From contig OZ240235.1 of the NCBI GenBank assembly GCA_965197965.1, positions 90,621 to 154,620 of the forward strand: DNA of 64,000 nt. The letters run 5' to 3'. This DNA comes from Dehalococcoidia bacterium. GTDB lineage: Bacteria; Chloroflexota; Dehalococcoidia; Lucifugimonadales; QGNO01. Positions within the stretch are counted from its first letter, which is position 1; the number at the start of each line of letters is the position of its first letter. The translations under genes were made by a program, and so were the position numbers. The notes under the pieces were generated by a model. It was not told the origin of the DNA. It saw only the letters and a program-made list of their open reading frames with translations, and did not search any database. Below are positions 1 through 64,000 of the stretch, one piece after another.

Positions 1-1150
1 CCTTCTGCACCTCGGTGAACTTCTTGGTGATCTCGCCGTTGTAGAGGCCGATGTCGGAGTAGTAGAAGGGTCTGCGCAGAGCCATCTGGAGGCGGCGGAT
101 GAAGCCGTGGTCGCCCATCCAGTTGCTCATCAGGGCCTGAGGAATCTGAGACCTCTGGCCGCCCCAGTCGAAGGGTAGAGCCTGGCCGCGGTAGGCTGCC
201 ATTAGGGCGTCGCCGTGCTCGTCGGCGGCGCTCCAGGGCCAACGGGAGACGGGGTGGGTGTAGGCAAAGCCTCCGAATCCCTCATGCCGGATGTGCCGGC
301 GCATCCTGTGGCCGCCCTCAAAGTTATATCCGAACATTGGAGGGCCGTTACGCATGTGGAACATCGACGTCCAGTCCTGGTCTGTCCAGGGCGGGATGAT
401 GAAAGCGGGCAGCTGATCGCCCTCGTTGACGTCCTCCCAGTAGAGGACCTCCTTGCCCCTGGGCTTGGACTTCTCGATGAGGTCGAGTATCTCCTCCACC
501 TGCTCAGCGTTGAGCTTGGGTACGTTGCGCTCGTACATCATGCGCTCGCCCAGTCTCTCCACGGACATGGCCCTGCCGGTGCCCATCTCTTCACGTGGAA
601 CCATGATGAGGGTGCCATAGCACTTGCCGAGTAGGTCGCCGCGCATATCCCAGTAGTTGACGTCAGTGATGAAGAAGAAGAGGTTGCCGTGGGCACCCGG
701 CTTTTCGATGATCTCCTTGCCCACGGAGGAGGTCTTGAAGCTGGTGCCGACGCGCAGTACGTCGAAGAACTCCCAAGCGGTGCCGGAGTGGAAGTTGGCG
801 ATGGGCCAACCGCCGACGCGACGAGCGCCGTGCCACATGGCGTTTCTGGCCATGATGAGAGCGGTGCCCGGAGCGATGAGGCATCCGTAGGGGCCGTTCT
901 TGGCGTATTCGGAGTCGGTGTATAGGAGGTTGTCGTCGCCGATACTGGCGGCGTAGGCCTTGATCAAGGGTTCGGTGAGCACCCAGGGGCTCTTATAAGG
1001 CGGGCCTGAGGCGTCGTAGGGCTGAGTGGTGCCCGGGTAGAGGTACATATCGAGCGGGTATCCCTCCCCGATGACCTCTTTTTCCAGGTCTTCGTGGGAA
1101 AGCCGCCTGAACTCGTCGACTAGACTTTCAAAGGTCTCGCTGGTTGTCAT
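1..1150 (-). CDS. double hot-dog (MaoC-dehydratase-like) protein, paralog of 52236..53618; 3' end cut by window edge
   Basis: Absent from the ORF track because it is open at the window edge. Hand translation from ATG 1150-1148 (GGAGGAAAG upstream) gives MTTSETFESLVDEFRR...IGDDNLLYTDSEYAKNGPYGC...SNWMGDHGFIRRLQ with no stop down to position 1. About 60% identical by eye to ORF 52236..53618. The + strand ORFs 215..925 are its antisense. Confidence 0.65.
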   Translation of the reverse strand, partial: MTTSETFESLVDEFRRLSHEDLEKEVIGEGYPLDMYLYPGTTQPYDASGPPYKSPWVLTEPLIKAYAASIGDDNLLYTDSEYAKNGPYGCLIAPGTALIMARNAMWHGARRVGGWPIANFHSGTAWEFFDVLRVGTSFKTSSVGKEIIEKPGAHGNLFFFITDVNYWDMRGDLLGKCYGTLIMVPREEMGTGRAMSVERLGERMMYERNVPKLNAEQVEEILDLIEKSKPRGKEVLYWEDVNEGDQLPAFIIPPWTDQDWTSMFHMRNGPPMFGYNFEGGHRMRRHIRHEGFGGFAYTHPVSRWPWSAADEHGDALMAAYRGQALPFDWGGQRSQIPQALMSNWMGDHGFIRRLQMALRRPFYYSDIGLYNGEITKKFTEVQK

Positions 1151-1203
1151 GGTTTTCTTTCCTCCTCCAGTTGAGTGGATGATAAGCTTGGCGGGTCAAC
1201 GAG

Positions 1204-2313
1204 TCAAGAACGGCTGGGCGGCGCCCAGGCTTCTCCCGGTCGCCTGGGGTGCCGGTACATGTGTCCTGAGACTACCTCCGGGAACGGAACCGCCTCCAAT
1301 AGGGCGGACCCTTCCCTGTAAGCGTCGATAAGGGCGTCTTCCGCTTCATAGGCGAAGGGGTCGCCGATCTGCATTTCGTTCTCTCCCCCGGGCTCGGGCC
1401 TGTTCTCCAGCAGCCACTCGACGGAACAGGCAAGGGCGCTGCTCACCGGGACGACGTCGCTGTATCCCAGCAGGCTCTTGATCTTGGTGATGTCGTAATT
1501 GGCAACAGCTTCCACCGCGGGCGCCCCGCTGCCCCTGTACACTCTGCTTGCCAGCGCGGGCGGCATCTCCACGATCTCGCAGTCGCGGCCCATAAGGTTG
1601 ATGATGAACTCGACGATCTGACGCTGGGAGTACTGAGCGTCCTCCCTGACGTTGAAGATTTGTCCGGACGACTCCTCCGGCTTGTCGACACCGAGCAGAA
1701 GCGCGTGAGCGGCGTTCTTGCCGAAGGCGCGCCGGCGCGGCGCGGCGGTGCTGAGGACGACGACGTGCTTCCTACCGTCCAGCACCCGGCGCACTATGCT
1801 CCATTCGGGATTGGCGGGAGCGTTGGGCCCGTATATCTGGGGGTATCTGAAGATGGCGGCGCTGTAGAAGCCGTCCTGGTGAGCCTGCATGACCGTCTGC
1901 TCCGTAACCCACATCATGTAGGAGAGACGCGGCCCGTCGGGGTCCTGGCTCAGCGGGCTGTCCTCCGTCACCATTGGCGGGGAGCCGAGAGGGCCCCATC
2001 GGTCGTCGTTGCTGCGGGCGTAGACTCCGCCGCCGCCCACTGTGATCAGGCGCTGGGTCTTGCCCTTGAGCACGTCGGCTACAATACGGATTCTGCCATA
2101 GGTGGCGACCGCAAGGTCGAAGGTGCGGTCCGCCAGGCCCTCTTCCAGCGTCTCCTTGAAGTGGGGGTCGGCGTGAATGTGCTCAACGTCCGCGTCGAAT
2201 TCGGCCTCGTGCTGTCCTCCGTGCAGGACGGCAACCTGATATTGGCGCTCCAGGAGGCCGTTGACGAGGTGAGGGCCGGATGGGCCGGTCCCTCCGATGA
2301 CTAGGGCTTTCAT
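1204..2313 (-). CDS. NAD-dependent epimerase/dehydratase family (extended SDR) protein
   Basis: MKALVIGGTGPSGPHL Rossmann GxxGxxG N-terminus. Start moved from 2439 to ATG 2313, because the upstream 42 codons run through a TTGCC-repeat non-coding region. Confidence 0.7.
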   Translation of the reverse strand: MKALVIGGTGPSGPHLVNGLLERQYQVAVLHGGQHEAEFDADVEHIHADPHFKETLEEGLADRTFDLAVATYGRIRIVADVLKGKTQRLITVGGGGVYARSNDDRWGPLGSPPMVTEDSPLSQDPDGPRLSYMMWVTEQTVMQAHQDGFYSAAIFRYPQIYGPNAPANPEWSIVRRVLDGRKHVVVLSTAAPRRRAFGKNAAHALLLGVDKPEESSGQIFNVREDAQYSQRQIVEFIINLMGRDCEIVEMPPALASRVYRGSGAPAVEAVANYDITKIKSLLGYSDVVPVSSALACSVEWLLENRPEPGGENEMQIGDPFAYEAEDALIDAYREGSALLEAVPFPEVVSGHMYRHPRRPGEAWAPPSRS

Positions 2314-2513
2314 GCGCGTCTCCCGATGGGTTTGGGTGGAGGGTATCACTGACGGCTGTTGGGGGCAAACGGGCAAACAGGCAAGCGGGGATATGTGATA
2401 TGCTGGCAGCATGCGCAAGCTCAAGACCATATGGAACATGGTGGTTGCCTAAGAGATCATTAGTGAATTCTTAGACAAGATATCTCCTAGGCCCAAAGGG
2501 AGGGTAACTGCTA

Positions 2514-2729
2514 ATGACTTACACTGTGTACGAGAACTACCCCAACAATAAGGCCATAGTCCACAAGTCCTCCTGTAGCTACGTAAAAATGCACGGAGGC
2601 GTGAACCGCAAGACGCCCCCAACGGGTCGATACTATGAGAATATCGGTACTTTAACGGAAGCCTGGAGAAGGGCACCCGCTACAGGGAGACGAGATGTCC
2701 GCTCGTGCAAGATATGTTCCCCCGTTTAA
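2514..2729 (+). CDS. small hypothetical protein (71 aa, Cys near both ends)
   Basis: ATG preceded by GGGAGGG 8 nt upstream. MTYTVYENYPNNKAIVHKSSCSYV...SCKICSPV. No family recognised. Confidence 0.4.
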   Translation: MTYTVYENYPNNKAIVHKSSCSYVKMHGGVNRKTPPTGRYYENIGTLTEAWRRAPATGRRDVRSCKICSPV

Positions 2730-2749
2730 TGCTTAGCGGCGGCGGGCAC

Positions 2750-3655
2750 CTACCTCCGCCAGAGCCAGAGGCGCTTGGCGGGTTTGAGGTTGTCGCTGAG
2801 CATGGCGACTATGGCGGGATTGCCCGCCAGCAGGCTGGCCCTCCACTTGGCGAGGTCTCCATCCATGGAGTGACCTTCCTCCCTGCGGCCGGGGAGCGCT
2901 TCGAGCGGCAGCCATCGATTCGATGTTCTTGCCATTACCTCGCCGCCAGCCTCTCGCACAATTGCTACTCCCGCGGCGACGTCCCATGCGTGCGGCGCGG
3001 CGAAAGCGGCGTACTGCATGACCCCGGAGGCTACCAGCGCCATCTCATAAGCGACGCTGCCGATGTTGCGCAGCTCGCCGAACCGTCTCAACTCCTTGCC
3101 TATTCTGTATCGCCTACGTAAAGAGGCGGGGAGGGAGACGAGGCCGTTGGGCGTCGGCTTGGCCTTATCGTAGACCCGGATGGGGGTGTCGTTAACGAAT
3201 GCGCCACCTCCGCAGCGGGCATGATAGACCTGGCCGGCGGACGCGGTTGGCGATGGGATGTAGATAGCCCCTGCGATTGGTTTGCCCTGGTGAAGCACGC
3301 CAATGGATGAAGCAAAGACGGGCAATCCGTTGACGAAGTTGGTGGTGCCGTCCAGCGGGTCTATTACCCAAACGAAAGCTCGGTCCAGGTCTTCTGCCGG
3401 TGGGGTCTCTTCGGAGAGGATGCCGTGGTCGGGGAAGCGGCTGCGGATCCCACCGACGATGATCTGCTCGGCGGCTTTGTCGGCGTCACTGACGGGGCTT
3501 CTTGACCCTTCAGACTTGTACTCAACCTTAATGTCACGTTGGAAGTAGTCCAGAAGCAACTCGCCGGCGCTTGCGGCCAGTGAGACGGCGTGTTCTTCTA
3601 TAGAGGATAGGAGGCCGGGGTCTATTTCAGATGGACGGGTATCCGTGCCTGACAT
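2750..3655 (-). CDS. inositol monophosphatase family protein
   Basis: WVIDPLDGTTNF and AWDVAAG motifs typical of the IMPase/SuhB family. Confidence 0.85.
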   Translation of the reverse strand: MSGTDTRPSEIDPGLLSSIEEHAVSLAASAGELLLDYFQRDIKVEYKSEGSRSPVSDADKAAEQIIVGGIRSRFPDHGILSEETPPAEDLDRAFVWVIDPLDGTTNFVNGLPVFASSIGVLHQGKPIAGAIYIPSPTASAGQVYHARCGGGAFVNDTPIRVYDKAKPTPNGLVSLPASLRRRYRIGKELRRFGELRNIGSVAYEMALVASGVMQYAAFAAPHAWDVAAGVAIVREAGGEVMARTSNRWLPLEALPGRREEGHSMDGDLAKWRASLLAGNPAIVAMLSDNLKPAKRLWLWRR

Positions 3656-3742
3656 CCTACGAGGCCGTGTAGCCCGACTCCGGGTAGCCGGCTTTGACGT
3701 GGGCGCTGATACCGCCGCGGTCGTTGTACCAGGCTTCCACGG

Positions 3743-4666
3743 TCATCTCGTTGTCTCAGGCGTAGCCTCTTCCCGTAGTTGTTTGGGCAGCACGAACGTG
3801 AAGTTCTCATCCGCTATGGACGCTACGCGAACGTTCTTGGGCTTCAGTCTATCCACTACGGCTTCCACCAGCCATTCCGGCGTTGAAGCGCCGGAAGTAA
3901 TACCCACGCTTTGCATGCCTTCCAGCCAGGCATCGTCTATGTCGTCGGGGCTATCGATGAGATAGGCCGGTCTACCGGCGGCTTCGGCAGTTTCCCTCAA
4001 CCGGTTGCTGTTGGAGCTGTTCTGTGCTCCTACAACCAGGACCAGTCCAACATCGGGCGATATGGCCTTGAGGGCGTTCTGCCTGTTGGTAGTGGCGTAG
4101 CAGATGTCGTTGCGAGTTAACAGGACGGGAAATCTCTCTTTGAGAACGGCTATGACCTCTGCCGTGTCGTCCATGCTCAGAGTGGTCTGAGTTAGAGCCA
4201 CCACCCTGTCGGGGTTTTCAACCTGTACCTTGGCCGCCTCTTCAGCGGTTTCTATGAGGATAGTGCTTTCGGGGGCTTGGCCCAACGTGCCATCGATTTC
4301 GACGTGTCCTCGGTGACCTATGAGGATTATGGTATAGCCTTCACGCGCGTACTTCTGGGCTTCCAGATGGACCTTGGTGACCAGCGGGCAGGTGGCGTCT
4401 ATGATGTTCAATCCCCTGTCCTGGGCCTGCTGCCAGACGGTAGGGGAAACGCCGTGCGCTGAAAAGACCACGACGCTGCCCTCTGGGATATCGTCGACGT
4501 CTTCCACGAAGATGGCCCCTTTGTCCCGCAAATCGTCCACGACGTGAGAGTTGTGCACGATCTCGTGTCGAACGTAAACGGGGGGCTGGAAACGCTCCAA
4601 GCATAGTTCTACCACGTCAATGGCGCGAACCACACCTGCACAAAACCCTCTGGGTGAGCTGAGCAA
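3743..4666 (-). CDS. ispH: 4-hydroxy-3-methylbut-2-enyl diphosphate reductase
   Basis: N-terminal SPRGFCAGVVRAIDVVE, HEIVHN and TCPLVTKVH motifs of IspH/LytB. TTG start as given in the track; the true start is uncertain. Confidence 0.9.
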   Translation of the reverse strand: MLSSPRGFCAGVVRAIDVVELCLERFQPPVYVRHEIVHNSHVVDDLRDKGAIFVEDVDDIPEGSVVVFSAHGVSPTVWQQAQDRGLNIIDATCPLVTKVHLEAQKYAREGYTIILIGHRGHVEIDGTLGQAPESTILIETAEEAAKVQVENPDRVVALTQTTLSMDDTAEVIAVLKERFPVLLTRNDICYATTNRQNALKAISPDVGLVLVVGAQNSSNSNRLRETAEAAGRPAYLIDSPDDIDDAWLEGMQSVGITSGASTPEWLVEAVVDRLKPKNVRVASIADENFTFVLPKQLREEATPETTR

Positions 4667-4805
4667 GACTTCTATGATCGGCCTCTCTCTCGCTGTTCAG
4701 AGCGCCGGCGTTGCGTCAACTACCTGGTTCACAGGGTGGACGGCAAACTCCGTTGGAGGCTAGCATTGAGCTTGCCTCAGTGTCAAGCTTTTGTGCTGGT
4801 TCAGG

Positions 4806-4840
4806 GGCTTTGTATCAAAAACCATTTTTAATACAAAGCC
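4806..4840. promoter_or_regulatory. 35-bp AT-rich palindrome in the ispH / 4993 divergent intergenic region
   Basis: GGCTTTGTAT-CAAAAACCATTTTTA-ATACAAAGCC. The outer 10 bp are perfectly self-complementary, and the inner A5/T5 tracts extend the pairing with one mismatch. Confidence 0.5.
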
Positions 4841-4992
4841 GTCGGACTCATTGGGAAGTGCAGAATTCTCCCCGTTGTGGATTAGGGGACCCTGATGTGA
4901 TGACATCCCCTCTGGCGTATGCGAGAATTTCCGGTAGGTCAACTCCGGTGTAGGTCAACGCTACCGACCGAACCGGCCGAAGGAGGAATGAG

Positions 4993-5235
4993 ATGGCAAG
5001 ACCGAAAAGCAGCAGCCGCCTCCTATTGTGGATCGGCGGAGTCATCCTGGCCGCCGGAGCGGTGATCATCGGAGGGTTCTGGGTGTACGGGATCACGACC
5101 GCCGAGGACATGCCGCTCCTGCTAATGGTGGTCCTCCTCGGCGTTCCGGTCGGGTTGGCCGTCCTGCTGATAGCCGCGATACGAGACAGAATCGTTAACA
5201 AGAAGAAAGAGAACTTTTTGGAGGTCGACCATTGA
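4993..5235 (+). CDS. small membrane protein (two predicted TM helices)
   Basis: GAAGGAGG RBS upstream of the ATG. Hydrophobic stretches LLLWIGGVILAAGAVIIGGFWVYGI and LLLMVVLLGVPVGLAVLLIAAI. Stop overlaps the start of the YbjQ gene. Confidence 0.6.
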   Translation: MARPKSSSRLLLWIGGVILAAGAVIIGGFWVYGITTAEDMPLLLMVVLLGVPVGLAVLLIAAIRDRIVNKKKENFLEVDH

Positions 5236-5546
5236 TCATAACAACGACCGACACGATACCGGGCGCCACAATCGTTGAGACGCTTGGACTGGTGCGTGGC
5301 AGCACAGTGCGCGCCCGTCACATTGGACGAGACATCATGGCAGGGCTCCGTAACATCGTCGGCGGCGAGGTCGGCGAGTACACCAAGCTGTTGGCGGAGG
5401 CCCGCGAGGAATCGCTTCAACGCATGATAGAGAGCGCCGAGGGCATCGGCGGCAACGCCATTGTCGGCATGAGGTTCATCACTGCGGGCGTGGCGCAGGG
5501 CTCAGCGGAGATTGTCGCCTACGGCACGGCTGTCAAAGTAGGCTAG
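5232..5546 (+). CDS. YbjQ/UPF0145 family (heavy-metal-binding-domain-like) protein
   Basis: IITTTDTIPGATIVETLGLVRG...GGNAIVGMRF...VAYGTAV is the typical YbjQ pattern. TTG start overlaps the TGA of the upstream ORF. Confidence 0.75.
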   Translation: MIITTTDTIPGATIVETLGLVRGSTVRARHIGRDIMAGLRNIVGGEVGEYTKLLAEAREESLQRMIESAEGIGGNAIVGMRFITAGVAQGSAEIVAYGTAVKVG

Positions 5547-5632
5547 GTTTGTTTGTCTCGTACTAGCTAGGCAGCCATTGCGCAATCTATGCTGCTGCTG
5601 GCATACGGGCAGCAGGGGCAGGAGAGGCGCGG

Positions 5633-5736
5633 CTAGGAGACGCCCTGCCGCGACAGGTAATCGTGGAGGCGTTCCAGGGTTTTGCGGTTCTCTTAGAGAG
5701 AGAATCCGTCCACGGCGTAGGCGCGTTCTACCTTGA
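5633..5736 (-). pseudogene. dead duplicate of the last ~34 codons of the DUF4392 gene (6576..7427)
   Basis: Reads VKVERAYAVDGFSL*ENRKTLERLHDYLSRQGVS*. The live end reads FKVERTYAVDGFPLEENRKTLERLHDYLTQQGIS*. The relic carries an in-frame stop and has no upstream ORF. Confidence 0.8.
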
Positions 5737-5796
5737 CACTGATGCAGCTTTAACCTAGTCTGATGGCTAGTCAGCACAATGAATAAAGAGGTTAGC

Positions 5797-6057
5797 ATGA
5801 GCAAGAGATGGCCGGTCCAGGATGCCAAATCGAGGTTTAGCGAGCTTCTAGACACCACCCTCACGGAAGGGCCACAGATTGTAACCAAGCGAGGTGTGGA
5901 AGCCGCCGTCCTCCTTCCCATTGAGCAGTGGCGGAGGCTGGAGCGGATGACGAGACCGGATCTGAAAGAGTTGCTGCTTGCCCCTGAGGCGCGAACCGAG
6001 GCTCTTACGTCGCCGCGCCAGCAGCGCCGTCGTCGACCACCTGTAGTGGTGGAGTAG
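5797..6057 (+). CDS. vapB: type II antitoxin, Phd/YefM-like (partner of VapC)
   Basis: MSKRWPVQDAKSRFSELLD...GPQIVTKRGVEAAVLLPIEQW is the Phd/YefM pattern. ATG 5797 has an AAGAGG RBS; the track start 5779 is less likely. Confidence 0.8.
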   Translation: MSKRWPVQDAKSRFSELLDTTLTEGPQIVTKRGVEAAVLLPIEQWRRLERMTRPDLKELLLAPEARTEALTSPRQQRRRRPPVVVE

Positions 6058-6060
6058 CCC

Positions 6061-6468
6061 ATGTACCTCTTAGACACCAACGTGGTTTCGGAGCTGCGTC
6101 GCCTCCGTCCGCATGGCGCAGTTCTGGATTGGATTGCAGACGTGCCGGCGGAGCAGCTGTTTGTGTCTGCCGTTACGGTTGGCGAGATACAGGCGGGGAT
6201 CGAGATCACCCGTGAGCAGGATGAAGCCAAGGCTGAGGAGTTGGGAGCGTGGCTGGACAATGTCCTGGCTTCCTACGGCATACTTCCAATGGATGCGCTC
6301 TCCTTCAGAGAGTGGGCGCGGCTGATGCACAGGAGATCAGGCGCTATGACCGAAGACGCCATGATAGCGGCGACAGCCATGGTTCATAGGTTGACGGTGG
6401 TCACTAGAAACGTGGCCGACTTTAGCGACCTTGGTGTTGACTATGTGAATCCGTTTGAAAGTGGATAG
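6061..6468 (+). CDS. vapC: PIN-domain toxin VapC
   Basis: MYLLDTNVVSELRR start and TRNVADF near the C-terminus. Lies 3 nt after the antitoxin stop. Confidence 0.85.
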   Translation: MYLLDTNVVSELRRLRPHGAVLDWIADVPAEQLFVSAVTVGEIQAGIEITREQDEAKAEELGAWLDNVLASYGILPMDALSFREWARLMHRRSGAMTEDAMIAATAMVHRLTVVTRNVADFSDLGVDYVNPFESG

Positions 6469-6504
6469 GCAGGGGGCTGGTTCAAGACCCCGCCGCCGCT
6501 CATG

Positions 6505-6563
6505 CCCTTCGACTATGCTCAGGATGAGCGGCCCCCTGGATGCCCGTTGCCACTGGCATGACG
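6505..6563. repeat. REP-like doublet (CCCTTCGACTATGCTCAGG unit plus GGATGC-hairpin-GCATGACG unit)
   Basis: GGATGCCCGTTGCCACTGGCATGACG at 6538-6563. Same architecture as the units elsewhere in the window. Confidence 0.7.
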
Positions 6564-6575
6564 AAAGAGGTGTGG

Positions 6576-7427
6576 CTAGGAGATGCCCTGCTGCGTCAAG
6601 TAATCGTGGAGGCGTTCCAGGGTTTTCCGATTCTCTTCCAGGGGAAATCCGTCCACGGCGTAGGTGCGTTCTACCTTGAACCCGTCCACTGCGCCCACGT
6701 CGACCATCTGCTTGACGACCTCTTCTTCTTCCTCCGGCGAGGGCAACAGGTTCTGTTTTGCCTGCAGGGAGAGGCCCGCTATGAGACCGGAAGCGCCCCA
6801 GTTGGAGACGCTGGCCAGGATCAGCTTGTCGGTGGGGACTATGGTGGGCTGCGGGGGCAGAGTATCGATGGTGGGGATTTGTTCGGCCAGCTTGCCCATG
6901 CCTATCTCGTTGCCGCCGTCTCCAATGCCCACGGTGGCGTTGTGGTCGAGCACAAGATAGTCCACCCTGGCGTTGTACTCCGTGATATCGACGCCACGCA
7001 TGTTCAGATATTCGCCCTTCTGAGTCAGGCCGCAGCGCTCGGTGGATATGACGACCGAGGGCTTCAAGTCGCCCAGGAGCTCCCGGGCAAACTTCCGGCT
7101 GGAGTCTTCGTCCGTAACGGGGAATTCGACCACTTCGCCCACGTCTGAAAGGCAGTTGTAAAGAGACGAACTGAACTCGTCGGTGACGTGTGTGACGTCG
7201 TAGCCCAACTGTTGCAGCGCTTTGCCGATGAAGTAAGCGCCGGGGGGGCCATCGGTCTCCGAGGCCATGGCTCCTACTATGAAGAAGCCGCTGATGACGA
7301 AGGCGCGTCCCGGGTTGCGGAGGACCAGATGCGCCGCGTCTTCGCAGTAGTCTTCCGGTAGGTATCCACGCAGCTTGGATATGCCTCTCTGGTCGCGGTC
7401 AAGGATGATGTCTTCTATAGCGGACAC
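6576..7427 (-). CDS. DUF4392 protein (N-terminal-domain homolog of D-glutamate cyclase)
   Basis: ETDGPPGA, VISTERCG and GIGDGGNEIGMG motifs, which I associate with DUF4392. Adjacent to a DUF1445 gene. Confidence 0.6.
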   Translation of the reverse strand: MSAIEDIILDRDQRGISKLRGYLPEDYCEDAAHLVLRNPGRAFVISGFFIVGAMASETDGPPGAYFIGKALQQLGYDVTHVTDEFSSSLYNCLSDVGEVVEFPVTDEDSSRKFARELLGDLKPSVVISTERCGLTQKGEYLNMRGVDITEYNARVDYLVLDHNATVGIGDGGNEIGMGKLAEQIPTIDTLPPQPTIVPTDKLILASVSNWGASGLIAGLSLQAKQNLLPSPEEEEEVVKQMVDVGAVDGFKVERTYAVDGFPLEENRKTLERLHDYLTQQGIS

Positions 7428-7463
7428 GGTTGCCTCCCAATTTGCGGTTCGGTACTTATCTAA

Positions 7464-8270
7464 TCAGAGAACGGCCAGGTCTTCGTCGCGGACGTCCGTG
7501 ATGAACATGTGCCCCGGCGAGTGGGTAATCATGAATGGCGGCTTGGACTGCATAGCCACGGCCTGAGGGGTGACGCCGCATGCCCAGAAAACGGGCACCT
7601 CCCCCGGATGGAAGGGGACAACGTCGCCGTAGTCCGGCTTCTGTAGGTCATCGATGCCTATAGATGCCGGGTCGCCGACGTGGAGAGGCGCGCCGTGGGT
7701 GTTGGGAAAGCGGGACGTGACCTGCACGGCCTTCACTATCTTTTCACGGCCAATGGGGCGCATGGACACCACCGTGGGACCGGCGAACTGGCCCGCGGGC
7801 ACTGTCGGCATGTTGGTGATGTACATGGACACGTTGCTGTTCTCTTCTATGTGCCGCATGGGGATTCCCGCCGCCAGCAGCGCCGTTTCGAAGGTGAAGC
7901 TGCAGCCGATGAGGAAAGAGACGAGGTCGTCTCGCCAGACGTCCAGAACATCCGCCGTTTCCTGTTCCAGCACGCCGTCCCTGTAGACGCGGTACTTTGG
8001 CAGGTCGGTGCGGATGTCTGCGCCGGGTGCGGTAATTGATGGCTCCACGCTGCCGGACTCCACGACTTCTATGAGAGGACAGGGCTTGGGGTTGCGCTGG
8101 CAGAATAGCAGGAAGTCGAAAGCCTGGGCCTCGGGCAGGATGACAAGGTTGGCCTGGACGTAGCCGGGCGCGAGTCCCGCCGTTACGGTGTCGTATTCGC
8201 CGTTGCGGATGATGCTGCGCAATGCAGCGGGAGAAGAAGGAAGTGTACTGATTGCCATGAGTACCCCCAT
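7464..8270 (-). CDS. putative hydro-lyase, DUF1445/UPF0317 (D-glutamate cyclase family)
   Basis: [15 protein letters not shown]...[14 protein letters not shown]...PMRHIEE...MFITD pattern of UPF0317. The start may instead be the internal ATG at 8258 (MAIST). Confidence 0.7.
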
Positions 8271-8348
8271 GCGCTAGTTGTAGGAGGATTCTAGCAGTGG
8301 CAGGGCAGGCGGGCAAGCGGCGTGGGGGAGGGCAGGTAGGCAAGGTGG

Positions 8349-8396
8349 GCATACAGGCATACAGGCATACAGGCATACAGGCATACAGGCATAAGG
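8349..8396. repeat. tandem octamer GCATACAG x5 plus one degenerate copy
   Basis: Perfect copies at 8349, 8357, 8365, 8373 and 8381, then GCATAAGG at 8389. Lies in the divergent intergenic region between 8270 (-) and 8446 (+). Confidence 0.95.
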
Positions 8397-8445
8397 ACAT
8401 ATTGCTGTGACTGACAGCCGCCGCATCGTGGGGTACAATCCGGCT

Positions 8446-8850
8446 ATGAGCGACACGGACGGTTTGATAGAGAAGATCCTGGCGCAGAAGACGATTGCCG
8501 TGGTAGGCCTTTCACCCAGGCCGGATAGGCCGAGCTACCAAGTTGCCGAATACCTGAAGGATGCGGGTTACCGGATTGTTCCCGTCAATCCATCGGTGGA
8601 AGAGGTGCTGGGGGAGAAGAGCTATCCCGACCTCAGATCGGTCCCGGGGACCATCGATGTGGTGGACGTTTTCCGCCGGCCCAGCGACGTGATGCCGGTG
8701 GTAGAGGAGGCCATAGAGGTCGGAGCGGGGTACGTCTGGATGCAGGAAGGGATTGCCAATGAAGCCGCGGCGGAGAAGGCCAAGGCGGCGGGGATTCCGG
8801 TGGTCATGGACCTCTGCATAAAGAAGGAGCACGAGTCGCGGTTAGGGTAG
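8446..8850 (+). CDS. CoA-binding domain protein (YccU/YneT-like)
   Basis: KTIAVVGLSPRPDRPSY...GYRIVPVNP...VDVFR pattern. ATG 8446 preferred over GTG 8407. TACAAT box sits 6 nt upstream of the ATG, so the mRNA may be leaderless. Confidence 0.7.
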   Translation: MSDTDGLIEKILAQKTIAVVGLSPRPDRPSYQVAEYLKDAGYRIVPVNPSVEEVLGEKSYPDLRSVPGTIDVVDVFRRPSDVMPVVEEAIEVGAGYVWMQEGIANEAAAEKAKAAGIPVVMDLCIKKEHESRLG

Positions 8851-8860
8851 GGGCCGCGCC

Positions 8861-9063
8861 CCTGGATTCCCGTGCCAAGTGCGAGGATGATGGGCACCGC
8901 CCACGCCGTCATTCAGAGGCGTTAACGCCGAAGAATCCAAAGCCTCTGTCCGCAAAGCTACGACGTTTTTGGTGAACGGTCTTGGATCCTTCGTTGCACT
9001 CAGGATGACAATAACCGCGGTCTGTTCCTTGACTCCCGCTCACTCCCTTCGACGTGCTCAGGG
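8861..9063. repeat. REP-like cluster, four units including one in inverted orientation
   Basis: Units at 8861-8892, 8908-8938 (inverted: reverse complement GGATTCTTCGGCGTTAACGCCTCTGAATGAC), 8983-9010, and CCCTTCGACGTGCTCAGGG at 9045-9063. The last overlaps the vapC stop codon. Confidence 0.7.
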
Positions 9064-9489
9064 CAAATCCCTTTCTTCCGGGAGGAGTTGCAGCGAGTCC
9101 ACATGACGGGGCCGCAGGAGTCCGAAATGACGGTGGTCAAGGGTAGCCAGTTTTGGCTCGTTGAGACGCTCTACAACCGCGAGAACCGCAGAATCTACAA
9201 ACCCCACATCAGAGTCAGAATAGCGATCGGTTAATTCACGGATCCGGCTGTAGTCTTGGGCGAGCAACTCCTCGACATGATAGGCGCCAGCAAGGACATC
9301 GTCCAGAAGAGCGAGGAAGACTCCAACGTGAAGTCTTGTCTGTATCAGCCAGTCCACTTCGATGAGAACAGGGGCAGGGATCACCAGTAACTCCGGAGTG
9401 ACCTGCAAAAGATCGAGACACCGCCTGTGCTGGGAGTCGTTGCGGTCGAGTGTGGCGTATAGCGGCCCAGTGTCGAGGACTAGCGCCAT
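9058..9489 (-). CDS. vapC: PIN-domain toxin VapC
   Basis: MALVLDTGPLYATLDRND start and acidic PIN residues. Overlaps the upstream RHH antitoxin gene by 10 nt. Confidence 0.8.
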   Translation of the reverse strand: MALVLDTGPLYATLDRNDSQHRRCLDLLQVTPELLVIPAPVLIEVDWLIQTRLHVGVFLALLDDVLAGAYHVEELLAQDYSRIRELTDRYSDSDVGFVDSAVLAVVERLNEPKLATLDHRHFGLLRPRHVDSLQLLPEERDLP

Positions 9490-9704
9490 GAACGGGGTTC
9501 CGGCCGTAAGTCACTTGCTTTGCTCGCTGTGTCCGTGTATCCCGAGGCACCAATACCCCAACTTCGGGGTCGCGGGCGGTAGCTCTTAGCTTTCTCTTCC
9601 AAGGCCTCTCGGACCAAGGCGGCCATTGACGTGCGACGTTCCGCAGCCATGACTCTCAGGTGCTTCAATAAGTCGTCCGGAATGGAAATAGTGGTGCGAT
9701 TCAT
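9480..9704 (-). CDS. vapB: ribbon-helix-helix (CopG-like) antitoxin
   Basis: MNRTTISIPDDLLKHLRVMAAERRTSMAALVREALE is a classic RHH N-terminus. Confidence 0.8.
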   Translation of the reverse strand: MNRTTISIPDDLLKHLRVMAAERRTSMAALVREALEEKAKSYRPRPRSWGIGASGYTDTASKASDLRPEPRSWR

Positions 9705-9797
9705 GACATCATGATAGCAGCAGTGATGCTAATGGTCAACAGAAGTTCTGCTACCTCGCAGCAGACACGGGGCTTATGTGCAATGCAGGTAAAGAAG

Positions 9798-10559
9798 CTA
9801 AGGCTTTTGGACGATCAATATCCGCCGGTGTTCGTTAGTTGCGACGCCTTTTGCCGTACTGAATCGAGAGATGATTTGGAGGACCTTCTGGTAGTGCATT
9901 TCGATGTCGAAGTCTTCCGGGATGGAGATGGCTTTCAGCCAGAAAACTAGCGATTTCTCATCCAGGAAATAGTAAGGGACGTTGTACTCCTCCTGAAGAA
10001 TTATCCGGCATTCCTGATCGATGAAGGCTTGGACTAGCGTATCCCAATGTTGACTGGGATCGGATTTGTATTTGCCGCCTGCGTCACAGCCAAAGACCGT
10101 GCATATGTTTTGGGTGTTTTTTGATCCTACCTGCTGTGTGATGAAGACCCCATCAGACTTCAACACCCGTAATATTTCGGCGGGGAAAACAACAGAATGT
10201 CTGTTTAGCACCAGGTCAAACGAAGAGTCCGAGAAATGAAGAGCATCTGCTGGCATTGTTTGGAAGGAAAGTCTGTCCGCCAAATCCGTGGACAGGTATG
10301 CTTGCGCGTCCCGGATCATTTGTGGACTGTTGTCGATTCCTACACCTTTCCCGAAATATCGAGCTAGTTCTGAGATTCTCTCTCCGCCTCCCGTGCCGAT
10401 GTCCAGAACATAGCTCGACGGATGGAGATAGTTCCGTACTATATCGAAGTACTCCCATGGGACGGGGTCACGTGCTACGCGCAGCTCTGAGAAATCCCAT
10501 CTACGCCGGTGGTTCGCTTGGTCGGCTATGCGTTTTAGTTCAGGGTAGTTCATGGTCAC
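9798..10559 (-). CDS. class I SAM-dependent methyltransferase
   Basis: VLDIGTGGGERISELA (motif I) and FDLVLNRHS (motif II-like). Confidence 0.75.
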   Translation of the reverse strand: MTMNYPELKRIADQANHRRRWDFSELRVARDPVPWEYFDIVRNYLHPSSYVLDIGTGGGERISELARYFGKGVGIDNSPQMIRDAQAYLSTDLADRLSFQTMPADALHFSDSSFDLVLNRHSVVFPAEILRVLKSDGVFITQQVGSKNTQNICTVFGCDAGGKYKSDPSQHWDTLVQAFIDQECRIILQEEYNVPYYFLDEKSLVFWLKAISIPEDFDIEMHYQKVLQIISRFSTAKGVATNEHRRILIVQKP

Positions 10560-10575
10560 TTTCCGCTGCGCCGCC

Positions 10576-10682
10576 CCTGGGTTCCTGCCTGCGCAGGAAC
10601 GACGAATGGGGGGTGTGCGCTTGACTATGTACGCTTGTCTCTCTGCGACACAGATTCTTCGCTGCGCTCAGAATGACGGTTT
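10576..10682. repeat. REP-like pair (GGGTTCC hairpin unit plus 60-bp long unit)
   Basis: GGGTTCCTGCCTGCGCAGGAACGACG at 10579-10604 (8-bp perfect stem). Long unit at 10623-10682 ends in AGATTCTTCGCTGCGCTCAGAATGACG. Confidence 0.75.
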
Positions 10683-10692
10683 GCATAGGGGT

Positions 10693-12048
10693 TCAGGGCA
10701 GACCCGGCGGGCGCAACTCCACGCCGAGCACCGACTCGCACCAGTGTGCTGATGCAAGCAGCTTGGCTTCGGCAAACGGCGCCGCCACCAGCTGGATCCC
10801 CAGCGGCATGCCGGCGGCATCCAGCCCGGAGGGAATTGCTATGGCGGGAAGCCCGGCAGACGTCCACGCCGCCTGACAGACGGCGTTCCCCGTGGTGGTG
10901 CGGTCTCTTGGCGCAGCCGCCGGTGTTGCCGGAGTGAGCAGCACGTCGCAGTCCTTGAACATGGCCTCAGCGTCTCCGCGAAACCTGGCTCGAACGCGCT
11001 GCGCCTGCAGGTATTGCGCCCCCGGAACAAGCATGCCCACCTCTATTATGCGGCGCAGGTGCGGGCCGTAGTCGTCGGGGTTCTGGTTGTACATCCGCTG
11101 GTGGAAAGCGGCCGCTTCCACGTTGATGACCACGCTGCGCGCCGCCTCGTGGAGGTGGAAGGTATCGGGGAGCTTAATTTCCGAGACGGCGGCTCCAGCT
11201 TCCTCCAGCCTTCGCACAACCTGGTCGGTGTGGCGGCATACTTCTTCGCTGGCGTTTTCGTAGAAGAACTGGCGTATCACGCCGATGCGAGGCGGGTCTT
11301 TTTGTGCGGCCAAGTCGCTCACATAATCTTCGACGGGTTCGAGGGATGAGCTGGCGTCGTTGGGGTCGTGGCCCGCCATCACTTGAAGCAGCAGAGCGGT
11401 GTCGTTCACGGTGCGGGCAATGATGCCCACGGTATCGAGCGACCAGGCGAAGGGGACGACCCCATAGCGACTGATCCTTCCGTAGGTTGGCTTCAGTCCG
11501 ACCACTCCGTTGTAGATGGCGGGACGCAGAGTGGAGCCGCCGGTTTGAGAACCGAGGGCGGCGGGACACATGCGAGTGGCAACCGCCACCGCCGATCCGC
11601 TGCTGGAACCGCCGGGCGTGTGCTCCCGGTCCCAGGGGTTGAAGGTAGGGGAGGGGTCTCCGTCAGCGAACTGAGTGGTGACCGCCTTGCCCAGTATGAT
11701 GGCGCCTGCGTCCTTCAGCTTCGCCACGCTGGTTGCGTCGTAGCCGGGAACGAAATCACGGTACTGCGGCGCGCCGGCGGTGGTCAGGACCCCTTTGGTA
11801 TAGTAGATGTCCTTTACGCCGATGGGTATGCCGTGCAGCGGAGTGCGGGGGCCAGATCTGCCGATCTCCGCTTCGGCGTCCCGCGCCGATTGCCGGGCGG
11901 CCTCTTCGTCCAGGGTGACCCAGGCTTTGAGCGAAGGCTCCAACTCCCTGATCTGTTCCAGCAGAGATTCCATCAACTCAGGCGGGGACAGCTTGCCGCT
12001 GGCTATAGCCTGAGAAGCTTGGGCTATGGTGAGGTCTCTTGATTCCAT
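10693..12048 (-). CDS. amidase-signature family amidase (GatA/AtzE-like)
   Basis: GGSSSGSAVAVA amidase signature and GIPIGVKD motif. Confidence 0.85.
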   Translation of the reverse strand: MESRDLTIAQASQAIASGKLSPPELMESLLEQIRELEPSLKAWVTLDEEAARQSARDAEAEIGRSGPRTPLHGIPIGVKDIYYTKGVLTTAGAPQYRDFVPGYDATSVAKLKDAGAIILGKAVTTQFADGDPSPTFNPWDREHTPGGSSSGSAVAVATRMCPAALGSQTGGSTLRPAIYNGVVGLKPTYGRISRYGVVPFAWSLDTVGIIARTVNDTALLLQVMAGHDPNDASSSLEPVEDYVSDLAAQKDPPRIGVIRQFFYENASEEVCRHTDQVVRRLEEAGAAVSEIKLPDTFHLHEAARSVVINVEAAAFHQRMYNQNPDDYGPHLRRIIEVGMLVPGAQYLQAQRVRARFRGDAEAMFKDCDVLLTPATPAAAPRDRTTTGNAVCQAAWTSAGLPAIAIPSGLDAAGMPLGIQLVAAPFAEAKLLASAHWCESVLGVELRPPGLP

Positions 12049-12056
12049 GGCTGCAA

Positions 12057-12245
12057 TTAGAGGAAGAAACCGGGCTCCACTTCGTTGTGGGAAAGACTGG
12101 TTGAAAGGAGGTGCAGATGCCCAGCCATCTCCTTTATATGCGGGAGCAGTTGCTCGGCGTAATCATTGCCCCAGATGCCGACAGCCCGTTGCAGCATGGC
12201 GTCTGCTAGTTCCTGTTCCGGCTGGCTTTCAAGGTTCTGGGACAT
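12057..12245 (-). CDS. small GatC/AtzG-like (DUF4089-like) putative amidase partner
   Basis: 62 aa, ends 8 nt before the amidase start. Helical N-half and C-terminal EVEPGFFL resemble the EPAPVF tail of AtzG-type subunits. Assignment is tentative. Confidence 0.4.
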   Translation of the reverse strand: MSQNLESQPEQELADAMLQRAVGIWGNDYAEQLLPHIKEMAGHLHLLSTSLSHNEVEPGFFL

Positions 12246-12287
12246 GGTCGCTGGAGGATATCACACAAGCCGACGGTGGAGCGCCCT

Positions 12288-12391
12288 TCCCTTCGACTAT
12301 GCTCAGGGTAAACTTCAGGCTCAGGGCGAGCGTGCAGGCGGGGCAGAGGCTTTGGATTCTTCACTCCGCGGAGCTTCGTTCAGAATGACGG
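12288..12391. repeat. REP-like pair
   Basis: CCCTTCGACTATGCTCAGGG unit, then TTGGATTCTTCACTCCGCGGAGCTTCGTTCAGAATGACGG at 12352-12391. Confidence 0.7.
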
Positions 12392-12466
12392 TCGGGGCAG
12401 GCGCGCGGGTAGCACAGGGCGGTTCGCTAACCGCCCCTACGGGGAAGGCTGACCGAAGTGAACCGG

Positions 12467-12841
12467 CTAGGCTGGAATCTCCACTTCCACCAGTGGGCTG
12501 TCCTCCAGCCATAGATCGAAGTTGGCGCGTAGGTTCTGCAATCGGGGCAGGGATTCCATCATGGCATTGAACACGGCGCGGCGCTGAGACTCCGCGGTTA
12601 CCGGCGTGGCCTTTGCCGGGATGTCCCTTTGGAAGCTCTGCTTGATATGCAGAGTGAAGTCAGGGCTTGCCAGCAAGTTGGCATACCAACCGCGCCTCCC
12701 CGGCCTCCCCGTGATGTACACCTTGTCGCCTTGACAGTGGGCCCATATCTCTACGCGCCGCTCCTGGCCGGACCTGCGGCCCATGGTGGTGATGTCTATA
12801 ACGGCGTCGTTGATGAGCGCGTTTCTGGTCTGCTCGTCCAT
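12467..12841 (-). CDS. deazaflavin (F420)-dependent nitroreductase/DDN family protein
   Basis: ITTMGRRSGQERRVEIW...GRPGRRGWYANLLASPD matches the PF04075-type pattern. Confidence 0.7.
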   Translation of the reverse strand: MDEQTRNALINDAVIDITTMGRRSGQERRVEIWAHCQGDKVYITGRPGRRGWYANLLASPDFTLHIKQSFQRDIPAKATPVTAESQRRAVFNAMMESLPRLQNLRANFDLWLEDSPLVEVEIPA

Positions 12842-12850
12842 GATCCCGTC

Positions 12851-13891
12851 CTATAAGGGTAGAGATACCGCCTCTCCGCTTTGCGCGCTGCGAGTCACCG
12901 CTTCGGTGAACTCCATGTACTTCACGCCATCCTCAAAGGTGGTCAGCTTCACTTGCTCTATGCCTCTGATAGCGTTGATGAACTCCTCTTCCACTCGCCA
13001 GTCACCTTGCTTTTGGGGGTCTATCTCCACCTTGGATAGCTGTGCGTCGCCGCGCTTGCCTGCGTAAAGCTCCATCTTATCGGCGTCCAGTTTGATTGTG
13101 CCGTCCGAGCCGAATAGCCATACCTCGTTGGCCGGAGCAAGGCCGGTCACAGAGCTGAACCGCAGTTGAGCACGGGCGCCGCAGGCCATTTCGCAGAGGA
13201 CGTCGGCGTGGTCGGGGACCTCCACGGTGTGAAGCTGTCCCTCTGCATCGCGGCGCTGTTTGACAAAGGTGTTGGTCATCGCCATCACCTTTGTGGCGGG
13301 GCCTATCCAGCGCATCAACATCTCGTACCAGATGCCCATCATCATTATGTTGAGGCCGCTCAGGTCGCGGCTCTGGCGCCAGTGAAGCGGGGTCTCCGCA
13401 TCCAGAAAAGAGGCGGAGTTGTTTCTCACATCAACCGCCAACACCTGGCCCAGGTAGCCCTGGGAGATCATCTCCCGTACGGTCTGGTCCACCTTCAGGG
13501 TCATTGGGGCGGGTACAATCTGTGCGACCAGATGCGGAGACGCCCGTGACGCCTCCAGCATGGCGTGGGCTTCGTCGGCGTTCATTGCCATGCGAGCTTC
13601 GGTCATGACGTGTTTGTCGTACTCCAGAGCGGCGAGGGTGATGGCAGCGTGGAGGTAGGGCCAGGTGCCTATGCAGATAGCGTCCGTATCGTCCGCCTGC
13701 ACCAGGTCCAGCCAGTTGTCGTAGACCTTGGCTATGCCGAACTCCCTGGCGGCGCGCTCGCCGGACTCCCTGGTGCGGTTGCACACGCTGACAAGCTCCA
13801 CTCCCTCTATGGCTTTGAACCCGGGGGCGTGGCGGATACGAACGTTGCCCCCTGCGCCTACGATTCCCACTCTGATCTTTTGCGGAGTCAC
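12851..13891 (-). CDS. Gfo/Idh/MocA family oxidoreductase
   Basis: IRVGIVGAGGNVRIRHAPGF Rossmann N-terminus and EKPMA-like TEARMA motif. Confidence 0.8.
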   Translation of the reverse strand: MTPQKIRVGIVGAGGNVRIRHAPGFKAIEGVELVSVCNRTRESGERAAREFGIAKVYDNWLDLVQADDTDAICIGTWPYLHAAITLAALEYDKHVMTEARMAMNADEAHAMLEASRASPHLVAQIVPAPMTLKVDQTVREMISQGYLGQVLAVDVRNNSASFLDAETPLHWRQSRDLSGLNIMMMGIWYEMLMRWIGPATKVMAMTNTFVKQRRDAEGQLHTVEVPDHADVLCEMACGARAQLRFSSVTGLAPANEVWLFGSDGTIKLDADKMELYAGKRGDAQLSKVEIDPQKQGDWRVEEEFINAIRGIEQVKLTTFEDGVKYMEFTEAVTRSAQSGEAVSLPL

Positions 13892-13985
13892 TATTCACGC
13901 TCCTTTGGCAAAATTACGTTCCCACCCAGCTTTACAGCGGGATGGCGTGTGCTATTCTATCACCAATTTAGGAGGCCGCTTAAGC

Positions 13986-14669
13986 ATGACCCCGCCTGTA
14001 ACTCTGGACTATTTGGGGCATTGCGCCTTCCTTTGGAGTATGGCGCATGGCGTACGGGCTCTAATAGACCCGTACGGGAACTCCGCGGAAAGGCACTGGT
14101 TTCTCAGGCCATTTCCAGAACTGGAAGTCGACGTGGTGATGTCCACCCACCGCCATTTCGACCACGACGCCACTGGATCCGTGTTGGGGAGACCCACCGT
14201 ACTGCGCGGGGCAGGTAAATTCACGCTGGCCGACCTCTCCGTAGAGGGGGTGGCGGAGCTCCACGCCGGCCGTGAAGGACGCGAGCCGCTGGCGAATACC
14301 ATCTTCGTGGTGGAAGCGGGCGGCGTCAGGTTCTGTCACATGGGGGACAATAGAGCCGGCATCTGCGGGGAGGCACGCGAGGCTATTGGTCATGTAGACG
14401 TCTTCATGGTGAACGTTGACGACTCCCGTCATCTGCTTACGTTTGATGAAGTAGGCGACGTCATAGAGGACATTGGGCCAAAGGTGGTTATCCCCATGCA
14501 TTACTCTATTCCCGGACTTACGAGCGAAGGCTCTACCCTGGGCACTATCGATTGCTGGCTAGAGTCTAGGTCACGCATTAGAAGGATGGAGGATGGCCCT
14601 TTCAAGATAGGGTATGATTCTATACCGAGGGAACAAGAGACGTGGGTTATGACTGCGAGCTTAGGTTGA
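13986..14669 (+). CDS. MBL-fold metallo-hydrolase
   Basis: STHRHFDHD metal-binding motif. ATG 13986 has a GGAGG RBS. The longer track ORF from 13728 overlaps the upstream gene's antisense. Confidence 0.75.
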   Translation: MTPPVTLDYLGHCAFLWSMAHGVRALIDPYGNSAERHWFLRPFPELEVDVVMSTHRHFDHDATGSVLGRPTVLRGAGKFTLADLSVEGVAELHAGREGREPLANTIFVVEAGGVRFCHMGDNRAGICGEAREAIGHVDVFMVNVDDSRHLLTFDEVGDVIEDIGPKVVIPMHYSIPGLTSEGSTLGTIDCWLESRSRIRRMEDGPFKIGYDSIPREQETWVMTASLG

Positions 14670-14677
14670 AGATGTTA

Positions 14678-14711
14678 CTGGACTAAACGAGGTACTAGAC
14701 TAAACGAGGTA
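14678..14711 (+). promoter_or_regulatory. 17-bp tandem direct repeat abutting the RBS of the SDR gene
   Basis: CTGGACTAAACGAGGTA / CTAGACTAAACGAGGTA (one mismatch), immediately followed by AAGGAGG and GTG 14726. Confidence 0.5.
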
Positions 14712-14725
14712 AAGGAGGATCCATA

Positions 14726-15481
14726 GTGGGACGGTTAGAGGACAAGGTAGCAATCATTACGGGGGCGGCCACCGGCATTGGGCGCGCCACTGCCCAGCTG
14801 TTCGCCAGCGAAGGGGCTAAAGTAGCGGCGGCGGACCGCAACGTGTCCGATGGTAAAAAGACGGTCTCGGCGATCAAAGAAGCGGGAGGCGAGGCCATGT
14901 TCATAGATACGGACGTTTCCAAAGCGGATGAAGTGCAGAGTATGGTGGAGCAGGCGATCAGCGCCTATGGCAAGCTGGACGTTCTGGTGAACAACGCTGG
15001 TGTGCTCATCCGCACTTCAAAGCTGCACGAAGTCTCCGAATTGGAGTGGGACCTCACTCTGAACACGGACCTCAAGGGCGTGTTCCTGTGCTGCAAGTAC
15101 GCCGTGCCGCGGATGATGGATAGTGGAGGCTCCGTGATCAACGTGTCGTCCACTTCCGGCATACGCGCCTCCCTTATATCCTCTTCCTATGGGGCGGCCA
15201 AGGCTGGCGTCATAAGCTTGACTCAGACTGCCAGCCAGGAGTACGCCGAGAACAGGATACGGTTCAATACCATAGTTCCCGGCATCATAGATAGCCCGCA
15301 ATCCAGGGGGAGCACCGGCAGCACGGAAGAGTTCGAACGGCGCGTCAAGGAGAACCCGGCGGGCAGGGTGGGTTTCCCTGAAGACGTAGCCCAGATGATG
15401 TTGTTCCTGGCTTCCGACGAGTCTTCCTACGTATCGGGGGCCAGCTTTGTCATAGATGGAGGACGTACTGTAGGATTCTAG
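14726..15481 (+). CDS. short-chain dehydrogenase/reductase (FabG-like)
   Basis: KVAIITGAATGIGRA cofactor motif, NNAG, and the YGAAK catalytic motif. Confidence 0.9.
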   Translation: MGRLEDKVAIITGAATGIGRATAQLFASEGAKVAAADRNVSDGKKTVSAIKEAGGEAMFIDTDVSKADEVQSMVEQAISAYGKLDVLVNNAGVLIRTSKLHEVSELEWDLTLNTDLKGVFLCCKYAVPRMMDSGGSVINVSSTSGIRASLISSSYGAAKAGVISLTQTASQEYAENRIRFNTIVPGIIDSPQSRGSTGSTEEFERRVKENPAGRVGFPEDVAQMMLFLASDESSYVSGASFVIDGGRTVGF

Positions 15482-15512
15482 TTACGAAGAGCTTAAAGTG
15501 GAGGGAAGCTCG

Positions 15513-15755
15513 ATGTCACATAGAGAACTGAGGGATATTATAGATAAGGCTGTGGCCGACTACGGATTTCGCCTTGCGGTCATGCACGGCGTGGAGGACG
15601 TCATTGCGGCCTCTGATCTCTCTGAAAAGGAGTCGGACGCTTTGCGCGATGTCGTCGTGCCTGAGCTGAAGGAGTTGCCGGACCCCGTGGAGCCGGCGGA
15701 CCGTCCTTCCGTGCAGGCCAGGTTGGCGGACCTGGCGTTCAGAGGGGCCGGCTAG
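15513..15755 (+). CDS. small helical protein, NHLP/LigA-like clan (tentative)
   Basis: ATG 15513 with a GGAGGG RBS. RELRDIIDKAVADYGFRLAV...LSEKESDAL resembles Os1348/Franean-type small helical domains. Tentative. Confidence 0.35.
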   Translation: MSHRELRDIIDKAVADYGFRLAVMHGVEDVIAASDLSEKESDALRDVVVPELKELPDPVEPADRPSVQARLADLAFRGAG

Positions 15756-15835
15756 TATTGCCGGCGCTGCCCGTTTGAAGTAGAGCCGCTGTAAATGAGC
15801 GGCCTGTATCAAAATCAAACATTTGCGAGGGAGCC

Positions 15836-16381
15836 ATGCCAAGAATACCTGAAGTCCTCAGTAGAGACGACCTGCCCTCTGAGAGCAGGCATGCCTTCGA
15901 CGAGATCGAGGTGAGCCGGGGCCGTGTGCAAGGGCCATTTGCCGTGCTTCTCAACAGCCCGGAGCTGGCGCGGCGCATAGCGGATGCCGGCGCCTACGTT
16001 CGCTTTGAGTCGACCATACCGGCCAGGGTGAATGAGCTGGCGTCGCTGCTTACGGCGCGGGAGTTTGACTGCCAGTATGAATGGACGGCTCATCAACCCC
16101 AGGCTGAAAAAGAGGGAATCCCGGACGAGGTAATAGCGGCCATTCGCGACCGCAAGCCTCCCCAGGGCCTGCCTCCCGACGAGGCGCTGGTGGTGGAGTA
16201 TTCGCTGGAGCTGCTGAGGAATCACCGGGTCTCTGAAGCCACGTTTAATGCTGCGTTGACGGTCTTAGGAGTGCAGGGACTGATCGATCTCACAGCAACC
16301 ATTGGCTACTACAGCATGCTAGCAGCGGCCCTTAACGCTTTCGAGGTCGCTCCGGTGGGAGAGCCGTTGCTCCCCGTTTAG
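15836..16381 (+). CDS. carboxymuconolactone decarboxylase (AhpD-like) family protein
   Basis: Two CMD-like helical repeats; FDCQYEWTAH motif region. Confidence 0.65.
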   Translation: MPRIPEVLSRDDLPSESRHAFDEIEVSRGRVQGPFAVLLNSPELARRIADAGAYVRFESTIPARVNELASLLTAREFDCQYEWTAHQPQAEKEGIPDEVIAAIRDRKPPQGLPPDEALVVEYSLELLRNHRVSEATFNAALTVLGVQGLIDLTATIGYYSMLAAALNAFEVAPVGEPLLPV

Positions 16382-16403
16382 CTCACCCCGGCAAAGGACG
16401 CGC

Positions 16404-17393
16404 TTGGCACTACTACTGGACAGGAGCACAATCCAAAGTCTCCTCACTATGGAGGATACTTTGCAGATCATGGAGCAGGCGTTTGTCCAGCTTGCAGAAC
16501 ACGCCGTAGACATGCCTAAGCGCTTGACTATGAGCGACGCTCAACGCGCGGGCTGGACGGCCTTAATGCCGGCAAGACTCCTTGAAAGCGGCGCTTTTGG
16601 AATCAAGGTGGTTACCACTTTTGACGAGAACCCATCCAAGTACGGCGCACCGACCATCATGGGCACCATCCTGTACATGGACCAGGAAACAGGGCAGGTG
16701 CTTTCCATCATGGACGGCGGCTTTATCACCGCAATGCGCACCGGCGCAGTGTCCGGGCTGGCGACCAGATACCTGGCGCGGCAGGACGCGTCGACGGCGG
16801 GTATTTTGGGCGTCGGAGTGCAGGCGCGGACCCAGCTTGAAGCTATTTGCACCGTGAGGCGCATTGATTCCGTGTTGTGCTATTCCAGTGGCAACGCAGA
16901 GCGGCAGAAATCGTTTGTAGAGGACATGTCCCGTCTTCTAGACGTTGAGGTTAGGGTAGCAGGATCCGCTCAAGACGTAGTGGAGGCTTCGGACGTGCTG
17001 GCCCTGGCCACGACATCGCACAACCCTGTGCTGGAAGGAAGGTGGCTGAGACCGGGCACGCATATAAACGGTGTGGGTGCTCATAAGCCTGACGCCAGGG
17101 AGCTTGATACGGAGTCGATCATCCGCTCCAAGGTGGTGTGCGATTATATTCCGTCATGCCTGGCAGAAACGGGGGACTTCATTATCCCAATCGGGGAAGG
17201 AGCCTTCAATGGCGATATGATTCATGCCGGCCTGGGAGAGATAGTGAGGGGGGACAAGAAAGGCCGTGAGAGCAGCGACGAGATTACGCTGTTCAAGAGC
17301 GTGGGCCTTTCCATTCAAGACGTGGCCGTCTCCCAGTTTGTTTACGACAAAGCGGTGCAGCAGAGCGTTGGAGTCAACTTCGATTTTTCCTGA
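16404..17393 (+). CDS. ornithine cyclodeaminase / mu-crystallin family protein
   Basis: AFGIKVVTTF...TAMRTGAVSGLATRYLAR...GILGVGVQAR pattern. Confidence 0.85.
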   Translation: MALLLDRSTIQSLLTMEDTLQIMEQAFVQLAEHAVDMPKRLTMSDAQRAGWTALMPARLLESGAFGIKVVTTFDENPSKYGAPTIMGTILYMDQETGQVLSIMDGGFITAMRTGAVSGLATRYLARQDASTAGILGVGVQARTQLEAICTVRRIDSVLCYSSGNAERQKSFVEDMSRLLDVEVRVAGSAQDVVEASDVLALATTSHNPVLEGRWLRPGTHINGVGAHKPDARELDTESIIRSKVVCDYIPSCLAETGDFIIPIGEGAFNGDMIHAGLGEIVRGDKKGRESSDEITLFKSVGLSIQDVAVSQFVYDKAVQQSVGVNFDFS

Positions 17394-17417
17394 ATACTGA
17401 ACGGAAGAGAGGAGCAT

Positions 17418-17882
17418 ATGTCGCAGGTAGAGGATAAGCTGAGTGAAATGGGCCTGGAACTGACAGAGGGGCCGGCCCCCATGGCCAACTACATACCGGG
17501 GTACAGGGCGGGCAACCTGGTATTCCTGTCCGGAGTGGGGCCCAGAGCCGCCGACGGGTCTACGTTGCGAGGGAAACTGGGGCAGGAGGTGACGGTGGAG
17601 GAGGGTTACCAGGCCGCCAGGTTGTGCGCTCTCAATTTACTGGCTAACCTGAAGGGGATCATAGGCGATTTAGACAAAGTGAAGCACGTTGTCAAGCTGC
17701 TTGCTATGGTGAACGCCGCTTCTGATTTCACGGAGCAACCCGCTGTGATCAACGGCTGCTCGGATCTTCTGGTGGAGGTTTTGGGAGACAAGGGGCGGCA
17801 CGCCAGGTCAGCGGTTGGCATGGGTTCTTTGCCGGGTGGGATGGCGGTTGAAATCGAAATGATAGCGGAAGTGGAAGAGTAG
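17418..17882 (+). CDS. RidA/YjgF family protein
   Basis: GNLVFLSGVGP...ARSAVGMGSLPGGMAVEIEMIAEV C-terminus typical of RidA. Confidence 0.8.
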   Translation: MSQVEDKLSEMGLELTEGPAPMANYIPGYRAGNLVFLSGVGPRAADGSTLRGKLGQEVTVEEGYQAARLCALNLLANLKGIIGDLDKVKHVVKLLAMVNAASDFTEQPAVINGCSDLLVEVLGDKGRHARSAVGMGSLPGGMAVEIEMIAEVEE

Positions 17883-17989
17883 ACGGAAAAGGGTCAAATA
17901 GCGAACCGGTAGGACTGCATCTTCATGCGGAGGGTGTTAGGATATTATGGCGAGTTGCAAGAAACCGCCTTCTTTGACAGGATACTGCT

Positions 17990-18895
17990 ATGCGTGTCAG
18001 CGAGTTTGAACTAACGGAACCGGTTCCGGAACTGCGAAAACCGCACGTCATTGCCAGCTTGAGGCCGTGGGTGGATGCGGGAAGCGTGGGGACGCTGACC
18101 CTAGCGCGGCTAGAGCGGCATCTTGGCGCAAAGGACATGGGCGGACTGGCTACGCCGGGCAAGTTCTTCGACTTCACCCGCTACCGGCCAACGGTCTACT
18201 ACACGGAAGGCCAGCGTCGCATGACCATTCCCAACACGTCCGTTCGCTATGCTCCGGGGGAGGGAGAATTCGATTATCTCTTTGTGCACATCTTGGAACC
18301 GCACGCCTTTGCTGAAGAGTACATAGATTCGCTGGCGCAGCTTTTCGACCACCTCAAGGTGGAGCGGTACTGCCGTGTGGGCGGCATGTACGATGCCGTG
18401 CCCCACACTCGTCCGATTCTGGTCACCGGCTCTATGGACGGAGAGGACATGAGCCAGGTGCCAGGCGTGAGCCCATCCAGGCGCTCGCCCTACCAGGGCC
18501 CAACCTCCATAATCAACCTGTTGTCTGAAAAATTGAGCGCCGTGGGCACGGAAAATGTCACGTTGATGGCGCGCCTTCCGCAGTATATCCAGCTGGAAGA
18601 AGACCATACCGGGGCCGCCAGCTTGCTCAACATCATGTGCCACCTCTACAGCCTTCCCCGGGAGTTGGCCGTAAGCAGGCGCGGGGTCAGGCAGTACGAG
18701 CGGGTTTCCTCTGAGATGGAGCGGAACTCAGGCGTGAAAGCCCTGGTGGAGCAGCTAGAGGCCGACTACGACGCGCGCATGGAGTCCACGGCGCGGGAGG
18801 AACGGAGCGAAGAAACTATTCCGCTATCGCCCTCCGTGGAGCAGTTCCTGCGAGAGCTTGGCGAGAGCGGGAACCGGGAGCAGGAGAAGCAGTAG
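17990..18895 (+). CDS. PAC2 (proteasome assembly chaperone 2-like) family protein
   Basis: PHVIASLRPWVDAGSVGTLTL N-terminal pattern of bacterial PAC2 proteins. Acidic coiled C-terminus. Confidence 0.55.
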   Translation: MRVSEFELTEPVPELRKPHVIASLRPWVDAGSVGTLTLARLERHLGAKDMGGLATPGKFFDFTRYRPTVYYTEGQRRMTIPNTSVRYAPGEGEFDYLFVHILEPHAFAEEYIDSLAQLFDHLKVERYCRVGGMYDAVPHTRPILVTGSMDGEDMSQVPGVSPSRRSPYQGPTSIINLLSEKLSAVGTENVTLMARLPQYIQLEEDHTGAASLLNIMCHLYSLPRELAVSRRGVRQYERVSSEMERNSGVKALVEQLEADYDARMESTAREERSEETIPLSPSVEQFLRELGESGNREQEKQ

Positions 18896-19083
18896 GCTAG
18901 CCAAACGGCCTTGTACAAGAATCGGTAGCTGTAGATATTAACTTGTCTGCACAGCTTGCCTACGATCTAATCCCAACTATAGAATCCTTATCGTAGATTC
19001 CCCTTCCACAGTTCAAAACGCAATGAAGAATTGCCGATTGTTGCCTGTGTCAACGTCAGACTTCAGTTGGAGGTAGCGCAGCA

Positions 19084-20865
19084 TTGGAACCGAGAAATTA
19101 TGCCTTGGCCAATCTCTTTGAGGGGTACGTTGTGTACGTTGTCCCAAACTATCAACGTCTGTACGTTTGGAACCAAGAGGATCAATGGGAACCGCTGTGG
19201 TCAGATGTGGAGGACATTGCCAATGACCTTGTCAGGGATGCCATAAGAAGAGGTCGCGAGAACGTTGATCCCGACTCAGTGGAATCCCACTTTCTTGGAG
19301 CTGTAGTACTGAAGATAAGTGGAAGTACTCCCGATCTAGCAAGACAGTTACGTGTCATCGATGGTCAGCAACGCCTTACAACTCTTCAGATCCTGATGGG
19401 TGCTGCTGTGAGCGAACTTGACCGCCACGAACTAACAACACCTGCGAAGCGATTGCGAAACCTCATTGTAAATCCATCTGAAGCCGACTCATTCAAAATC
19501 AAGCACCAGGCACACAGACTCGGACACGACTATGAGAAGTTCGGTGATGTGATGGGTAAGGCGAGTCACGGTGATAGCACAGATGATATTAGTGGTTCTA
19601 TGGCAGAATGCTATCGATATTTCCAGCGGGCTATAGGAGAATGGCTCAGCTCACAGGATCAAGTTCATATAGCTGGGTCTGCGCTTGCCACTACGCTAAT
19701 CATGAAGCTTAACGTAGTTGGCATCTATCTGGAAGGACACGAGAAGGAACATATAATTTTCGAGACACTAAACGCACGTGGCGAGCCATTGACCGAATGG
19801 GACAAGATCAAGAATTATTTGCTCTACAAGGCAGACGAAACGCCTGGACTGAAGCAAGAATCATTTTTTGAGAAATACCTGGATCAGTTTGACGATCCTT
19901 GGTGGCGTCAATTGGTGGGGCGTGGTGTTCAAAGGCCTCGTAGCGACGTCTTCGCCGACTATTGGCTGGAGTCATATAAGGGAACCCCCGTTGCAGTACG
20001 CCGAGTATTCCGGGAGTTTCAAAAGTACATGGATGGCAAGAACCAAGGTCTAGAACCAATGATTGAGGAATTGGTCAGAGACGCACGATACTTTCGGGAC
20101 TTTGAACAACTGGACCCAAGCAATCACAGCAGAGAGGCATTGTTTCACAGCAGACGTCTAGCCATGGGAGCAGGTGCAATCTGGCCTTTGTTACTGCAAT
20201 TGCAAAGAATGCCTATTGACCAACAGGATCGAGAGCGCTGCCTAGTTGCATTAGAAAGCTACCTTGTACGAAGGCTGATTGTGGGATACCAGGCACGTAG
20301 TTATGACCAAGTAGCTCTAGATTTGCTCAACTCTCTAACGACAAAGAGTGACATAAGCCAGTCTCTATTGAATCATCTGTTGAAGTACTCGGAAGCCGCA
20401 ACTCTCTGGCCGAGCGACGAGGAAGTTAGAAATGCTGTCCTGAATAGACACCTGTCGCAGTACGCTCAACGCTTAGTGCTTTCCGCAGTGGAAAAACACT
20501 TGATTACAAACAAAGCTGCTAACCCGCAGCTATTTGCTAACCTTCATGTCGAACACGTTATGCCTCGAGCGTGGCAACCTTCATCTTGGCCGTTGCCTGA
20601 TTCGAGTGACGTAGCTTCGGCAGAGGAAAAGCGCGAAAAGGCCATCAATACTCTCGGGAACTTAACGCTACTTAATGGCCGTTTGAATTCGTCGATTAGC
20701 AATGCTGCTTGGAATGTGAAGCGTGAAGCAATTGCAGAGTCTGACAACTTGTTCCTCAATCGTCGCCTGCTGAAGCAGTCCTTGGACACTTGGATGGAGA
20801 AAGATATAGCGCGTCGAGGAAGATGGATGTATGAGTCTATCGTTAAGATCTGGCCGCGAGGCTAG
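19084..20865 (+). CDS. GmrSD-type type IV restriction enzyme-like protein (DUF262 + DUF1524)
   Basis: N-terminal YQRLYVW and VIDGQQRLTTLQILM (DUF262). C-terminal HVEHVMPRAW...GNLTLLNGRLNSSISN His-Me finger (DUF1524). TTG start with GGAGG 10 nt upstream. Visibly lower GC than its neighbours. Confidence 0.85.
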   Translation: MEPRNYALANLFEGYVVYVVPNYQRLYVWNQEDQWEPLWSDVEDIANDLVRDAIRRGRENVDPDSVESHFLGAVVLKISGSTPDLARQLRVIDGQQRLTTLQILMGAAVSELDRHELTTPAKRLRNLIVNPSEADSFKIKHQAHRLGHDYEKFGDVMGKASHGDSTDDISGSMAECYRYFQRAIGEWLSSQDQVHIAGSALATTLIMKLNVVGIYLEGHEKEHIIFETLNARGEPLTEWDKIKNYLLYKADETPGLKQESFFEKYLDQFDDPWWRQLVGRGVQRPRSDVFADYWLESYKGTPVAVRRVFREFQKYMDGKNQGLEPMIEELVRDARYFRDFEQLDPSNHSREALFHSRRLAMGAGAIWPLLLQLQRMPIDQQDRERCLVALESYLVRRLIVGYQARSYDQVALDLLNSLTTKSDISQSLLNHLLKYSEAATLWPSDEEVRNAVLNRHLSQYAQRLVLSAVEKHLITNKAANPQLFANLHVEHVMPRAWQPSSWPLPDSSDVASAEEKREKAINTLGNLTLLNGRLNSSISNAAWNVKREAIAESDNLFLNRRLLKQSLDTWMEKDIARRGRWMYESIVKIWPRG

Positions 20866-20875
20866 AGGTTAGCTC

Positions 20876-22189
20876 TCATTCAATATGAAGTTCGGCGGGG
20901 GCCTGCCTCTTCTGCGGCGGATATGCAAACAGCGCGGCTATGCCGCAAGCCACCGGCAGGGCCATGAACACAAAGATAGCCACCGTGTACCCGTTGGTAA
21001 GGTCGAACAGAATGCCGAAGGGTAGGGGGCCCAAGGCGGCAAAGGCCACCATGCAGGTTGTTACCACTCCTCTTATACTGCCCAGGTAGGTGCGGCCGTA
21101 GTAGTTGGGCCAGATCACCGAATTTGTAGTCATGAACAATCCGCCAGCCAGACCCAGCATTCCCCCGAATATGAACCCCTGCCAGGCTTGAGATATGACC
21201 AGAGTCAATAGCATGGCCAGACACAATAGGCCCTGGCCCACCACCAGCAGATAGCGGTTTGGCAAACGGTCTGCAAGAAATCCGGCGATGAATGCGCCCA
21301 CGATAGCAAGCGGCGCTATCACACTCAATATGGATGCGGCCACGCCGGCGTCCAGGCCTCTGCTGCTCATCACCGAAACGTGGTGAAAGACCAATGCGGT
21401 GCTGATCAAGGACTGAGACGACCCGGCGAATACGAGCAGCCAAAACGACCTGGTAGCCAGGGCTTCTCTGAGGGAAAAGTTGGTCTCGACGAACCGGGAG
21501 CCGCTGCTGCTACCGCCAGCGGCGACGGCAGAGGCGGAATCGCCGTCGGGTAGAAGCCCGACCGCCTCCGGGCTGCGTCGCACCAGCAGCAGAGAGGGCA
21601 ACACTACCACCGCCCAGATGATGAAGCCAAGCACAACCCAAGCATTCCTCCAGCCGTAGTTGCTGATGAGCAGATAGATGAGCGGAGGGAAGGCGGCCTG
21701 GCTGGCGGCCATGCCCAGATGGTAGATGGCGGTGACCTTTCCTCGCTTCCGTACGAACCAGATGACGACCAAGGTTGTAGGGATAAGCGAAAGAGAGCCT
21801 TGCCCAAGCGTTCGTAGGGCGGCGAAGCCCAGGTAGAGGTGGAAGACGTGCTGTACGTTGCTCATCCCTATGGCGGCAAATCCGAATAGTGTTGCCACCA
21901 CCGCCAGCATCACTCGCGCCCCGAACCTGTCGAGGAGCCGGCCTACCACCACCATCGTCGTGGCCGCTGTGAGGGAACCGGCGGTGTACAGCCCGGCAAC
22001 CATGGTCCTGGACAAGCCCAGGTCGTCGATGATGGGGTCTACGAAGACCGATACTCCGTAGGTCTGACCGGGACCGGACATAAAACCGGCGGCGCTGGAG
22101 ACGACGACGATTACCCAGCCGTAGTAGAAGGGGAGGCCTGTGACTAATGAGCGCTTGGTAGATTTCACAACCCTAATATAGTAACCCAC
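20876..22189 (-). CDS. MFS transporter
   Basis: About 12 hydrophobic segments and an MFS-like GRLLDRFGAR loop. Start uncertain (GTG 22189 or GTG 22168). Stop lies 10 nt from the GmrSD stop. Confidence 0.8.
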   Translation of the reverse strand: MGYYIRVVKSTKRSLVTGLPFYYGWVIVVVSSAAGFMSGPGQTYGVSVFVDPIIDDLGLSRTMVAGLYTAGSLTAATTMVVVGRLLDRFGARVMLAVVATLFGFAAIGMSNVQHVFHLYLGFAALRTLGQGSLSLIPTTLVVIWFVRKRGKVTAIYHLGMAASQAAFPPLIYLLISNYGWRNAWVVLGFIIWAVVVLPSLLLVRRSPEAVGLLPDGDSASAVAAGGSSSGSRFVETNFSLREALATRSFWLLVFAGSSQSLISTALVFHHVSVMSSRGLDAGVAASILSVIAPLAIVGAFIAGFLADRLPNRYLLVVGQGLLCLAMLLTLVISQAWQGFIFGGMLGLAGGLFMTTNSVIWPNYYGRTYLGSIRGVVTTCMVAFAALGPLPFGILFDLTNGYTVAIFVFMALPVACGIAALFAYPPQKRQAPAELHIE

Positions 22190-22261
22190 CGTGTCACGTG
22201 GGTGGGGACGGGCAAATTAGGCAAACGGGCAGGCGGGCAAGGCGGGCCGGGTGGTCCGGAC

Positions 22262-22705
22262 TCACTCATCCGGTTCTTCTTCCAACGCTACTCCGGGAGG
22301 AATGGCAAGCCTTCTATGTGATATCGGCGGCGTCCCAGGAACACAACTCCAAGGTTCCTGGTGAACCTCGCTTCCGTCCGGTTGGAAGATACGCATCCTC
22401 GCGGGTTCAATGTCTTTGCAATGCGCTATCTTTGCGGTCCTCACGCACTTGCCGTCTAGGACATAGCTGACTGCGGAGGCGACATTGTGCATTGTTTCAG
22501 AGAGAGCTATACGGTCTATGGCAAACATACCCATTTGAATATGCCTGTCCATTTCATCATCGAATGGCCGTCCATAGACCGACTCAGCCTCCGCAATGTT
22601 GAAGGATAGTATCTGCTCCACGGTATGTCCTTCTATAACGACGTGCGCCCAACGTACGTTCACGTCTCTAATCTCGCAGGCTTCCTCCCTTACTTCCGCT
22701 GTCAT
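22262..22705 (-). CDS. hypothetical protein (148 aa), third gene of the unknown trio
   Basis: ATG 22705 with GGGAG 6 nt upstream. No motif recognised. One 60-nt line inside it is 24/60 GC. Confidence 0.55.
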   Translation of the reverse strand: MTAEVREEACEIRDVNVRWAHVVIEGHTVEQILSFNIAEAESVYGRPFDDEMDRHIQMGMFAIDRIALSETMHNVASAVSYVLDGKCVRTAKIAHCKDIEPARMRIFQPDGSEVHQEPWSCVPGTPPISHRRLAIPPGVALEEEPDE

Positions 22706-22819
22706 AATCAACTCCCTAGTGTAGCTCCCTAAGCGGTGGCTAAGCGGTGACGGTATCGGTCGTAGTCAAGACCCGTCTGGCGGAATGTTCGGATTGATGA
22801 AGGTTCTTTCAATCCAACC

Positions 22820-23905
22820 CTAAGTGGCCGTTACCATTTCCCAAATGCCCTTTATCTGGCACACTACTTTATCCAGGACACGCCCGTATTCCGCTCCGGT
22901 CTTCAGGTAGATTGGCACGTCGTAAAGCCAACCACTATCCCCTAATTCGACCAGTGAGGGTACTTTGTCCCGAAGGTGTGCAGTGTTGATTGGGACGTCG
23001 CTGCCAATCCGTAGCCACAAGGGAGTATCACCACTGGTTGCCCAGAGGCGGTAATTCACGCACAGGAACAAGTAGCCGGAGATCACTTCTCCCTGGTCAT
23101 TCCTGAACCTGAAATACCGCCCATAGCCATGCCTCTGCGCCGTAGCTCTAAGGCCTCTGACAGACATCCAGCGTTCCGGTCGGCCACGACTGTCAACCAC
23201 GTCGTCTATAAGGCGATTGAGCCACCGGAGCCTGCGGGGTACTGAGGGGCTGAGTTCTGCTGTCCTGATGGGTTGGAAGGCCTCGTCGTCCTCCCGTTGC
23301 GCCAGTCCACGGAGTTGTCGAATGTCTGAGGCAACCGAGGAATCGGGAGGCACGGCGGCTGCCAGGCGGTCGAGGAGCAGAGGCCAGCTAACCAGCATCA
23401 GCCGCTTGTCCTGGTAGTCTGCGCCCGTCACCCTGGCCCTGTGCACTTGTGTGAGTGTTTCGACCGCATTCAGCTCAACCCCATCCGGCCCGCTCTCCAT
23501 CTGGCGTTTTATCTCCGCCCACAGTATCTGCAGCCTGGTGGCGGGAGCGATGAACAACAGCACACCCGGCCCTGCGTCCTTCAGTTTTTTGAAGTAGCCG
23601 CTGGCCTGTTCCTCCTGAAGGGTGGCCCAGAACTTCGACTCTACGAGCAGCCGATTCCCGCCCCCTTGGTCATAGCCCACCATGTCCGGGCGAGACCCAT
23701 CCTTGTACGTCACCTGCGTATCGAATCTGGACAGGGCATCTAGCTGGTAGGAGTCCTCTCCTTCTCTCAGCAGGAGTCCCAAAGCATCACGGCAGGTAGG
23801 GGAATTGTTCAGGATGAAGGCTAGAGCGTCGGTGGCTGCGTCCTCCACGCGACTGGTAATGCGCGGCACCAAGTGAGCGAGCAGGGTGGTGTCACTGTCG
23901 GGCAT
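22820..23905 (-). CDS. PD-(D/E)xK nuclease-like protein with an unknown ~250-aa C-terminal domain
   Basis: Literal motif SRPD74MVGYDQGGGNRLLVE89SK91FWA after the acidic helix EDAATDALAFIL. Strong RBS AAGGAGGAGG. Confidence 0.6.
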   Translation of the reverse strand: MPDSDTTLLAHLVPRITSRVEDAATDALAFILNNSPTCRDALGLLLREGEDSYQLDALSRFDTQVTYKDGSRPDMVGYDQGGGNRLLVESKFWATLQEEQASGYFKKLKDAGPGVLLFIAPATRLQILWAEIKRQMESGPDGVELNAVETLTQVHRARVTGADYQDKRLMLVSWPLLLDRLAAAVPPDSSVASDIRQLRGLAQREDDEAFQPIRTAELSPSVPRRLRWLNRLIDDVVDSRGRPERWMSVRGLRATAQRHGYGRYFRFRNDQGEVISGYLFLCVNYRLWATSGDTPLWLRIGSDVPINTAHLRDKVPSLVELGDSGWLYDVPIYLKTGAEYGRVLDKVVCQIKGIWEMVTAT

Positions 23906-23929
23906 GGAGAACCTCCTCCTTATAATCCT

Positions 23930-24292
23930 CTAACTTTCGTAAGCCGGATTGGTCGGATAGTCCTCTGGCTTCCCCGTGTCGCCGGGCTGGATCACGAAGT
24001 CCCGGCGGTCCCGATATAGGCTGGCGCGGTTAATCACGTTCTCGCCATCGGGGTCGAAGCCGTCCCACTGGCTGTTGAACCAGTATTTGAAGTCACCGAT
24101 GAATAGATACTTGTTGCTCACGCGGAAGAAGCGGCAGGCTACGCCCTCGCCGTCAAGGAAGCGGGCGTAGATGGCGTCCAGCAGTTCCCGCTGTCCGTCC
24201 TTCTGGCTGAGGACGTATTCATGGGGCCAAGTGTCTCGGTAGGTGACCGCCTCACGCCAGGGGGCGCGGGCGATGAGTTCCGTCAGTTTCAT
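23930..24292 (-). CDS. hypothetical protein (120 aa), first gene of the unknown trio
   Basis: Aromatic-rich: TYRDTWPHEYVL, FIGDFKYWFNSQWDGFDPDG. No family recognised. Lies 24 nt upstream of the nuclease-like gene. Confidence 0.55.
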   Translation of the reverse strand: MKLTELIARAPWREAVTYRDTWPHEYVLSQKDGQRELLDAIYARFLDGEGVACRFFRVSNKYLFIGDFKYWFNSQWDGFDPDGENVINRASLYRDRRDFVIQPGDTGKPEDYPTNPAYES

Positions 24293-24418
24293 TCTCTATC
24301 GATTTCCTCATGCGGGGCATTGTCCAAGTGATGATAGCAGAAATCACAGAACTACCTAGGCGATGAACAATTGAAAATGTCAAGGTGAAAAAATAATCCG
24401 TTTTTAATCAAAAATACC

Positions 24419-25529
24419 TGTTGAAAGGATGATTAGGGTCAGAAAGATATCGGACACCAGCGAGAGAGATGAAAGGGAGATATGCTGGTGTCAAGATGAG
24501 TGTATATGGGGCCATACTGCCGGGAGCGGCGAGATTGGCACGGCTCCCGGCGGAGCCCTCAGCGGAAGCCAAGCGCCGATGGAAAGTAGTGCGATGGTAT
24601 GAGGACCACGCAGGGAAGGTGCGGTTGACAGCTCGTCACTTTGGTTACAGTCCTGACACCATAAGCCGGTGGGTACGCGCCTACAACTCTGGTGGAGTGA
24701 GAGGGCTGGAGCCTGGGAGTAGGAGACCCCGGAGGGTGAGACAGCCCCAGACGTCACTGGAGGTGGTAGAGAGGGTTCAGGCCGTGAGGGAGCAGTACCC
24801 CCGATGGGGACGGGAGAAGCTGCGGGTACTATTATTGGAGGAGGGTATCACCCTCTCGGCCAAGAGCATAGACCGGGTGATAGGTCGTCTCAAGGCGCGT
24901 GGGGTACTCCGGGAGGCAGTACAGCCCCGCAAGGCCGTCAGGTGGCGCCAGGCGAGGCTGCGACGACCCAGGGAGTTAGTAGTGGACAGTCCCGGAGCGT
25001 TGGTGCAAATGGACAGCAAGCAGGTGGCCTTAGGGAATGGAAAGGTGGTGTACCAGTTCGGGGCTGTGGACTGCTTCACCCGCAAGAGAGTGGTGGCCTT
25101 GGCGCCACGGCTTACCAGTCATCATGGCGGGGAGTTCTTGAAGCAGGTGGTGACCCAGTTCCCCTTCCAAGTCCAGGCCATACAGTCGGACGGAGGAAGC
25201 GAGTTCCTGAAGGAGTTTGGAGCCAGGGTAGCAGAACTCCAGCTGACCCACTACTTCAACCGACCTAACTACCCTCAGGGAAACGGGCGCATTGAGCGGA
25301 GCTTCCGCACCGACGAGGAGGAGTTCTACCAGGTGGAGGACCTCCCCACCGATCTGGGGAGTCTGGAGCAGGCTCTCCTGGCCTGGAACCGCATCTACGA
25401 GACGGTGCGCCCCCATCAAGCCCTGGGTTACAAGACCCCGGACCAGTTCTATCACCACTGGCTCGATACTAATACCAAGGGAAAGGAGGCCTTGTCCGAT
25501 ATCTCCTGACCCCATACAAGGTATTGACA
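24419..25529 (+). mobile_element. IS481-family insertion sequence (~1.1 kb)
   Basis: Single HTH + rve (DDE) transposase. Imperfect terminal inverted repeats: left TGTTGAAAGGATGATTAGGGTCAGAAAGATATCGGACA; reverse complement of right TGTCAATACCTTGTATGGGGTCAGGAGATATCGGACA. TGT...ACA ends. No target-site duplication seen. Confidence 0.75.
24469..25509 (+). CDS. IS481-family transposase (integrase core domain)
   Basis: N-terminal HTH (ARHFGYSPDTISRWV). DDE residues in LVQMDSK, IQSDGGSEF and PQGNGRIERSF. Stop codon lies inside the right inverted repeat. Confidence 0.85.
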   Translation: MKGRYAGVKMSVYGAILPGAARLARLPAEPSAEAKRRWKVVRWYEDHAGKVRLTARHFGYSPDTISRWVRAYNSGGVRGLEPGSRRPRRVRQPQTSLEVVERVQAVREQYPRWGREKLRVLLLEEGITLSAKSIDRVIGRLKARGVLREAVQPRKAVRWRQARLRRPRELVVDSPGALVQMDSKQVALGNGKVVYQFGAVDCFTRKRVVALAPRLTSHHGGEFLKQVVTQFPFQVQAIQSDGGSEFLKEFGARVAELQLTHYFNRPNYPQGNGRIERSFRTDEEEFYQVEDLPTDLGSLEQALLAWNRIYETVRPHQALGYKTPDQFYHHWLDTNTKGKEALSDIS

Positions 25530-25700
25530 GCTTCTCGTACAGGATGATATAGTTGGGATGTCCTGAGCAATCAAGGCAACGGAGGGGACGGGGTGGAGGC
25601 CAATCGGGCAACCGAGCGGTCGAAAGCCTGGCCAAGCCGGAACTGAGATTTCTCAGGACATTTTCTTTTCACCGCTTGATTTAGACCCCTCACTACGCCG

Positions 25701-25984
25701 CAGGATTGCTTTGCGGAGTTCGCAATGACGGGAAGGACACGCGGGCATGACGAGGAGGGCGTGCTGAAATACGGGGCGGGGGTTTGCGGGCGGGCGGCCT
25801 GGGATTCTTCACTCCGCTGTGCTCCGTTCAGAATGACACTGTCGCGCCGCCGGATTGCTTTGCTGCGCTCGCAATGACGGAAGGGGGCGCCCTCACCCGC
25901 CGCTTTGCGCCGACCTCTCCCAGAGGGAGAGGTGTAGAGCCGTCCCCCGGCCGCCGGATTGCTTCGCTGCGCTCGCAATGACGA
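25701..25984. repeat. densest REP-like cluster (four GGATT-type units plus a CCTCTCCC/GGGAGAGG hairpin)
   Basis: Units at 25701-25732, 25799-25839, 25852-25879 (GGATTGCTTTGCTGCGCTCGCAATGACG) and 25953-25984. Irregular spacing. Confidence 0.75.
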
Positions 25985-25995
25985 GAAGGGCGGGG

Positions 25996-27717
25996 CTACA
26001 TCCCCAACCAAGCGCCCCATTGGCTCTGAAGCCGGTCGGGGTCTAGGGCGTCGTCCATGATTACGTCTACCACGGTTGGCCTGTTGCTGTTCACCGCACT
26101 GAGGAGGGCGGGCCCCAGGTCGTTGGGGTTCTCCACGCGGGTGCCTTCTATATTGAAAGCGGCAGCCATCTTCACGAAATCAAGGGGCAGCTTGTAAAAG
26201 TCCATGCCGAGGTAGTCGCTCTGGCGCTCGGAGCCGGTGAGGTACCGGGTCATACCCTCCCTGAGCACCTTGTAGCTACTGTTGTTGCAGAATACGTAGG
26301 TCACCGGGATGTCGTAAGCGGCCGCTGTCCACAGAGCCTGGATGGTGTACATGGCCGTGCCATCGCCAATTACGGCCACCACTGGCCTATCCGGAGAGGC
26401 CAGCTTCATGCCCAGCGCCGCGCCCATGGCGGAACCCAGGCTTCCGCCTCGTTGTGCGAACAGGGAGCCGGGCTCGTCGAAGTCTATGGCGTTCATGAGG
26501 ACGCCGCGGGTTGTGATGGAGTCGTCGCAGTAGATGAAGCTGGGAGGCAATGCTCGGGCCACCTCGACGGCAAACCGCTCCGAGGAGATGGGTACGTTGT
26601 CCCATTTTTCGTTGACCCTGGCTTGAAACGCCTGGGCAGCGGTGTGCTTCTGGGCGGCGATAGCCTTGCCCCTAGCCCTGGCCTCTTCCTTTGCGGGGCC
26701 TGACATGGTGTTGTCCAAGGCGTCCGCTATCTCCTCCAAACCGGCACTTATATCGCTGAGCACTCCCACCGCCACCGGATACGATCGCTGAATGGCCCAG
26801 GCGCTGCTATCCAGATGGACCAGCTTGGGTGAGCCGCTGAACGGCCTCTCAGGGGTAGGGATGAACTGGATCAGCGCGTCGATGCCGATGGCTACCACGG
26901 CGTCGGACTCGTCCAGTCGCTTCTTCATGCGATGGTCGAACCAGCTTGTTTCGAATGTGCCCAGATAGTGTGGGTGAGAGGTGGGGACGTGCACCTCTGA
27001 CAGGGTTGTGGGGGCGTACACGGGCGCTCCTATCTGCTCGGCGAGCCTGGCAACCAGAAGGGGCGCCCCCGGCGATTGCGATACCCTGTCCCCGACGAGG
27101 ATAAGGGGATCGCTGGCTTGTGCGAGCATGTTTGCCGCTTCCTCTACGGCTCTAGTGTCGGGCCGCAACCGGAAATAGCCGCCTACCGACGGCTCTATAT
27201 CGACGTCGGCCTCTCCGTTCATGGCGTCCCAGGCCAGTGATACGAATACGGGGCCCGTGGGTGGGGTGCTTGCTATCTTGAAGGCTCTTCTGATGATGGA
27301 GGGCACGTCCCAGGGGTGAGTGACCTCTCCCGCCCATTTTGTATACTCTCGCATCACGTTGACCATGTTGGAGTGAAGGGTAGGGGAATGCAGATGAAAG
27401 CTGGAATCGGCCTGTCCGGCGGTGATCACCATGGGAGTGCCGCCCCGCCATGCGTTGTAGACCACCGCGATGGCGTTAGCCACTCCGACCGAGATGTGCA
27501 GGTTGACGAAAGAGGGTTTCTGGGTCACTCTGGCGTATCCGTCCGCCATGCCTGCGGCTACGCCTTCAAACAGTGTGGTGACGTATTGCAGGTCTGGAGC
27601 GTCCTGGAGTGCGTCCATGAGAGGCAACTCCGTGGTGCCGGGATTACCGAAGATGTACTTCACGCCCTCGGCGCGCAGCATTTCAACCAAGGCGCGTTTT
27701 CCCGTCATGCGGGTCAT
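25996..27717 (-). CDS. thiamine-diphosphate-dependent enzyme (benzoylformate decarboxylase/acetolactate synthase-like)
   Basis: YIFGNPGTTELPLMDAL N-terminal Pyr domain. GDGTAMYTIQALWTAA...NN ThDP-binding motif. Confidence 0.8.
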   Translation of the reverse strand: MTRMTGKRALVEMLRAEGVKYIFGNPGTTELPLMDALQDAPDLQYVTTLFEGVAAGMADGYARVTQKPSFVNLHISVGVANAIAVVYNAWRGGTPMVITAGQADSSFHLHSPTLHSNMVNVMREYTKWAGEVTHPWDVPSIIRRAFKIASTPPTGPVFVSLAWDAMNGEADVDIEPSVGGYFRLRPDTRAVEEAANMLAQASDPLILVGDRVSQSPGAPLLVARLAEQIGAPVYAPTTLSEVHVPTSHPHYLGTFETSWFDHRMKKRLDESDAVVAIGIDALIQFIPTPERPFSGSPKLVHLDSSAWAIQRSYPVAVGVLSDISAGLEEIADALDNTMSGPAKEEARARGKAIAAQKHTAAQAFQARVNEKWDNVPISSERFAVEVARALPPSFIYCDDSITTRGVLMNAIDFDEPGSLFAQRGGSLGSAMGAALGMKLASPDRPVVAVIGDGTAMYTIQALWTAAAYDIPVTYVFCNNSSYKVLREGMTRYLTGSERQSDYLGMDFYKLPLDFVKMAAAFNIEGTRVENPNDLGPALLSAVNSNRPTVVDVIMDDALDPDRLQSQWGAWLGM

Positions 27718-27728
27718 GGTCTCCTCCC

Positions 27729-28808
27729 TTACTGGCTTGGGTCGAAAGGCACGGAGTACTCCTTGCTCAGCTCAAGCAGCTCCTGGAACACCTCTGTGCT
27801 GAGAGGGACGCCTTCCCGTTCACGTTGCTCCTTCAGCCGGAACTCCGGTTCCCCGGCAACGTAGATGCGTTCCACACCGGGCGCCCGTTCGGACGATCTA
27901 ATCTGGTCGACAAGTCTGGCCATTCTGTCGTGGAACTCCGTCAGTGGCATGAAACGCTGGATATCGACGGCGATGTAGGCGCCGTTGGCGATGATGGGGT
28001 CTTGTCCAAAGACCTTGAGCTGCGGCACGTCCCTGGCAAAGAGGCCGCCCGAGAGTACGCCACCCAGGATCTCTATCGCGGTGGCGATTCCGAAGCCCTT
28101 GTATCCTCCCGCCCACTGCAGCACTCCATGCTCCAGCACTTCGTTGGGGTCGCTGGTGGGTTCTCCGTGGCGGTCCAGTCCCCAGTCCAAGGGTATGGGC
28201 GTTCCTTTCTTGGCGGCGAGCCTTAATTTACCGGCCGCCACCATGGTCGTTGCCATGTCCAGGACGACCGGATCGCTTTCTGTGGGGATGGCTATGCTGA
28301 ACGGATTGGTGCCGTGGGTGGGGGTGAGGCCGCCAAACGGCGGCACAATGCCCGCTCCGTTGTTCATGGCGATGCCTATCATGTCTTGGGAAGCCGCCGA
28401 CATGGTGTAGAAGCCGATCATGCCGGTGTGGCTAAGGTTGCGCGCCGTTACTATGGACACCCCGAACTGCCGCGCCTTTTGAATCGCGATGGCCATACCC
28501 TGTCTTGCTCCCAACATGCCAAAGCCGTGATCGCCGTCCAGCGCAGCGGTTGCGCCGGAGTCCTGGACGACACGGACCGCGGGACGCGGGTTGAGCACGC
28601 CTTTGTGAATCATGCTGACGTACCCGGAGAGACGCGTGACTCCGTGAGAATCTACACCGCGAAGGTCTGCCTCTACCAGAACCTCCGCCACGAAAGCAGC
28701 GTCCTCTTGGGGCACGCCCTGCTTATGGAGTATCGCCGCCGCAAAGGGACGCAGCTTCTGAGAAGAAACGTGGTTGACTTCCATAGGTGCTCCGCTTGAT
28801 TCCGTCAT
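27729..28808 (-). CDS. Ldh2-family (malate/L-lactate/ureidoglycolate-type) dehydrogenase
   Basis: VEADLRGVDSHGVTRL and NPFSIAIP motifs of PF02615. Confidence 0.8.
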   Translation of the reverse strand: MTESSGAPMEVNHVSSQKLRPFAAAILHKQGVPQEDAAFVAEVLVEADLRGVDSHGVTRLSGYVSMIHKGVLNPRPAVRVVQDSGATAALDGDHGFGMLGARQGMAIAIQKARQFGVSIVTARNLSHTGMIGFYTMSAASQDMIGIAMNNGAGIVPPFGGLTPTHGTNPFSIAIPTESDPVVLDMATTMVAAGKLRLAAKKGTPIPLDWGLDRHGEPTSDPNEVLEHGVLQWAGGYKGFGIATAIEILGGVLSGGLFARDVPQLKVFGQDPIIANGAYIAVDIQRFMPLTEFHDRMARLVDQIRSSERAPGVERIYVAGEPEFRLKEQREREGVPLSTEVFQELLELSKEYSVPFDPSQ

Positions 28809-28821
28809 TGCGCGCGGTTTG

Positions 28822-29868
28822 TTAAAGTCCTGCTATCGAGAGGACTCGCTCGACGTTTTCCGGCGCCGGTTGCAACTGCCCGGCCTCTATCTGTTTGATA
28901 ACTTGAACCGTAGCCGCATTTACCGGGGTGGAAACGCCGGCCTCACGGCTTTTGGACACAATGTACCCGTTCATCTGCTCTATTTCAGTCTTTCTGCCCT
29001 TGATGACATCCTGCGCCATGGAGGAACGCCATTCCGGCCCGCTGGCCCGGGAAGCCATCCAGGCGTCCAGCTCTTCGTAGATATCGCCCTGGTCTGCGTT
29101 TGCCCACATCTCCGGTTCAAACCCGTGCACCTTCTCTATGCTGTAGTCTAGAGCAAGGCCAACCTGCACACACTCCTTGGCAAGCTGGGCATAGACTAGG
29201 CGGGCGCGGCTGTCCCTGGCAAGCCCTTGCGAGCCGAGGCCGGTCAGAGCCTGGAGCGGGTTGGTGGCGATGTTCAGCGCCAGCTTGGACCAGCGTTCCC
29301 CCCATATGTTAGGCGTTGCAAATGAGCCGTCCACGCTTCCCATTATCTCGGCCAGCTTTTCCGCGCGTGGCGTAACATGGCCGTTAAGCTCGCCGACCCG
29401 GAAGGAGTAGCGCTCCTTGTCCGCGGGCTCTTTCCTGCGTTGAACGTGCCCAGGCTCCCAGAGCTGCACGGCATAGTCGCAGAGCACGCACGGTATCACC
29501 CTCTGATATCCCACTATGGAGCCAATAAGCTGATCGTTCATGCAGTTCTGCGCCGATACTACGTAACCGTTGGGGGTGAGTAATCTCTTGACAAAGTGAG
29601 CGCCCCATTCGGTGTCGTACGACTTGAGGGAGAGGATGACGATGTCAAATGGGTCATGTATCCCCTGGACATCCGTCAGATGCAGGGCGTTTACGGGAAC
29701 GGTGAAATCGTCAGGGAAGCCGGAGACTCTGAGGCCGTGCTCTCTCATACGGTCGACGTGGTCACCCCAGATGTCTATGAGGGTGGGATTGTATCCAGCC
29801 CTGGTTAGATGTCCGCCGATGTAGCTGCCCACCGCGCCGGCGCCGACTATTGCGATGCGTTGTCCCAT
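28822..29868 (-). CDS. ketopantoate reductase (PanE/ApbA) family oxidoreductase
   Basis: RIAIVGAGAVGSYIGGHL N-terminus and C-terminal ApbA-like domain. AGGAGGG RBS. Confidence 0.75.
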   Translation of the reverse strand: MGQRIAIVGAGAVGSYIGGHLTRAGYNPTLIDIWGDHVDRMREHGLRVSGFPDDFTVPVNALHLTDVQGIHDPFDIVILSLKSYDTEWGAHFVKRLLTPNGYVVSAQNCMNDQLIGSIVGYQRVIPCVLCDYAVQLWEPGHVQRRKEPADKERYSFRVGELNGHVTPRAEKLAEIMGSVDGSFATPNIWGERWSKLALNIATNPLQALTGLGSQGLARDSRARLVYAQLAKECVQVGLALDYSIEKVHGFEPEMWANADQGDIYEELDAWMASRASGPEWRSSMAQDVIKGRKTEIEQMNGYIVSKSREAGVSTPVNAATVQVIKQIEAGQLQPAPENVERVLSIAGL

Positions 29869-29957
29869 TAGGCCCTCCTGAATGCGAGCACATGGTATGC
29901 AGGTATGAGGGAGCGGTCAAGCTGGGCAAGCGGGCAGGGGGACAGCCGCGCCGCCAC

Positions 29958-30122
29958 TAGATTGCTTCGCTGGGTTCACAATGACGCTGCGCCCCGCCGC
30001 CCTGGGTTCCTGCCTCCGCAGGAACGACGAATGGGGCCCCAGGGCAACCACGAGGGTTGCCCCTACAATGTTTCTGCTCCCGCGCTTGGGTTCCCGCCTT
30101 CGCGGGAGCGACGAATGAGGGG
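29958..30122. repeat. REP-like cluster (three units plus accessory hairpins)
   Basis: TAGATTGCTTCGCTGGGTTCACAATGACGC at 29958-29987. CCTGGGTTCCTGCCTCCGCAGGAACGACGAATGGGG at 30001-30036. CTTGGGTTCCCGCCTTCGCGGGAGCGACGAATGAGGGG at 30085-30122. Confidence 0.75.
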
Positions 30123-30194
30123 TGTGGGTCTGCGTCCGGACGGTGTTGGTCACCCCCATCTCAATCTTTCCCCGTCAAGGGGAAGAGGTTTGGA

Positions 30195-31313
30195 TCACCG
30201 GTCGCGGGCGGTGTGGTGGTAGGTATCCACAACGTCTCCGGATCCGTTCACGGCCAGGGACGAGGGGTACTTGAACGTGGTCATGCAGGCGTGGCCCGGC
30301 GAAGCAAGGAAGAAGTCGCCGATTTCCAGATTCTCGCCGTTTAGCTTGACTACACCGTGCTCCTCGGTTTGGCCCACCAGCTCAGCTTCCGCTTTGCCCA
30401 TGATCTTGAACCGGTTGGACATTGGAGGATCATGGCTTACGCCCTTCTGGCCGATGTCGACAGTGACCGTATCCCATTCCTTCTGGGCGTCTACGACCTG
30501 TCCCAGGATGGCACTCGCTTTCTTGAAGCTGAGTTCGGTCATTACCGAGTTGACCAGATCGAAGTAGATCCAGTTGCCCGGCGATACTCTAATGCCTTCC
30601 TCTTCCGCGTAAAAGCTAAACGACCAAGAGCCTCCGGCTATGACGTCTGGGACATCCAGTCCTTGTCGTGCCGCGTTGCTCTTGATGGCGTATATCTTCT
30701 CGAGGTTTCCTTGCACCACTGCCCGGCGCGGGCCGGGCTCCGCGGTATCTCCGGCGTGTCCGTCGTAGGCGTGTATGCCAGCAGCTGTAAGACCCGGAGA
30801 GCGGGCTATCTGAAGATAGAGTTGGTCCGCCGTTTCGCCGGCTTGAATCCCCGTACCGTGCTCGCTGCCCACCTCCACGTCCATATAGACGGACAGGTCT
30901 TGATTGTGCCGAACGGCGGCATCGGACAGGATTTCGACGTGCTTGGGGTCGCCTGCAATGACGCTGATACTCGCCGTGGGATAACTTTGCTTCAAAGCCA
31001 TGAGACGCTCCAGCTTGGCGGGATGCGGTATGGGAAAGGCGATAACGATTTCCTTGCCCCCGGCACCGGCTACCATTTCCGCTTCGCTCAGTGTGGCGCA
31101 CTTGAAGGCGACCATGCCAGCCTCCAACTGCATGCGCAGGACCTGAGGGGATTTGTGCGTCTTGACGTGCGGCACTATCTTCTGAGGAGAGCCGCACAAT
31201 CGAATTACTTCTGCAATGTTGTATTCGACCATGTCTTGGAATACCAGCATGGCCGGCGTCTCGACGGCTTCGGGATTATTTAGCTTGTATTCGCCTGCTT
31301 CAATTGCGCCCAT
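30195..31313 (-). CDS. D-threonine aldolase / D-serine dehydratase-like PLP enzyme (alanine racemase N-terminal fold)
   Basis: PHVKTHKSP PLP-lysine motif and a C-terminal D-serine-dehydratase-like domain. Confidence 0.7.
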   Translation of the reverse strand: MGAIEAGEYKLNNPEAVETPAMLVFQDMVEYNIAEVIRLCGSPQKIVPHVKTHKSPQVLRMQLEAGMVAFKCATLSEAEMVAGAGGKEIVIAFPIPHPAKLERLMALKQSYPTASISVIAGDPKHVEILSDAAVRHNQDLSVYMDVEVGSEHGTGIQAGETADQLYLQIARSPGLTAAGIHAYDGHAGDTAEPGPRRAVVQGNLEKIYAIKSNAARQGLDVPDVIAGGSWSFSFYAEEEGIRVSPGNWIYFDLVNSVMTELSFKKASAILGQVVDAQKEWDTVTVDIGQKGVSHDPPMSNRFKIMGKAEAELVGQTEEHGVVKLNGENLEIGDFFLASPGHACMTTFKYPSSLAVNGSGDVVDTYHHTARDR

Positions 31314-31322
31314 TTCACTGTG

Positions 31323-31619
31323 TCAAACGTCTTCGCCCTGGATGGCCCGCTCCTTTTCGCCTTCGGCCAGGGCTCTAACCACGCAAATCGTGGCGTTTTG
31401 CTGTTCCTCTAGCTGCTTGAACACGCTCATGGCCTGTTCTTCGGTGCGCCCTTCGTAGGTGAGGTGCAAGTCGGCGTCCCCCTCCGTCCAGTAGATGTGG
31501 AGGAAGCGCCCTCCGCCGCCAACCGTCTCCGCTATGGATCGGGCCGCCCTACCGGCTTCCAGCTGCTGTTCTCCACTGCGGTCGTCGTTGAACTTCAAAA
31601 GGCCTGTATACGTGGACAT
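31323..31619 (-). CDS. GYD domain protein
   Basis: MSTYTGLLKFND...YWTEGDADL...VVRAL follows the GYD-family pattern. Confidence 0.65.
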   Translation of the reverse strand: MSTYTGLLKFNDDRSGEQQLEAGRAARSIAETVGGGGRFLHIYWTEGDADLHLTYEGRTEEQAMSVFKQLEEQQNATICVVRALAEGEKERAIQGEDV

Positions 31620-31653
31620 GATCCCTCCTGGGTTATGTGATGTTTAGCCGTCT

Positions 31654-32808
31654 CTAGGCCAGCGCCTCAATTCTGCGGCAGGCTTCTTCCAAGTCCTCAT
31701 CCGTCTTTGCGTAGCAGAAGCGCATGAGGTTGTCTCCGTCCGAGCCGTGGTAGAAGGCGCTTCCCGCCACCCCTGCCACGCCGGTCTCCCGGAGCAGGTG
31801 CATGGCCTTGTCTCTACCCGTATCCCCCGGAAGCCGGGATACATCCGCCAAAACGTAGTAAGAGCCCTGGGGCGGGTAGGGGGCCAAGCCTGCTTTGGAC
31901 AGAGCGTTGCATATCTTGTCCCGTTTGACCTTGAAGTCAGTGACAATGTTGGAGTAGTACTCGGGCGAAAGCTCTTCCAGGCCTCTTGCCACGCCAAGTT
32001 GAAGCGGCGCTGGAGCGCACACGTAGACCAGGTCGTTCATATACCCGATGATCTGCGCCCACTTTGCATCGCTCACCGCGTATCCAATCCTCCAGCCCGT
32101 GATGCTGAAGACCTTGGAAGCTCCGGATATGGTAATAGTGCGTTCCGCCATGCCCGGCAGTGTAGCCGGACTTATGTGCGTTCTGCCATCGTAGACGAAA
32201 TGTTCGTAAATCTCGTCGGTTATGAGGAACAGGTCATTCTCTTGGACAACCTTGGCTATCCATTCCAGCTCGGTGCGGCTGTACACCTTGCCGGAGGGGT
32301 TGGAAGGGGTGTTGACAATGATGGCTTTGGTCCTGGGCGTGATGGCAGCTTTCAGGCGCTCCGGATCGAACGACCAGTCGGAAGGTGCGGTCGGGACATA
32401 GACGGGGACGGCGTCCATCGAGAGTAGGGTGTTCACGTGGTACTGGTAGTACGGTTCGAAGAGTATTACCTCGTCACCGGGGTCGAGCAGCGCCATGCAA
32501 GCGCTGTAGAATACTCCGGTAGAGCCAGTGCTCACTATGATCTGGCTTTCCGGGTCTACGTCCATGCCGTTGTAGTTGCGCATCTTATTGGCGATGGCGT
32601 ATCTGAGCCGGGGAAGCCCGTCATAGCGAGTGTATATGTTGAACCCATCTTCCACAGCCTGTTGCGCGCCCTGTCTCACGGGCAGGGGGACTTCCATATC
32701 GCAGACGCCTTGAGCAAGGTTGATTCCACCGACCCTGTTGCACTCGATGCTCATAGACCTGATCTCTGATTGGAATACCAATCTTGTTCTGGCGCTCAGT
32801 GAAGGCAT
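31654..32808 (-). CDS. class I/II PLP-dependent aminotransferase
   Basis: INLAQGVCD and SGASKVFSITGWRIGY (PLP lysine) motifs. ATG 32808 has an AAGGAG RBS; the track start 32883 is less likely. Confidence 0.85.
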   Translation of the reverse strand: MPSLSARTRLVFQSEIRSMSIECNRVGGINLAQGVCDMEVPLPVRQGAQQAVEDGFNIYTRYDGLPRLRYAIANKMRNYNGMDVDPESQIIVSTGSTGVFYSACMALLDPGDEVILFEPYYQYHVNTLLSMDAVPVYVPTAPSDWSFDPERLKAAITPRTKAIIVNTPSNPSGKVYSRTELEWIAKVVQENDLFLITDEIYEHFVYDGRTHISPATLPGMAERTITISGASKVFSITGWRIGYAVSDAKWAQIIGYMNDLVYVCAPAPLQLGVARGLEELSPEYYSNIVTDFKVKRDKICNALSKAGLAPYPPQGSYYVLADVSRLPGDTGRDKAMHLLRETGVAGVAGSAFYHGSDGDNLMRFCYAKTDEDLEEACRRIEALA

Positions 32809-32966
32809 ATAGCTCCTTGGACAAGTAACTTGCTGTATGATGTTACGCCTGTTATTGAAATGAAGCAAAGCATTAGGCTTCATCTTAACTGAACAGAGTG
32901 ATGCGGAGTGGCTTGACTGCTTAGAGAAACTAGGCCGTGCACCTTGATTAGGAGGGTTGACTCAAA

Positions 32967-34379
32967 ATGAAGATGTTCATAGGCGGCGAATGGGTAGACA
33001 AGCCTGAGAAGGCGGAAGTAATTAATCCATTCGACAATTCAGTGATAGATTCCGTGCCAAAAGCAGACCTGGAGGACGTGGAGACGGCTATATCCAGCGC
33101 GGTGCGAGGCTCCAAGGTCATGGCAAGAACACCGAGCTATCAGCGCTTTCTCTGGCTGCGAAGAGCTGCAGACCTCCTGGAAGAACGGTCGGAGGAGATG
33201 GCGCGGACCATTTCCATGGAGGAGGGCAAGATCCTGGCCGAGGGCCGGACGGAAGTTGCCCGTGCCGTGCAAACGATCAGCCTCTCCGGAGAAGAAGCGA
33301 AACGCATATACGGCGAGACTATACCTTTGGATGCCAACCCCAGCTGGACGGGCCAGATAGGATTCACCTTGCGCGTCCCGGTTGGCGTGGTGGTGGCCAT
33401 CAGCCCGTTCAATTTCCCTTTGAACCTGGTCGCGCACAAGGTGGCTCCGGCGCTGGCCGCGGGCAACTCCGTAATCATCAAGCCGGCCAGCGATACTCCT
33501 TTATCGGCCTTGAAACTGGTGGAGATTCTGCTCGATGCGGGCGTGCCGGCGGAAGCGGTGCAGTGCTTGACCGGCTCAGGCGGCACCTTGGGAGACGCCC
33601 TGGTAGCCGACCAACGAGTGCGCAAGATATCTTTTACGGGGAGCCGGGACATAGGCGATCACATAGCACGAGTGGCCGGTCTGAAGAAAATTACCATGGA
33701 GCTGGGTTCCATCTGCCCGTTGATTGTGATGCCCGACGCCGATATGACGAAGGTGGTGGCGGCCACAATATCAAGCGGATATGCCAATGCGGGACAGGCA
33801 TGCACTTCAGCACAACGCATAATCACCAGCAGGTCTCTCTACGCGAACTATTTGGACGCCCTGAAGGAAGCGGTAGAGGCCATGAAGGTGGGCGATCAAT
33901 TGGAGGAAGGCGTGGTGATGGGGCCGATGGTGCGCGAACAGGATGCGGCGCGGGTCAACCAGTGGGTCAGAGAGGCTCAAGCCGGAGGAGGCCGCGTCAT
34001 AGCCGGCGGCGACTATTCCAAGGCTGTGCACCAGCCCACGGTTGTGGCAGACGCCAGGCCTGAGATGCGAATCTCGTGTGACGAGCTGTTCGGCCCCGCG
34101 GTGGCGGTGACGCCGTTCACCGATATCGATGAAGCTATTGGCATGGCGAACGATACCAACTACGGGCTAAGCGCTGGGATATTCACCCAGAACGTAGATT
34201 GGGCGATGAAGTTCGCCAAAGAGGTTGAATTTGGGAACCTGATGATCAATCAAGGCCCCGGCTACCGTGCCGATCTGATGCCGTTTGGCGGACTGAAGGA
34301 GAGCGGCCTGGGCAAGGAAGGGCCCAAGTACGCCGTGGAAGAGATGACCGAGGTCAAAATGGTGGCCTATCACCCATAA
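32967..34379 (+). CDS. aldehyde dehydrogenase family protein
   Basis: FPLNLVAHKVAPALAAGN, ELGS (general-base Glu; ELGG in most members) and GQACTSAQR catalytic-Cys region. Confidence 0.9.
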   Translation: MKMFIGGEWVDKPEKAEVINPFDNSVIDSVPKADLEDVETAISSAVRGSKVMARTPSYQRFLWLRRAADLLEERSEEMARTISMEEGKILAEGRTEVARAVQTISLSGEEAKRIYGETIPLDANPSWTGQIGFTLRVPVGVVVAISPFNFPLNLVAHKVAPALAAGNSVIIKPASDTPLSALKLVEILLDAGVPAEAVQCLTGSGGTLGDALVADQRVRKISFTGSRDIGDHIARVAGLKKITMELGSICPLIVMPDADMTKVVAATISSGYANAGQACTSAQRIITSRSLYANYLDALKEAVEAMKVGDQLEEGVVMGPMVREQDAARVNQWVREAQAGGGRVIAGGDYSKAVHQPTVVADARPEMRISCDELFGPAVAVTPFTDIDEAIGMANDTNYGLSAGIFTQNVDWAMKFAKEVEFGNLMINQGPGYRADLMPFGGLKESGLGKEGPKYAVEEMTEVKMVAYHP

Positions 34380-34406
34380 ATAGCGGGTAGCAAACACAGA
34401 CTGGCA

Positions 34407-34503
34407 GCACGCGCTTGGATTCCCGTGTCAAGCACGAGAATGACGAAAGGGAAGGGAGGCGCTAGACGGCTGGCTTGTCAGTATGTCTCCAGCTATCTTG
34501 CGG
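34407..34503. repeat. direct-repeat copy 1: REP unit plus dead 3' end of the hydantoinase gene
   Basis: 97 bp, matching 35228-35325 (98 bp) at roughly 85-90% by hand alignment. The minus strand reads RKIAGDILTSQPSS; the live end reads RKIAGDILTRPAV*. Confidence 0.85.
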
Positions 34504-34520
34504 TAGAGTCGTTGGGATTG

Positions 34521-35231
34521 TCAGGACGGCAGCGCCTGCCGCGCCCTCTTGAAAATGTTGTCCAGCATAGGCTGAGTGAGTCTACCCGTCTGGGTGTTCT
34601 GGCGGCTGGGATGATAAGAGGCAATGAAGGTTAAGTTTGGAGCTAGCTTATATTCGAGTCCGTGACCGAATTTAGGCTTAGGGGAGGGGAGGGGGCGTTT
34701 AAGTGCCTTCCAGGCCTTGAGAAAGCTATCGAAGGCGATTTTGCCCAACGCTATGACCACTTCGACGTTCCTCAGAAGCTCTAGCTCGGCCAAAAGGTAA
34801 GGCTGACATCGCCTCAACTCCTCCGATTGGGGCTTATTGTCTGGCGGAGCACACCTCAAAGCCGCCGTGATGTACATATTCTTCACCACCAAGCCATCGC
34901 CTCTGTGGGTCGATAATGGTTGGTTGGTGAAATCATATTTGTACAGGGAGCGAAACAGCCATTCACCGCTACTATCTCCAGTGAACATACGTCCCGTCCG
35001 ATTGGAGCCATGGGCGCCAGGAGCCAGACCAAGAATCAATATCTTGGCCGATTCATCACCGAAGCCCGGAACAGGCCGGCCCCAGTAATCGCAGTGGCTG
35101 TACATGCGACGCTTCTTCCGGGCGATGGCCTGTCGGTGCTCCACCAATCGGGGACACTGAGCACATGAGATTATTCGTTGGTTCAGTTGCTGAAGGGTGA
35201 CCATTACAGGGTGTAGCTCCGTTGGCGGCAT
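34521..35231 (-). CDS. uracil-DNA glycosylase, family 5 (UdgB)-like
   Basis: GLAPGAHGSNRTGRMFTGDSSG motif and CAQCPRL Fe-S cysteines. Start uncertain: ATG 35231, ATG 35204, or the track's TTG 35252, which lies inside the REP unit. Confidence 0.8.
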   Translation of the reverse strand: MPPTELHPVMVTLQQLNQRIISCAQCPRLVEHRQAIARKKRRMYSHCDYWGRPVPGFGDESAKILILGLAPGAHGSNRTGRMFTGDSSGEWLFRSLYKYDFTNQPLSTHRGDGLVVKNMYITAALRCAPPDNKPQSEELRRCQPYLLAELELLRNVEVVIALGKIAFDSFLKAWKALKRPLPSPKPKFGHGLEYKLAPNLTFIASYHPSRQNTQTGRLTQPMLDNIFKRARQALPS

Positions 35232-35325
35232 GCGCCTGGATTCCCGTGTCAAGCACGAGAATGACGGAAGGGGAGGGGAGCGCTAGACAGCGGGTCTTGT
35301 GAGTATGTCTCCAGCTATCTTGCGG
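35228..35325. repeat. direct-repeat copy 2: REP unit plus live 3' end of the hydantoinase gene
   Basis: GGATTCCCGTGTCAAGCACGAGAATGACG at 35238-35266 is identical to 34417-34445. Confidence 0.85.
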
Positions 35326-36713
35326 GGGATGAGCTTGCCCTCACCGAGCGTTCCCACCAGTTTGCGGTCCTCTATCATTACCTTGCCGCGCAGGGTCACG
35401 GTTACGGGCCAGCCTTCTATCTGCCAGCCCTCCCATGGGTTGTAATCGTAAAGGTGTAGGTCCTCCATTGAGAGCGTCTTCTTGATGTTGGGGTCTATTA
35501 TCGTAATGTCGGCGTCGCTGCCCGTGGCTATGGCGCCCTTTTGGGGGTAGAAGCCAAGTATTTTGGCGGGATTGGTCGACATGATATCGACGTAACGCTC
35601 CAAAGACATTCCTTGCTTCACCACGCCGTCCGAGTATGCTACCCCCATCCGGATTTCTATGCCTATGTTGCCGCCCTGGACGTCCACCACCGTTCTGCCC
35701 CTTGTCTTTCCGGCGTAATCCGTAGCTATGGCGTCAGTGGCCAGGATGCTCAGGTCTCCCACGATTAGGCCGTCCCAGAGCCGCAGCCTGTCCTCCTCCG
35801 ACTTTGTGGCAGGGTAGGTGTGGTATTTCATACCATCGGATTCTTTGTAGTTTTCGGAGTTGAAAGAGGCGTAGAGGAGGATGGTTTCGCCGTATACGGG
35901 GTATCCGCGCCTCCTCGATTCGGCTATGGCGTTCACGCCCTCCTTGGCGCTGGTGTGCACTATGTACATGGCGGAGCCGGTATGCTCGGCGGCGCGTATC
36001 ACCCGGCGTACCGACAGATCCTCCGACAGGTTGGTGCGGATCGTGGGAAGGTAATACCAGTCCCAGGTCTCGTTCTCAGCGGCCCTGGCGTAGTTGTACT
36101 GCACTATTTCGTCGTCTTCCGCATGAATGGCTACGATGCCGCCGTGCTCCGCGGTTTCCCGCATGATATCCACCAGCTGGCCCATGTCTATCATGGTGAC
36201 CGGCCGGTTTGGCCTTGGAGCGTGGTTAGTGGTGAATATCTTGACGCTGGGGAAACCAGCAGCTACGAGGTCCTTTATCTGCGAGATGGTCTGCGGATTG
36301 GCGTTCGGGCCCCGGTAGGTGCAATGAGCCGAGTAGTCTACGTACATCTTGTCTTGGAACATGGCCATGTGGTCTTGGACGGCTCTCACCATGTCTCCGT
36401 GCTTGGCATCGGTAACGCTGGCGAAGTCCATCATGGTGGTTGTGCCGCCCCAGAGCGCGCCCAGGGACAGGTCTTCCGGGCCGGCGGTGTTATTGCCCCA
36501 GCCGGGGGCCAAGTGGGGGAATCCCACGTGGGTATGCGCTTCTACGCCGCCGGGCACAACGATCTTGCCAGTGGCATCGATGGCTTTTTTTGTTTCGGGT
36601 AGGGCATCCGGCGTGGCTACGGCCACAATCTTCTCGCCAATGACGCCTATGTCCCACTGGCCGATGCCGGCCGGAGTCACAACATGTCCGCCTCTTATTG
36701 TTAGGTCAAGCAT
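35283..36713 (-). CDS. D-hydantoinase / dihydropyrimidinase family amidohydrolase
   Basis: GGVEAHTHVGFP metal-binding HxH region, about 476 aa, cyclic amidohydrolase architecture. AGGAGG RBS. Confidence 0.85.
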   Translation of the reverse strand: MLDLTIRGGHVVTPAGIGQWDIGVIGEKIVAVATPDALPETKKAIDATGKIVVPGGVEAHTHVGFPHLAPGWGNNTAGPEDLSLGALWGGTTTMMDFASVTDAKHGDMVRAVQDHMAMFQDKMYVDYSAHCTYRGPNANPQTISQIKDLVAAGFPSVKIFTTNHAPRPNRPVTMIDMGQLVDIMRETAEHGGIVAIHAEDDEIVQYNYARAAENETWDWYYLPTIRTNLSEDLSVRRVIRAAEHTGSAMYIVHTSAKEGVNAIAESRRRGYPVYGETILLYASFNSENYKESDGMKYHTYPATKSEEDRLRLWDGLIVGDLSILATDAIATDYAGKTRGRTVVDVQGGNIGIEIRMGVAYSDGVVKQGMSLERYVDIMSTNPAKILGFYPQKGAIATGSDADITIIDPNIKKTLSMEDLHLYDYNPWEGWQIEGWPVTVTLRGKVMIEDRKLVGTLGEGKLIPRKIAGDILTRPAV

Positions 36714-36718
36714 AGCTA

Positions 36719-36767
36719 CCTCCTGGCCCGTCTTGGCGCGGGCGGCCTTCAGCGAGGTGAGTAGAGG
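36719..36767 (-). pseudogene. relic duplicate of the 3' end of the DUF2277 gene
   Basis: Minus strand reads PLLTSLKAARAKTGQE; the live end reads LLTSLKTIHTKTG*. About 35/49 nt match 36838-36886. Conserved flanks are CCTCCT.GCC.GTCTTGG and TTCAGCGA. Confidence 0.5.
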
Positions 36768-36776
36768 TGCGCTTTG

Positions 36777-36836
36777 GTTATATGTCCGCTTGTCTGCCTG
36801 CGACGCAGATTCTTCGCTGCGCTCAGAATGACGGTT
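36777..36836 (+). repeat. 60-bp long REP unit (one of three near-identical copies)
   Basis: GGTTATATGTCCGCTTGTCTGCCTGCGACGCAGATTCTTCGCTGCGCTCAGAATGACGGT. Other copies at 10623-10682 and 44559-44618, same orientation. Confidence 0.85.
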
Positions 36837-36841
36837 TCCTC

Positions 36842-37057
36842 CTAGCCTGTCTTGGTATGTATGGTCTTCAGCGAAGTAAGCAGGGCCTGGGACGCCAGAC
36901 TTATCTCATCGATCGCTTGATTGAAAGCGGTCTCATTGGCTCGCGAGGGCTTGGCATAGCCGCTGATCTTGCGCACGAATTGCAGCGCGGCGGCGCGCAC
37001 GTCTTCGTCATTGACCGTGGCGTCCGGGCTGCGCAGCTTCTTGATACTTCGGCACAT
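36842..37057 (-). CDS. DUF2277 domain protein
   Basis: MCRSIKKLRSPDATVNDEDVRAAALQFVRKISG matches the DUF2277 N-terminal pattern. Confidence 0.7.
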   Translation of the reverse strand: MCRSIKKLRSPDATVNDEDVRAAALQFVRKISGYAKPSRANETAFNQAIDEISLASQALLTSLKTIHTKTG

Positions 37058-37114
37058 GGAAGCTCCTAAATTAGCGTTTTGGTTAGCTATTTGTATCTTG
37101 CGTATCTGTGCAAC

Positions 37115-38467
37115 ATGCCTATACTACAGCAAGTGGCAATAGAGCAGAACTCCACAGAACCCGCCACCCAGGTTAGGCCGGGTCGAGTCTTCTACGGTTG
37201 GTACATTGTTGCGGCTGGCACCATCACCAGCTTTGTCAACATGGCCGTATTCATGGTTGGCCTTTCTATTTTCATCAAAGACATCCGCGATGAGATGGGC
37301 TGGTCCCTTACCGCCATCTCCTTAGGCTTCTCTCTAAAGCAGCTCGAAACAGGTATCTTGGCTCCCGTTTCCGGCTACTTGATAGACCGTGTTGGCCCTA
37401 GAATCATGGCGGCCTCCGGGAACGTGGTGATGACGATAGGGCTGCTCCTCTTCGCCAACATGGACTCTGTATGGGAGTTCTATATTGCCTCGTTGGTAAT
37501 AGCGCTGGGCCAGGGTATGGGCGCCCACATGGCGTACATAACGCCTGTAATGCACTGGTTCCACCGCAAGCGTGGATTAGCTTCCTCTTACATTGCCATG
37601 GGTCGTGGGTGGGGCTACGTAGGCTCGTTGCCTATCACCATCCTACTGGTGATCTTTGGATGGCGTGAAGCGGCCACCATTGCCGCCATAGCGTTCCTGG
37701 TCATAAATTTCCCCATGGCGCTGCTGCTCAGGGCGCGGCCGGAACCGTATGGCTGGCTGCCGGACGGGGCGACCGTGCCGCCCCAGGTCTCGAGCGGTCC
37801 CGGATCAAAGGGGCAAGGCCAAGAAGGTGGGAGCTACTCGGTGAAAGACGCCATGAAAATGGCATCTTTCTGGCTTGTGCTGCTGGCCAACGCCGTCTAC
37901 AGCTTCGGCACCTCCACCAACCACGTACATTTTATTTACCATCTGCGCAACACGGGATTTACGGCTCTTTCCGCGGGAGTGATTGTTTCCATCTACGGCG
38001 CGGTGCAGGTATTTGGCCGCCTGGCCAGCGGCTCGATTGGTGATAAGGTAGGGAGACATAGGCTGCTCATGTACAGCTTTGTTTTGATGGGTATAGGCTG
38101 GGTTGCCATTTCTATGATCACCCCAAGCACCCTCTGGGCCGTTGGGTTGTACTACCTGGCTTACGGCTTGGGGCAAGCGGCTCATACCGTGACGCAACAG
38201 ACCATAGTGGCCGACTTCTTTGGGCCGAGGAGATATGCTACGTTGCGCGGAATAATGAACCCGATCAGTGTGGGCGGCGGCGTTCTGGGCCCATTGTTTG
38301 CCGGGAGGATGTTTGATGCCCAGGGTTCCTATCAGTTGGCCTTCTTCATCATGGGTCCGCTGGTAGCCCTGGGTGCACTCGCCATTTTCCTGGCAGGCAA
38401 ACCCGGGCTGGTAGAGGATCCCTTGGAAGCAAGGAAAGCTGCCAGCACTGTGAGTGCAAAGGAGTAG
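37115..38467 (+). CDS. MFS transporter
   Basis: About 12 TM segments; GYLIDRVGPR loop motif. First ATG at 37115 preferred over TTG 37079. Confidence 0.8.
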   Translation: MPILQQVAIEQNSTEPATQVRPGRVFYGWYIVAAGTITSFVNMAVFMVGLSIFIKDIRDEMGWSLTAISLGFSLKQLETGILAPVSGYLIDRVGPRIMAASGNVVMTIGLLLFANMDSVWEFYIASLVIALGQGMGAHMAYITPVMHWFHRKRGLASSYIAMGRGWGYVGSLPITILLVIFGWREAATIAAIAFLVINFPMALLLRARPEPYGWLPDGATVPPQVSSGPGSKGQGQEGGSYSVKDAMKMASFWLVLLANAVYSFGTSTNHVHFIYHLRNTGFTALSAGVIVSIYGAVQVFGRLASGSIGDKVGRHRLLMYSFVLMGIGWVAISMITPSTLWAVGLYYLAYGLGQAAHTVTQQTIVADFFGPRRYATLRGIMNPISVGGGVLGPLFAGRMFDAQGSYQLAFFIMGPLVALGALAIFLAGKPGLVEDPLEARKAASTVSAKE

Positions 38468-38472
38468 GTTAC

Positions 38473-40071
38473 ATGCCTAGAATGACCGGTGGACAAGCGC
38501 TGGCGAAATCGCTGCACCGCGAGGGTGTGCGGGTCATATTCGGCCTACCGGGCGTGCAGCTTTACCACGCTCTGGATCCGCTTTACGACGAGCCCAGCAT
38601 TCGTTGGATAACGACCAGGCATGAGCAGGCTACCGCCTACATGGCCGACGGTTTTTCCCGCGCAGGGGGCGGAATAGGGACGGCTATGGTAGTCCCGGGC
38701 CCGGGCCTGCTCAACGCCACCGCCGGCATTGGTACGGCTTATGCCGCATCGTCGCCGATACTGGTTGTGTCCGGTCAGGTACAGAGAGAGTTGATCGGAG
38801 TCAACAGAGGGGTCCTTCACGAGGTGCACGAACAGCTCGATACCATAAGGCCGATCACCAAGTGGGCGCATAGGGTCTTGGACCCCGCGGAGATTCCTCA
38901 AGCCGTGCACGAGGCCTTCTACCAGCTTAAGACCGGCCGTCCCAGGCCTGTCGAGATCGAGATACCGCCGGAAACGCTTGCCGAAGAAGCAGACGTAGAG
39001 CTCCGCGAACCTGGCGACTACCGGCGCGGCGCGGCCAGCGATGAAAGCGTGCAGAACGCGGCGCGGTTGCTGGTTGAAGCCGGGAGGCCGCTGATATGGG
39101 CGGGTGGAGGAGCTATATCTTCGGGCGCGTCGGAGATACTGGTCAGGCTGGCGGAGCATCTGCAGGCTCCGGTCGTGACTACCGGCGAGGGCAAAGGCGC
39201 CATATCGGACAGGCATTACCTGTCTCTTGGAGTACCCAGAGCGCCGGGTGATCCGCTGGCAACGGAGATGCAGAAACATGACCTGGTACTGGCCGTGGGC
39301 ACAAGGCTGGCCGTTCCCAGTCTGTTGAATGGACCGGTTGTGCAAGTGGATATAGACGCCGAGGAGATAGGCCGCAACTATGAGAACACCGTAGGTGTGG
39401 TAGGGGATGCCGGACTCACCCTGGAAGCGCTGTACAGGGCGGTTTCCACGGCAGCCCCGCCGCGGCCCAGCCGGCAGTCGGAGATGGAAGAGGTCAAGGC
39501 AAGAATAGCTGCGGAGTCGCGCAGGATTGAGCCTCAGGACTCGTTCAACTCCGCAATTCGCGCCGCAATACCGGACGACGGCATACTTGTGGCAGGGATG
39601 ACCCAGTTGGGTTACTACTCGCGGCCGTACTATCCTGTCTATGAGCCGGGCACGTATCTCAATTCGTCGTATTTTGGCAATCTGGGGTTTGCTTACCCCG
39701 TGGCGCTTGGGGCAAAAGTGGCCCAGCCGGACAAGGTGGTGGTGGCCGTCTCCGGAGACGGCGGTTTTCTGTATAACTCGCAGGAGTTGTCCACCGCGGT
39801 CAAATACGGTATCAACGTGGTAACGGTTGTCTTCAACGACAACGCTTACGGCAATGTCTTGCGTGATCAGATGAACCGTTTCGATGGTCGTACCGTTGGC
39901 GCGGAGCTGCACAACCCTGACTTCGTCAAGCTGGCTGAGGCCTATGGCGCGCGCGGCGTCAGGGTAGGGGGCGCCGATGAACTGGAAAGGGCACTGGTCG
40001 ATTCGTTTACTGCGCAAGCGCCCACACTGATCGAAGTGCCGGTGGGGATGATGCCGTCCCCATTTAGCTGA
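38473..40071 (+). CDS. thiamine-diphosphate-dependent enzyme (acetolactate synthase large-subunit-like)
   Basis: VIFGLPGVQLYHALD, TRHEQATAYMADGF and GDGGFLYNSQELSTA...NDN ThDP motif. Confidence 0.85.
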   Translation: MPRMTGGQALAKSLHREGVRVIFGLPGVQLYHALDPLYDEPSIRWITTRHEQATAYMADGFSRAGGGIGTAMVVPGPGLLNATAGIGTAYAASSPILVVSGQVQRELIGVNRGVLHEVHEQLDTIRPITKWAHRVLDPAEIPQAVHEAFYQLKTGRPRPVEIEIPPETLAEEADVELREPGDYRRGAASDESVQNAARLLVEAGRPLIWAGGGAISSGASEILVRLAEHLQAPVVTTGEGKGAISDRHYLSLGVPRAPGDPLATEMQKHDLVLAVGTRLAVPSLLNGPVVQVDIDAEEIGRNYENTVGVVGDAGLTLEALYRAVSTAAPPRPSRQSEMEEVKARIAAESRRIEPQDSFNSAIRAAIPDDGILVAGMTQLGYYSRPYYPVYEPGTYLNSSYFGNLGFAYPVALGAKVAQPDKVVVAVSGDGGFLYNSQELSTAVKYGINVVTVVFNDNAYGNVLRDQMNRFDGRTVGAELHNPDFVKLAEAYGARGVRVGGADELERALVDSFTAQAPTLIEVPVGMMPSPFS

Positions 40072-40099
40072 AATCAAAAGTTCAAGAAGGAGGATTGTT

Positions 40100-40660
40100 A
40101 TGGGAAGAATTGTAAAGCTCAAGGTAGAACCGATGGTTGAAGAGACCTTTGCACCGTTTGGGGAGCTGATGGACGCTAAGGAGCATCCGGCGGATGCCCG
40201 GCTGTTCTTCCCCGTTGGTTTCGAGGCCGACGTAAGCACCACGGTGAACGTCATCTGGCAGCCGTACGAGGGACTGCAGTTCACTCTGATGGAACGCCAT
40301 TTTGGTGTGACTCAGAGCTTCATACAGCTGTCGGGCGCGCCCGCCGTAGTCTGCGCCGCCGCTCCCACTGACCCGGACGATCCGTACGCCGTTCCCAAGC
40401 CGGAGGACATACACGCGTTCCTGATAAACCCGGAAAAGGGGTTCGCCTTTGGCAGGGGAACGTGGCATTCCCTAAATCGCTACATACTTTCTCCTCCAGG
40501 CGCAACGTTTGTGATTTTGAACTCGAATCCCAACCCTTCTCAACTAGTTGACTACAACGAGGGCAGCGGGCTTGTCTATACCGACCTGGGTACGGACACC
40601 AATCCCAAGAGGGTAGAGCTAGAGGGTGATTTCGGGATTACGTTTGAACTGACGCTTTAG
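40100..40660 (+). CDS. ureidoglycolate lyase (AllA-like cupin) family protein
   Basis: TFAPFGELM...ERHFGVTQSFIQL...GTWH pattern of PF04115. Confidence 0.65.
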   Translation: MGRIVKLKVEPMVEETFAPFGELMDAKEHPADARLFFPVGFEADVSTTVNVIWQPYEGLQFTLMERHFGVTQSFIQLSGAPAVVCAAAPTDPDDPYAVPKPEDIHAFLINPEKGFAFGRGTWHSLNRYILSPPGATFVILNSNPNPSQLVDYNEGSGLVYTDLGTDTNPKRVELEGDFGITFELTL

Positions 40661-40748
40661 GTTACGCTGCTGTGTAGAGGATGCGTGAGCGTCTGCGGAA
40701 GGGCCGGGGAAATCACGGGCATAGCTCTGCGTATAATACTGCCCAGAG

Positions 40749-40771
40749 GCGTTTGAATTGAAAGAACGGTG
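40749..40771 (+). repeat. 23-bp perfect direct repeat, copy 1
   Basis: GCGTTTGAATTGAAAGAACGGTG, identical to 41379-41401. Confidence 0.95.
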
Positions 40772-41366
40772 CGTTTAACCTCATGCTTCCGCTCGATGTT
40801 TCCATGCGTGTACACGGTCTTGGCGTACCTCTCGAATAATCTTAAGCTGGGGGTTTTGATGGATACTGAAACGTGTCATTGTGTTTTATTCTCCTACTGC
40901 TTTGGTGCGGTAGACTTGGATTCACCATTGCTGTCCGGTGTCTCCAAGCTGAACCGCCGCCAACGCTGGGTTCAAGCGTTCTGGCGTAAAGTCGGGCGTC
41001 GTGACGATGGCGGTGTGGCTCACTACCACCTGTCTCATGGGGCGGTTGTGGATTCCATGTATGGAATACTGGACGACTGGAAAGTGCGTGGGCTCAAAGA
41101 GAAGGATCGCCAATTCTGCTGCTATCGCCATACTCCGCGCTTTGACGATCTCGTGCTCATGGGGCAGCGGGGTGATGATGCCGCGCCGTCGGACTTCCTG
41201 CTGGAATCAATCGTCGTCTGTGTCTGCGAAGTGACCTGTGCTGACCGTCCATGTGGCTGTCGGGATAGGCAGCGTGACCTATGCCTGCAAGTGGAACAGG
41301 CCGGAGCTTGCCAAGAAGTCTGCTAAGGGCTGAATCTTTGAACAGGAGGGCATACGTAAGTGTATC

Positions 41367-41789
41367 TTGCCGGGGGAAGCGTTTGAATTGAAAGAACGGT
41401 GGTTGAATCATCCCCCTGCTTGTACATGCGTAGAGTGCACGAACAAGCGATTAGGTAGGAGACATCGGGCAGAGCGTGAGAGGCGTGAGCGAGAAGAACG
41501 TGTCCGCCAACGGCAAGAAGCCCAACGCCGTGTCGAGCGATTGGGCAGCGGGCCGAGATTGGCCCTTGGTTCACGACCGGAGGACTTTAGTGCCTTTGAG
41601 CGGTCATTCAAGCGTAGAGGTCGGCGATTCGCTTTTGGAAATGTCCTGGGCGTCTCCTTTTTCGTGGGCGTTGCAATCCTGACCGGAGCCGTTTCGGGTG
41701 TCCTGCTCATATATCCTATCCTTCCCGACGCAGCCGTTGGAGTGGCGACAGATATGCAGCAATGGGTCGGCAGGGTGTTTGGTCGCTGA
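41367..41789 (+). CDS. hypothetical membrane-anchored protein with a charged Arg/Glu-rich helix
   Basis: CTCVEC motif, RRHRAERERREREERVRQRQEAQRR, and C-terminal TM segment FAFGNVLGVSFFVGVAILTGAVSGVLLIY. TTG start uncertain. Confidence 0.4.
   Translation: MPGEAFELKERWLNHPPACTCVECTNKRLGRRHRAERERREREERVRQRQEAQRRVERLGSGPRLALGSRPEDFSAFERSFKRRGRRFAFGNVLGVSFFVGVAILTGAVSGVLLIYPILPDAAVGVATDMQQWVGRVFGR
41379..41401 (+). repeat. 23-bp perfect direct repeat, copy 2 (inside the 5' end of ORF 41367..41789)
   Basis: GCGTTTGAATTGAAAGAACGGTG, encodes AFELKERW of the ORF. Confidence 0.95.
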
Positions 41790-41807
41790 TTCTACTTGGG
41801 GTGAGTT

Positions 41808-42563
41808 GTGAGATTCCTGTTGTTCTGCGCACTTTTCATTCTAGGTGCCACTCTGGGCATAGCCGTAGTCCCACTGCTTCCAGATAGCGCTCAAGAACGG
41901 ATTGGCGATTTTCAGCAAGACTTTGCAGAGCGTGTCAGGCCGACGCCTATGCCTCGACCGACGGCTACTGCGACTCCGACAGCGACACCAAAGGTAGATT
42001 CGCAGACGACTGCAGAACCAGAACAAGCACAAGGCAAGTATCCGGGTGGCGCGCCTCTTGACATCTCCACAATCGAGTCCATGATCATTAGGCTCACGAA
42101 TGAGGAACGTCAACGGGCAGGCCTTGAATCGCTACAGCACGACCCGTCTATCTCGCAAATTGCCAAGATGCACAGCGAGGACATGATACTTCGCGGCTAT
42201 AGTCACGAACTCGGCGGCAGGGATCCTACCGACCGTGCTATGGACGCAGGTTATGATTGCCGCGCATATCTGCCGGATGGTAGCTACACCTACGGGCTCA
42301 GTGAGAACATCTCTAAGTATCCGAGGGTGAGAGTGTGGATTACTTCGACATGGAGCGGCACAAGGGTAGGTGAAGCGTACAGTACCGAGGAGATGGCAAT
42401 CGCACTGGTGCAGGGCTGGATGGACAGTCCAGGCCACCGGACGAATATCCTAGATAGGGACGCCCGTAGAATTGGCGTAGGCGTTGCTATAGAGAAGCAA
42501 GAGGAGTACGGCTACATCACAGAGACGGTATACGCCACGCAGAACTTCTCCACCTGTAGCTGA
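41808..42563 (+). CDS. CAP/SCP (PR-1-like, YkwD-type) domain protein with N-terminal membrane anchor
   Basis: LTNEERQRAGL...MHSEDM...GWMDSPGHRTNILDRDARRIGVGV are CAP-domain motifs. Confidence 0.8.
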   Translation: MRFLLFCALFILGATLGIAVVPLLPDSAQERIGDFQQDFAERVRPTPMPRPTATATPTATPKVDSQTTAEPEQAQGKYPGGAPLDISTIESMIIRLTNEERQRAGLESLQHDPSISQIAKMHSEDMILRGYSHELGGRDPTDRAMDAGYDCRAYLPDGSYTYGLSENISKYPRVRVWITSTWSGTRVGEAYSTEEMAIALVQGWMDSPGHRTNILDRDARRIGVGVAIEKQEEYGYITETVYATQNFSTCS

Positions 42564-42609
42564 GCGCAATACCTTAGAGCTCTCAGTGTTCATAGACTAG
42601 GGGGGACGG

Positions 42610-43518
42610 CTACTTGCCGCTGAACGTGGACAGCCTGGGGTCCAGGACGTCTCGCAGGGCGTCTCCGAAGAGGGTGAAGCCGAACACGGCGAGGCTCAAT
42701 GCTATGCCGGGGAAGATGGTGAGCCAGGGCGCTATCTCGAGATATTCGCGTGCGCCCTCTTGGAGCATACGCCCCCAAGAGGGGTCGGGGGGAGGCACGC
42801 CCAGGCCCAGGAAGCTGAGCGCTGCTTCCGCTATCACGGCCTCGGCCAGGTAGCCGGTGGCCAGCACTATGATGGGCGCCAGGCTGTTGGGCAGTATGTG
42901 CCTGATCATGATGCGGAAGGGCTTTACTCCAATGGACTGCGAGGCCACTATGTATAGCTCTTCACGCACGGATAGCGCCTGAGCCCGCGAAATGCGCACC
43001 ATGCGGGGAGTTAGTGCAACGACTATGGCGATGATTACGTTGGAGATGGATGAACCGAAGGCGGCGACTATGATGAGCGCCATAACCAGGGTAGGGAAGG
43101 CCATCAAGGCGTCCACCACTCTCTGCATCAGCAGGTCCGGTTTTCCGCCCAAATAACCGGAGGCTATTCCAATCAGCCCGCCCACCGCTGTGCTAAATGC
43201 CACGGAAATCAGTCCTAAGTACAATGAGACCCGCGTCCCGTAAATCACCCTGCTGAACATATCGCGTCCGAACCTGTCCGTGCCAAAGAGGAATTCGCTG
43301 CCTGGCGACTTCAGCCGGTTGGGTATGTCCTGCATCAGTGGATCACGTGCCGCAATCTGGTCGGCGAACAGGGCACTGACTATCATCAGCAACAGGATGA
43401 CGCCTCCCAGTGCGCCCAGGGGTTTGGCCTTTACAAACAGCCAGGCATTGTGCGTCCACCTGAAGACGGTGTTTAGAGACGGTTCATGGAGTTGAGGTAT
43501 GTCTGATGCTGTCTTCAT
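42610..43518 (-). CDS. ABC transporter permease (DppC/OppC-like)
   Basis: Typical N-terminal LFADQIAARDP region and EAA-like loop SQSIGVKPFRIMIRHILPN. Confidence 0.85.
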   Translation of the reverse strand: MKTASDIPQLHEPSLNTVFRWTHNAWLFVKAKPLGALGGVILLLMIVSALFADQIAARDPLMQDIPNRLKSPGSEFLFGTDRFGRDMFSRVIYGTRVSLYLGLISVAFSTAVGGLIGIASGYLGGKPDLLMQRVVDALMAFPTLVMALIIVAAFGSSISNVIIAIVVALTPRMVRISRAQALSVREELYIVASQSIGVKPFRIMIRHILPNSLAPIIVLATGYLAEAVIAEAALSFLGLGVPPPDPSWGRMLQEGAREYLEIAPWLTIFPGIALSLAVFGFTLFGDALRDVLDPRLSTFSGK

Positions 43519-43530
43519 TGCGCTGTCAAG

Positions 43531-44493
43531 CTACGTGGTGTAGGAGATGCGGGGGTCAAGTAGGACGTATATCAAGTCGATGACCAGGTTCACGCTCAAC
43601 ATGAGCAATACCAAGAGGACGGCCAGGCTCTGAATAACCGGGTAGTCACGCACGGTGACCGCTTGGACTATACCCCTGCCAACGCCGGGAACCAGGAAGA
43701 TGGACTCCAGGATTATGGCGCCGCTGACTAACGCGCCAACCTGAAGCCCGGCCACGCTTACCACCGGGATCAGAGAGTTGCGCAGGGTGTGCCTGAAGAC
43801 AATTGTAGGCCGATCTAGTCCCTTGCCATATGCAGTCCTGATATAGTCCTGCCGCAGCACTTCAAGCATGCTGGAGCGGGTTACGCGGGTCAGGTAGGAG
43901 CTGTATCCCCAGCCCAGCACCAGGGTAGGCCATATCATTATCTGGACATGGTTCCATGGATTGCTCCAGGGGTTGGTATATATGACGGGCGGCGACCAGT
44001 TGAAAAACAGGAGCAGACCCAGAATAACCAATAAGGCTGCCCAAAGACTTGGGATTGCCTGGCCGGAGATAGTAACAAACCGCACTATGTAATCAGGCCA
44101 TCTATCTTGCCACAATGCTGCGACCACCCCCAGCGGTACGGAGACAAAGAAGGAGAGCAGCAGGGCATAGGCGGTTAAGAGGAGAGTCACCGGGAGCTGT
44201 CTTGCCACAAGGCTGCGGATCTCTTCCCTATCCTCCAACGACCTTCCGCCAAAGCTGCCGTTTACCATGTCCCATACCCAGTTGCCGTATTGAACAATGA
44301 GAGGGTCTCTGAGGCCGAGCTCTTCTCGTACGCTTTCCAATTGTGCTGCGTCGTAGCCGGATTGGCCGGCTCCACCGAGGACCACGCCAACCACGTCACC
44401 CGGCAGGGCGCGCATCACGGTAAAGATGAGCAATGACGCTATTAGCAGAGTTGGTATGAAGAGGGCTAGACGCAGCAGCAGATATCTCTGCAA
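43531..44493 (-). CDS. ABC transporter permease (DppB/OppB-like)
   Basis: MQRYLLLRLALFIPTLLIASLLIFTVM start and RTAYGKGLDRPTIVFRHTLRNSL EAA loop. Confidence 0.85.
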   Translation of the reverse strand: MQRYLLLRLALFIPTLLIASLLIFTVMRALPGDVVGVVLGGAGQSGYDAAQLESVREELGLRDPLIVQYGNWVWDMVNGSFGGRSLEDREEIRSLVARQLPVTLLLTAYALLLSFFVSVPLGVVAALWQDRWPDYIVRFVTISGQAIPSLWAALLVILGLLLFFNWSPPVIYTNPWSNPWNHVQIMIWPTLVLGWGYSSYLTRVTRSSMLEVLRQDYIRTAYGKGLDRPTIVFRHTLRNSLIPVVSVAGLQVGALVSGAIILESIFLVPGVGRGIVQAVTVRDYPVIQSLAVLLVLLMLSVNLVIDLIYVLLDPRISYTT

Positions 44494-44511
44494 CGGGAAC
44501 TCCTATGGGGT

Positions 44512-44680
44512 TTGGATTCCCGCCTGCGCGGGAGTGACGGGTGTGTGGGTGTGGCCTTGGCTATATGTCCGCTTGTCTCCCAGCAACGCAGATTCTTCGC
44601 TGTGCTCAGAATGACAGTGTGGCGCTTCCGGCAAATTGACACCGGGATTATGAAAAGGTCTCCCTGTGCGGGAGTGACGG
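44512..44680. repeat. REP-like cluster between the binding-protein and permease genes
   Basis: TTGGATTCCCGCCTGCGCGGGAGTGACGGG at 44512-44541. Long unit at 44559-44618. GGTCTCCCTGTGCGGGAGTGACGG at 44657-44680. Confidence 0.75.
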
Positions 44681-44728
44681 TAGAGGGGACGAGAGTGACG
44701 AGTTCCATGGTGGCGCTAACGGTTAGAG

Positions 44729-46498
44729 TCAAGGCCTGTCCAGCCATACGGTAGCAAAGTCGGTGTGGGTATGGCCATCCTCGGGAGGAATGACCAGCCC
44801 CTTGACGTAGGTGCGATATGGGACTACTTGAAGGGTGCCCGCTATGGGGACTACGTAGGCCTGCTCCTCGACGATATATCGTTCAAGCTCACGCCAAATG
44901 GCGACGCGCTGGATCCTGGTGGTGGCCAGCCGCAGCCTGTCGTACATTTTAGTGATGGTTGCATCCTCGTGCTTGGCGTAGGCATCGGGGTTGTTGCTGT
45001 ATACGCCGAAGACGGACTCGGTGGCTTCCGGCAGTGGAGGGGTGAAGTGAGCGCCCGGCTGACTATCGTAGTCGAGAGAAACTCTGCCCCGGTTCCATTC
45101 CCCTTCGTCCACAACTTGAATCTGTAGATCTATGTTCAAGCCGGAGAGCTGTGCATGTATGAACTCACAGCGCGCGATCAAGCGAGCACGGCACAAATAC
45201 CCCATGGCAAAGCCATCGACATAGCCCGCTTCTTCCATAAGGCGTTTGGCTTCGGCGCGGTTCTGCTCCAACTGCTCGGGATTGAATCTTGGCCAGGTGG
45301 CGAAGTCCGGGCTGGTAAATGGATTGCTTGGGCTCAGTACAGGCGATAGGTAACCAAAGCCGCCCAGAGCGGACGGGATGGCTGATTGATTGTCTATCCA
45401 CAACGATATGGCTTGGCGGACCCTTGCGTCCTGCCAGGGACCGGGCTTCAGCACGTTGAATGCAAGGCGGAACAGCCCGCCTTGCATTTCGGCATAGAGG
45501 ACGCCGTCTCCCAGGCTGCTGTCGTAGCCCTGCTTTCTCTCTATGGAAAGGTAGTGGCCCTCGCCGCGTGCGCCGCCGTCCAATCTCCCGGCTCGTATGG
45601 CTGCATCCATAGTGGACGGGTCCGGCATGACAATGAACTCGATGCCATCGAGGTATGGCAACGGTTGGCCTCTTTCGTCCCTCTCCCAGTAATCATCGAA
45701 CCTTTGCACCCGGAGCAAGCTTCCCTTTTCATAGCTCTCCAGTCGAAACGGGCCTGTGCCCACCAATTCGACATCCAGCGGCGCCAGGCTAACTTCACCC
45801 TCTTCTATCCTCTCTTTCATCAGATGAGTAGGGTGCGCAATCTTTATCCTGGGATTCATCAGGGATTCCAGGTAGAAGGGGAACCGCTCCTTCAGGCTAA
45901 CACGCAATCTGTCGCCTTCCAGTACCTCAATTTCTTCTATTTGCCCAAGATCGGACTTGAAGTAGGCGGGGGCGCGCGTCTTGTCGCCGGCCGCGGTATC
46001 GAATGCAGCCAGCTCAAGCCAGAACTTGGCGTCCTCAGCGGTGAACGGGGCGCCATCGTGCCAGACAACGTCGTCGTTGATGGTGAAGGTCCATTCGGTG
46101 AACTCATTGTTGGTGACCCAAGCCCTAGCCAAGTAAGGGCAGACGATGTACATGTTCTGGCGACATCTGGCGACCAGGCTGCCGGGGCCGAACAATGCTC
46201 CGCCCACGTGGTGCAGAGCTATGCTGCTGGTGCGCAGCGTGTCGAAGGCGGCAGGGGGGTCGCCTCTGTTGGCAAGCTGCATCACTCCTCCATACGTGGG
46301 TTCAAGTTGAGGAGGCGTGCCGTCCAGAGATGGGGTAGGGGAGGCGATGGGGCCGGGCCGGTCTTGGTCCGGCGCACTGCTGGGGCTGCAAGCGACTGCA
46401 AGAAGAAGAAGCAGCATTGTCACAGTCGATAGGAGTGTAAGAGGACGCGGAGTGTATAGCCGTGGGCAACTCCTTGCTTGTGGAGAGGGTCTTATCAC
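44729..46498 (-). CDS. ABC transporter substrate-binding lipoprotein, family 5 (peptide/nickel type)
   Basis: Signal peptide with lipobox LLLLAVACS. About 590 aa with SBP_bac_5-like length and composition. Upstream of two Dpp-type permease genes. Confidence 0.8.
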   Translation of the reverse strand: MIRPSPQARSCPRLYTPRPLTLLSTVTMLLLLLAVACSPSSAPDQDRPGPIASPTPSLDGTPPQLEPTYGGVMQLANRGDPPAAFDTLRTSSIALHHVGGALFGPGSLVARCRQNMYIVCPYLARAWVTNNEFTEWTFTINDDVVWHDGAPFTAEDAKFWLELAAFDTAAGDKTRAPAYFKSDLGQIEEIEVLEGDRLRVSLKERFPFYLESLMNPRIKIAHPTHLMKERIEEGEVSLAPLDVELVGTGPFRLESYEKGSLLRVQRFDDYWERDERGQPLPYLDGIEFIVMPDPSTMDAAIRAGRLDGGARGEGHYLSIERKQGYDSSLGDGVLYAEMQGGLFRLAFNVLKPGPWQDARVRQAISLWIDNQSAIPSALGGFGYLSPVLSPSNPFTSPDFATWPRFNPEQLEQNRAEAKRLMEEAGYVDGFAMGYLCRARLIARCEFIHAQLSGLNIDLQIQVVDEGEWNRGRVSLDYDSQPGAHFTPPLPEATESVFGVYSNNPDAYAKHEDATITKMYDRLRLATTRIQRVAIWRELERYIVEEQAYVVPIAGTLQVVPYRTYVKGLVIPPEDGHTHTDFATVWLDRP

Positions 46499-46568
46499 AA
46501 TGGATATACGTTATCAAAGGCAAGGCCGATTTCAAAGGTAGCGCTGTGGAAGACGGCCCGATAGCGGA

Positions 46569-46644
46569 TGGCGCCCCAGGCAGGATTCGAACCCGCGACC
46601 CGCTGCTTAGAAGGCAGCCGCTCTATCCCCTGAGCTACTGGGGC
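46569..46644 (-). tRNA. tRNA-Arg (anticodon TCT)
   Basis: Hand-folded cloverleaf. Acceptor GCCCCAG/CTGGGGC, D stem GCTC/GAGC, anticodon stem GCTGC/GCAGC with loop CTTCTAA, T arm GCGGG-TTCGAAT-CCTGC, discriminator G, encoded CCA. 76 nt. Confidence 0.9.
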
Positions 46645-46703
46645 ATCCGAATTCAGTCTAACCACCGACTAGCAGGGGGTCAAGCTGAGGCAACCGGCGG
46701 TGG

Positions 46704-46943
46704 TCACCTGCGCTTTGGCCGCCAGACCATTTTCATGTAGCGGTCGCCGCTTTCCAGTTCTTCCAGCATCTGGGCCAGCCGCTTCTGCTGAGTTTCGGGG
46801 CGCTTGGCGCTGTTAATCCAACCGATGTAGTCGTTCTGCTGATAGGGAGGGCGGGTCAGGTAGGTATCCATCAACCGGCTTCCGATCAGAGCATGGGCCA
46901 CAAATTCAGGCATTTCGTGTCGTGGTCGTTTCAGGGAGTCCAT
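46704..46943 (-). CDS. YdeI/OmpD-associated (OmdA) family protein
   Basis: PPYQQNDYIGWINSAKRPETQQKRLAQMLEEL matches the OmdA domain pattern. Confidence 0.65.
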   Translation of the reverse strand: MDSLKRPRHEMPEFVAHALIGSRLMDTYLTRPPYQQNDYIGWINSAKRPETQQKRLAQMLEELESGDRYMKMVWRPKRR

Positions 46944-46970
46944 TGCGTATCCTTGTCGCTTTAGCTGTAG

Positions 46971-47609
46971 TCAGGCTCCAGAGCTTGTGCGCCTTCTTCT
47001 CAATCTCCGGTAAACGTACACCAATACAAGAACAGCCAGTAATGCAATGATGGGGAGGTCGAAAGGACGCATGTGGTCCCGCAGCGTTTCCCAGTTTGAT
47101 CCCAGCAAATAGCCACCAAGGGCGAGGCCGGTAGACCAGATGAACGACCCAAGGAAGGTAAGGACTAGGAACGGGAGCAGGTGCATCCTGGCGATCCCGG
47201 CGGGAAGACTGATCAGACTGCGGGCTACGGGAAGAAGCCGGGAGGTGAACACCGCCCAGGCGCCGTATCGTTCAAACCACCTGTCCGCCACGTCCAGGTC
47301 GTTGCGGGAGATCAATACATAGCGGCCGTACTTCTCGAGTAGGGGTCTGCCACCGAAGAGACCGATGGCATAGATAGCGATTGCGCCTATCAGGCTTCCC
47401 AGGGCGCCAAACAGACCGGCGAGCAGGACAAACCAAACGCTGTGACCTTGGGCCTCTATCAGCATCCACCCGGCCAGCGGCATCACGGCCTCGCTTGGAA
47501 TAGGGAAGAACACGCTCTCGATTGTCATCAGAACCACGACACCTGGCCATCCGATAGCGTCGTAGGCACGGGCAATAAGTTCAAGGACCTGTTGTTCGAG
47601 GGTTTCCAT
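46971..47609 (-). CDS. DedA family membrane protein
   Basis: FFPIPSEAVMPLAGW and RLLPVARSLISLPAG motifs. Confidence 0.85.
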   Translation of the reverse strand: METLEQQVLELIARAYDAIGWPGVVVLMTIESVFFPIPSEAVMPLAGWMLIEAQGHSVWFVLLAGLFGALGSLIGAIAIYAIGLFGGRPLLEKYGRYVLISRNDLDVADRWFERYGAWAVFTSRLLPVARSLISLPAGIARMHLLPFLVLTFLGSFIWSTGLALGGYLLGSNWETLRDHMRPFDLPIIALLAVLVLVYVYRRLRRRRTSSGA

Positions 47610-47730
47610 AGGAAATTGTCCAGATAATTTACCAAGCTTCTGCTAAAGCAGTCAACGTCACGTTGGTGCTATTCTATGCATTTTCTTATACAAGTATAAG
47701 AGATGTTCGGTACAAAGCTTATAATCTTTC

Positions 47731-47759
47731 TTGACTAGTATCCAGATAATGGCTATCAT
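47731..47759 (+). promoter_or_regulatory. sigma-70-type promoter for ORF 47781
   Basis: TTGACT - 17 nt - TATCAT, 21 nt upstream of the ATG. The spacer contains TCCAGATAAT, which recurs at 47619-47628. Confidence 0.5.
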
Positions 47760-47780
47760 TTCACCTCCAAAGGGGGAGTC

Positions 47781-48008
47781 ATGGCTAGAAAGACTAAATT
47801 GATGGCACAAGTAGAGGCATCTCATAACAATCAACCCCTGGAACGGTTGCTTCCGGAGTTGATAAACCAGCACGGGCTCACTGCTACCGCGGCGCAACTC
47901 GGCGTTAGCAAGGCTACCCTGGGGTACTGGCTGCTGAAGCTGGGCATCAACGTTCGCCGTGTTGCTCTAGCGCCGGGCGAAGCCTTGGAAATCAAGCGGA
48001 CCAGCTAA
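47781..48008 (+). CDS. small helix-turn-helix DNA-binding protein
   Basis: GLTATAAQLGVSKATLGYWLLKLGI HTH. AAGGGGGAG RBS. Confidence 0.6.
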   Translation: MARKTKLMAQVEASHNNQPLERLLPELINQHGLTATAAQLGVSKATLGYWLLKLGINVRRVALAPGEALEIKRTS

Positions 48009-48102
48009 GTCTCACAGTATATGGGTTGACACCCCCAGCCAATGATTGTGATAATTAGAGCAATCTAACCTATAGCCTCTATAGACAAATTCGGGAGGGT
48101 TC

Positions 48103-48543
48103 GTGCGTATTAAGACTGCATCCATACTTGGGCTGCTCATTGCGGCATCATTGATAGCTACTGGAGCTTCCGGCTGCGGTGGAGGCAGCCCTGAGCCAAC
48201 GTCCACCCCGACACCACCTCCAGCCACACCAACGCCCACGCCCTCGGCTGCTCCCACTCAACCCGATGGAAGCGGCGAGCTCCTAAGCGTCGTCCACGGC
48301 GAGAGCCCGTATGTTTTTATTCCGGACACGCTTGATCTGGAGCTGGGCAAGACCTACACGTTGGATTTCAACGTGCCCACCGAGTTCCATACGTTTACGT
48401 TGTCGGAACTTGGAATTGACATCTTCATCAACGCCGGCGAGAAGGTAACTGAGGACATAACGATTAACCAGGTCGGAGTGTTTGAATTGGTCTGTACCCC
48501 CCATTCAACGCTGGGTATGGTTGGCACCGTAACGGTCAGTTAG
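48103..48543 (+). CDS. cupredoxin (plastocyanin-like type 1 copper) lipoprotein
   Basis: Lipobox TGASGC and a Pro/Thr linker. Copper ligands: FHTF ... CTPHSTLGM (C-x2-H-x4-M, as in plastocyanin). Confidence 0.75.
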   Translation: MRIKTASILGLLIAASLIATGASGCGGGSPEPTSTPTPPPATPTPTPSAAPTQPDGSGELLSVVHGESPYVFIPDTLDLELGKTYTLDFNVPTEFHTFTLSELGIDIFINAGEKVTEDITINQVGVFELVCTPHSTLGMVGTVTVS

Positions 48544-48585
48544 CTAGAGTCGTCTTCACTGTAGGTGTGTAGGGTCGCCTCCTCC

Positions 48586-48699
48586 CCTGGATGTCAGTCC
48601 CCGCATCAAGTGTGGGGCAGGTTACACAGGCATGACTAAGGTGTTCTGTCAGCCCACGCTACCACCAGATTGCTCGCTGGCGCTTGCAATGACGATAGG
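48586..48699. repeat. REP-like pair
   Basis: CCTGGATGTCAGTCCCCGCATCAAGTGTGGGGCAG...GCATGACTAAGG at 48586-48641. CCAGATTGCTCGCTGGCGCTTGCAATGACGATAGG at 48665-48699. Confidence 0.65.
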
Positions 48700-48769
48700 A
48701 CGGTGCGCTGTTCGTGCGTCTGTCATCATCGCTCGCGTTCCATAACCCCCAAAAGTGTCGAAAACTACA

Positions 48770-48798
48770 TTGACGCTGGTAACCCTCGACTCTAAAAT
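48770..48798 (+). promoter_or_regulatory. sigma-70-type promoter for dnaN
   Basis: TTGACG - 17 nt - TAAAAT, ending 29 nt upstream of ATG 48828. Confidence 0.45.
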
Positions 48799-48827
48799 AC
48801 TGGCAACTCTTCCAAAGGTATTCACAC

Positions 48828-49979
48828 ATGCGTTTCACTTGTTTGCAAGAAAATCTCAACAAAGCGCTCAACATTGTAGGACGTGCCGTGGCTACGCGCA
48901 GTACGCTTCCCGTCACGCAAAACGTTCTCATGACCACGGAGGAAGGCCGTATCAAGCTCACGGCTACCAACTTGGAGATTGCCATAAAAACCTGGATAGG
49001 CGGCAAGGTTGATGACGAAGGGTCAGTAACCGTGCCGGCCCGCCTCCTTACGGATTTTGTGGCTTCTCTTCCGGAGGACCAGATAGAGGTGAGGCTAACA
49101 CCGAAACCCTTGGGAATAGAGCTTACCTCCGGCCGCTTTGAGGGCAGGGTTCTTGGCACCGATGCCGAGGAGTTTCCTCCTATTCCCACGGTAGATGACG
49201 GGGTAGGGGTTGCAATGGAGGCCAAGGTATTGCGAGATGCTATTGACAAGATAGTGTTCGCCGCGGCTACGGAAGATTCACGACCTGTGCTTACCGGCGT
49301 GAAGCTGGAGATGGAAGGCGACAGCGTTACCTTTGCCGCAGCCGACGGATTTCGCCTGGCCGTGCAAACGGCAAACCTGGCTTCGCCCGTTGCGGAGCCG
49401 GTGGGCTGCATCATTCCGGCGCGCACTCTAAGCGAGCTGCAGCGCCTTCTTGCTGACCAGGAAGACCCTGTGGAATTCATGGTAACTCCTCAGAAAAGCC
49501 AGATACTGTTCAAGCTCAAGAACGCTGAGCTAGTGTCGCAGCTTGTGCAGGGGAAGTTCCCCAACTACAACCAGTTGATCCCTGAGACATACAGCACACG
49601 CAGCATTATGTCGCTCAGGGACTTCAGCCGCGCGATAAGGACGGCCTCCATCTTCGCCAGAGATGGAAGCGGCATCGTGCGGATCCAGGCAATGCCAGGA
49701 GCGGATGGCAGTCCGGGCAGAGTGATCATATCGGCGCGGGCCGAAGAGCTTGGAGACAATACAGGCGTCATAGACGCTACCATAGAGGGGGAAGAGGCCA
49801 AGATTGCGTTCAGCAGCAAGTATCTCACCGACGTCCTCGGTGTGCTGGGTTCAGGGCAGGTTGCGCTGGAAACCACCACGCCGTCGAGCCCCGGTGTCAT
49901 CAAGCCTGTGTCCAGCAACGGCTCATCCGGCGAGCACAGCTACGTGCACGTGGTCATGCCCATGTTCGTGCAGTGGTAG
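48828..49979 (+). CDS. dnaN: DNA polymerase III beta sliding clamp
   Basis: MRFTCLQENLNKALNIVGRAVATRSTLPVTQNVLM...LTATNLE typical DnaN N-terminus. About 383 aa. Confidence 0.9.
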   Translation: MRFTCLQENLNKALNIVGRAVATRSTLPVTQNVLMTTEEGRIKLTATNLEIAIKTWIGGKVDDEGSVTVPARLLTDFVASLPEDQIEVRLTPKPLGIELTSGRFEGRVLGTDAEEFPPIPTVDDGVGVAMEAKVLRDAIDKIVFAAATEDSRPVLTGVKLEMEGDSVTFAAADGFRLAVQTANLASPVAEPVGCIIPARTLSELQRLLADQEDPVEFMVTPQKSQILFKLKNAELVSQLVQGKFPNYNQLIPETYSTRSIMSLRDFSRAIRTASIFARDGSGIVRIQAMPGADGSPGRVIISARAEELGDNTGVIDATIEGEEAKIAFSSKYLTDVLGVLGSGQVALETTTPSSPGVIKPVSSNGSSGEHSYVHVVMPMFVQW

Positions 49980-50119
49980 TGGGGTAGGGCCGTGGTCTGA
50001 GCCTAACCGGCTTGGACGCTTCGTAAGGCGATAGAGGTTTGAATGTAAAAGAGAGGCCACGCCTTAGTCGTTGCCCCGAGGTAATCATGGCTGAGACCGA
50101 TGGGAATTAGAGTGTTCTT

Positions 50120-52162
50120 GTGCGTCCCTCTAGACAGAGTCTGGAGTTTATACTAGCCGTATTGATTCTTGTCCTCCTGCTGGTCGCCTGTAGGAGCGAG
50201 GCGCCAACCCTGGAGTACACTGCCTACCTGACGGGCGAGATACCGCCCTGCACACCGGTGGCAAACTCATCCGTTGACCCCTGCGAACCTGACCTGACCG
50301 TTGCCGACAGCGGCAGTGCGGCAGATTCGGTAGTCATCGGCCTTAAACCTAGAGGGATGAACTACTTCCTCCACCGGTCGGATAGTAGTCTGATGGTGAC
50401 ACACCTGGTGCTCCGCGCCACCTACCTGCCCGGCACGGTCCGGTGTATTGCCAGAGAAGGAATCTTTCGCCATCATCCCTACGTCGACGAAGAAGAGTTC
50501 CGGTATTATTCTGGAGGCTCTAGGTCCTTGCACTGCTACGCCGACGTAAGGGTGAATGAATACATCCTCGGCTCTGGCCCCTCGGTTCTGACGGTCTTGG
50601 TCGACCACGAGCCTTACGATCCATTGCTCAATCCCAACCAAGTGGCTACGTGGCGACGCCAGATCGAAGAGATTTTGATCGAAGGTGGGAGGAACGACTA
50701 TATAGAGGCCCCCGATGGCGGGATCGAAGGCAGAGAGGCGGTCCTGTTCGTCGGACCTGCCTACGATGTCTCGACTGAAGCCTGGGAGGTATTCTGGACA
50801 TGGTATGTAGAGCGCCGCGAGGACGTCGACACGGTTGTTGCCGTCCATCCGCTCAGAGACTTCTGGCGGGTATATGTTTCGGACAGATTCGAGGCACAGC
50901 GTTCATTGTTGGAAATTGAGTTGCCTGCCTTCAAGCAGGCCGTCATGACGGCACACCAGGCCCGCGTCACGGCGAACGGCGGGCGCGCCGGCCCAGACAT
51001 CACCTGGCCCACACTGGAAACCGATGCCAACCGGCTGACGCAGTTCTACACGACCATCGGAGTCTATGCCCATCCCGACGGGCCTCCGTCGCAACCGCCA
51101 CCGGCCTGCGGCCTAGCGGTGACCGGTGAGCAATACAACCCCGGTCTCATGCTGGACTGTAGGGCATTGCTGGCAGCTAAGGACGCACTTCGCGGTACTG
51201 GTCAGCTTACTTGGGGCACTGGAACGGCGATCGGCAGCTGGGAAGGCGTTACCGTTGCGGGCACTCCTGCCCGTGTGACCAAAGTGGTGCTGCCCAGCAA
51301 AAGCCTGACGGGAATCATACCACCGGTGTTGGAAGACCTCCTGACGGTACGGAGGGAATCCACGATCACCCACCTTGACCTCAGCAATAATCAACTGACC
51401 GGCGAAATCCCACGGGCACTCGGCTGGATGGACAACTTGGTGGAGGTCCGCCTGTCGGGGAACTCCCTGACCGGTTGCATACCCTATGGCCTGAAGGACG
51501 TGACGACCAACGATTTAAGTTCCCTCAATCTCCTGTACTGTCCGCCTGCGCCTGATGCCCCCACCGGAGGGGAAGCGGGCAGCACGAGCCTACCGCTATC
51601 CTGGCCGGCAGCGGGCAGCACGACCGAGTACCGCGTGGAGTACCGCGAGGGCATCTACGGCCCCTGGACTCTGGACGACGAGAGCATTACGACGACGGTC
51701 CACACGGTTGACGGGCTTCTCTGCAAGACGGAGCACCAGTTCCGATTGAGCACCTACGGGGACGGGATTGCATACGGTGCTGCCTGGAGCGACCCGTCTG
51801 AACCGTTGAAGAGGACAACAGGTAGCTGTACGCCCCCTGTGTTCGGTGCCGCATCCTACAGCTTCAGCGTCGTGGAGGATGCCGACATAGATTCGGTCAT
51901 AGGGACGGTTGCGGCCAGCGACGACAGCGGAAAGCCGGTTGTCTATGATCTCAAATCCTCCAGCGGCTTGATCAGCGCCTACGATTTCTTTACCCTGAAT
52001 GAAGAGACGGGGGAACTGACCCTGGCTGCTGACCTGAACAGACGGGCGGGCGCAGAGGCGAACTTCACAGTGGCGGCGCTGGACCAGGACGGCGGTGAGG
52101 CCACCGCTAAGGTCACCGTTGAGGTGTTGCCCGCCAATGCGACCGCCGTCCCTTTGGGCTAA
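50120..52162 (+). CDS. secreted lipoprotein with leucine-rich repeats, fibronectin type III and cadherin-like domains
   Basis: Lipobox LLLVAC. Plant-type LRRs LDLSNNQLTGEIPRALG / LSGNSLTGCIP. FN3-like PDAPTGGEAGSTSLPLSWPA...EYRVEYR. Cadherin-like YSFSVVEDADIDSVIGTVAASD...FTVAALDQDG. Confidence 0.75.
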   Translation: MRPSRQSLEFILAVLILVLLLVACRSEAPTLEYTAYLTGEIPPCTPVANSSVDPCEPDLTVADSGSAADSVVIGLKPRGMNYFLHRSDSSLMVTHLVLRATYLPGTVRCIAREGIFRHHPYVDEEEFRYYSGGSRSLHCYADVRVNEYILGSGPSVLTVLVDHEPYDPLLNPNQVATWRRQIEEILIEGGRNDYIEAPDGGIEGREAVLFVGPAYDVSTEAWEVFWTWYVERREDVDTVVAVHPLRDFWRVYVSDRFEAQRSLLEIELPAFKQAVMTAHQARVTANGGRAGPDITWPTLETDANRLTQFYTTIGVYAHPDGPPSQPPPACGLAVTGEQYNPGLMLDCRALLAAKDALRGTGQLTWGTGTAIGSWEGVTVAGTPARVTKVVLPSKSLTGIIPPVLEDLLTVRRESTITHLDLSNNQLTGEIPRALGWMDNLVEVRLSGNSLTGCIPYGLKDVTTNDLSSLNLLYCPPAPDAPTGGEAGSTSLPLSWPAAGSTTEYRVEYREGIYGPWTLDDESITTTVHTVDGLLCKTEHQFRLSTYGDGIAYGAAWSDPSEPLKRTTGSCTPPVFGAASYSFSVVEDADIDSVIGTVAASDDSGKPVVYDLKSSSGLISAYDFFTLNEETGELTLAADLNRRAGAEANFTVAALDQDGGEATAKVTVEVLPANATAVPLG

Positions 52163-52188
52163 AATCGTATATTAGTTCCCAAAATAAG

Positions 52189-52221
52189 AAAGGTGCAGCC
52201 ATAGCTGGCTGCACCTTTTTT
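52189..52221. terminator. bidirectional Rho-independent terminator between convergent genes
   Basis: AAAGGTGCAGCCA-TAGC-TGGCTGCACCTTT (13-bp perfect stem). Six Ts span the stem 3' end and the tail on the + strand. A-rich tract on the other side. Confidence 0.85.
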
Positions 52222-52235
52222 ATTCACAAAGGGGC

Positions 52236-53618
52236 CTAGAACCAGCCGCGATAGAAAGTCTCGTAGGGGACGGCCGGGGGCTTCGCCAGGTGCGGAACGG
52301 GCAACTGGACCATTCCTCCTTCTCTGGAGGGAAGATAGACCACGGCCGAACCCTGAAGGTGGATCTCATCCACCTGGTTGCGTCCTTCCACCTTGATGCC
52401 CACGGCGTGGTAGGTGCGTTCGCCTGGCACAGCGCCGGGGCCGTCTTCGCCCGTTTGGACGTCCTGGAATTTCTTGACCACCTCCGCGCTGTAGACGCCG
52501 AGGTCACCGTAGTACATGGGCCGTCGCACGGCAACCTGGAGTTTGCGGATGAAGCCGTGGTCTCCCATCCAGTTGCTGATCAATCCCTGGGGGATCTGGC
52601 CGCGCTGGACGCCGTTGTCGAAGGGTAGGGACTGGCCGCGGTAGGCGGCCATGAGGGCGTCGCCATGCTCGTCGGCGGCGCTCCAGGGCCAGCGGGACAC
52701 AGGGTGGGTGAAGGCCCAGCCTTCCTCTGCGCCGCTTCCTATCTTGCCATGCCGCACTATCCAGTGCCCTTCCTCAAAGTGATACCATCTGACGGGACCG
52801 CGCCGGATGCTGCCTCCCCCGGGCCCGCCGTAGTCCTGGTCCGTCCATGGGGGCAATACCCAGGCGGGCAGCTTGTCGCCTTCCTTTACGTCTTCCCAGT
52901 AGAGGACCTCTTTGCCCCTGCGGTTTGCGCCTTTGCTCATAAGGTCTAAGGCTTCTTCCACCTTTTCCTTGCTGTACTTGGACACGCTGCGGTCGTACAT
53001 CATCCTCTCGCCAAGACGCTCCACGGGCATGACTCTGCCCGCGCCCAGCTCTTCACGCGGGATCATAATCACTGTGCCGTAGTTCTTGCCCAGGAGGTCG
53101 CCGCGCCTGTCCCAGAAGTAGGCATCGGTGGTGAGGACGAACATCTGACCGCCCCTGGCTCCCGGCTTTTCGATCATCTCGTGGGCCTTGGCCATGCCTT
53201 TGAAGCCCGTGCCAACGCGGATCACGTCGAAGAACTCCAGCGCCGAGCCGGCGTGGAAGTTGAGGACGGGATAGCCGCCCCCGCCCTCGCGGCGTGCCCC
53301 GTGCCAGAGGCCGGCACGGGCAGTGAGTAGTACGGTGCCAGGGGCAATGATGCAGCCGTAGGGGCCGTTCTTGGCGTACTCTCTATCCGTATAGAGGGGG
53401 TTATCGTCACTGATCCTCTTGGCGTAGGCCTTGATATCGGTCTCGGTCAGAATCCCGAAGCTCTTGTAGGGCGGGCCGGACTCGTCGAAGGCCTGGGTGA
53501 GCCTGGGAGAGCCGATCCCTTCCGCGAGCAGCTCATGGCCAATCATGGCCCTGGACCTCTCCCGGAATTCGTTGACTAGACTTTCAAATGTCCGTTCTTC
53601 TTGCTGAGGTATGGTCAT
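52236..53618 (-). CDS. double hot-dog (MaoC-dehydratase-like) protein, 460 aa
   Basis: ISDDNPLYTDREYA (MaoC-like D-x-N-P motif with Tyr in place of His). C-terminal hot-dog region NWMGDHGFIRKLQV...GDLGVYSAEVV. Confidence 0.6.
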   Translation of the reverse strand: MTIPQQEERTFESLVNEFRERSRAMIGHELLAEGIGSPRLTQAFDESGPPYKSFGILTETDIKAYAKRISDDNPLYTDREYAKNGPYGCIIAPGTVLLTARAGLWHGARREGGGGYPVLNFHAGSALEFFDVIRVGTGFKGMAKAHEMIEKPGARGGQMFVLTTDAYFWDRRGDLLGKNYGTVIMIPREELGAGRVMPVERLGERMMYDRSVSKYSKEKVEEALDLMSKGANRRGKEVLYWEDVKEGDKLPAWVLPPWTDQDYGGPGGGSIRRGPVRWYHFEEGHWIVRHGKIGSGAEEGWAFTHPVSRWPWSAADEHGDALMAAYRGQSLPFDNGVQRGQIPQGLISNWMGDHGFIRKLQVAVRRPMYYGDLGVYSAEVVKKFQDVQTGEDGPGAVPGERTYHAVGIKVEGRNQVDEIHLQGSAVVYLPSREGGMVQLPVPHLAKPPAVPYETFYRGWF

Positions 53619-53661
53619 GGGGTTGTTCTCCTTGTCGATTCCTGTAGTTTAGGCTGCCTCT

Positions 53662-54840
53662 CTACCACCAGGGGTCTCCCACGGGAAGACCAACCAGGAA
53701 TCCTCTCTCCGGCAAATAGACAACGGCTGTACCGTCCACCAGCGTCTCGCCCAGCTGGTTGAGGCCTGAGACGCGTATGTCCAGGGCGTGGTACTCCTCT
53801 GATCCTACGGTCTCTTTGTATTTCTTGACCACTTCTCCGGAGAGCCGCATGGTGTCTTGATAGCAAAAGTGGTTGGGGAGGTCAACAGTCAGTTTGCGGA
53901 GGAAACCCAGGTCTCCCATCCAGTTGGTGAGGAGCTGGGCAGCGCAGGCGAACCTCATGAGGCCTCTAGAGACGGGCATTTTGAAGCCAAGCGCCTGGAC
54001 GGACAGGATGTCTCCGTAGGCCTGTTCCACGTCAAAGTAGGGCCACTGTGTGCTGGGGTTGACGGTGATCCTGCCGGGCCGCTCCACCGCCGTTTGATGG
54101 GCGACTATGCCCAGATCGATGGAGGCGGGCTTGTGCTCCAAGAGACGCCAAGCCGCCAGCTCGTTGTAGTAGAGGGGACCTTTGACCAAAGTGGGCACCT
54201 TGTCGCCCACGTTGATCTCGCTCCAGTAGAGGGGCACCTCGCCGCGGTGCGGCGGTACGGCGTCCAAGTCGTCTTCCAGGCGCCGGACCTCATCCTCCGT
54301 AAACCTATGGATATCCCTGTCCAAGATGAGCGGGTCACCTAGCTGGTAGGGCGCCAGGGTTGCCGTGCCGGTGGCCCTGGCAAACACGGCGCCGTTCAAG
54401 GTGCGATAGGTAGCAGTCGAGTCCACCTCAGCAGTGGGCCGGTTACCCCAATTGTCACCCTCCCGCACGGCGGCAACACTAATGTCGCTGACCAGGCGCT
54501 CCGCCATGCGGATGACATCGCTCCACTCGGCGGAGGCGCGGGTGCTGAACCGGCGCAGTCCGTAGGCCTTCTGTTCGTAAGCTGCGCCGGAGTCGGGTGT
54601 GCGGACCGATAGAATGAAGGCGGGTGGCGCTATCAAGGTGTTGTAAGCAGTGCCCACGCCGCCGGTGGTGTCGTTGTAGAGTGGGTTCTTGTCGCCAAGG
54701 GCGGCGCAGAACCTCTGGATGGAGGACCAGTCGGCTTGCCTGACGCCTTGAGGGACGTCGGGCGCTTCTTGCCCAACGAACTGCTTGCTGTCTTCGATGA
54801 ACCGTTGCAAATCTGCGGAATTGGTTTGCGTTTCTACCAT
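53662..54840 (-). CDS. double hot-dog (MaoC-dehydratase-like) protein, 392 aa, probable partner subunit
   Basis: LGDKNPLYND and TNWMGDLGFLRKLTV motifs parallel to the downstream gene. 43-nt gap, same strand. Confidence 0.6.
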   Translation of the reverse strand: MVETQTNSADLQRFIEDSKQFVGQEAPDVPQGVRQADWSSIQRFCAALGDKNPLYNDTTGGVGTAYNTLIAPPAFILSVRTPDSGAAYEQKAYGLRRFSTRASAEWSDVIRMAERLVSDISVAAVREGDNWGNRPTAEVDSTATYRTLNGAVFARATGTATLAPYQLGDPLILDRDIHRFTEDEVRRLEDDLDAVPPHRGEVPLYWSEINVGDKVPTLVKGPLYYNELAAWRLLEHKPASIDLGIVAHQTAVERPGRITVNPSTQWPYFDVEQAYGDILSVQALGFKMPVSRGLMRFACAAQLLTNWMGDLGFLRKLTVDLPNHFCYQDTMRLSGEVVKKYKETVGSEEYHALDIRVSGLNQLGETLVDGTAVVYLPERGFLVGLPVGDPWW

Positions 54841-55044
54841 GCAGCTACTCCTTTCATGGCATATCTAAACATCTGCTTCTCATATACTGAGGTAGGAAGA
54901 TAGTCGTCTCCCTGTGGATAGTCAAGCGGCGGGCGGACAGACGGTCGTTCACGGCTTGAGATGCTTCGTCGGCGGGAGGTGGTTGAATGCAGGCGTGGTC
55001 TGACCGACTCCTCAGCATGACACTCCACCCCGCCGCCCCTGGAT

Positions 55045-55082
55045 GCCCGCCTGTCCGTATGTTCGTCCTCCTGCAGGCGGGC
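55045..55082. repeat. REP-like hairpin abutting the pfk stop codon
   Basis: CCCCTGGATGCCCGCCTG...CAGGCGGGC. 9-bp perfect stem GCCCGCCTG/CAGGCGGGC with a 20-nt loop. No U tract. Confidence 0.5.
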
Positions 55083-56099
55083 CTAGAAGAATAAAAGGCT
55101 CATCTCATATAGCGATGTGTCCAAGGAGCGCGTGGCAGCAACGGCTTCTTCTAGGGGTACGGTTACTATTTGGTTACCCCTCATCGCTACCATCTTGCCG
55201 AAGTTGCCCGCCGCTACTTCTTGCACTGCAGCGACTCCCAACCGTGTGGCCAGGATGCGATCAAAGGCTGTGGGAGGGCCGCCCCGCTGTAGATGGCCCA
55301 GCACAGTGACCCGCGTGTCGTAGCCGGTGCGCTTCTCTATTTCAGGGGCCAGCCGGTGACCTATTCCACCCAGGCTTGAATGCCTAAGAAGGTCAGGAGT
55401 CACCTGGCCGCTTAATTCTGTAGGAATAGCGCTTTCAGCCACAACCACAATACTGAAGTCTCTGCCGAACTCTTCGTGCCTCCGGCGCAGCCGATTGCAG
55501 ACGTCTTCCAGGGTGAAAGGGATCTCAGGAGCCAGGATGACATCCGCTCCGCCGGCCATCCCTCCCAACACGGCCACCCAACCCTCGTGACGACCCATTA
55601 CCTCTACAATCATCACTCTATTGTGTGCCTCCGCCGTAGAGTGCAACCTGTCCAGCGACCTTGCCACTTCCGTTACTGCGGTATCAAAGCCAATGCAGTA
55701 GTCCGTGCCGGAGATGTCGTTGTCAATGGTCTTGGGAACGCCAACCAGGGGAACGCCTTCTTGTGAAAGCCGGTTGGCCGCGCCCAGGGTACCGTTGCCT
55801 CCAATAGGGATCAGGGCGTCAATGCCAAGGCGTTTCATGTTTTCCATTACGGGGGAGGACCCATCTTCACGACTAAAGGGGTTAGTGCGAGATGTGCCGA
55901 GGATTGTACCGCCTTGTGGCAAGATGCCCTTAACGGTGTCCCGTGTAACCGGTACGGTGTCCAGGTTGAGGAGTCCAAGCCACCCTTGCCTGCTACCCAC
56001 GACTTCCCAACCTCTATTGAGAGCTGCCCTGGCAACGGCTCTGACGGCGGCGTTGAGCCCGGGTGCGTCGCCGCCTCCGGTCAGCGTGGCTATTCTCAT
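55083..56099 (-). CDS. 6-phosphofructokinase
   Basis: RIATLTGGGDAPGLNAAVRAV and IPIGGNGTL motifs of the PFK family. Phosphoryl donor not assignable by eye. Confidence 0.85.
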   Translation of the reverse strand: MRIATLTGGGDAPGLNAAVRAVARAALNRGWEVVGSRQGWLGLLNLDTVPVTRDTVKGILPQGGTILGTSRTNPFSREDGSSPVMENMKRLGIDALIPIGGNGTLGAANRLSQEGVPLVGVPKTIDNDISGTDYCIGFDTAVTEVARSLDRLHSTAEAHNRVMIVEVMGRHEGWVAVLGGMAGGADVILAPEIPFTLEDVCNRLRRRHEEFGRDFSIVVVAESAIPTELSGQVTPDLLRHSSLGGIGHRLAPEIEKRTGYDTRVTVLGHLQRGGPPTAFDRILATRLGVAAVQEVAAGNFGKMVAMRGNQIVTVPLEEAVAATRSLDTSLYEMSLLFF

Positions 56100-56266
56100 C
56101 TTAGAGCCTCCTTAACTGATGCGTTATTGGTAAACAGGCCGCAGAGGAAACGAACTGCCGCATGCCTCAGACGGCTATGCTTGGAGAATCGAGTTGTCAA
56201 AGGTAGTCTATAGGAGTGAGGGCATACAGGTGAAGCTGGGAATACGGGAATGGAGGAGACATTCTG

Positions 56267-57631
56267 ATGAAGGCTTTTGATCTGGTTGTCATTGGGACGG
56301 GTTCCGGATTAGACATTGCTGTTGAAGCCGCGGAGAGCGGTCTTTCCGTGGCGATTGTCGAGCCAGGCCCGTTTGGCGGGACGTGTCATAACCGGGGCTG
56401 TATTCCGTCCAAGATGCTCATCCACGTGGCCGACGTGATGGAGACGATCATGACAGCCGGCCAGTTCGGGATCAAGGCCAGCGTGGAGTCGGTGGACTGG
56501 CCGTTCATAATAAAGCGCACGTTTGAAGTCATAGACGAAGAGGCGAGACAGATAGAGGAGGCAAACGTACGCCAGCCCAACACTACCGTGTACAAAGGGG
56601 TAGGGCGGTTTGTGGGGCACAAGACCTTGGAAGTAAACGGAGAGCGGATAAGTGGGGAGACGGTGTTGATATCGGCGGGAACGAGACCTGTAGTGCCCAA
56701 TATCCCAGGTCTGGAGAGCGTGCCGTACTACACATCCGACGACGTTATGCGCTTGCCGGTCCAGCCGCGGCGCATGGTAATAGTCGGTGGGGGATACATA
56801 GCTGCAGAGATGGGGCATTTCTTTGGCTCGCTGGGTACGGAGGTCACTTTCCTGGTTCGGTCCGGGGCCATGGTTAGGGAAGAGGACGCCGAGATATCGA
56901 GGCGCTTTACTGAGATATACGAGGAGAGATTCAACGTTCTGCTCAATACAAGAATAGCCGGAGTTTCCAAGTCCGGGGTATCCCAGTCCGGCGAGGCTAT
57001 CCGGATAGAGACGGACAAAGGGGATGAGGTGGAGTGCGACGTGCTGCTGCTGGCCGCGGGCCGCGTTCCAAACACAGACATCTTGGAGGCCGCCAGGACC
57101 GGCGTGGAGGTGGACGAGCGGGGCTACGTCTGGACCGACGAGTACATGGAGACGAATGTATCGGGAGTTTGGGCGCTGGGCGATATAGTGGGTCGCTATC
57201 TGCTGAAGCACTCGGCCAATCTGGAGTCGGCGTACGCCGCGAACAATATGTTCAACCTGGGCAACAAGGTGCCCGTGGACTACTACGGCATGCCGCATGC
57301 TATCTTCGCCTCACCGCAGGTTGCGGGTGTCGGCCTCACCGAGCAGGCGGCAAGGGAACGCGGCCTCCCACACGTCGCGGTGAGCTACCGCTACTATGAC
57401 ACGGCTTATGGCGCGTCCATTGAAGACAAAGACGGTTTCGTGAAGGTAATCGCCGATCCTGAGACCAATGAGATTCTGGGATGCCACATAATTGGCACCG
57501 ACGCCTCAGCGCTCATTCAAGAGGCGGCCAATGCGATGAGGGTGCGCCTACCTACCGACGCCATAACCCAGTCGATTTACGTTCATCCCGCATTGCCTGA
57601 GGTGGTACAGCGAGCGTTCAGCTCTATTTAA
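56267..57631 (+). CDS. class I pyridine nucleotide-disulfide oxidoreductase (dihydrolipoyl dehydrogenase / mycothione reductase-like)
   Basis: VVIGTGSG FAD motif, GGTCHNRGCIPSK redox-active disulfide, C-terminal HPALPE dimerisation-domain motif. Confidence 0.85.
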   Translation: MKAFDLVVIGTGSGLDIAVEAAESGLSVAIVEPGPFGGTCHNRGCIPSKMLIHVADVMETIMTAGQFGIKASVESVDWPFIIKRTFEVIDEEARQIEEANVRQPNTTVYKGVGRFVGHKTLEVNGERISGETVLISAGTRPVVPNIPGLESVPYYTSDDVMRLPVQPRRMVIVGGGYIAAEMGHFFGSLGTEVTFLVRSGAMVREEDAEISRRFTEIYEERFNVLLNTRIAGVSKSGVSQSGEAIRIETDKGDEVECDVLLLAAGRVPNTDILEAARTGVEVDERGYVWTDEYMETNVSGVWALGDIVGRYLLKHSANLESAYAANNMFNLGNKVPVDYYGMPHAIFASPQVAGVGLTEQAARERGLPHVAVSYRYYDTAYGASIEDKDGFVKVIADPETNEILGCHIIGTDASALIQEAANAMRVRLPTDAITQSIYVHPALPEVVQRAFSSI

Positions 57632-57679
57632 AGGCATCCGCAGGCGATGCGGAGTGGTGATGGGAGCAACAGCTGCGTG

Positions 57680-58261
57680 CTAGATACCAGCTTTATCTGA
57701 TATGAGCTGGCGGATCTCCTTGACGCTTTCCTGCTGCCAGGCAGGGAAGCGGGCCGTAGTACGCTCACGGGTCTCGGCGCGGATTTCTTCGTCAGAGGCG
57801 CCGGACATCTCCTGCTTGACCTCAGCCTCTATCTGCGCCCGCTCCTCATTTGCCTTTGCGGGACGCTCAATCCAGTGCCCCAGGTAGTCATGGTCTCCGG
57901 TATAGAGAACCACGGTGGGGATGGACTGAAACTCGCCGTCTTTGAGGAATTCGTTCATGATGTCAAGGTTCTCATCTCTGGGGAAGACCCGTATCTCTAT
58001 GCCGGAGGCTTCTGAAATCCGGGCCATGACCGGCATGCCCCTGTACACGTCCGGGCACCAGTCCTCCCCTAGGACCAGCATCTTGGCGACTCCTGCCTCC
58101 ACAGCCTTCTTGAAGAAGTCCGCGTCGTCCTGGGAGACCTCCACACTCTCATAAAACTGCTCAAACCGGTCTTTGTTCACTTTTATCTGGGCAATGTAGT
58201 CGTTGTAGGTCAATCCGCTTGAAAACCTTTCAGGCGTTACTGCGCTGGTATTTTCACCCAT
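57680..58261 (-). CDS. thioredoxin-fold family protein
   Basis: MLVLGEDWCPDVYRGMP...IPTVVLY pattern. ATG 58261 has an AAGGAGGG RBS; the track start 58396 is less likely. Confidence 0.6.
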   Translation of the reverse strand: MGENTSAVTPERFSSGLTYNDYIAQIKVNKDRFEQFYESVEVSQDDADFFKKAVEAGVAKMLVLGEDWCPDVYRGMPVMARISEASGIEIRVFPRDENLDIMNEFLKDGEFQSIPTVVLYTGDHDYLGHWIERPAKANEERAQIEAEVKQEMSGASDEEIRAETRERTTARFPAWQQESVKEIRQLISDKAGI

Positions 58262-58448
58262 GATCCCTCCTTGGATGCTCATGTTCTGCCGGTAGTTTAC
58301 CTCTTTTTGGAGCTCCGTGCACACCGTTGAAACGTGCAACCCCGCCTGCTCTTTAGGAAAAATAGTAAGAAGGCAGTAAACTCTCTGTATTGCCAATAGG
58401 GCAACCGCAGAAAATTAACCAGAAATACAGCAGATTATCTCAACCCAC

Positions 58449-58477
58449 TTGACAAGTAGGGGAGGGCATGCTAGATT
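58449..58477 (+). promoter_or_regulatory. sigma-70-type promoter for ORF 58516
   Basis: TTGACA - 17 nt - TAGATT, followed by TTCAGCAGAATGTTCAGAATAA (imperfect direct repeat) and an AGAGGA RBS. Confidence 0.45.
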
Positions 58478-58515
58478 ATTCAGCAGAATGTTCAGAATAA
58501 ACAGAGGATTTGCTA

Positions 58516-59226
58516 ATGGCAAAGCTAGGAACATACTCATATCCGGATATTAGGTTCGGTGACGCCGTGGAAATTTCCGCCAGAATCCTGGCTAAATTCA
58601 AGGGCGGTGTTGGAGTCAAGGGTCTGGCTTGGGAGTTGGGAATGGCGGAGAACAGCGGCACACTTTTCGCTAAGGTAGCCGCATTACGCGATTTTGGCCT
58701 GGTAGAGGGCAGAGGTGAGTTGAGAGTGACCGACCTCTGCCGGAAGATCCTCCACCCGGCGAATCCCGACGAGGGCCGCTGGGCAAGAGTGCAATCCTTC
58801 CAGAGGATAGACCTGCTGAGAGCCCTGTACGACAAGTTCAATGGCGAGGCCCCGGACGATTCCACGCTTCTCATTGCGCTGGAGGAGATAACCAAGGCTC
58901 CGCGGGAAGAGATAATACGCCGGTTCACCCTAATTCAGAAGCATCTCATAGATGCCGCCAGGATCATGAAGAGCGCTTCTGCGGCTTCAGAAACCGCGCC
59001 GGCCGCCAACGCGCAGCCGGCACCCTCCCCATCTTCAGGCACCGATACAGGGCCGTTTGCGGAAGCCATGGGGGACGCATCAGGACTTTACCTTGCTGCT
59101 GGTAGTGCACGCCTTACGTCGCCTCTAACAGCCGAATACCTGGATGTTGCTATCAACTTGCTCAAGGCGCTCAAGGTAACCTTAGAGGAAGAGCAACATG
59201 CAGCGGCTGTAACGGGGCAACAGTAG
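58516..59226 (+). CDS. hypothetical protein (possible winged-helix N-domain)
   Basis: ATG 58516. MAKLGTYSYPDIRFGDAVEISARIL...ALRDFGLVEG. Ala/Pro-rich linker. No family recognised. Confidence 0.5.
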   Translation: MAKLGTYSYPDIRFGDAVEISARILAKFKGGVGVKGLAWELGMAENSGTLFAKVAALRDFGLVEGRGELRVTDLCRKILHPANPDEGRWARVQSFQRIDLLRALYDKFNGEAPDDSTLLIALEEITKAPREEIIRRFTLIQKHLIDAARIMKSASAASETAPAANAQPAPSPSSGTDTGPFAEAMGDASGLYLAAGSARLTSPLTAEYLDVAINLLKALKVTLEEEQHAAAVTGQQ

Positions 59227-59241
59227 CCCAGGCGAGCACGG

Positions 59242-59619
59242 GTGGGAGTCAGCAGAAAGAGGGCGCTCGATTACGCTGAAAAGCTAATGGAGCGCCCTCG
59301 CGGCGCCATAAGGCTGCGGCTGCGGCGCGGCAAAAGCGGTACAACGCTTCTGCACGATGGAAGGGCCGTCACACGGTGCTACGCTAATCGCCTTGGCCAA
59401 GCCCAAGCCAGTGAAATGGCTAAGGCTTTGGGGGTATCTGTCCCGGGAATTGGCGAGCACGTGGACGTTACGGTCCCGAACGGGACACTCTTCCGCGCCA
59501 TAGCCATATCAGCGTTGGACCTTCGCATTCCTGGGATAGAAGTGCTGCTGGAGCGTTATCAAGAGGAAGCCGCCATGTCCAGAGGGCTGGGCAGCTTTGT
59601 AGAGTCAGCAGGCCATTAG
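59242..59619 (+). CDS. hypothetical protein (125 aa)
   Basis: GTG start 15 nt after the upstream stop. The 3' end overlaps the uvrC stop by 4 nt (convergent). No family recognised. Confidence 0.4.
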   Translation: MGVSRKRALDYAEKLMERPRGAIRLRLRRGKSGTTLLHDGRAVTRCYANRLGQAQASEMAKALGVSVPGIGEHVDVTVPNGTLFRAIAISALDLRIPGIEVLLERYQEEAAMSRGLGSFVESAGH

Positions 59620-61532
59620 CCCAAGTGCTCTTTGATCCTTTCGGCAAGCGCCATGTTGACGCCTGGCACTTCGGCAAGCTCCGGCAACGTTGCCGCCTTT
59701 ACTCCGGCCACCGAGCCGAACTTCTGAATGAGCATCCTGCGTTTCTTTGGGCCTACGCCCGGTACGGAGTCCAGCAATGACTTCACAGCGCCTCTGCTTC
59801 GTCTCTGACGGTGGTATGTGACGGCGAACCTGTGGGCTTCGTCACGGATGCGTTGCACCAAGAACAGCCCCTGCGACCCTTTGGGAAGAACTATGGGGTC
59901 TGGATCATGGGGGAGGAACAGCTCCTCTCGCTCCTTGGCCAGGCTGGCTATGGCGATTCTGTCCACCAAACCCAGCTCTAGGAAGACCTGAAGAGCGGCC
60001 GACAAATGGCCTCTCCCTCCGTCGATCAGGACCAGGTCAGGTATGATGCCCCACGTCTCTCCGTCAACACGTTGACCGTTTGTGGGCGTGGAGCCGCTCT
60101 GGTCATCGGGGTCTGCGTGGTCGTCGACGCGCTGCAGTTGTTCACCCAACTTGCGGAACCTACGACGCAGCATCTCCTGCATCATCGAATAATCATCTAC
60201 ACCTTCCACGGATTTGATCCGGAAACGGCGATAGTGACCGTTCTTGGGTCTGCCTTCCTCGAAAACTACCATTGAACCAACGGGATTGCTGCCCTGGATA
60301 TTAGAGATGTCGTAGCACTCCATGCGGCTTGGCAGCCTGGGCAAGCTCAGAGCTTCTCCTACCTCGTTCATGGCTTGCTGTAGATTGTTCGTATCGGATA
60401 GCCATTTTACCGCCCGTTGTTGAAGGCCCTGAGCCGCATTGTCAGCCACCATTTGCACCAAACGACGCTTTGCACCGCGTTGAGGGGCGAGCAGCTTCAC
60501 CTTAGTGCCTCGCTTATTGCCCAGCCACTCTTCAATAACGGGTTTGTCCTTGTCGACGTTGTGCTGTAGGAGCACTTCTCTGGGCACGTGGGGCGCGGTA
60601 TCGTAGAACTGTTTGATGAAGGTCTCCATGATTTGAGGGGGTGCGTCTTCCCGGACACCCTCCATGATGAAGTGGTCTCTTCCGGTCAGCTTGCCCTGGC
60701 GTACAAAGAAGACCTCAACCCAAGCTTCGTCTCCGCCGACGGCAAAGGCAATGGCGTCCTGGTCCGAGCGGTCTTGTGAAACCACCTTCTGGTTCTCGTT
60801 AACCCTTTCTATGGCTCTTATCTGGTCCCTGAGAGCGGCTGCCCTCTCAAACTGCAACCCTTCCGAGGCGGAGCGCATCTTCTTATTGAGATCGCGGAGC
60901 ACCTGGTCCGTTTTGCCCTCCATGAACATGATGACCTGGTCAATGATCTCCCGGTACTCATCTCTGTTCACAATGCCTATGCAGGGGGCGGCACAGCGGT
61001 TTATGTAGTATTCCAAACAGGGCCTGGGGTCTTTGCCGGTGATAACCTTGGTGCAAGACCTGTAGGGGAACAGCTTCTTGAGCAGCGCCATGGTGGTGCG
61101 CACCGAACCGGCGCTGGCGAACGGGCCGAAGTACCGTGACTTGTCGTTCTGGATGCGACGGGTGAAGTAGAGCTGCGGGAAATCTTCGTTGAGGTCTATC
61201 TTGATGTACGGGTAGGTCTTGTCGTCTTTGAGTCTGGCGTTGTACCTGGGCTTGTATCTCTTGATCAGCGTGTTTTCCAGGAGGAGCGCTTCCGCCCCGG
61301 TCTCGGCAACCGTGTACTCAAAATCGGCGATGCTGGCCACCAGGTTGCGTACTCTGGGCTCCAGGTTACTGAGCGAGCCAAAGTAGCTGCGCAAGCGGCT
61401 GCGCAGGTTGGCGGCCTTGCCTACGTAGATAACATTCCCTTCCGCGTTGCGCATGAGGTATACGCCGGGCAGGGTAGGGGTGGCTTTCAAGCGGTCTGAT
61501 ATGGCCAGTGGAGTCATAGACATCTTGAACAT
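59616..61532 (-). CDS. uvrC: excinuclease ABC subunit C
   Basis: GIY-YIG N-terminus (PGVYLMRNAEGNVIYVGKA...RLRSYF), UvrBC domain, and C-terminal (HhH)2 region LLDSVPGVGPKKRRMLIQKFGS. Confidence 0.95.
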   Translation of the reverse strand: MFKMSMTPLAISDRLKATPTLPGVYLMRNAEGNVIYVGKAANLRSRLRSYFGSLSNLEPRVRNLVASIADFEYTVAETGAEALLLENTLIKRYKPRYNARLKDDKTYPYIKIDLNEDFPQLYFTRRIQNDKSRYFGPFASAGSVRTTMALLKKLFPYRSCTKVITGKDPRPCLEYYINRCAAPCIGIVNRDEYREIIDQVIMFMEGKTDQVLRDLNKKMRSASEGLQFERAAALRDQIRAIERVNENQKVVSQDRSDQDAIAFAVGGDEAWVEVFFVRQGKLTGRDHFIMEGVREDAPPQIMETFIKQFYDTAPHVPREVLLQHNVDKDKPVIEEWLGNKRGTKVKLLAPQRGAKRRLVQMVADNAAQGLQQRAVKWLSDTNNLQQAMNEVGEALSLPRLPSRMECYDISNIQGSNPVGSMVVFEEGRPKNGHYRRFRIKSVEGVDDYSMMQEMLRRRFRKLGEQLQRVDDHADPDDQSGSTPTNGQRVDGETWGIIPDLVLIDGGRGHLSAALQVFLELGLVDRIAIASLAKEREELFLPHDPDPIVLPKGSQGLFLVQRIRDEAHRFAVTYHRQRRSRGAVKSLLDSVPGVGPKKRRMLIQKFGSVAGVKAATLPELAEVPGVNMALAERIKEHLG

Positions 61533-61627
61533 ATTCTAGCATTTGGAAATAAGAGGATTTAAGGGTACTCTGAGTGTATGCACTTGGAATAAGAACGGTG
61601 TAGACGCCTCAATAGGGAAAAGCCTTC

Positions 61628-62668
61628 GTGAGATATCCTTGGGCAAACATTCTGCTGCTGATACTGGGGACCGTAGAGCTGGCGACGGGTCTGATGGGTC
61701 TCATTTGGGGTTCACCGGATAGGGCCATTGCCCTTCAAATACACCGGATTGTCGGTTTCAGTATAGCCTTGGTCTTGCTGTGGAAGGCAAGGAACATTCT
61801 CCCACCATTGCGCAGGCGGAGTCGATGGAAGCGGCAGCCATACAACTTCACCATCTTTACCGTAGCGCTGAGCCTGCTGCTGGCGTCACTTCTGCTGGGG
61901 CTGACCTGGAGCAATGTTGGCTCGTTCTATTTCCTGGGATTCAGCGGAGTAAGCTGGCACATCTATTTGTCTGTGGCTCTTGTTCCACTCGTGGCCTGGC
62001 ACGTGGTGTTCCATAGATGGAGTCTCAGGCCGCGCTTCTGGGCAGATAGACGCGTCTTCCTCAAATACGGCGGTATAACTGTGGGAGGCCTCATCTTCTG
62101 GCGCCTTAGCGAAACGGCTTTGTCGGCTTGGTCCCTGCCCGGGATGAATCGCAGGTTCACCGGCTCGTACCACGCCGCCAGCTTTTCAGGCAACGCCTTC
62201 CCCTCTGTTTCATGGCTAAATGACAGGCCTGAGCCAGTAGACAGCGAATCCTGGCGTCTAAGCGTGGTTGGCCTGGTCGATACGCCACTGCATATCAATT
62301 TCCGGGACGTCAGCGCTTACACCAAGACTGTAACGGCTACAATCGATTGCACAGGCGGCTGGTACTCCACCCAGGAGTGGGTAGGGATGCCGCTGAAGGA
62401 GTTGCTGGACAGGGCAGGGGTCAAAGAGGGGGCCGCCAGCGTCACGGTGCGCTCGGTGACCGGCTACTACCGGCGGTTTTCGCTGGCGGAAATCAGGGAG
62501 TACATACTTGGGACAACGGTAGGCGGCGAACGACTTTCGCACTGGCACGGGTTCCCGTTGCGGCTGGTGGCGCCCGGTAAACGCGGGTACGATTGGGTGA
62601 AGTGGGTTGAAAGGGTGGAGGTCAACGACACCAGCAAGTGGCTTCAGCCTCCTTTGCCGCTGCAGTAG
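61628..62668 (+). CDS. membrane-anchored molybdopterin-dependent oxidoreductase (sulfite oxidase/YedY fold)
   Basis: Four or five N-terminal TM helices, then an Oxidored_molyb-like TATIDCTGGWYSTQEWVGMPL...HGFPLRLVAPGKRGYDWVKWV. Confidence 0.75.
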   Translation: MRYPWANILLLILGTVELATGLMGLIWGSPDRAIALQIHRIVGFSIALVLLWKARNILPPLRRRSRWKRQPYNFTIFTVALSLLLASLLLGLTWSNVGSFYFLGFSGVSWHIYLSVALVPLVAWHVVFHRWSLRPRFWADRRVFLKYGGITVGGLIFWRLSETALSAWSLPGMNRRFTGSYHAASFSGNAFPSVSWLNDRPEPVDSESWRLSVVGLVDTPLHINFRDVSAYTKTVTATIDCTGGWYSTQEWVGMPLKELLDRAGVKEGAASVTVRSVTGYYRRFSLAEIREYILGTTVGGERLSHWHGFPLRLVAPGKRGYDWVKWVERVEVNDTSKWLQPPLPLQ

Positions 62669-62750
62669 AGGGCCGTCAGAGCATAGTTTATTGAAGCCGA
62701 ACCGTGCCCTAAGCTAGAATAGAGTTCACGGCCAAGCTAATTTAAGAGTC

Positions 62751-64000
62751 ATGGAAGCACCAAAGCGCCTCAAAGGCATGCAAGACCAGCAACCGGACCA
62801 GACCCGCATTCTCAGTTGGGTTGGCTTCACTTTGGGTGATTTCCTGGCCGGCTACGGTTATCGCCGTATAGACACCCCTCTGCTGGAAGAGACGGAGCTT
62901 TTCCTGCGCAAGTCGGGCGGGGAGCTTGCCAGCAAGATGTACACCTTCACCGACCCTGGTGGAAGGCGGGTAAGCCTGAGGCCTGAATTTACATCGTCCG
63001 TGGTGAGAGCACATCTGCAAGGCCTGGGAGACGGTCAATTCCCGCTGCGCTGGCAGTATCGCGGCCCCGTATTCAGATACGAGATGGATGAGGCCGAATA
63101 CCGCCAGTTCACCCAGGCCGGCGCTGAGCTGATAGGCGCCGCCGGTCCCTGGTCGGATGCGGAGGTCATGGCTATAGCTTGCCAAGGCCTGGCAAGGCTG
63201 GGGATCAAGTGTCAGATGGTGATAGGCCACGTGGGATTCATGGGGGCGCTGCTGGAAGAGCAGAGAATATCCGACAGGGCGGGACTGTTCCTGCTCAATA
63301 GCATATCGGACCTGCGCCGGGGCGATGAAGGTGTCGAAGAGGTAATCCGGCGAGCCGGTATTTTGGGGCTGTCCCAGGGTGATGAAGCGACCACCGTTCA
63401 GGATAGCAATCCGTCCGAAGACACCATGAGCGCACTGGAACAGTACCTTGGCAGGACTAATCTACTTGCCAGGGGTATTCGCACGCCTGCGGAAATACAC
63501 GAGCGGTTCATCCGCAAACACAGATCGAGAGGCGACTTCGATGGATTCGATGATGCGGCCGTTTTGTTGAGCAAGGTTGCCCAGAAGAACGGCAGTGTCA
63601 CGGAGGCGCTGGGCAGTGTGAGGGAGATGGAGCTTCCAGCCAGGGCTTTGGTGGAGCTGGACCGTTTGGAGGAGTCGCTAAAGGCCTTCGCCAGGCATGA
63701 AGTGGAAGCCGACGTTGTGCTGGACTTCGGCCTGGCAAGGGGGATCGCTTACTACAGCGACCTTATATTCGACCTGAAGCGGCCCGGCTCGGACGGCGTT
63801 TCCCTGGGAGGAGGAGGCCGCTACGACGGCCTTGCTCGTGCCATGGGAGGGACGGAGCTTATGCCAACCATGGGATTCGCTTGGTCGTTGGAGCGCGTGG
63901 TGGAAGCCGTGATTCAGGATGGCGACGGCGACAGGCCCTGGGAAGAGCAGGGGGAAGTGGTGCTGGTCAGGCCAGCCGGCGAATCGGCGTTCCAAGCCGC
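62751..64000 (+). CDS. histidyl-tRNA synthetase family protein (HisS or HisZ-like), 3' end cut by window edge
   Basis: Not in the track (open at the edge). Hand translation from ATG 62751 gives LRPEFTSSV, FRYE...YRQFTQAG and GGGGRYDGL, the class II HisRS motifs. The final VVLVRPAGE looks like the start of an anticodon-binding domain. Confidence 0.6.
   Translation, partial: MEAPKRLKGMQDQQPDQTRILSWVGFTLGDFLAGYGYRRIDTPLLEETELFLRKSGGELASKMYTFTDPGGRRVSLRPEFTSSVVRAHLQGLGDGQFPLRWQYRGPVFRYEMDEAEYRQFTQAGAELIGAAGPWSDAEVMAIACQGLARLGIKCQMVIGHVGFMGALLEEQRISDRAGLFLLNSISDLRRGDEGVEEVIRRAGILGLSQGDEATTVQDSNPSEDTMSALEQYLGRTNLLARGIRTPAEIHERFIRKHRSRGDFDGFDDAAVLLSKVAQKNGSVTEALGSVREMELPARALVELDRLEESLKAFARHEVEADVVLDFGLARGIAYYSDLIFDLKRPGSDGVSLGGGGRYDGLARAMGGTELMPTMGFAWSLERVVEAVIQDGDGDRPWEEQGEVVLVRPAGESAFQA

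Follow-up and report, generated by a model that had tools for sequence, protein, structure and literature searches.

Results

A predicted toxin-antitoxin operon lies between two copies of a gene end

The window that we analyzed is a 64-kb stretch of DNA from a SAR202 (Chloroflexota) bacterium. Near its left end, a small operon of the VapBC type lies beside the 3' end of a gene of the DUF4392 family (Table 1); the synteny of this gene with a D-Glu_cyclase gene is kept in all relatives. Both predicted operon products score above the Pfam cut-offs (PF02604, 56.7 bits against 29.8; PF01850, 62.8 bits against 23.6), the two genes share a strand and are separated by a 3-nt gap, and an 86-aa gene is called at the vapB position in relatives. 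A repeat search and self-BLAST showed that the operon is bracketed by a 114-nt ungapped direct repeat (88% identity, E = 2e-34), referred to below as case 1. The first-pass annotation had reported 12 mismatches over 106 nt of this repeat (5631-5736 and 6574-6679), and a recount gave exactly 12. It had taken the right-hand copy to be the live gene end, as indeed it is, the reading frame closing with EENRKTLERLHDYLTQQGIS and a stop codon, and the left-hand copy to be a dead relic with an in-frame stop, which agrees with its translation (AVDGFSL-stop-ENRKTLERLHDYLSRQGVS-stop). The intervening 837 nt, annotated as vapB, vapC and a REP doublet, were found to hold a Phd/YefM gene, a PIN-domain gene and two hairpins. 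Across the lineages compared, the distance between the repeats is 795 to 837 nt, and the contents are only vapBC and hairpins.

Table 1. Features of the repeat-flanked sites in the 64-kb window
Feature	Positions	Strand	Evidence or remark
Case 1, distal dead copy of DUF4392 gene end	5623..5736	-	105 nt coding with in-frame TAA, stop codon, about 9 nt downstream
Case 1, left cassette edge: CTTGAC hexamer (-35-like), then two CTAGTC[TA]G boxes	5731..5778	+	Conserved in six unrelated contexts
Case 1, vapB-type antitoxin gene, Phd/YefM family, 86 aa	5797..6057	+	Pfam PF02604, E = 2e-15
Case 1, vapC toxin gene, PIN domain, 135 aa	6061..6468	+	Pfam PF01850, E = 6e-17
Case 1, hairpin repeat (CCGCTCAT...ATGAGCGG type)	6469..6531	+	Folds as hairpin
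Case 1, REP copy (GGATGCC...GGCATGACG)	6532..6573	+	Member of the window REP family
Case 1, proximal live copy, functional DUF4392 gene 3' end	6566..6679	-	Repeat search, translation
Case 1, DUF4392/D-glutamate cyclase-like C-terminal domain gene, 283 aa, insertion target	6576..7427	-	Pfam PF14336 (GLUCM-like_C/DUF4392), E = 4e-68
Case 2, distal copy: frameshifted last ~30 nt of amidohydrolase gene plus REP copy	34402..34503	-	Absent from close relative L113
Case 2, gene between copies: uracil-DNA glycosylase (UDG) superfamily	34521..35207	-	Pfam PF03167, E = 2e-29; also in L113
Case 2, proximal copy: live end of amidohydrolase gene 35283..36713 plus its REP	35223..35325	-	Alignment
Case 3, distal copy of DUF2277 gene end, stop TAG to CAG	36719..36764	-	Now supplies the amidohydrolase ribosome-binding site
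Case 3, insert: ~65-nt REP/MITE-like element	36765..36837	+	Second copy at ~44557-44620
Case 3, proximal copy: live end of DUF2277 gene 36842..37057	36838..36883	-	Comparison with L113
Case 4, first copy: 26-nt leader plus GTG start before orphan 185-aa ORF	40746..40771	+	Alignment
Case 4, second copy: leader plus GTG start before next ORF	41376..41401	+	Alignment

The same junctions recur in related genomes

The first-pass annotation had suggested that a discrete cassette landed in the 3' end of the DUF4392 gene. Relatives at 78% protein identity bear this out, since there the DUF4392 gene is followed by another gene, with no vapBC operon and no second copy of the gene end. No empty site was found within the clade, so that the pre-insertion state is inferred from these relatives, for all that they are just 78% identical. 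All relatives have the left copy as a fragment, contrary to what would be seen if it were the end of a second full-length paralogue. The relic/cassette junction, at which CATCAGTGTC is joined to AAGGTAGAACGC, is the same in the window and in L001, L002, L004, L083 and L093-L102. Related SAR202 genomes have the same junctions at the vapBC/DUF4392 locus in five or more assemblies that were made independently, from long and short reads; given this recurrence, the structure is no assembly artefact but a single old insertion. The shared junctions show case 1 to be a single ancestral event.

The relic/cassette joint lies at 5736/5737, where the pentamer CTTGA (5732-5736) is common to the gene (GTTCTACCTTGA followed by ACCCG) and to the conserved edge of the cassette. 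Scars of illegitimate recombination carry 3 to 10 nt of microhomology at the novel joint, and CTTGA falls within this range; an overlap of 5 nt could also be due to chance. The second junction has been blurred by later REP insertions, and a GGGGCT microhomology found there in L093 is only suggestive.

The operon has conserved edges in unrelated contexts

DNA homology to cassettes in five other contexts begins at CTTGAC (5731/5732), and the flanks are unrelated; likewise, the sequence upstream of the left cassette edge is unrelated in each of the six contexts, all of which retain the two CTAGTC[TA]G boxes upstream of the predicted vapBC genes. At the other end, homology to the other-context cassettes stops in the terminal ~90 nt of vapC, at a point that varies with the context (6379-6461). 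A consensus promoter scan called no promoter at the left edge. From these boundaries, the cassette shows itself to be a minimal unit of foreign origin, running from its putative promoter to the stop codon. A retro-copied (cDNA) origin was rejected because the conserved cassette contains its own -35 region.

Two other assemblies encode exactly the same predicted VapC protein, and strains with ~96 to 97% DNA identity across the aligned locus show 100% conservation of vapC. Homologues at E <= 1e-20 number 7995, and the 120 matches listed are all 81 to 99% identical. In the plasmid collection there were only distant VapC matches (65%), on Mycetohabitans plasmids, and in the phage collection there were none. 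Exact-protein look-up of the DUF4392 and amidohydrolase proteins gave no match.

Cassettes homologous to vapBC in two further contexts (L135-L141) had no flanking repeats, from which it appears that the repeats are not intrinsic to the cassette. The 6469-6531 hairpin is also present in the L093 lineage and is absent from the homologous cassettes of other organisms; it arrived with the cassette or soon after. The 6532-6573 REP copy is missing from the L093-L102 lineage, which has 9 nt in its place, and is a later, lineage-specific insertion.

The dead copy has decayed and has been converted by the live copy

The in-frame stop of the relic is shared by the window and L001 and is lacking in L002, the relic of L096 carries frameshifts, and in two lineages (L004 and L083) the relic has been shortened to ~60 nt. 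The relics of L093 and L096 differ at 18 of 105 sites and their live copies are identical; from vapB onward these two lineages are 100% identical, compared with about 80% identity in the relic. At this locus, homologous exchange is documented among lineages, its breakpoint falling inside vapB. Furthermore, the 3' half of the L093 relic equals its own live copy, lineage-specific substitutions included, and the center of the L002 relic equals the L002 live copy. Comparison of the copies shows the relic to have undergone fast neutral decay and occasional gene conversion from the live copy. As a consequence of gene conversion, the date of the event and the identity of the copies at birth are unreadable, and conversion and later recombination together have erased any donor tract.

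The sole nearly fixed difference between relic and live copies is GCG versus GCA, at which the outgroup matches the live copy. The near-identity of the ancestral live and dead copies supports a probable duplication in situ. The codon positions of the mismatches ([7,1,5] and [4,2,6]) have little power to tell whether the relic came from a foreign functional allele, and selection acting on the live copy confounds the comparison. L083 has an intact vapB and an internal deletion in vapC.

Searches for mobility functions and known element classes

No integrase was present next to the site among the genes called in five lineages. A recombinase is absent from the window ORFs scanned: they include no integron integrase or tyrosine recombinase, no reverse transcriptase and no RAYT-type transposase, and the only mobile-element gene in a Pfam survey of them encodes an rve transposase 18 kb away. 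The first-pass annotation could assign the structure to no element class, and none of the known classes that we compared fits. The 114-nt repeat includes the last 105 nt of the target gene, as in integrative elements, which the integrase search in the locus genes of five lineages and the scanned window ORFs did not otherwise support. The live repeat copy is coding sequence of the neighboring gene and folds like its shuffles (z = -0.03), unlike an attC site. The repeat search found no inverted repeats at the cassette ends of the kind that bound transposons, insertion sequences or MITEs, and duplication lengths are not fixed (111 to 115 nt in case 1 and 26 to 103 nt at the other sites). As to a diversity-generating retroelement, none of the 14 mismatches falls at an A of the non-coding copy.

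REP elements and the other repeat-flanked sites of the window

About 14 copies of a REP unit, a short imperfect palindrome (GGATT...AATGACG) whose hairpins were confirmed by folding, occupy intergenic spacers of the window, 13 of them on the plus strand and two within case 1. An Rfam scan of the window matched only tRNA, the REP elements belonging to no described RNA family. Copying of a REP with its flank to the next spacer was not supported for case 1, as the REPs beside the relic differ between lineages.

The first-pass annotation had seen the architecture of case 1 again at 34.4, 36.7 and 40.7 kb (cases 2 to 4). The sites do exist, but they differ in kind. In case 2, the copies are identical at 92 of 103 positions, with one indel, and the direction of change is ambiguous because L113 lacks the second copy and yet has the UDG gene. 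Case 3, with 34 of 46 positions identical, has an empty site in L113 that reads TAGGAGGTAGCTATG; this comparison supports the insertion of a REP element of 65 nt that duplicated 46 nt of its target, and the insert is no gene cassette. A sliding identity scan of the window against L113 revealed no imported divergent tract beside the case 3 relic. Case 4 is a 5' leader duplication, a 26-nt repeated leader (25 of 26 positions identical) in an islet (40680-42609) in place of which L113 has other DNA. A 40-nt repeat at 52540/53891 was rejected as a further cassette, as it reflects only the similarity of two paralogous dehydratase genes. With the cases this heterogeneous and case 1 a single ancestral event, the proposal of a recurrent, gene-end-directed mechanism seen four times was not supported.

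Similar cassettes at other SAR202 loci

In another SAR202 genome (L076), a ParE cassette lies between 47-nt repeats of the uvrB 5' end, and in L079 a DUF2283-type cassette lies between 88-nt repeats of a DUF4392 gene 3' end. The L079 repeats are 96.6% identical, but a recent event was rejected because the cassette is shared with relatives at 76% nucleotide identity. A metagenome scan showed the cassette to be old and one relative to lack the relic, so that the high repeat identity reflects gene conversion. The distal copy in L079 has a longer, native-looking C-terminus and runs on into native downstream DNA. A polymorphic HicAB cassette 2 kb from the case 1 cassette has no flanking repeats. 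Three TA cassettes of the case 1 architecture, of which two sit at the 3' ends of DUF4392 homologues, occur in ~1.3 Mb of SAR202 DNA, and this could hint at something more specific than chance and selection.

Discussion

Case 1 is an ancient insertion of a small TA operon at the end of the DUF4392 gene of a SAR202 bacterium. It looks like a recombination scar rather than a new type of mobile element. We favor, with a probability of roughly 55%, one ancient, recombinase-independent illegitimate insertion that was mediated by microhomology and duplicated its target, the cassette being kept by TA addiction. On this reading, a horizontally mobile, minimal vapBC operon (~740 nt plus the hairpin repeat) would have entered the chromosome of an ancestor of this SAR202 clade at the DUF4392 3' boundary. 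Two joints 111 to 115 nt apart on the target would have formed, at least one of them at the CTTGA microhomology, placing the last 35 codons, the stop codon and ~9 nt of downstream sequence on both sides of the insert. The copy joined to the gene body would have stayed under selection, and the other, non-functional copy would have been free to gain stops, frameshifts and truncations, to be converted at times by the live copy and to be exchanged together with the variable left flank. The cassette would persist despite deletion-prone direct repeats because loss of a TA pair is counter-selected; in the sole decaying lineage, the toxin gene has gone first.

Intergenic spacers in this genome are only ~10 to 140 nt long. 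Because the spacers are so short, a duplication of 50 to 115 nt survives only if it spans a gene terminus and so leaves one copy of the gene intact, and insertions will look gene-end-directed. The preference for gene ends is thus probably a matter of survivorship in a tightly packed genome and not of targeting. The lack of flanking repeats at the homologous vapBC cassettes and at the HicAB cassette, and the copying of a 5' gene end at the ParE cassette, also favor survivorship. The molecular route could be staggered-break DNA capture with fill-in, replication template switching or homology-facilitated illegitimate recombination. Target duplications of 46 to 115 nt are far longer than is usual for bacterial illegitimate insertions, and our literature search found no published experiment that yielded them.

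A Campbell-type integration, in which a circle carrying vapBC and ~110 nt of the DUF4392 gene end (excised, for example, from a relative between its own flanking repeats) entered by a single RecA-dependent crossover, is possible but doubtful. In its favor, the architecture matches insertion-duplication exactly, the ancestral copies were close to identical, and the repeats are recombinationally active, as judged by gene conversion and by the inter-lineage exchange with its breakpoint inside vapB. Such a crossover would, however, leave the origin of the first molecule joining cassette and gene end unexplained, and CTTGA at the cassette edge points to an illegitimate joint there. Moreover, no circular form, plasmid or phage relative was found in the plasmid and phage collections, and the precise loss that it predicts was seen in no lineage.

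Prophages, ICEs, IMEs and CIMEs integrate at the 3' ends of tRNA or protein genes and restore those ends from attP, and case 1 resembles them in that direct repeats of a gene 3' end flank the insert and the gene is intact. It is quite unlikely, in our view, that case 1 is the remnant of such an element, with the DUF4392 3' end as attB, a surrogate end supplied by attP and all except vapBC later deleted. Two independent lineages do have a cassette at a DUF4392 3' end, TA modules are typical last survivors, and gene-3'-end integration that restores the gene by direct repeats is the classical signature of integrative elements (PMC5812530). What case 1 lacks is an integrase, between or beside the repeats in five lineages or in the scanned window ORFs, and its insert is just ~0.8 kb (795 to 837 nt). 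The repeats have no special secondary structure and no identical core with diverged arms, there is no third copy and so no sign of tandem accretion, and the ancestral live and dead copies differed very little, which does not suit a foreign attP surrogate.

Among bacterial rearrangements, tandem duplications are the most common, and REP sequences often take part in them. A duplication of ~940 nt (gene end plus cassette) at a locus where vapBC was already adjacent, followed by deletion of the second cassette, would be one such route, and tandem duplication would also suit case 2, where the UDG gene is present in L113 but the second copy is not. For case 1, we think this improbable: two or three events are needed, with a deletion ending exactly at the cassette boundary, and the microhomology sits exactly at the conserved edge of a mobile cassette. 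The distal copy in L079, with its native-looking C-terminus and native downstream DNA, also favors insertion.

A dedicated, undescribed SAR202 mechanism that moves small cassettes and REPs with target duplications of ~45 to 115 nt seems just as improbable. It would account for the architecture common to the vapBC, ParE and DUF2283 cassettes and the 65-nt REP with its verified empty site, as well as for up to four such sites in one window, and the 13:1 strand bias of the REPs suggests an active process based on single strands. Against it, duplication lengths of 26, 46, 47, 88, 103 and 114 nt are unlike those of any transposase, the cassette ends have no motif, inverted repeat or hairpin in common, there is no duplication at the homologous cassettes (L135-L141) or the neighboring HicAB cassette, and the window ORFs scanned contain no candidate enzyme. 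An assembly artefact, a mis-joined or collapsed repeat, can practically be discounted, given copies that are 12% diverged and a structure that is found again in different samples, assembled independently from long or short reads.

The TA islets of the 2009 work summarized in PMC3184786 are minimal two-gene TA operons that lie between conserved housekeeping genes with no mobility gene. Case 1 is like these islets in that respect and in the variability of the site among relatives, the association with REPs and the toxin-first decay in one lineage; it differs in its flanking 111- to 115-nt duplication of a gene 3' end, of which we found no description for those islets. Orphan 3' fragments at Rhs, CDI and T6SS effector-immunity loci have been attributed to homology-facilitated illegitimate recombination (PMC5361080). 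There, as in case 1, incoming DNA is added without replacement, a dead resident 3' fragment is pushed downstream, a poison-antidote logic favors retention, and a recombinase is not involved; there, however, the incoming DNA brings a 3' end of the same family that displaces the old one (PMC5361080). In case 1, by contrast, the insert is an unrelated operon and the copies of the gene end were nearly identical at origin.

The likeness of the locus to integron cassettes, including the TA cassettes of Vibrio super-integrons, lies in a small, promoter-poor or single-operon unit with direct repeats of ~60 to 140 nt. TA modules are frequent cargo of integron cassettes. Case 1 is set apart by repeats that are copies of the neighboring gene, specific in sequence to the site, with no attC-like fold, and by the lack of intI and attI. 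The window also resembles REP, BIME and MITE systems in its palindromic units in intergenic spacers, and case 3 is an insertion of REP type, although with a 46-nt target duplication where such insertions normally have none or a few base pairs.

The movement of chromosomal TA operons without a mobility gene is a long-standing loose end. Case 1 is a well-documented example and introduces no new principle, but as an insertion scar it is unusually legible: the edge of the mobile unit can be read (from the -35 hexamer to about the stop codon), as can a joint at microhomology and the long duplication of the target. It also displays, over a whole clade, how that duplication later decayed, underwent gene conversion and truncation and was exchanged with the neighboring variable region. 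If long target duplications prove common in SAR202, they could be used to recognize gene gain that needs no recombinase in marine bacteria that are uncultured and gene-dense. A more speculative idea, to which we give little credence, is that the gene-end repeats are themselves a means of spread: recombination between the repeats would excise a circle made up of the cassette and one copy of the gene end, and this circle would re-enter cassette-free relatives at the same gene end by a single RecA crossover and be fixed by addiction. If the repeats did mediate excision and re-integration, this would amount to mobility of a new, minimal kind, that of an integrative cassette that needs no recombinase and brings along part of its target as a portable homology arm. 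Taken with the REP-element case, such spread could reflect a general insertion route in SAR202 with long target duplications.

A vapBC cassette lies between two copies of the end of the neighboring gene

Self-BLAST of the window gave an ungapped 114-nt direct repeat (5623-5736 versus 6566-6679; 88% identity, E = 2e-34), whose two copies enclose a vapBC operon (Phd/YefM antitoxin and PIN-domain toxin). Over the narrower coordinates of the first-pass annotation, its count of 106 nt with 12 mismatches is exact. As that annotation had read them, the right copy is the live 3' end of a DUF4392 gene (protein terminus ...EENRKTLERLHDYLTQQGIS) and the left copy is a dead relic, its translation running ...AVDGFSL, an in-frame stop, ENRKTLERLHDYLSRQGVS and a second stop, while vapB, vapC and a REP doublet fill the 837 nt separating the copies.

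Features of the vapBC locus, of related cassettes, and of other mobile DNA (window positions unless a comparison locus, L plus number, is named)
Feature	Position	Strand	Remarks
DUF4392/D-glutamate-cyclase-like C-terminal domain gene	6576..7427	minus	Pfam PF14336, E = 4e-68
Phd/YefM antitoxin gene	5797-6057		between copies
PIN-domain toxin gene	6061-6468		between copies
Hairpin repeat 1	6469-6531		between copies; folding
Hairpin repeat 2 (REP copy)	6532-6573		between copies; folding; absent from L093 lineage
vapBC cassette	window and its clade		beside DUF4392 gene
Homologous cassette	L103-L112		adjoins cadherin-like gene, transposase-rich DNA
Homologous cassette	L120-L129		overlaps start of type I restriction-modification methylase gene
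Homologous cassette	L135-L138		adjoins molybdopterin oxidoreductase gene
Homologous cassette	L139-L141		between mandelate-racemase-like gene and hisZ
ParE toxin-antitoxin cassette, 507 nt	L076 7842-8442		between 47-nt repeats of uvrB 5' end
DUF2283-type two-gene cassette, 800 nt	L079 5758-6733		between 88-nt repeats of 3' end of distant DUF4392 homologue
Perfect tandem array (GGCATACA x 5.8)	8331-8401		D-Glu_cyclase/CoA-binding spacer
HicAB toxin-antitoxin cassette	L002 7289-7981; L083 3509-4078; L093 6230-6845		same spacer
IS110-family transposase	L001 7308-8510		same spacer
GmrSD-type restriction endonuclease gene	19084-20865		lower-GC stretch
IS481/IS3-like rve transposase gene	24469-25509		lower-GC stretch
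Array of four REP copies	25682-25989		lower-GC stretch
REP copies	about 6540, 8907, 10654, 12356, 25705, 25804, 25854, 25958, 29961, 34419, 35240, 36809, 44592, 48669
dnaN (DNA polymerase III beta subunit)	48828-49979

The structure arose in one ancestral event

The nearest genome records are metagenome-assembled SAR202/Dehalococcoidia genomes. VapC is identical in two other assemblies, L001 and L002, and 93% identical in a further lineage, L093-L102 (the L093 lineage); DUF4392 proteins at 91 to 94% identity occur in L083 and on the closed 2.37-Mb chromosome L004 (OZ220698.1). In every one of these, vapBC adjoins the DUF4392 gene and a second gene-end copy lies beyond the cassette, and the relic/cassette junction (...CATCAGTGTC/AAGGTAGAACGC) is identical in all of them and in the window. 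The assemblies come from different samples and comprise long-read and short-read contigs, so that the shared junction implies one ancestral event and excludes the assembly artefact that the first-pass annotation had considered. Cassette-free relatives, with which it had proposed a comparison, also exist: in L003 and L084-L092 (DUF4392 protein 77 to 78% identical) the gene is followed by a 306-aa gene and lytB, with neither vapBC nor a second gene-end copy. None of the genomes compared has a full-length paralogue to which the left copy belongs.

The live copy is conserved, and the relic shows no visible constraint. An in-frame stop interrupts it in the window and L001 but not in L002; it is frameshifted in L096 and truncated to about 60 nt in L004 and L083, with different DNA beyond. 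From vapB onward, the L093 and L096 loci show 100% identity, whereas their relics and vapB promoters are ~80% identical (L093 3568-3800 versus L096 2227-2460) and the DNA further left is unrelated. In its evolution and recombination the relic thus goes with the variable left flank. The drop in identity places a homologous-recombination breakpoint in the 5' portion of vapB. It borders a variable islet, located between DUF4392 and lytB, whose content depends on the lineage: YbjQ and an 80-aa protein, a coiled-coil protein or a HATPase gene.

The 3' half of the L093 relic matches its own live copy, lineage-specific substitutions included, and the centre of the L002 relic matches the L002 live copy. 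We read these tracts as gene conversion, which makes percent identity between the copies unusable as a clock. One codon (GCG versus GCA) is the only nearly fixed relic/live difference, the outgroup matching the live copy, and the two copies were thus close to identical at the split of the lineages. Such near-identity is better explained by duplication of the resident sequence than by an imported, diverged surrogate end. Integration of a circle with a gene-end fragment by a Campbell-type single crossover is possible at a lower probability.

Direct repeats 0.9 kb apart that demonstrably recombine should lose the intervening DNA; the locus is kept in every lineage of the clade. We infer from established toxin-antitoxin biology that addiction has kept the cassette. 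An addictive pair is expected to decay toxin first, and the one decaying example (L083 6020-6110) has an internal vapC deletion of ~330 nt and an intact vapB.

The cassette is a minimal mobile operon with a probable illegitimate joint

VapC homologues number in the thousands, and the 120 listed are all 81 to 99% identical. Across the five genomic contexts examined, the left limit of DNA similarity to the window is always the hexamer CTTGAC (window 5731/5732), which is followed by two CTAGTC[TA]G boxes, and the right limit varies between contexts but falls in the final ~90 nt of vapC (6379-6461); the flanks beyond are unrelated. What moves is therefore a minimal operon, from promoter to stop, in which no recombination sites were recognizable. 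With these edges defined, and with the 77 to 78% relatives lacking both cassette and second copy, the earlier reading of a discrete cassette inserted at a gene 3' end stands. No flanking direct repeats were found in the two contexts tested (L135-L141), indicating that the duplication is not intrinsic to the vapBC cassette. Many copies of the close homologues in L103-L112 and L120-L129 (85 to 86% protein identity) occur within larger repeated units (adjoining the cadherin-like gene or fused to the hsdM start) on contigs that are rich in transposases and come from the same metagenome samples, which points to extensive exchange of the cassette among co-resident bacteria.

The gene sequence across the 5736/5737 joint is GTTCTACCTTGA/ACCCG, that of the cassette edge (C)CTTGAC, and the two have 5 nt, CTTGA, in common; with a donor like L120, the overlap could reach 7 nt. 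Such sharing is characteristic of a microhomology-mediated illegitimate joint. The other joint, ~9 nt past the DUF4392 stop codon, is masked in the window lineage by hairpin repeat 2. In the L093 lineage, which lacks that REP, it reads GCGGGGCT/GGCGGGGCTAGG, again with a short repeat that is only suggestive as microhomology.

None of the known element classes tested fits the locus; the first-pass annotation could likewise assign none. A recombinase gene would not fit into the space between the repeats. Among the part of the window ORFs covered by a Pfam survey, one encodes an rve-type transposase; the survey gave no recombinase of the tyrosine or serine type, no reverse transcriptase and no Y1 transposase. 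The repeat contained no attC-like fold (live copy z = -0.03) and no diversity-generating retroelement pattern (mismatches at adenines of the non-coding copy, 0/14), and neither terminal inverted repeats nor a close vapBC relative on plasmids or phages were found. A degraded integrative element is a possible but less probable source.

Similar sites in other genomes and in the window

Self-comparison of 93 sequences (905 kb; the window and 92 loci, mostly Dehalococcoidia) gave two further cassettes between gene-end repeats, of the ParE and DUF2283 types. Relatives carry them at the same places, as does L132, there with no repeats or relic; these are therefore also old insertions, whose relics were lost in some lineages and homogenized in others. 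The HicAB cassette polymorphic 2 kb from the vapBC locus had no flanking repeat. No long flanking repeat accompanied any of the inserts at its D-Glu_cyclase/CoA-binding spacer (L001, L002, L083, L093).

The recurrence claimed for 34.4, 36.7 and 40.7 kb held in part: these three sites and the vapBC locus share the architecture but have no common cargo, length or polarity. The 36.7-kb site is the clearest. In L113 (amidohydrolase 94% identical), the DUF2277 stop codon, ribosome-binding site and amidohydrolase start are packed as TAGGAGGTAGCTATG. The window has 119 extra nt there, a ~65-nt REP/MITE-like element and a 46-nt second copy of the DUF2277 end (74% identical) that now provides the ribosome-binding site; no divergent imported tract lies beside this copy. 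The element's second copy, near 44.56 kb (44557-44700), is also absent from L113 (1977-2049) and is flanked by two copies of the neighboring REP (CCCGCCTGCGCGGGAGTGACGG and CCCTGTGCGGGAGTGACGG), so that this site looks like another insertion with local duplication. At 34.4/35.2 kb, the last 43 nt of the amidohydrolase gene and its 60-nt REP lie on both sides of a uracil-DNA-glycosylase gene. L113 has the glycosylase gene without the distal copy, the gene end overlapping a convergent aldehyde dehydrogenase gene; either L113 has lost the copy or the window has acquired it. At 40.7/41.4 kb, a 26-nt leader and GTG start are repeated before two consecutive orphan ORFs inside a 1.9-kb islet (40680-42609) where L113 has other DNA (3990-6154). 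This islet, between a ureidoglycolate lyase gene and an ABC permease gene, also encodes a CAP-domain protein of 251 aa; the one CAP-domain protein that L113 has here is 531 aa long and only 28% identical. A 40-nt, 88% direct repeat (52540-52579/53891-53930) was rejected as a cassette boundary, being conserved sequence of two adjacent paralogous FAS1_DH/MaoC-like dehydratase genes.

The REP family (GGATT-stem-loop-stem-AATGACG) has ~14 copies in the window, between 6540 and 48694, 13 of them in + orientation irrespective of neighboring gene direction. Because GC skew is positive over the entire window, + is probably the leading strand, and the bias may point to a single-strand mode of spread linked to replication. 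Rfam had no matching family, and the window ORFs scanned included no RAYT gene. The lower-GC stretch at 19084-25989 (0.54 to 0.56), several ORFs of which had no Pfam match, is probably a defence or mobile islet; in L113, GmrSD adjoins a TPP-enzyme gene, without the transposase. Upstream of dnaN, the ORF at 48103-48543 encodes a copper-binding protein instead of dnaA, and GC skew keeps one sign throughout the window, so no replication origin is evident there.

A probable insertion scar shaped by selection

The evidence best supports one insertion of foreign DNA, independent of a recombinase, whose two joints lie ~110 nt apart on the target. Intergenic spacers in the window are roughly 10 to 140 nt, and an insertion with a long duplication therefore spares all genes only where a gene terminus falls within the duplicated piece. 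Selection would remove insertions that delete DNA or land inside genes, which would give a non-specific process an apparent gene-end preference, and addiction would account for the dominance of toxin-antitoxin cassettes among the survivors. Given these spacers and the lack of flanking repeats at L135-L141 and HicAB, we prefer non-specific insertion plus selection to the gene-end-directed mechanism first proposed. A dedicated mechanism making long target duplications is possible, with recurrence of the architecture as the sole positive evidence; tandem duplication followed by deletion has a lower probability. Candidate routes for the recombinase-independent insertion would be DNA capture at a staggered break that is then filled in, a template switch during replication, or homology-facilitated illegitimate recombination, a process invoked for the orphan gene ends of Rhs, CDI and T6SS loci (PMC5361080).

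The vapBC locus is thus an unusually informative toxin-antitoxin insertion scar, a variant of two known phenomena, horizontally acquired toxin-antitoxin islets and displaced gene ends, rather than a new element class.

Follow-up and report, generated by a model that had tools for sequence, protein, structure and literature searches.

CGTC-tagged REPs were defined as a superfamily by Di Nocera, De Gregorio and Rocco in 2013 on the basis of an unpaired CGTC tag (with TGTC and CCTC as variants), a stem of 8 to 9 bp that starts with A-T/T-A pairs, a loop of 4 to 5 nt and a CCA tail (PMC3733652). Four families, CGTC-1 to CGTC-4, were distinguished, such that CGTC-1 is the dRS3 repeat of Neisseria and CGTC-1 and CGTC-4 are RPE-6 and RPE-4 of Rickettsia (PMC3733652). 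These repeats were reported without a dedicated transposase, the lack of a flanking RAYT gene being the norm, and they occur predominantly as head-to-head dimers, with head-to-tail arrangements negligible and clusters rare save in Neisseria and Wolbachia; the dimer organization is species dependent and does not form part of the sequence definition (PMC3733652). The clusters described by Di Nocera et al. reiterate units together with flanking DNA. Five phyla were listed in 2013, and Chloroflexota was not among them (PMC3733652). A replication-linked orientation bias is known from the IS200/IS605 elements, where it has been explained by use of the lagging-strand template.

Here we describe a family of hairpin repeats in a 64-kb stretch of Dehalococcoidia (Chloroflexota) DNA (58% G+C), referred to below as the window, the proteins of which have matches in Chloroflexota/Dehalococcoidia metagenome-assembled genomes. 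The work follows up an earlier note on this DNA that drew attention to a cluster at 25701-25984, the flagged cluster.

The window carries a family of hairpin repeats in 12 intergenic clusters

Read on the plus strand, the repeat unit has the form GG-[AT..stem-loop..AT]-GACG, and 21 to 25 units lie in 12 intergenic clusters at 6.5, 8.9, 10.6, 12.3, 25.7, 30.0, 34.4, 35.25, 36.8, 44.5, 48.6 and 55.0 kb (Table 1). Twenty-one of these units are clear and three or four are degenerate (25741-25752, 44657-44679, 48589-48637 and 55041-55082), against at least two dozen units in 12 intergenic clusters in the earlier note; the example units quoted there were all found, to within 1 nt, and the single inverted copy is the minus-strand unit at 8907-8938. 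The pattern GGATTS-N8-24-SAATGACG matched the window seven times against 0.08 matches expected.

A loose scan for a hairpin plus GACG returned 292 matches in the window and was uninformative. A stricter hairpin descriptor gave 21 matches against 4.8 in shuffled sequence, missed the B-type units and included six chance matches, so a covariance model was used instead. Its seed was made up of 13 units; a full MAFFT alignment placed the C2-type and inverted units one column off. The model found its 13 seed units again and recovered two non-seed units, at 12342-12400 (E 0.0014) and on the minus strand at 8897-8950 (E 0.04), together with four further borderline matches, and its search of the window yielded no credible match inside coding sequence. 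The check proposed at the outset, a covariance model, delivered both additional units and compensatory changes in the stem. The census, the positions of the units and their covarying stems bear out a hairpin family at gene 3' ends, and the repeat observation is real and was correctly read as REP-like.

Four canonical units, one remnant and one unrelated palindrome (25915-25931) make up the flagged cluster. Elsewhere, a 65-nt repeat that ends in a C-type unit is present in three copies, two of which follow an A-type unit.

Table 1. Repeat units, clusters and neighboring features of the window
Position	Strand	Feature	Remarks
6498-6563	+	Companion hairpin GCTCATGCCCTTCGACTATGCTCAGGATGAGC, then unit GGATGCCCGTTGCCACTGGCATGACG (6538-6563)
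8864-9062		Mixed cluster: degenerate B-type 8864-8892 (+), inverted unit 8907-8938 (-), unit 8984-9010 (+), companion motif 9045-9062 (+)
10575-10680	+	Composite: A-type 10579-10604, GGTGTG spacer, 65-nt repeat	C2-type 10652-10678 at end of the 65-nt repeat
12288-12390	+	Companion motif 12288-12306 and D-type unit 12354-12390	E 0.0014, non-seed
24469-25509	+	IS481-like transposase gene (HTH + rve)	Between AAATACCTGTTGAAAGG and TATTGACAGC
25524-25672	+	Candidate small RNA	Directly left of flagged cluster
25703-25730	+	C1-type unit GGATTGCTTTGCGGAGTTCGCAATGACG	Flagged cluster; covariance model 44.7 bits
25741-25752	+	Remnant GCGGGCATGACG	Right half of palindrome CGTCATGCCCG..CGGGCATGACG, intact in relative L001 (alignment)
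25803-25838	+	D-type unit GATTCTTCACTCCGCTGTGCTCCGTTCAGAATGACA	Flagged cluster
25852-25879	+	C1-type unit	Flagged cluster; covariance model 49.1 bits
25956-25983	+	C1-type unit	Flagged cluster; covariance model 49.5 bits
29959-30113	+	Tandem of three: C1 29959-29986, A 30004-30029, A 30088-30113
34402-34503	+	~103-nt copy of 35223-35325	Holds B-type unit 34417-34445; missing from L001
35238-35266	+	B-type unit	16 nt past hydantoinase stop codon; kept in L001
36719-36736, 36837-36854		Imperfect 18-nt direct duplication	Around insertion 36737-36838
36737-36838	+	~102-nt insertion relative to L001	65-nt repeat and C2-type unit 36807-36833
44514-44679	+	Transporter cluster: A-type 44514-44539, C2-type 44590-44616, degenerate 44657-44679
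48589-48694	+	Atypical unit 48589-48637 and C1-type unit 48667-48694	Sole cluster between two plus-strand genes; another repeat here in L207
55041-55082	+	Hairpin GGATGCCCGCCTG..CAGGCGGGC	Family 5' flank, no GACG tag; adjoins phosphofructokinase stop codon; site content differs in L206 and L207
2-1150, 52236-53618, 53662-54840	-	Three paralogous FAS1_DH-region (MaoC-like dehydratase) genes
8348-8387, 2364-2390, 8304-8315, 22220-22246, 29925-29936	+	G-rich octamer arrays: (GGCATACA)x5 and GGCArrCGGGCA motifs
12414-12446, 30040-30070, 30150-30190, 25915-25931		Other hairpin repeat families	In the same clusters

The candidate small RNA beside the flagged cluster has a predicted promoter (TTGACA, an 18-nt spacer and TATAGT; 11 of 12 positions match) with TG before the -10 box. 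It would fold into a rod-like hairpin of ~100 nt (MFE -49.3 kcal/mol, z -3.6) and ends in a terminator-like stem at 25643-25656 followed by a T-run. The sequence is ~94% identical in the relative L001 (45-nt core at L001 20767-20811), where the flanks diverge, and it had no Rfam match.

Hairpin repeats of other families are interspersed with the units. One of these, GGGC..GCCCCTAC, occurs twice in the window and again in the relative L207; a second, CACCCCCATCTCAATCTTTCCCCGTCAAGGGGAAGAGG, is also found in L207, at the 48.6-kb site; and a third, CTCTCCCAGAGGGAGAG, gave a sub-threshold match to Rfam whalefall-1 (20.8 bits against a 37-bit cut-off). That match, to a palindrome neighboring the units, and a chance CRISPR-DR match were all that Rfam returned, and it holds no family for the units themselves.

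Four subfamilies share conserved flanks and a covarying outer stem

From 5' to 3' on the plus strand, a unit consists of a flank, a stem that begins with A-T/T-A, a variable center, the complementary arm, the unpaired GACG and a purine-rich stretch. The conserved flanks, cGCCGCC-(2-4 nt)-TGG on the 5' side and the purine-rich rAAGGGG 3' of GACG, are longer than first described. Units are 26 to 37 nt long and fall into four subfamilies, with the consensus sequences GGrTTCCyGCC-tnc-GCrGGAryGACG (A type), GGATTCCCGTGTCAAGCACGAGAATGACG (B type), rGATTsyTTyGCTGCGCTCrsAATGACG (C type) and GGATTCTTCACTCCGCGGAGCTTCGTTCAGAATGACG (D type). The tag is GACG in 17 of the 21 units, GACA (equivalent to TGTC) in three and GATG in one. 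A G precedes the stem in every unit, and the three preceding bases are TGG in 11 of 21 and CGG, AGG, GGG, TAG or CAG in the others. Of the 18 distinct sequences, 15 open the stem with A-T and three with G-C, and the second pair is T-A in 16 and T-G in two. A- and B-type stems are 8 to 9 bp long and enclose loops of 4 nt (A) or 5 nt (B), while in C- and D-type units the outer stem is only 5 bp long and runs into a 2x2 mismatch, with 11 to 21 nt separating the outer arms.

A companion motif had been described as an element distinct from the units. It is present at all three of the positions given for it (6505, 9045 and 12288), but its consensus was one base too short for two of the three copies, and it is not separate. 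Because the core TTCG-loop-GCTCAG is common to both, the companion motif is a variant of the C-type units with different outer arms.

Two tests support the outer stem. In units anchored at both stem ends, the outer five positions are paired in 95.6% of cases; permutation of the 3' arms gave a mean of 79% and a maximum of 91%, and none of 10,000 permutations reached the observed value. The pair types alternate between A-T and G-C at position 1, among T-A, G-C and C-G at position 3, between C-G and G-C at position 4 and between C-G and T-A at position 5. When 23 units of the window and L001 were aligned to the model, both sides changed in eight of nine pairs, of which only about four to six changes are independent because the subfamilies are copies of one another. 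Covariation in this alignment scored 0.429, compared with 0.217 for shuffles, none of 500 of which reached the observed value, and pairing was lost when the 3' partner was slid by one to three columns. The covarying stems reported in the earlier note are therefore upheld for the outer stem.

The further step taken there, from covarying stems to selection on structure, holds for only part of the family. A- and B-type units form stable hairpins (-8 to -13.5 kcal/mol, z -2.4 to -3.5 against shuffles), whereas C- and D-type units (-2.6 to -5 kcal/mol, z +0.6 to +1.5) fold no better than shuffled sequence. All four canonical units of the flagged cluster are of the weak class, with 5-bp hairpins of a stability at the level of shuffles. 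The C- and D-type units are conserved mainly at the sequence level, with the core TTCGCTGCGCTC. Wobble pairs did not reveal the folding strand, as about five G-T cells fit the plus strand only and about four C-A cells the minus strand only.

Identity and distribution of the repeat

On the other strand, the unit reads as CGTC followed by an AT-initial stem, a loop and a CCA tail. Because this reverse complement fits the published definition, the units are very probably members of the CGTC-tagged REP superfamily. The generic label "REP-like" is refined accordingly to an already named superfamily, described in 2013, the Neisseria and Rickettsia forms of which had been catalogued earlier. The units depart from canonical REP/REPIN elements with a RAYT in having CGTC as the tag and not the GTAG (GT[AG]G) tetranucleotide 5' of the hairpin.

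An exact scan of the genomes of 185,579 species for GGATTCCCG-N4-10-CGGGAATGACG gave matches that, among those listed, come from more than 12 phyla. The matches listed include Bacteroidota; Alpha-, Beta- and Gammaproteobacteria; Desulfobacterota, Planctomycetota, Acidobacteriota, Gemmatimonadota and Nitrospirota; Binatia, Latescibacterota, Zixibacteria, Bdellovibrionota and Campylobacterota; one Peribacteria bin; and at least 11 Chloroflexota genomes (Dehalococcoidia among them). Neisseria lactamica, N. mucosa and N. dentiae are also among them. Since the exact scan matched so many phyla, the CGTC repeat is, judged by its sequence, a cosmopolitan element: the same 20-nt core is found in many more phyla than the original five, including Chloroflexota, where it reaches up to ~1 unit per 3 kb.

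Units lie at gene 3' ends and between operon genes

All intergenic regions of the window were read, and every unit is intergenic. Units are present in four of seven convergent regions, seven of 15 minus/minus regions and one of nine plus/plus regions, and in none of the nine divergent (promoter-side) regions. The tag lies 8 to 16 nt from the upstream stop codon in three cases, and the A-type unit at 44514-44539 sits between the genes for an ABC transporter binding protein and permease. The units do not resemble intrinsic terminators: a terminator scan of 25000-37000 called no unit, no unit has a following T-run, and the flanking sequence reads GACGrAAGGGG on one strand and, on the opposite one, CCAGGGGCGGCG.

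Such placement, strictly 3'-end or intercistronic and never in divergent regions, would suit units that are primarily functional RNA elements (3'-end stabilizers, processing sites or attenuators) under selection, in which case the copy number would reflect repeated recruitment and not mobility. The covarying stems are in keeping with this, as is the retention in L001 of the units at 35238 and 44514, one of them in a classic malE-malF-like arrangement. However, half of the units are unstable hairpins, none is followed by a T-run, and the wobble pairs favor neither strand; furthermore, as described below, most sites differ among genomes that are 87 to 96% identical, and orientation is independent of transcription. 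We therefore regard a primarily functional RNA as an unlikely account of the family.

Mechanically called ORFs of 105 to 149 aa cross the repeat clusters at 25571-26020 (minus strand) and 29905-30222 (plus strand). Repeats of this sort give rise to spurious "hypothetical proteins" and lead to gene starts that are extended too far, as in 34521-35252 and 1204-2439. The G-rich octamer arrays of Table 1 lie in the 5' regions of minus-strand genes; their complements hold TTGCC/TTGAC-like words, and the arrays may be promoter or operator repeats. Two of the FAS1_DH-region genes, 2-1150 and 52236-53618, share 70 to 80% nucleotide identity over more than 1 kb.

The clusters turn over rapidly among close relatives

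Presence/absence polymorphism, a check suggested with the original observation, was followed in four relative loci, L206, L208, L001 and L207, which have 96%, 91%, 90% and ~87% nucleotide identity to the window, respectively, and most sites proved to differ. The units at 35238 and 44514 occupy the same sites in L001. Missing from L001 are the unit-bearing segment 34380-34520 (where two convergent genes overlap instead), the 102-nt segment 36737-36838 and the units at 44590 and 44657, and the content of the flagged cluster is largely different there. The sites at 54.9 and 48.6 kb carry different repeats in L206 and L207. Units are thus gained, lost and replaced fast at the same gene 3' ends.

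The junctions are untidy. Inserted units often bring extra flanking DNA, duplications or unrelated spacer DNA: the imperfect 18-nt duplication around 36737-36838 leaves intact the stop codon upstream and the ribosome-binding site downstream, and the copy at 34402-34503 includes ~40 nt of the 3' end of the hydantoinase coding sequence. Because the relatives differ at most sites and the copies drag flanking DNA with them, the clusters behave as mosaics that evolve fast, in which new copies do not arrive as clean, minimal insertions.

Hydantoinase-linked metagenome loci gave only seven weak matches in 763 kb. As these loci are nearly free of units, the high unit density is specific to the lineage of the window. 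With close relatives that differ at most sites, this lineage is well suited to catching the elements in movement and to finding whatever moves them.

At a larger scale, a 2.2-kb segment (49990-52181, with a 680-aa ORF at 50120-52162) is absent from L206 despite the 96% identity and represents a strain-specific insertion or deletion.

Unit orientation follows the DNA strand

All but one of the 21 units in the window carry GG..GACG on the plus strand. Their neighbor pairs are head-to-tail in eight cases, head-to-head in one and tail-to-tail in one, whereas 27 of 33 neighbor pairs in a sample from other phyla are head-to-head. This near-uniform orientation in same-direction arrays is the unusual feature; the earlier note mentioned the one inverted copy without remarking on it.

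Because plus-strand units occur after minus- and plus-strand genes alike, orientation follows the DNA strand and not transcription. The converse rule, in which orientation follows transcription such that CGTC comes first in the mRNA, fits seven of the eight codirectional clusters of the window and is ruled out by the 48.6-kb cluster, the cluster at L208 4279 and the loci L049 and L104. The first two of these lie between genes on the strand of the unit itself; all other clusters lie between opposite-strand genes or in convergent regions.

The plus strand of the window is G rich independently of coding, with a replication-like component of the third-codon-position skew of +0.11 and an intergenic skew, clusters removed, that is also +0.11. 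Of the 37 copies of the octamer GGGNAGGG (16 expected), 32 are on the plus strand and five on the minus strand; the copies lie mostly inside genes, and the octamer is skewed in the matching sense in the relatives (L001 0:11, L207 13:1, L206 9:2, L208 2:6). This polarity is KOPS-like and marks the plus strand of the window as leading-strand sequence; the octamer is likewise strand-skewed in L001, L206, L207, L208 and L008.

The G-rich, GGGNAGGG-rich (leading-sequence) strand carries GG..GACG in ~90% of units, whatever the direction of the neighboring gene. Units specific to relatives keep the polarity (L208 4279, 19045, 20893 and 21032; L207 4721), as do the L208 units beyond the window and those of the independent genome L008. 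The exceptions are 8907-8938 and L001 4054-4103. Independent Chloroflexota loci with an absolute GC skew of at least 0.03 hold seven unpaired units, and all of these agree with the skew, against 34 of 62 in other phyla, which amounts to no bias. Seen locally, in ~110 kb of one lineage and a few 8-kb loci, the polarity is well supported; for the genome as a whole, we offer it as a hypothesis.

Could the uniform orientation be a by-product of local segmental copying in direct orientation, the units being inert relics with no present mobility and no strand-specific mechanism? Copies do bring flanking DNA with them, including the part of a coding 3' end held in the 103-nt copy at 34402-34503; the 65-nt repeat is present three times and its composite with an A-type unit twice; and, as noted above, the clusters of Di Nocera et al. 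behave similarly. Yet the unrelated subfamilies A, B, C and D have the same polarity at 15 to 16 separate sites over more than 80 kb, and so do the relative-only sites and the independent genome listed above, which makes copying as the whole cause distinctly unlikely.

The agreement of ~90% of units with the GGGNAGGG skew also raises the idea of a polar signal for chromosome architecture or protein binding that resides in the units or in their G-rich 3' flanks and is either kept co-oriented with replication, like KOPS/Chi, or bound by nucleoid- or gyrase-type proteins, like BIMEs. B-type flanks do contain GGGAAGGG or GGGGAGGG (34449, 35270). However, most of the 37 GGGNAGGG sites are in genes and unconnected with units, other phyla have inverted dimers and no polarity, and the fast turnover speaks against a positional function. 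We consider a polar signal very unlikely.

A further reading is that in this lineage CGTC repeats are inserted or retained in a single orientation relative to replication, with GG..hairpin..GACG on the lagging-strand template strand. This is conceivable, if somewhat doubtful. Were it true genome-wide, it would give a first mechanistic handle on a cosmopolitan family and would point to a single-strand, fork-coupled mechanism, active now or recently in this lineage.

A proposed model for the spread of the units

A Pfam scan of the 20 small or unassigned ORFs of the window, the remaining window genes being assigned by synteny or by eye only, found no Y1_Tnp/RAYT domain (PF01797), in line with the earlier statement that the window lacks a RAYT or Y1 transposase. 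Nor was the domain present in the precomputed Pfam annotations of the relative loci L001-L005 and L206-L208; within the 64 kb of the window and ~90 kb from close relatives, the search for a RAYT took in these ORFs and annotations. Two other candidates were rejected: in L047 and L034, which are other Dehalococcoidia loci, inverted units flank genes that proved to encode ordinary metabolic enzymes and not transposases, and a tie between the units and the IS481-like element was discarded, since this element is a separate insertion, absent from L001 and unrelated to the hairpin units.

We propose that the units are non-autonomous and spread by mobilization in trans. The mobilizing enzyme may act on single-stranded DNA at the replication fork, as do HUH/Y1 enzymes (IS200/IS605 or RAYT-like). 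Such an enzyme would explain the strand polarity, and tandem, strand-polarized units, as opposed to paired head-to-head ones, are the asymmetry expected from single-strand, replication-coupled mobilization; by analogy with those systems, this fork-coupled step can be put forward tentatively. Clusters would then grow by local copying, with neighboring DNA dragged along, and the inserted units would be transcribed in 3' UTRs or intercistronic spacers.

The REP between malE and malF of Escherichia coli is a barrier to 3'-to-5' mRNA decay. By analogy, the stable A- and B-type hairpins could block such decay and so protect the upstream mRNA, a role for which the strongest candidate is the conserved intercistronic unit that separates the binding-protein gene of the transporter from the permease gene.

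Several observations weigh against this account. Transposition of the IS200/IS605 type generates no target duplication, whereas the insertions seen here are untidy, with an 18-nt flanking duplication, 40 nt of a gene 3' end copied and unrelated spacer DNA. In addition, no transposase was identified in the ORFs and loci scanned, the published CGTC repeats lack a dedicated one, the C- and D-type hairpins are thermodynamically weak, and units of other phyla show no polarity. On balance, we hold with moderate confidence the explanation as a whole: a CGTC-type REP, mobilization in trans, local copying and a role in 3' UTRs.

Comparison with known systems

With the IS200/IS605 single-strand transposons, the units share an orientation bias linked to replication. 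Those transposons, however, are autonomous, carry their own transposase and insert cleanly without duplication, whereas the window units are 26 to 37 nt long and have untidy junctions.

Like the REP, BIME and REPIN elements of enterobacteria and Pseudomonas, they are short hairpins with a tag, found at the 3' ends of genes and between the genes of operons, in which four unpaired bases adjoin the foot of the stem and which are likely to affect mRNA 3' ends. They differ in having CGTC in place of GTAG as the tag, in lacking inverted doublets and in the absence of any RAYT seen here.

The resemblance to dRS3 and the intergenic mosaic regions of Neisseria extends to sequence, in that the core ATTCCC-N8-GGGAAT is identical to that of A-type units (L001 has ATTCCCGCCTGCGCGGGAAT), and to arrangement, in that units occur in clusters among which other repeat families are interspersed. 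The dRS3 repeats are integration targets for phage and IS elements. No integration into units was seen here, the IS481-like element lying ~170 nt from the nearest unit.

Set against the CGTC superfamily as a whole, the window units have the unpaired CGTC tag with its TGTC variant, the A-T/T-A start of the stem in most sequences and the CCA tail, and the A and B types also have its 8- to 9-bp stems and 4- to 5-nt loops. As in that superfamily, they are intergenic, lie downstream of genes, comprise several subfamilies per genome and, in the ORFs scanned, lack a flanking transposase. Unlike its published members, which are predominantly head-to-head, they are head-to-tail in eight of 10 neighbor pairs; their C and D types have the 5-bp outer stem and widely spaced arms described above; clusters are frequent; the units are polarized on the G-rich strand; and the host phylum is Chloroflexota. 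The repeat itself is ordinary, and what the window adds to the superfamily is a new host lineage, a much wider taxonomic range and a tandem, strand-polarized organization.

Follow-up and report, generated by a model that had tools for sequence, protein, structure and literature searches.

Direct repeats around a uracil-DNA glycosylase gene in a Dehalococcoidia genome look like the scar of an old illegitimate-recombination event beside a hairpin repeat

The window, by which we mean the whole 64-kb stretch of Dehalococcoidia DNA that was analysed, contains a gene for a family-5 uracil-DNA glycosylase (UDG) that is placed inside a catabolic cluster of Ala-racemase-like, GYD, aminotransferase, aldehyde dehydrogenase (ALDH), UDG, hydantoinase, DUF2277, MFS transporter, TPP enzyme and ureidoglycolate lyase genes. 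The UDG gene is flanked by two direct repeats, each of which carries the 3' end of the neighbouring hydantoinase gene (hyd) together with a hairpin, and the original prediction was that a gene in this position behaves as a cassette. The question raised by the locus is whether the repeats are the ends of an active element or the trace of an event of another kind. As we argue below, they have the appearance of a scar, left when a single illegitimate-recombination event long ago put a horizontally acquired gene next to a small hairpin repeat, and not that of active cassette ends.

The repeats proved to be real and 5 nt longer than originally described, covering positions 34402-34503 (left copy, 102 nt) and 35223-35325 (right copy, 103 nt), with one indel and 89.4% identity over 104 columns in a blastn alignment. 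When read on the minus strand both copies open with CCGCAAGATAGC.., which represents the last 14 hydantoinase codons, and continue with the stop codon, a C/T-rich stretch of 17 nt, the hairpin, its CCA tail and a final 14 nt. In the right copy the codons and the stop (35283-35325) are the in-frame, live 3' end (..PRKIAGDILTRPAV; C-terminus ..RKIAGDILTRPAV) of the hydantoinase/dihydropyrimidinase-like amidohydrolase gene (35283..36713, minus strand); the native end of this gene is the sequence that was duplicated. The left copy has the same content on the same strand and is out of frame due to the loss of one base, so that the earlier view of it as a relic beside a live copy holds; it runs directly into the ancestral spacer and the end of the ALDH gene (32967..34379, plus strand), which is convergent with both hyd and the UDG gene and bounds the insertion site. 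Homologous hydantoinases with as little as 55% identity still have the C-terminal motif ..LIPRKIxxxVLxxPxx, so that what was duplicated of the coding region is native hydantoinase sequence and does not belong to a mobile repeat. With 11 differences between them, the two copies do not stem from the collapsed or duplicated assembly of a single sequence, which had been considered as an explanation that would undo the finding.

Between the repeats there are 719 nt (34504-35222) and not 724 bp as first reported, consisting of an 18-nt leader from the repeat end to the UDG start codon (35205..35222, minus strand), one open reading frame and a 17-nt trailer 3' of the UDG stop (34504..34520, minus strand). 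The UDG gene (34521..35204, minus strand) is intact and encodes 227 aa. Its start is the ATG at 35204, as in the homologues (MVTLQQLN), which places it 18 nt outside the repeat. The 5' end that was originally seen to run into the hairpin belongs to a TTG-extended reading frame (to 35252), which we regard as an artefact of ORF calling because the homologues start at MVTLQQLN.

Family-5 enzymes (UDGb) are defined by a motif A of the form GLAPG/A without the catalytic polar residue and by a motif B containing HPS. The best solved relative of the window UDG is UDGB from Thermus thermophilus (PDB 2D3Y), matched over residues 9-222 with an E-value of 1.2e-57, and the family-4 UDG structures are matched with E-values of 1e-8 to 1e-9. 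The Pfam UDG superfamily was found at E 1.5e-29, and a search of NCBIfam gave only family-4 matches below threshold. The window UDG and 2D3Y have an identical GLAPGAHGSNRTGR motif, and the SYHPSRQNTQTGRLT of the former is paired with SYHVSRQNTQTGRLT in the latter, which puts the GLAPGAHGSNRTGR and HPSRQN motifs in register; the four putative 4Fe-4S-type cysteines (in CAQCPRL, RCAPP and RRCQPY) fall on cysteines of 2D3Y. The 2D3Y match bears out the family-5 assignment made earlier, and judged by its sequence the inserted gene is a family-5 UDG (UDGb) with a predicted glycosylase activity on uracil or hypoxanthine. The dN/dS values of the gene, 0.10-0.24, show that it is kept functional by purifying selection.

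The hairpin was originally taken for a REP unit, identical in both copies, and both statements stand. The 29-nt core GGATTCCCGTGTCAAGCACGAGAATGACG has exactly two occurrences in the 64 kb (29/29 identical, with 0 matches in 100 shuffles) and folds into a 9-bp stem with a 5-nt loop. The two units are found on the minus strand at 35237..35266, just 3' of the hydantoinase stop, and at 34416..34445, inside the relic copy. What has to be added is that these two belong to a loose family of CGTC..AATCC hairpins with varied stems, of which the window has at least 15 units, including arrays at 25697-25990; a strict hairpin scan of the window returned 4 units against 1.5 expected, and the units found by the direct-repeat search all have one orientation. 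CGTC-tagged REPs are recognised by the tetranucleotide CGTC at one of their ends, by a stem of 8-9 bp whose first bases are AT, by a loop of 4-5 nt and by a CCA tail (Di Nocera et al. 2013, PMC3733652). The window unit can be written as CGTC, ATTCTCGTG, CTTGA, CACGGGAAT and CCA, corresponding to tag, stem, loop, returning stem and tail, and with its 9-bp stem starting with AT it agrees with the published class, as it does in its intergenic position just after a stop codon and in the heterogeneity of stems within one genome. The hairpin thus belongs to the class of CGTC-tagged REPs, with the difference that the class was described from five phyla that do not include the Chloroflexi, which were apparently unrecorded in the 2013 survey.

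The history of the gap was followed by comparing the window with 18 further related Dehalococcoidia alleles of the syntenic hyd-ALDH gap. Two of these (L006 and L013) have an empty gap of 78 and 101 nt, respectively, with the hyd stop, one REP, a spacer reading ..GTCYGTGTYT GCTAYCC.. and the ALDH stop, which is exactly one repeat copy plus spacer. Relatives that lack the UDG gene in their hydantoinase cluster, which had been proposed as a check, do therefore exist and, together with the different locus of the nearest outside UDGs (see below), they confirm UDG as an inserted gene. Including the window, 15 alleles carry UDG, and they all share the left junction ..TGCAACGTGAGCC.. as well as the sequence CA[A/G]CG[T]GAGCYAYA.. 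upstream of the ATG. Only one site is used by the UDG insert across all 19 alleles, and the same left junction at the same site in 15/15 UDG alleles points to one insertion event. One allele, L009, has other cargo in the gap, namely a DUF3800 gene on the opposite strand, with neither a REP nor a flanking repeat.

The UDG-bearing alleles differ at the other end of the gene. Both repeat copies are found in the window only, so that at the hyd-ALDH gap the two-repeat allele is known from one assembly. In L007, L089 and L090 the native UDG stop is followed by a 17-nt trailer of the window type, then by CGTAATATCTG and then by the ALDH-proximal GCTATCCTCCC. In the 11 others (L008, L010, L011, L012, L086, L087 and L134-L138) the native stop is lost and the UDG reading frame is fused to the ALDH end, reading 1-3 codons into the antisense strand of ALDH (..ALSSHQG*, ..ALSSLHG*, ..ALSSL*). 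The UDG end ..AL(P/S)S* is common to the window and L089, and the UDG genes of the outside lineage stop at this position too (..LLS*, ..LSS*). A 10-nt sequence at the UDG end, GCTGYCGTCC, has a look-alike, GCTAYCCTCC, in the ALDH-proximal spacer, and a deletion between the two would yield the fused junction exactly. Because the native stop was lost and a deletion between the look-alikes fits the junction, the fused form can be read as derived, possibly more than once. It had been stated at the outset that UDG at this position without repeats in relatives would refute the prediction; formally this is what 14 alleles have, and they are best read as derived, 11 of them being without the native stop.

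The window allele itself can be described in two halves. The short stretch that separates the ALDH stop from the relic copy (34380..34401) is homologous to the spacer of the empty alleles L006 and L013, and the relic is followed by the motif GTCTGTGTTT GCTACC; among the alleles compared, GTCYGTGTYT is found only in the empty sites and after the window relic. Since this spacer motif is shared with empty sites only, the right half of the window structure corresponds to an empty site in its complete form, and in the left half the usual order of hyd, REP and UDG is seen. The trailer is shared with L007, L089 and L090, and the joint at its far end (34504/34503), where the trailer meets CCGCAAGATAGC, is the sole joint peculiar to the window allele.

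The REP is also variable among close relatives, with examples of gain, loss and rearrangement. The unit upstream of UDG is absent in L007/L089, in L008 and in L136/L137, with three different boundaries, while the loop is inverted in L012 and part of the unit is tandemly duplicated in L013 (a 22-nt tandem).

The UDG gene is most probably of foreign origin. The nearest UDGs outside the clade are P0126 in L091 (84% aa and 88.5% nt identity) and P0124 in L088 (77% aa), both placed in a conserved arrangement in which UDG-lysA-holB and dnaK-grpE-merR are encoded on opposite strands, a housekeeping context in which these close relatives have no repeats. About 15 nt 5' of the ATG (GCTATACTCTCTGTA), corresponding to the leader, are common to L091 and the sister allele L089 with a score that is reached by 0/500 shuffles, and no significant match was found between the trailer and the donor downstream sequence. 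For UDG, dS is 0.33 between the window and L091 and 0.26-0.49 within the clade, where the flanking genes show 0.2-0.45. Between L091 and L088 the dS of UDG (0.83) is close to that of dnaK/merR/lysA (0.73-0.79), indicating that UDG is vertical there and that the clade copy branches from the L091 side. No LysA from the clade is present among the best 120 matches to the L091 LysA (down to 61% identity), from which it follows that the clade and the L091 lineage are not close relatives; the clade's own dnaK-lysA locus was sought through LysA homologues and was not identified. The GC3 value of UDG is 0.63, compared with 0.67-0.73 for its neighbours and 0.54-0.64 for the donor-type loci. Taken together, the context, the leader homology, the dS values, the LysA result and GC3 make it highly probable that UDG was acquired horizontally from an L091-like lineage, in an event about as old as the clade. 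In a JGI metagenome scan with UDG the closest match had 59% identity. Neither the UDG locus nor the donor-type locus gave informative hits when scanned for consensus promoters and terminators, and a reading of TGCTATACT in the latter as a leaderless -10 element was dropped as unsupported for this reason. The only Rfam hit across the window is a tRNA.

The gap sits in a strongly recombining population, in which the pairwise distances between alleles change in a mosaic fashion from one gene to the next. Between 36900 and 39000 the window shares 99-100% identity with L134-L138, and between approximately 32500 and 33700 it shares 97-100% with some of these alleles, and the part consisting of hyd, UDG and the 3' half of ALDH is only 90-97% identical to any sampled sequence. 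We describe this block of about 3 kb (33750..36800), which includes both repeats and shows 90-97% identity to conspecific contigs, as an imported or hypervariable recombination tract; its position within flanks of 99-100% identity suggests that the window allele was imported from an unsampled lineage. The window's conspecifics carry the fused UDG form. The presence and absence of UDG among the alleles can be ascribed to deletions and homologous exchange of whole alleles.

The window contains a second locus of the same architecture. A Phd/PIN toxin-antitoxin pair in a convergent gene junction is flanked by duplicates at 5623-5736 and 6566-6679, which hold a CGTC REP together with the stop codon of a D-glutamate-cyclase-like gene and the approximately 100 nt that precede it. 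Both copies are kept in 5/5 relatives, and the two-repeat form is present in 6 independent assemblies. The gene ends duplicated in the UDG and Phd/PIN cases are unrelated and their REP stems are different. A screen of 1.36 Mb of fetched loci for small inserts flanked by duplicated gene ends gave repeats of paralogues or domains only (L034, L030), and nothing analogous to the two structures was seen outside the window. Based on these two cases in one 64-kb window it could be proposed that in these Dehalococcoidia CGTC REPs 3' of genes are preferred entry points for foreign genes, where a hairpin-dependent process (replication stalling or an undescribed hairpin-specific enzyme) inserts cargo next to the REP and copies some 100-150 nt, made up of the gene 3' end and the REP, a second time, a generalisation that we consider unlikely.

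For the UDG locus our best explanation, to which we assign a probability of roughly 45%, is a single illegitimate-recombination insertion with the two-repeat structure of the window as the primary product and the other alleles as products of its decay. UDG would have been acquired once by the ancestor of the clade, the likely donor being another Dehalococcoidia lineage with UDG between the dnaK operon and lysA, and it would have been joined non-homologously into the convergent hydantoinase/ALDH gap 17 nt beyond the CGTC-type REP hairpin. The incoming leader-UDG-trailer segment would then have been rejoined 102 nt further back, with the result that the hyd 3' end and the REP were copied twice. 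The simplest route may be a replication-linked template switch, where the fork or the nascent strand stalls at the REP, copies foreign DNA and re-anneals about 100 nt upstream; REP hairpins have been cited as replication-stalling structures (PMC3733652). A deletion between the look-alikes (GCTRTCSTCC) would convert the primary product to the common form with UDG fused onto the ALDH end, smaller deletions would give the form seen in L007/L089, and the upstream REP would have been removed three times. The empty sites could be due to homologous recombination between the repeats or to retention of the old allele. We infer both this order of events and the template switch. Junction microhomologies that were spotted by eye (TGCNA at the left and GCAA.AT..CTG at the right) are not above shuffles, except for the 15-nt leader, and a documented bacterial precedent for a 102-nt target duplication was not found in the literature. 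Other observations also speak against a primary duplication: the relic copy is present in 1/15 UDG-bearing alleles and in one assembly, the conspecifics carry the fused form, this form must have arisen or spread several times, and if the event dates back to the origin of the clade one would expect more than about 11% divergence between the copies, except where constraint acts on the segment.

Alternatively, it can be imagined that the insertion was a simple one as in L089, with leader-UDG-trailer in exchange for about 8 nt of spacer, and that the relic was left by a later exchange between a UDG allele and an empty allele, where the homologous end was in ALDH or hyd and the other end, for which the homology fell short of about 100 nt, was linked by an illegitimate joint between the trailer and CGCAAGATAGC. 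The incoming DNA could have been that of an empty-site relative or a UDG-bearing fragment that entered an empty-site cell. Such a homology-facilitated illegitimate recombination, to which a Campbell-type integration of a circularised fragment via the 102-nt hyd3'-REP homology would be equivalent, has been documented experimentally (PMC3240628), and the mosaic distances together with the 3-kb divergent tract tell us that alleles are exchanged homologously in this population. Moreover, the relic hyd end (CTGACAAGCC-AGCCGTC) is nearer to the L010/L007 types than to the live copy of the window, L089 has CGTAATATCTG in place of the window's CGCAAGATAGCTG as a possible microhomology for the joint, and a relic of about 100 nt might be expected if longer overlaps recombine legitimately. 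On the other hand, a later exchange predicts a change of ancestry at the relic and none is seen, L086 and L087 being the closest alleles on both sides; it requires a donor fragment that ends inside the last approximately 45 nt of hyd, and the same chance is needed independently at the Phd/PIN locus, where all five relatives have both copies. A later exchange is a realistic possibility, and we give no more than a slight preference to primary duplication because the Phd/PIN locus has the same architecture.

Other explanations carry less weight. According to the cassette interpretation UDG plus one repeat would be an active non-autonomous unit, moved by a recombinase in trans that acts on the REP/hyd 3' end in the manner of attL/attR, integron or RAYT systems. 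Insertion by an integrase typically leaves direct repeats that restore the target gene at its 3' end, and as in integrase islands one repeat copy completes the target gene and the empty site equals one copy; the identity of the REP core in both copies, the DUF3800 cargo in the same gap of L009 and the second case beside another CGTC REP could be understood in the same way. However, there is one insertion at one site with one left junction, the insert is a single gene of 0.7 kb (UDG alone) in contrast to an island, and no recombinase or integrase is encoded in it or within about 8 kb. An integron cassette would end in an attC site and have an intI integrase with attI nearby; here the repeats contain coding sequence of a neighbour gene, and no recombinase is present among the window neighbours or in the syntenic 17-kb locus L001. 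The insert ends are without inverted repeats and no transposase is present; the target duplications known from transposable elements range from a few bp to about 15 bp, and 102 nt is far beyond this. The L009 insert has no flanking repeat and the REP was removed there, most alleles keep UDG despite the loss of one or both repeats, the two cases in the window duplicate unrelated gene ends next to different REP stems, and the published CGTC REPs have no associated transposase (PMC3733652). An active cassette, as suggested by the original prediction, is thus very unlikely. Highly improbable, too, is a local duplication, in which UDG was already present and fused to ALDH and the relic arose when the hyd 3' end and REP were copied in downstream, for example by a REP-associated process. 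The fused form is indeed the commonest (11/15) and is found in all sub-groups, and REP units do duplicate locally, as seen in the L013 tandem and the arrays of the window; but the stop codon would have to be re-created by chance at the exact native position shared with genes of the donor lineage, and there would be no account of why the spacer motif GTCYGTGTYT recurs only in empty sites or why L007 and L089 have the 17-nt trailer too. That the assembly wrongly joined reads of two strains, one with UDG and one with an empty site, could be suspected from its occurrence in a single assembly and from the central 3 kb being unlike the conspecific contigs. Yet the joint lies between non-homologous sequences while mis-assembly joins fall within homology, orientation and colinearity are perfect, the two copies have diverged as described above, and the analogous Phd/PIN structure recurs in independent assemblies, making an assembly artefact extremely unlikely.

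The preferred reading, a primary duplication by illegitimate recombination, has partial parallels. Acquisition of DNA by illegitimate recombination is known in bacteria as double illegitimate, short-patch DIR and homology-facilitated events (PMC3240628; bioRxiv 10.1101/2023.11.22.568220). As in these events, foreign DNA would have been integrated at the window locus without a dedicated recombinase, one or two non-homologous joints being sufficient, and the population is again one where homologous recombination takes place too. In the published cases the patches are short and recipient DNA is usually lost or replaced, whereas in the window about 720 nt were inserted and 102 nt of the recipient duplicated, with no joint microhomology above shuffles. 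Insertions made by FoSTeS/MMBIR template switching, with small copy-number gains at the site, have been reported as human complex insertions (PMC5120786); here the likeness is in the copying of a distant segment, the short target duplication and a hairpin-forming repeat at the point of departure. The difference is that FoSTeS/MMBIR is described in eukaryotic genomes and that the window has no templated micro-insertions or demonstrable microhomology. The minimal mobile elements of Neisseria are variable contents of gaps between conserved genes, swapped by homologous recombination in the flanking genes, with dRS3/CGTC-type repeats nearby. The hyd-ALDH gap, being empty or filled with UDG or DUF3800 depending on the strain, resembles them, although the concept covers the spread of alleles and not the origin of a 102-nt repeat.

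Collectively, the locus is best seen as a case in which a gene was gained by illegitimate recombination, with no recombinase involved, and its alleles were then exchanged by way of homology in the flanks. It is not an integron cassette, an integrase-borne island or a transposon, and it does not reveal a new mobile system. It provides a clean natural example of a single housekeeping-type gene that entered a genome without mobile-element machinery, with the different states of the site (empty, fresh-looking scar, decayed scars and alternative cargo) preserved in uncultured relatives. It also extends the CGTC-tagged REPs to the Chloroflexota and ties them to an unstable, recombination-prone gap. 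If the pattern of REP-linked insertion is general, it would offer a testable explanation of how streamlined bacteria from the environment can gain genes without a recombinase.

The REP hairpin that follows the hydantoinase stop codon is itself unstable among the relatives. It is cleanly missing just after this stop in three allele groups (L007, where UDG is present and keeps its own native stop, and the UDG-fused alleles L008 and L136 with L137), each with different boundaries of the missing part. In L012, another UDG-fused allele, the REP loop is inverted at about 7520-7560 (TCAAG vs CTTGA), and in L013, where the gap is empty, 22 nt of the REP are found as a partial tandem duplication at 7435-7478. 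The UDG reading frame is called as a frameshifted or truncated ORF in L007 (at about 7817), L136 and L137, with shortened calls of 126 and 197 aa in relatives. Such disrupted ORFs are either pseudogenes or the result of indel errors in long reads; UDG is intact in L089 and L090, both near-identical to L007.

Hairpin repeats of the CGTC...AATCC type are found in clusters and as single copies elsewhere in the window, at 8847-8893, 10562-10680, 12338-12389, 25697-25990, 29953-30120, 36771-36835, 44510-44618 and 48661-48701. The stems differ and fall into several sub-families, and the copies from the direct-repeat search all have one orientation, on the + strand.

The architecture of the UDG locus occurs a second time in the window, where direct repeats of 114 nt (5623-5736 and 6566-6679, 88% identical) flank an insert at 5737-6565 carrying a Phd/YefM antitoxin gene (5779-6057) and a PIN toxin gene (6061-6468). 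Each repeat comprises the 3'-terminal part of a D-glutamate-cyclase-like gene on the minus strand (6576-7427), the stop codon of this gene and a partial CGTC REP; the insertion lies where this gene and ybjQ converge. Both the toxin-antitoxin pair and the two repeat copies are kept in all five related contigs (L140-L144), one of which (L143) retains a complete REP in the relic copy. A longer repeat of about 1.1 kb at window positions 1-1136 recurs 52.4 kb away at 52451-53592 with 70-80% identity, and a third, weaker copy lies near 53891-54252; the copies probably represent paralogous genes.

Among more distantly related Dehalococcoidia, one group has a 70%-identical hydantoinase homologue, also with a family-5 UDG (57-60% identical) about 3.3 kb downstream (L017-L021, L023, L024, L029 and L032). 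Unlike in the window, the gene order there is minD-minE-hydantoinase-aminotransferase V-isocitrate-DH-like-CMD-UDG-Zn ribbon. In L002-L005 and L014 a 74%-identical hydantoinase relative is found among four tandemly arranged amidohydrolase paralogues (positions 8001-14142 of L002) next to an ABC peptide transporter; transposases of the IS110 and rve (HTH_21/rve) families and a serine recombinase lie close by in some copies.

Compared with the UDG-fused alleles L134-L138, the window is 99-100% identical on either side of about 33750-36800, while this segment, comprising the hydantoinase gene, UDG and the 3' half of the aldehyde dehydrogenase gene, shows just 90-97% identity to any sampled allele. 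This drop between near-identical flanks points to a putative imported recombination tract or a hypervariable segment. In one close relative (L009) a DUF3800 gene of 251 aa on the opposite strand (7428-8183), without a flanking direct repeat, replaces both REP and UDG between the hydantoinase and aldehyde dehydrogenase genes, which makes this gap a hot spot with alternative cargo.
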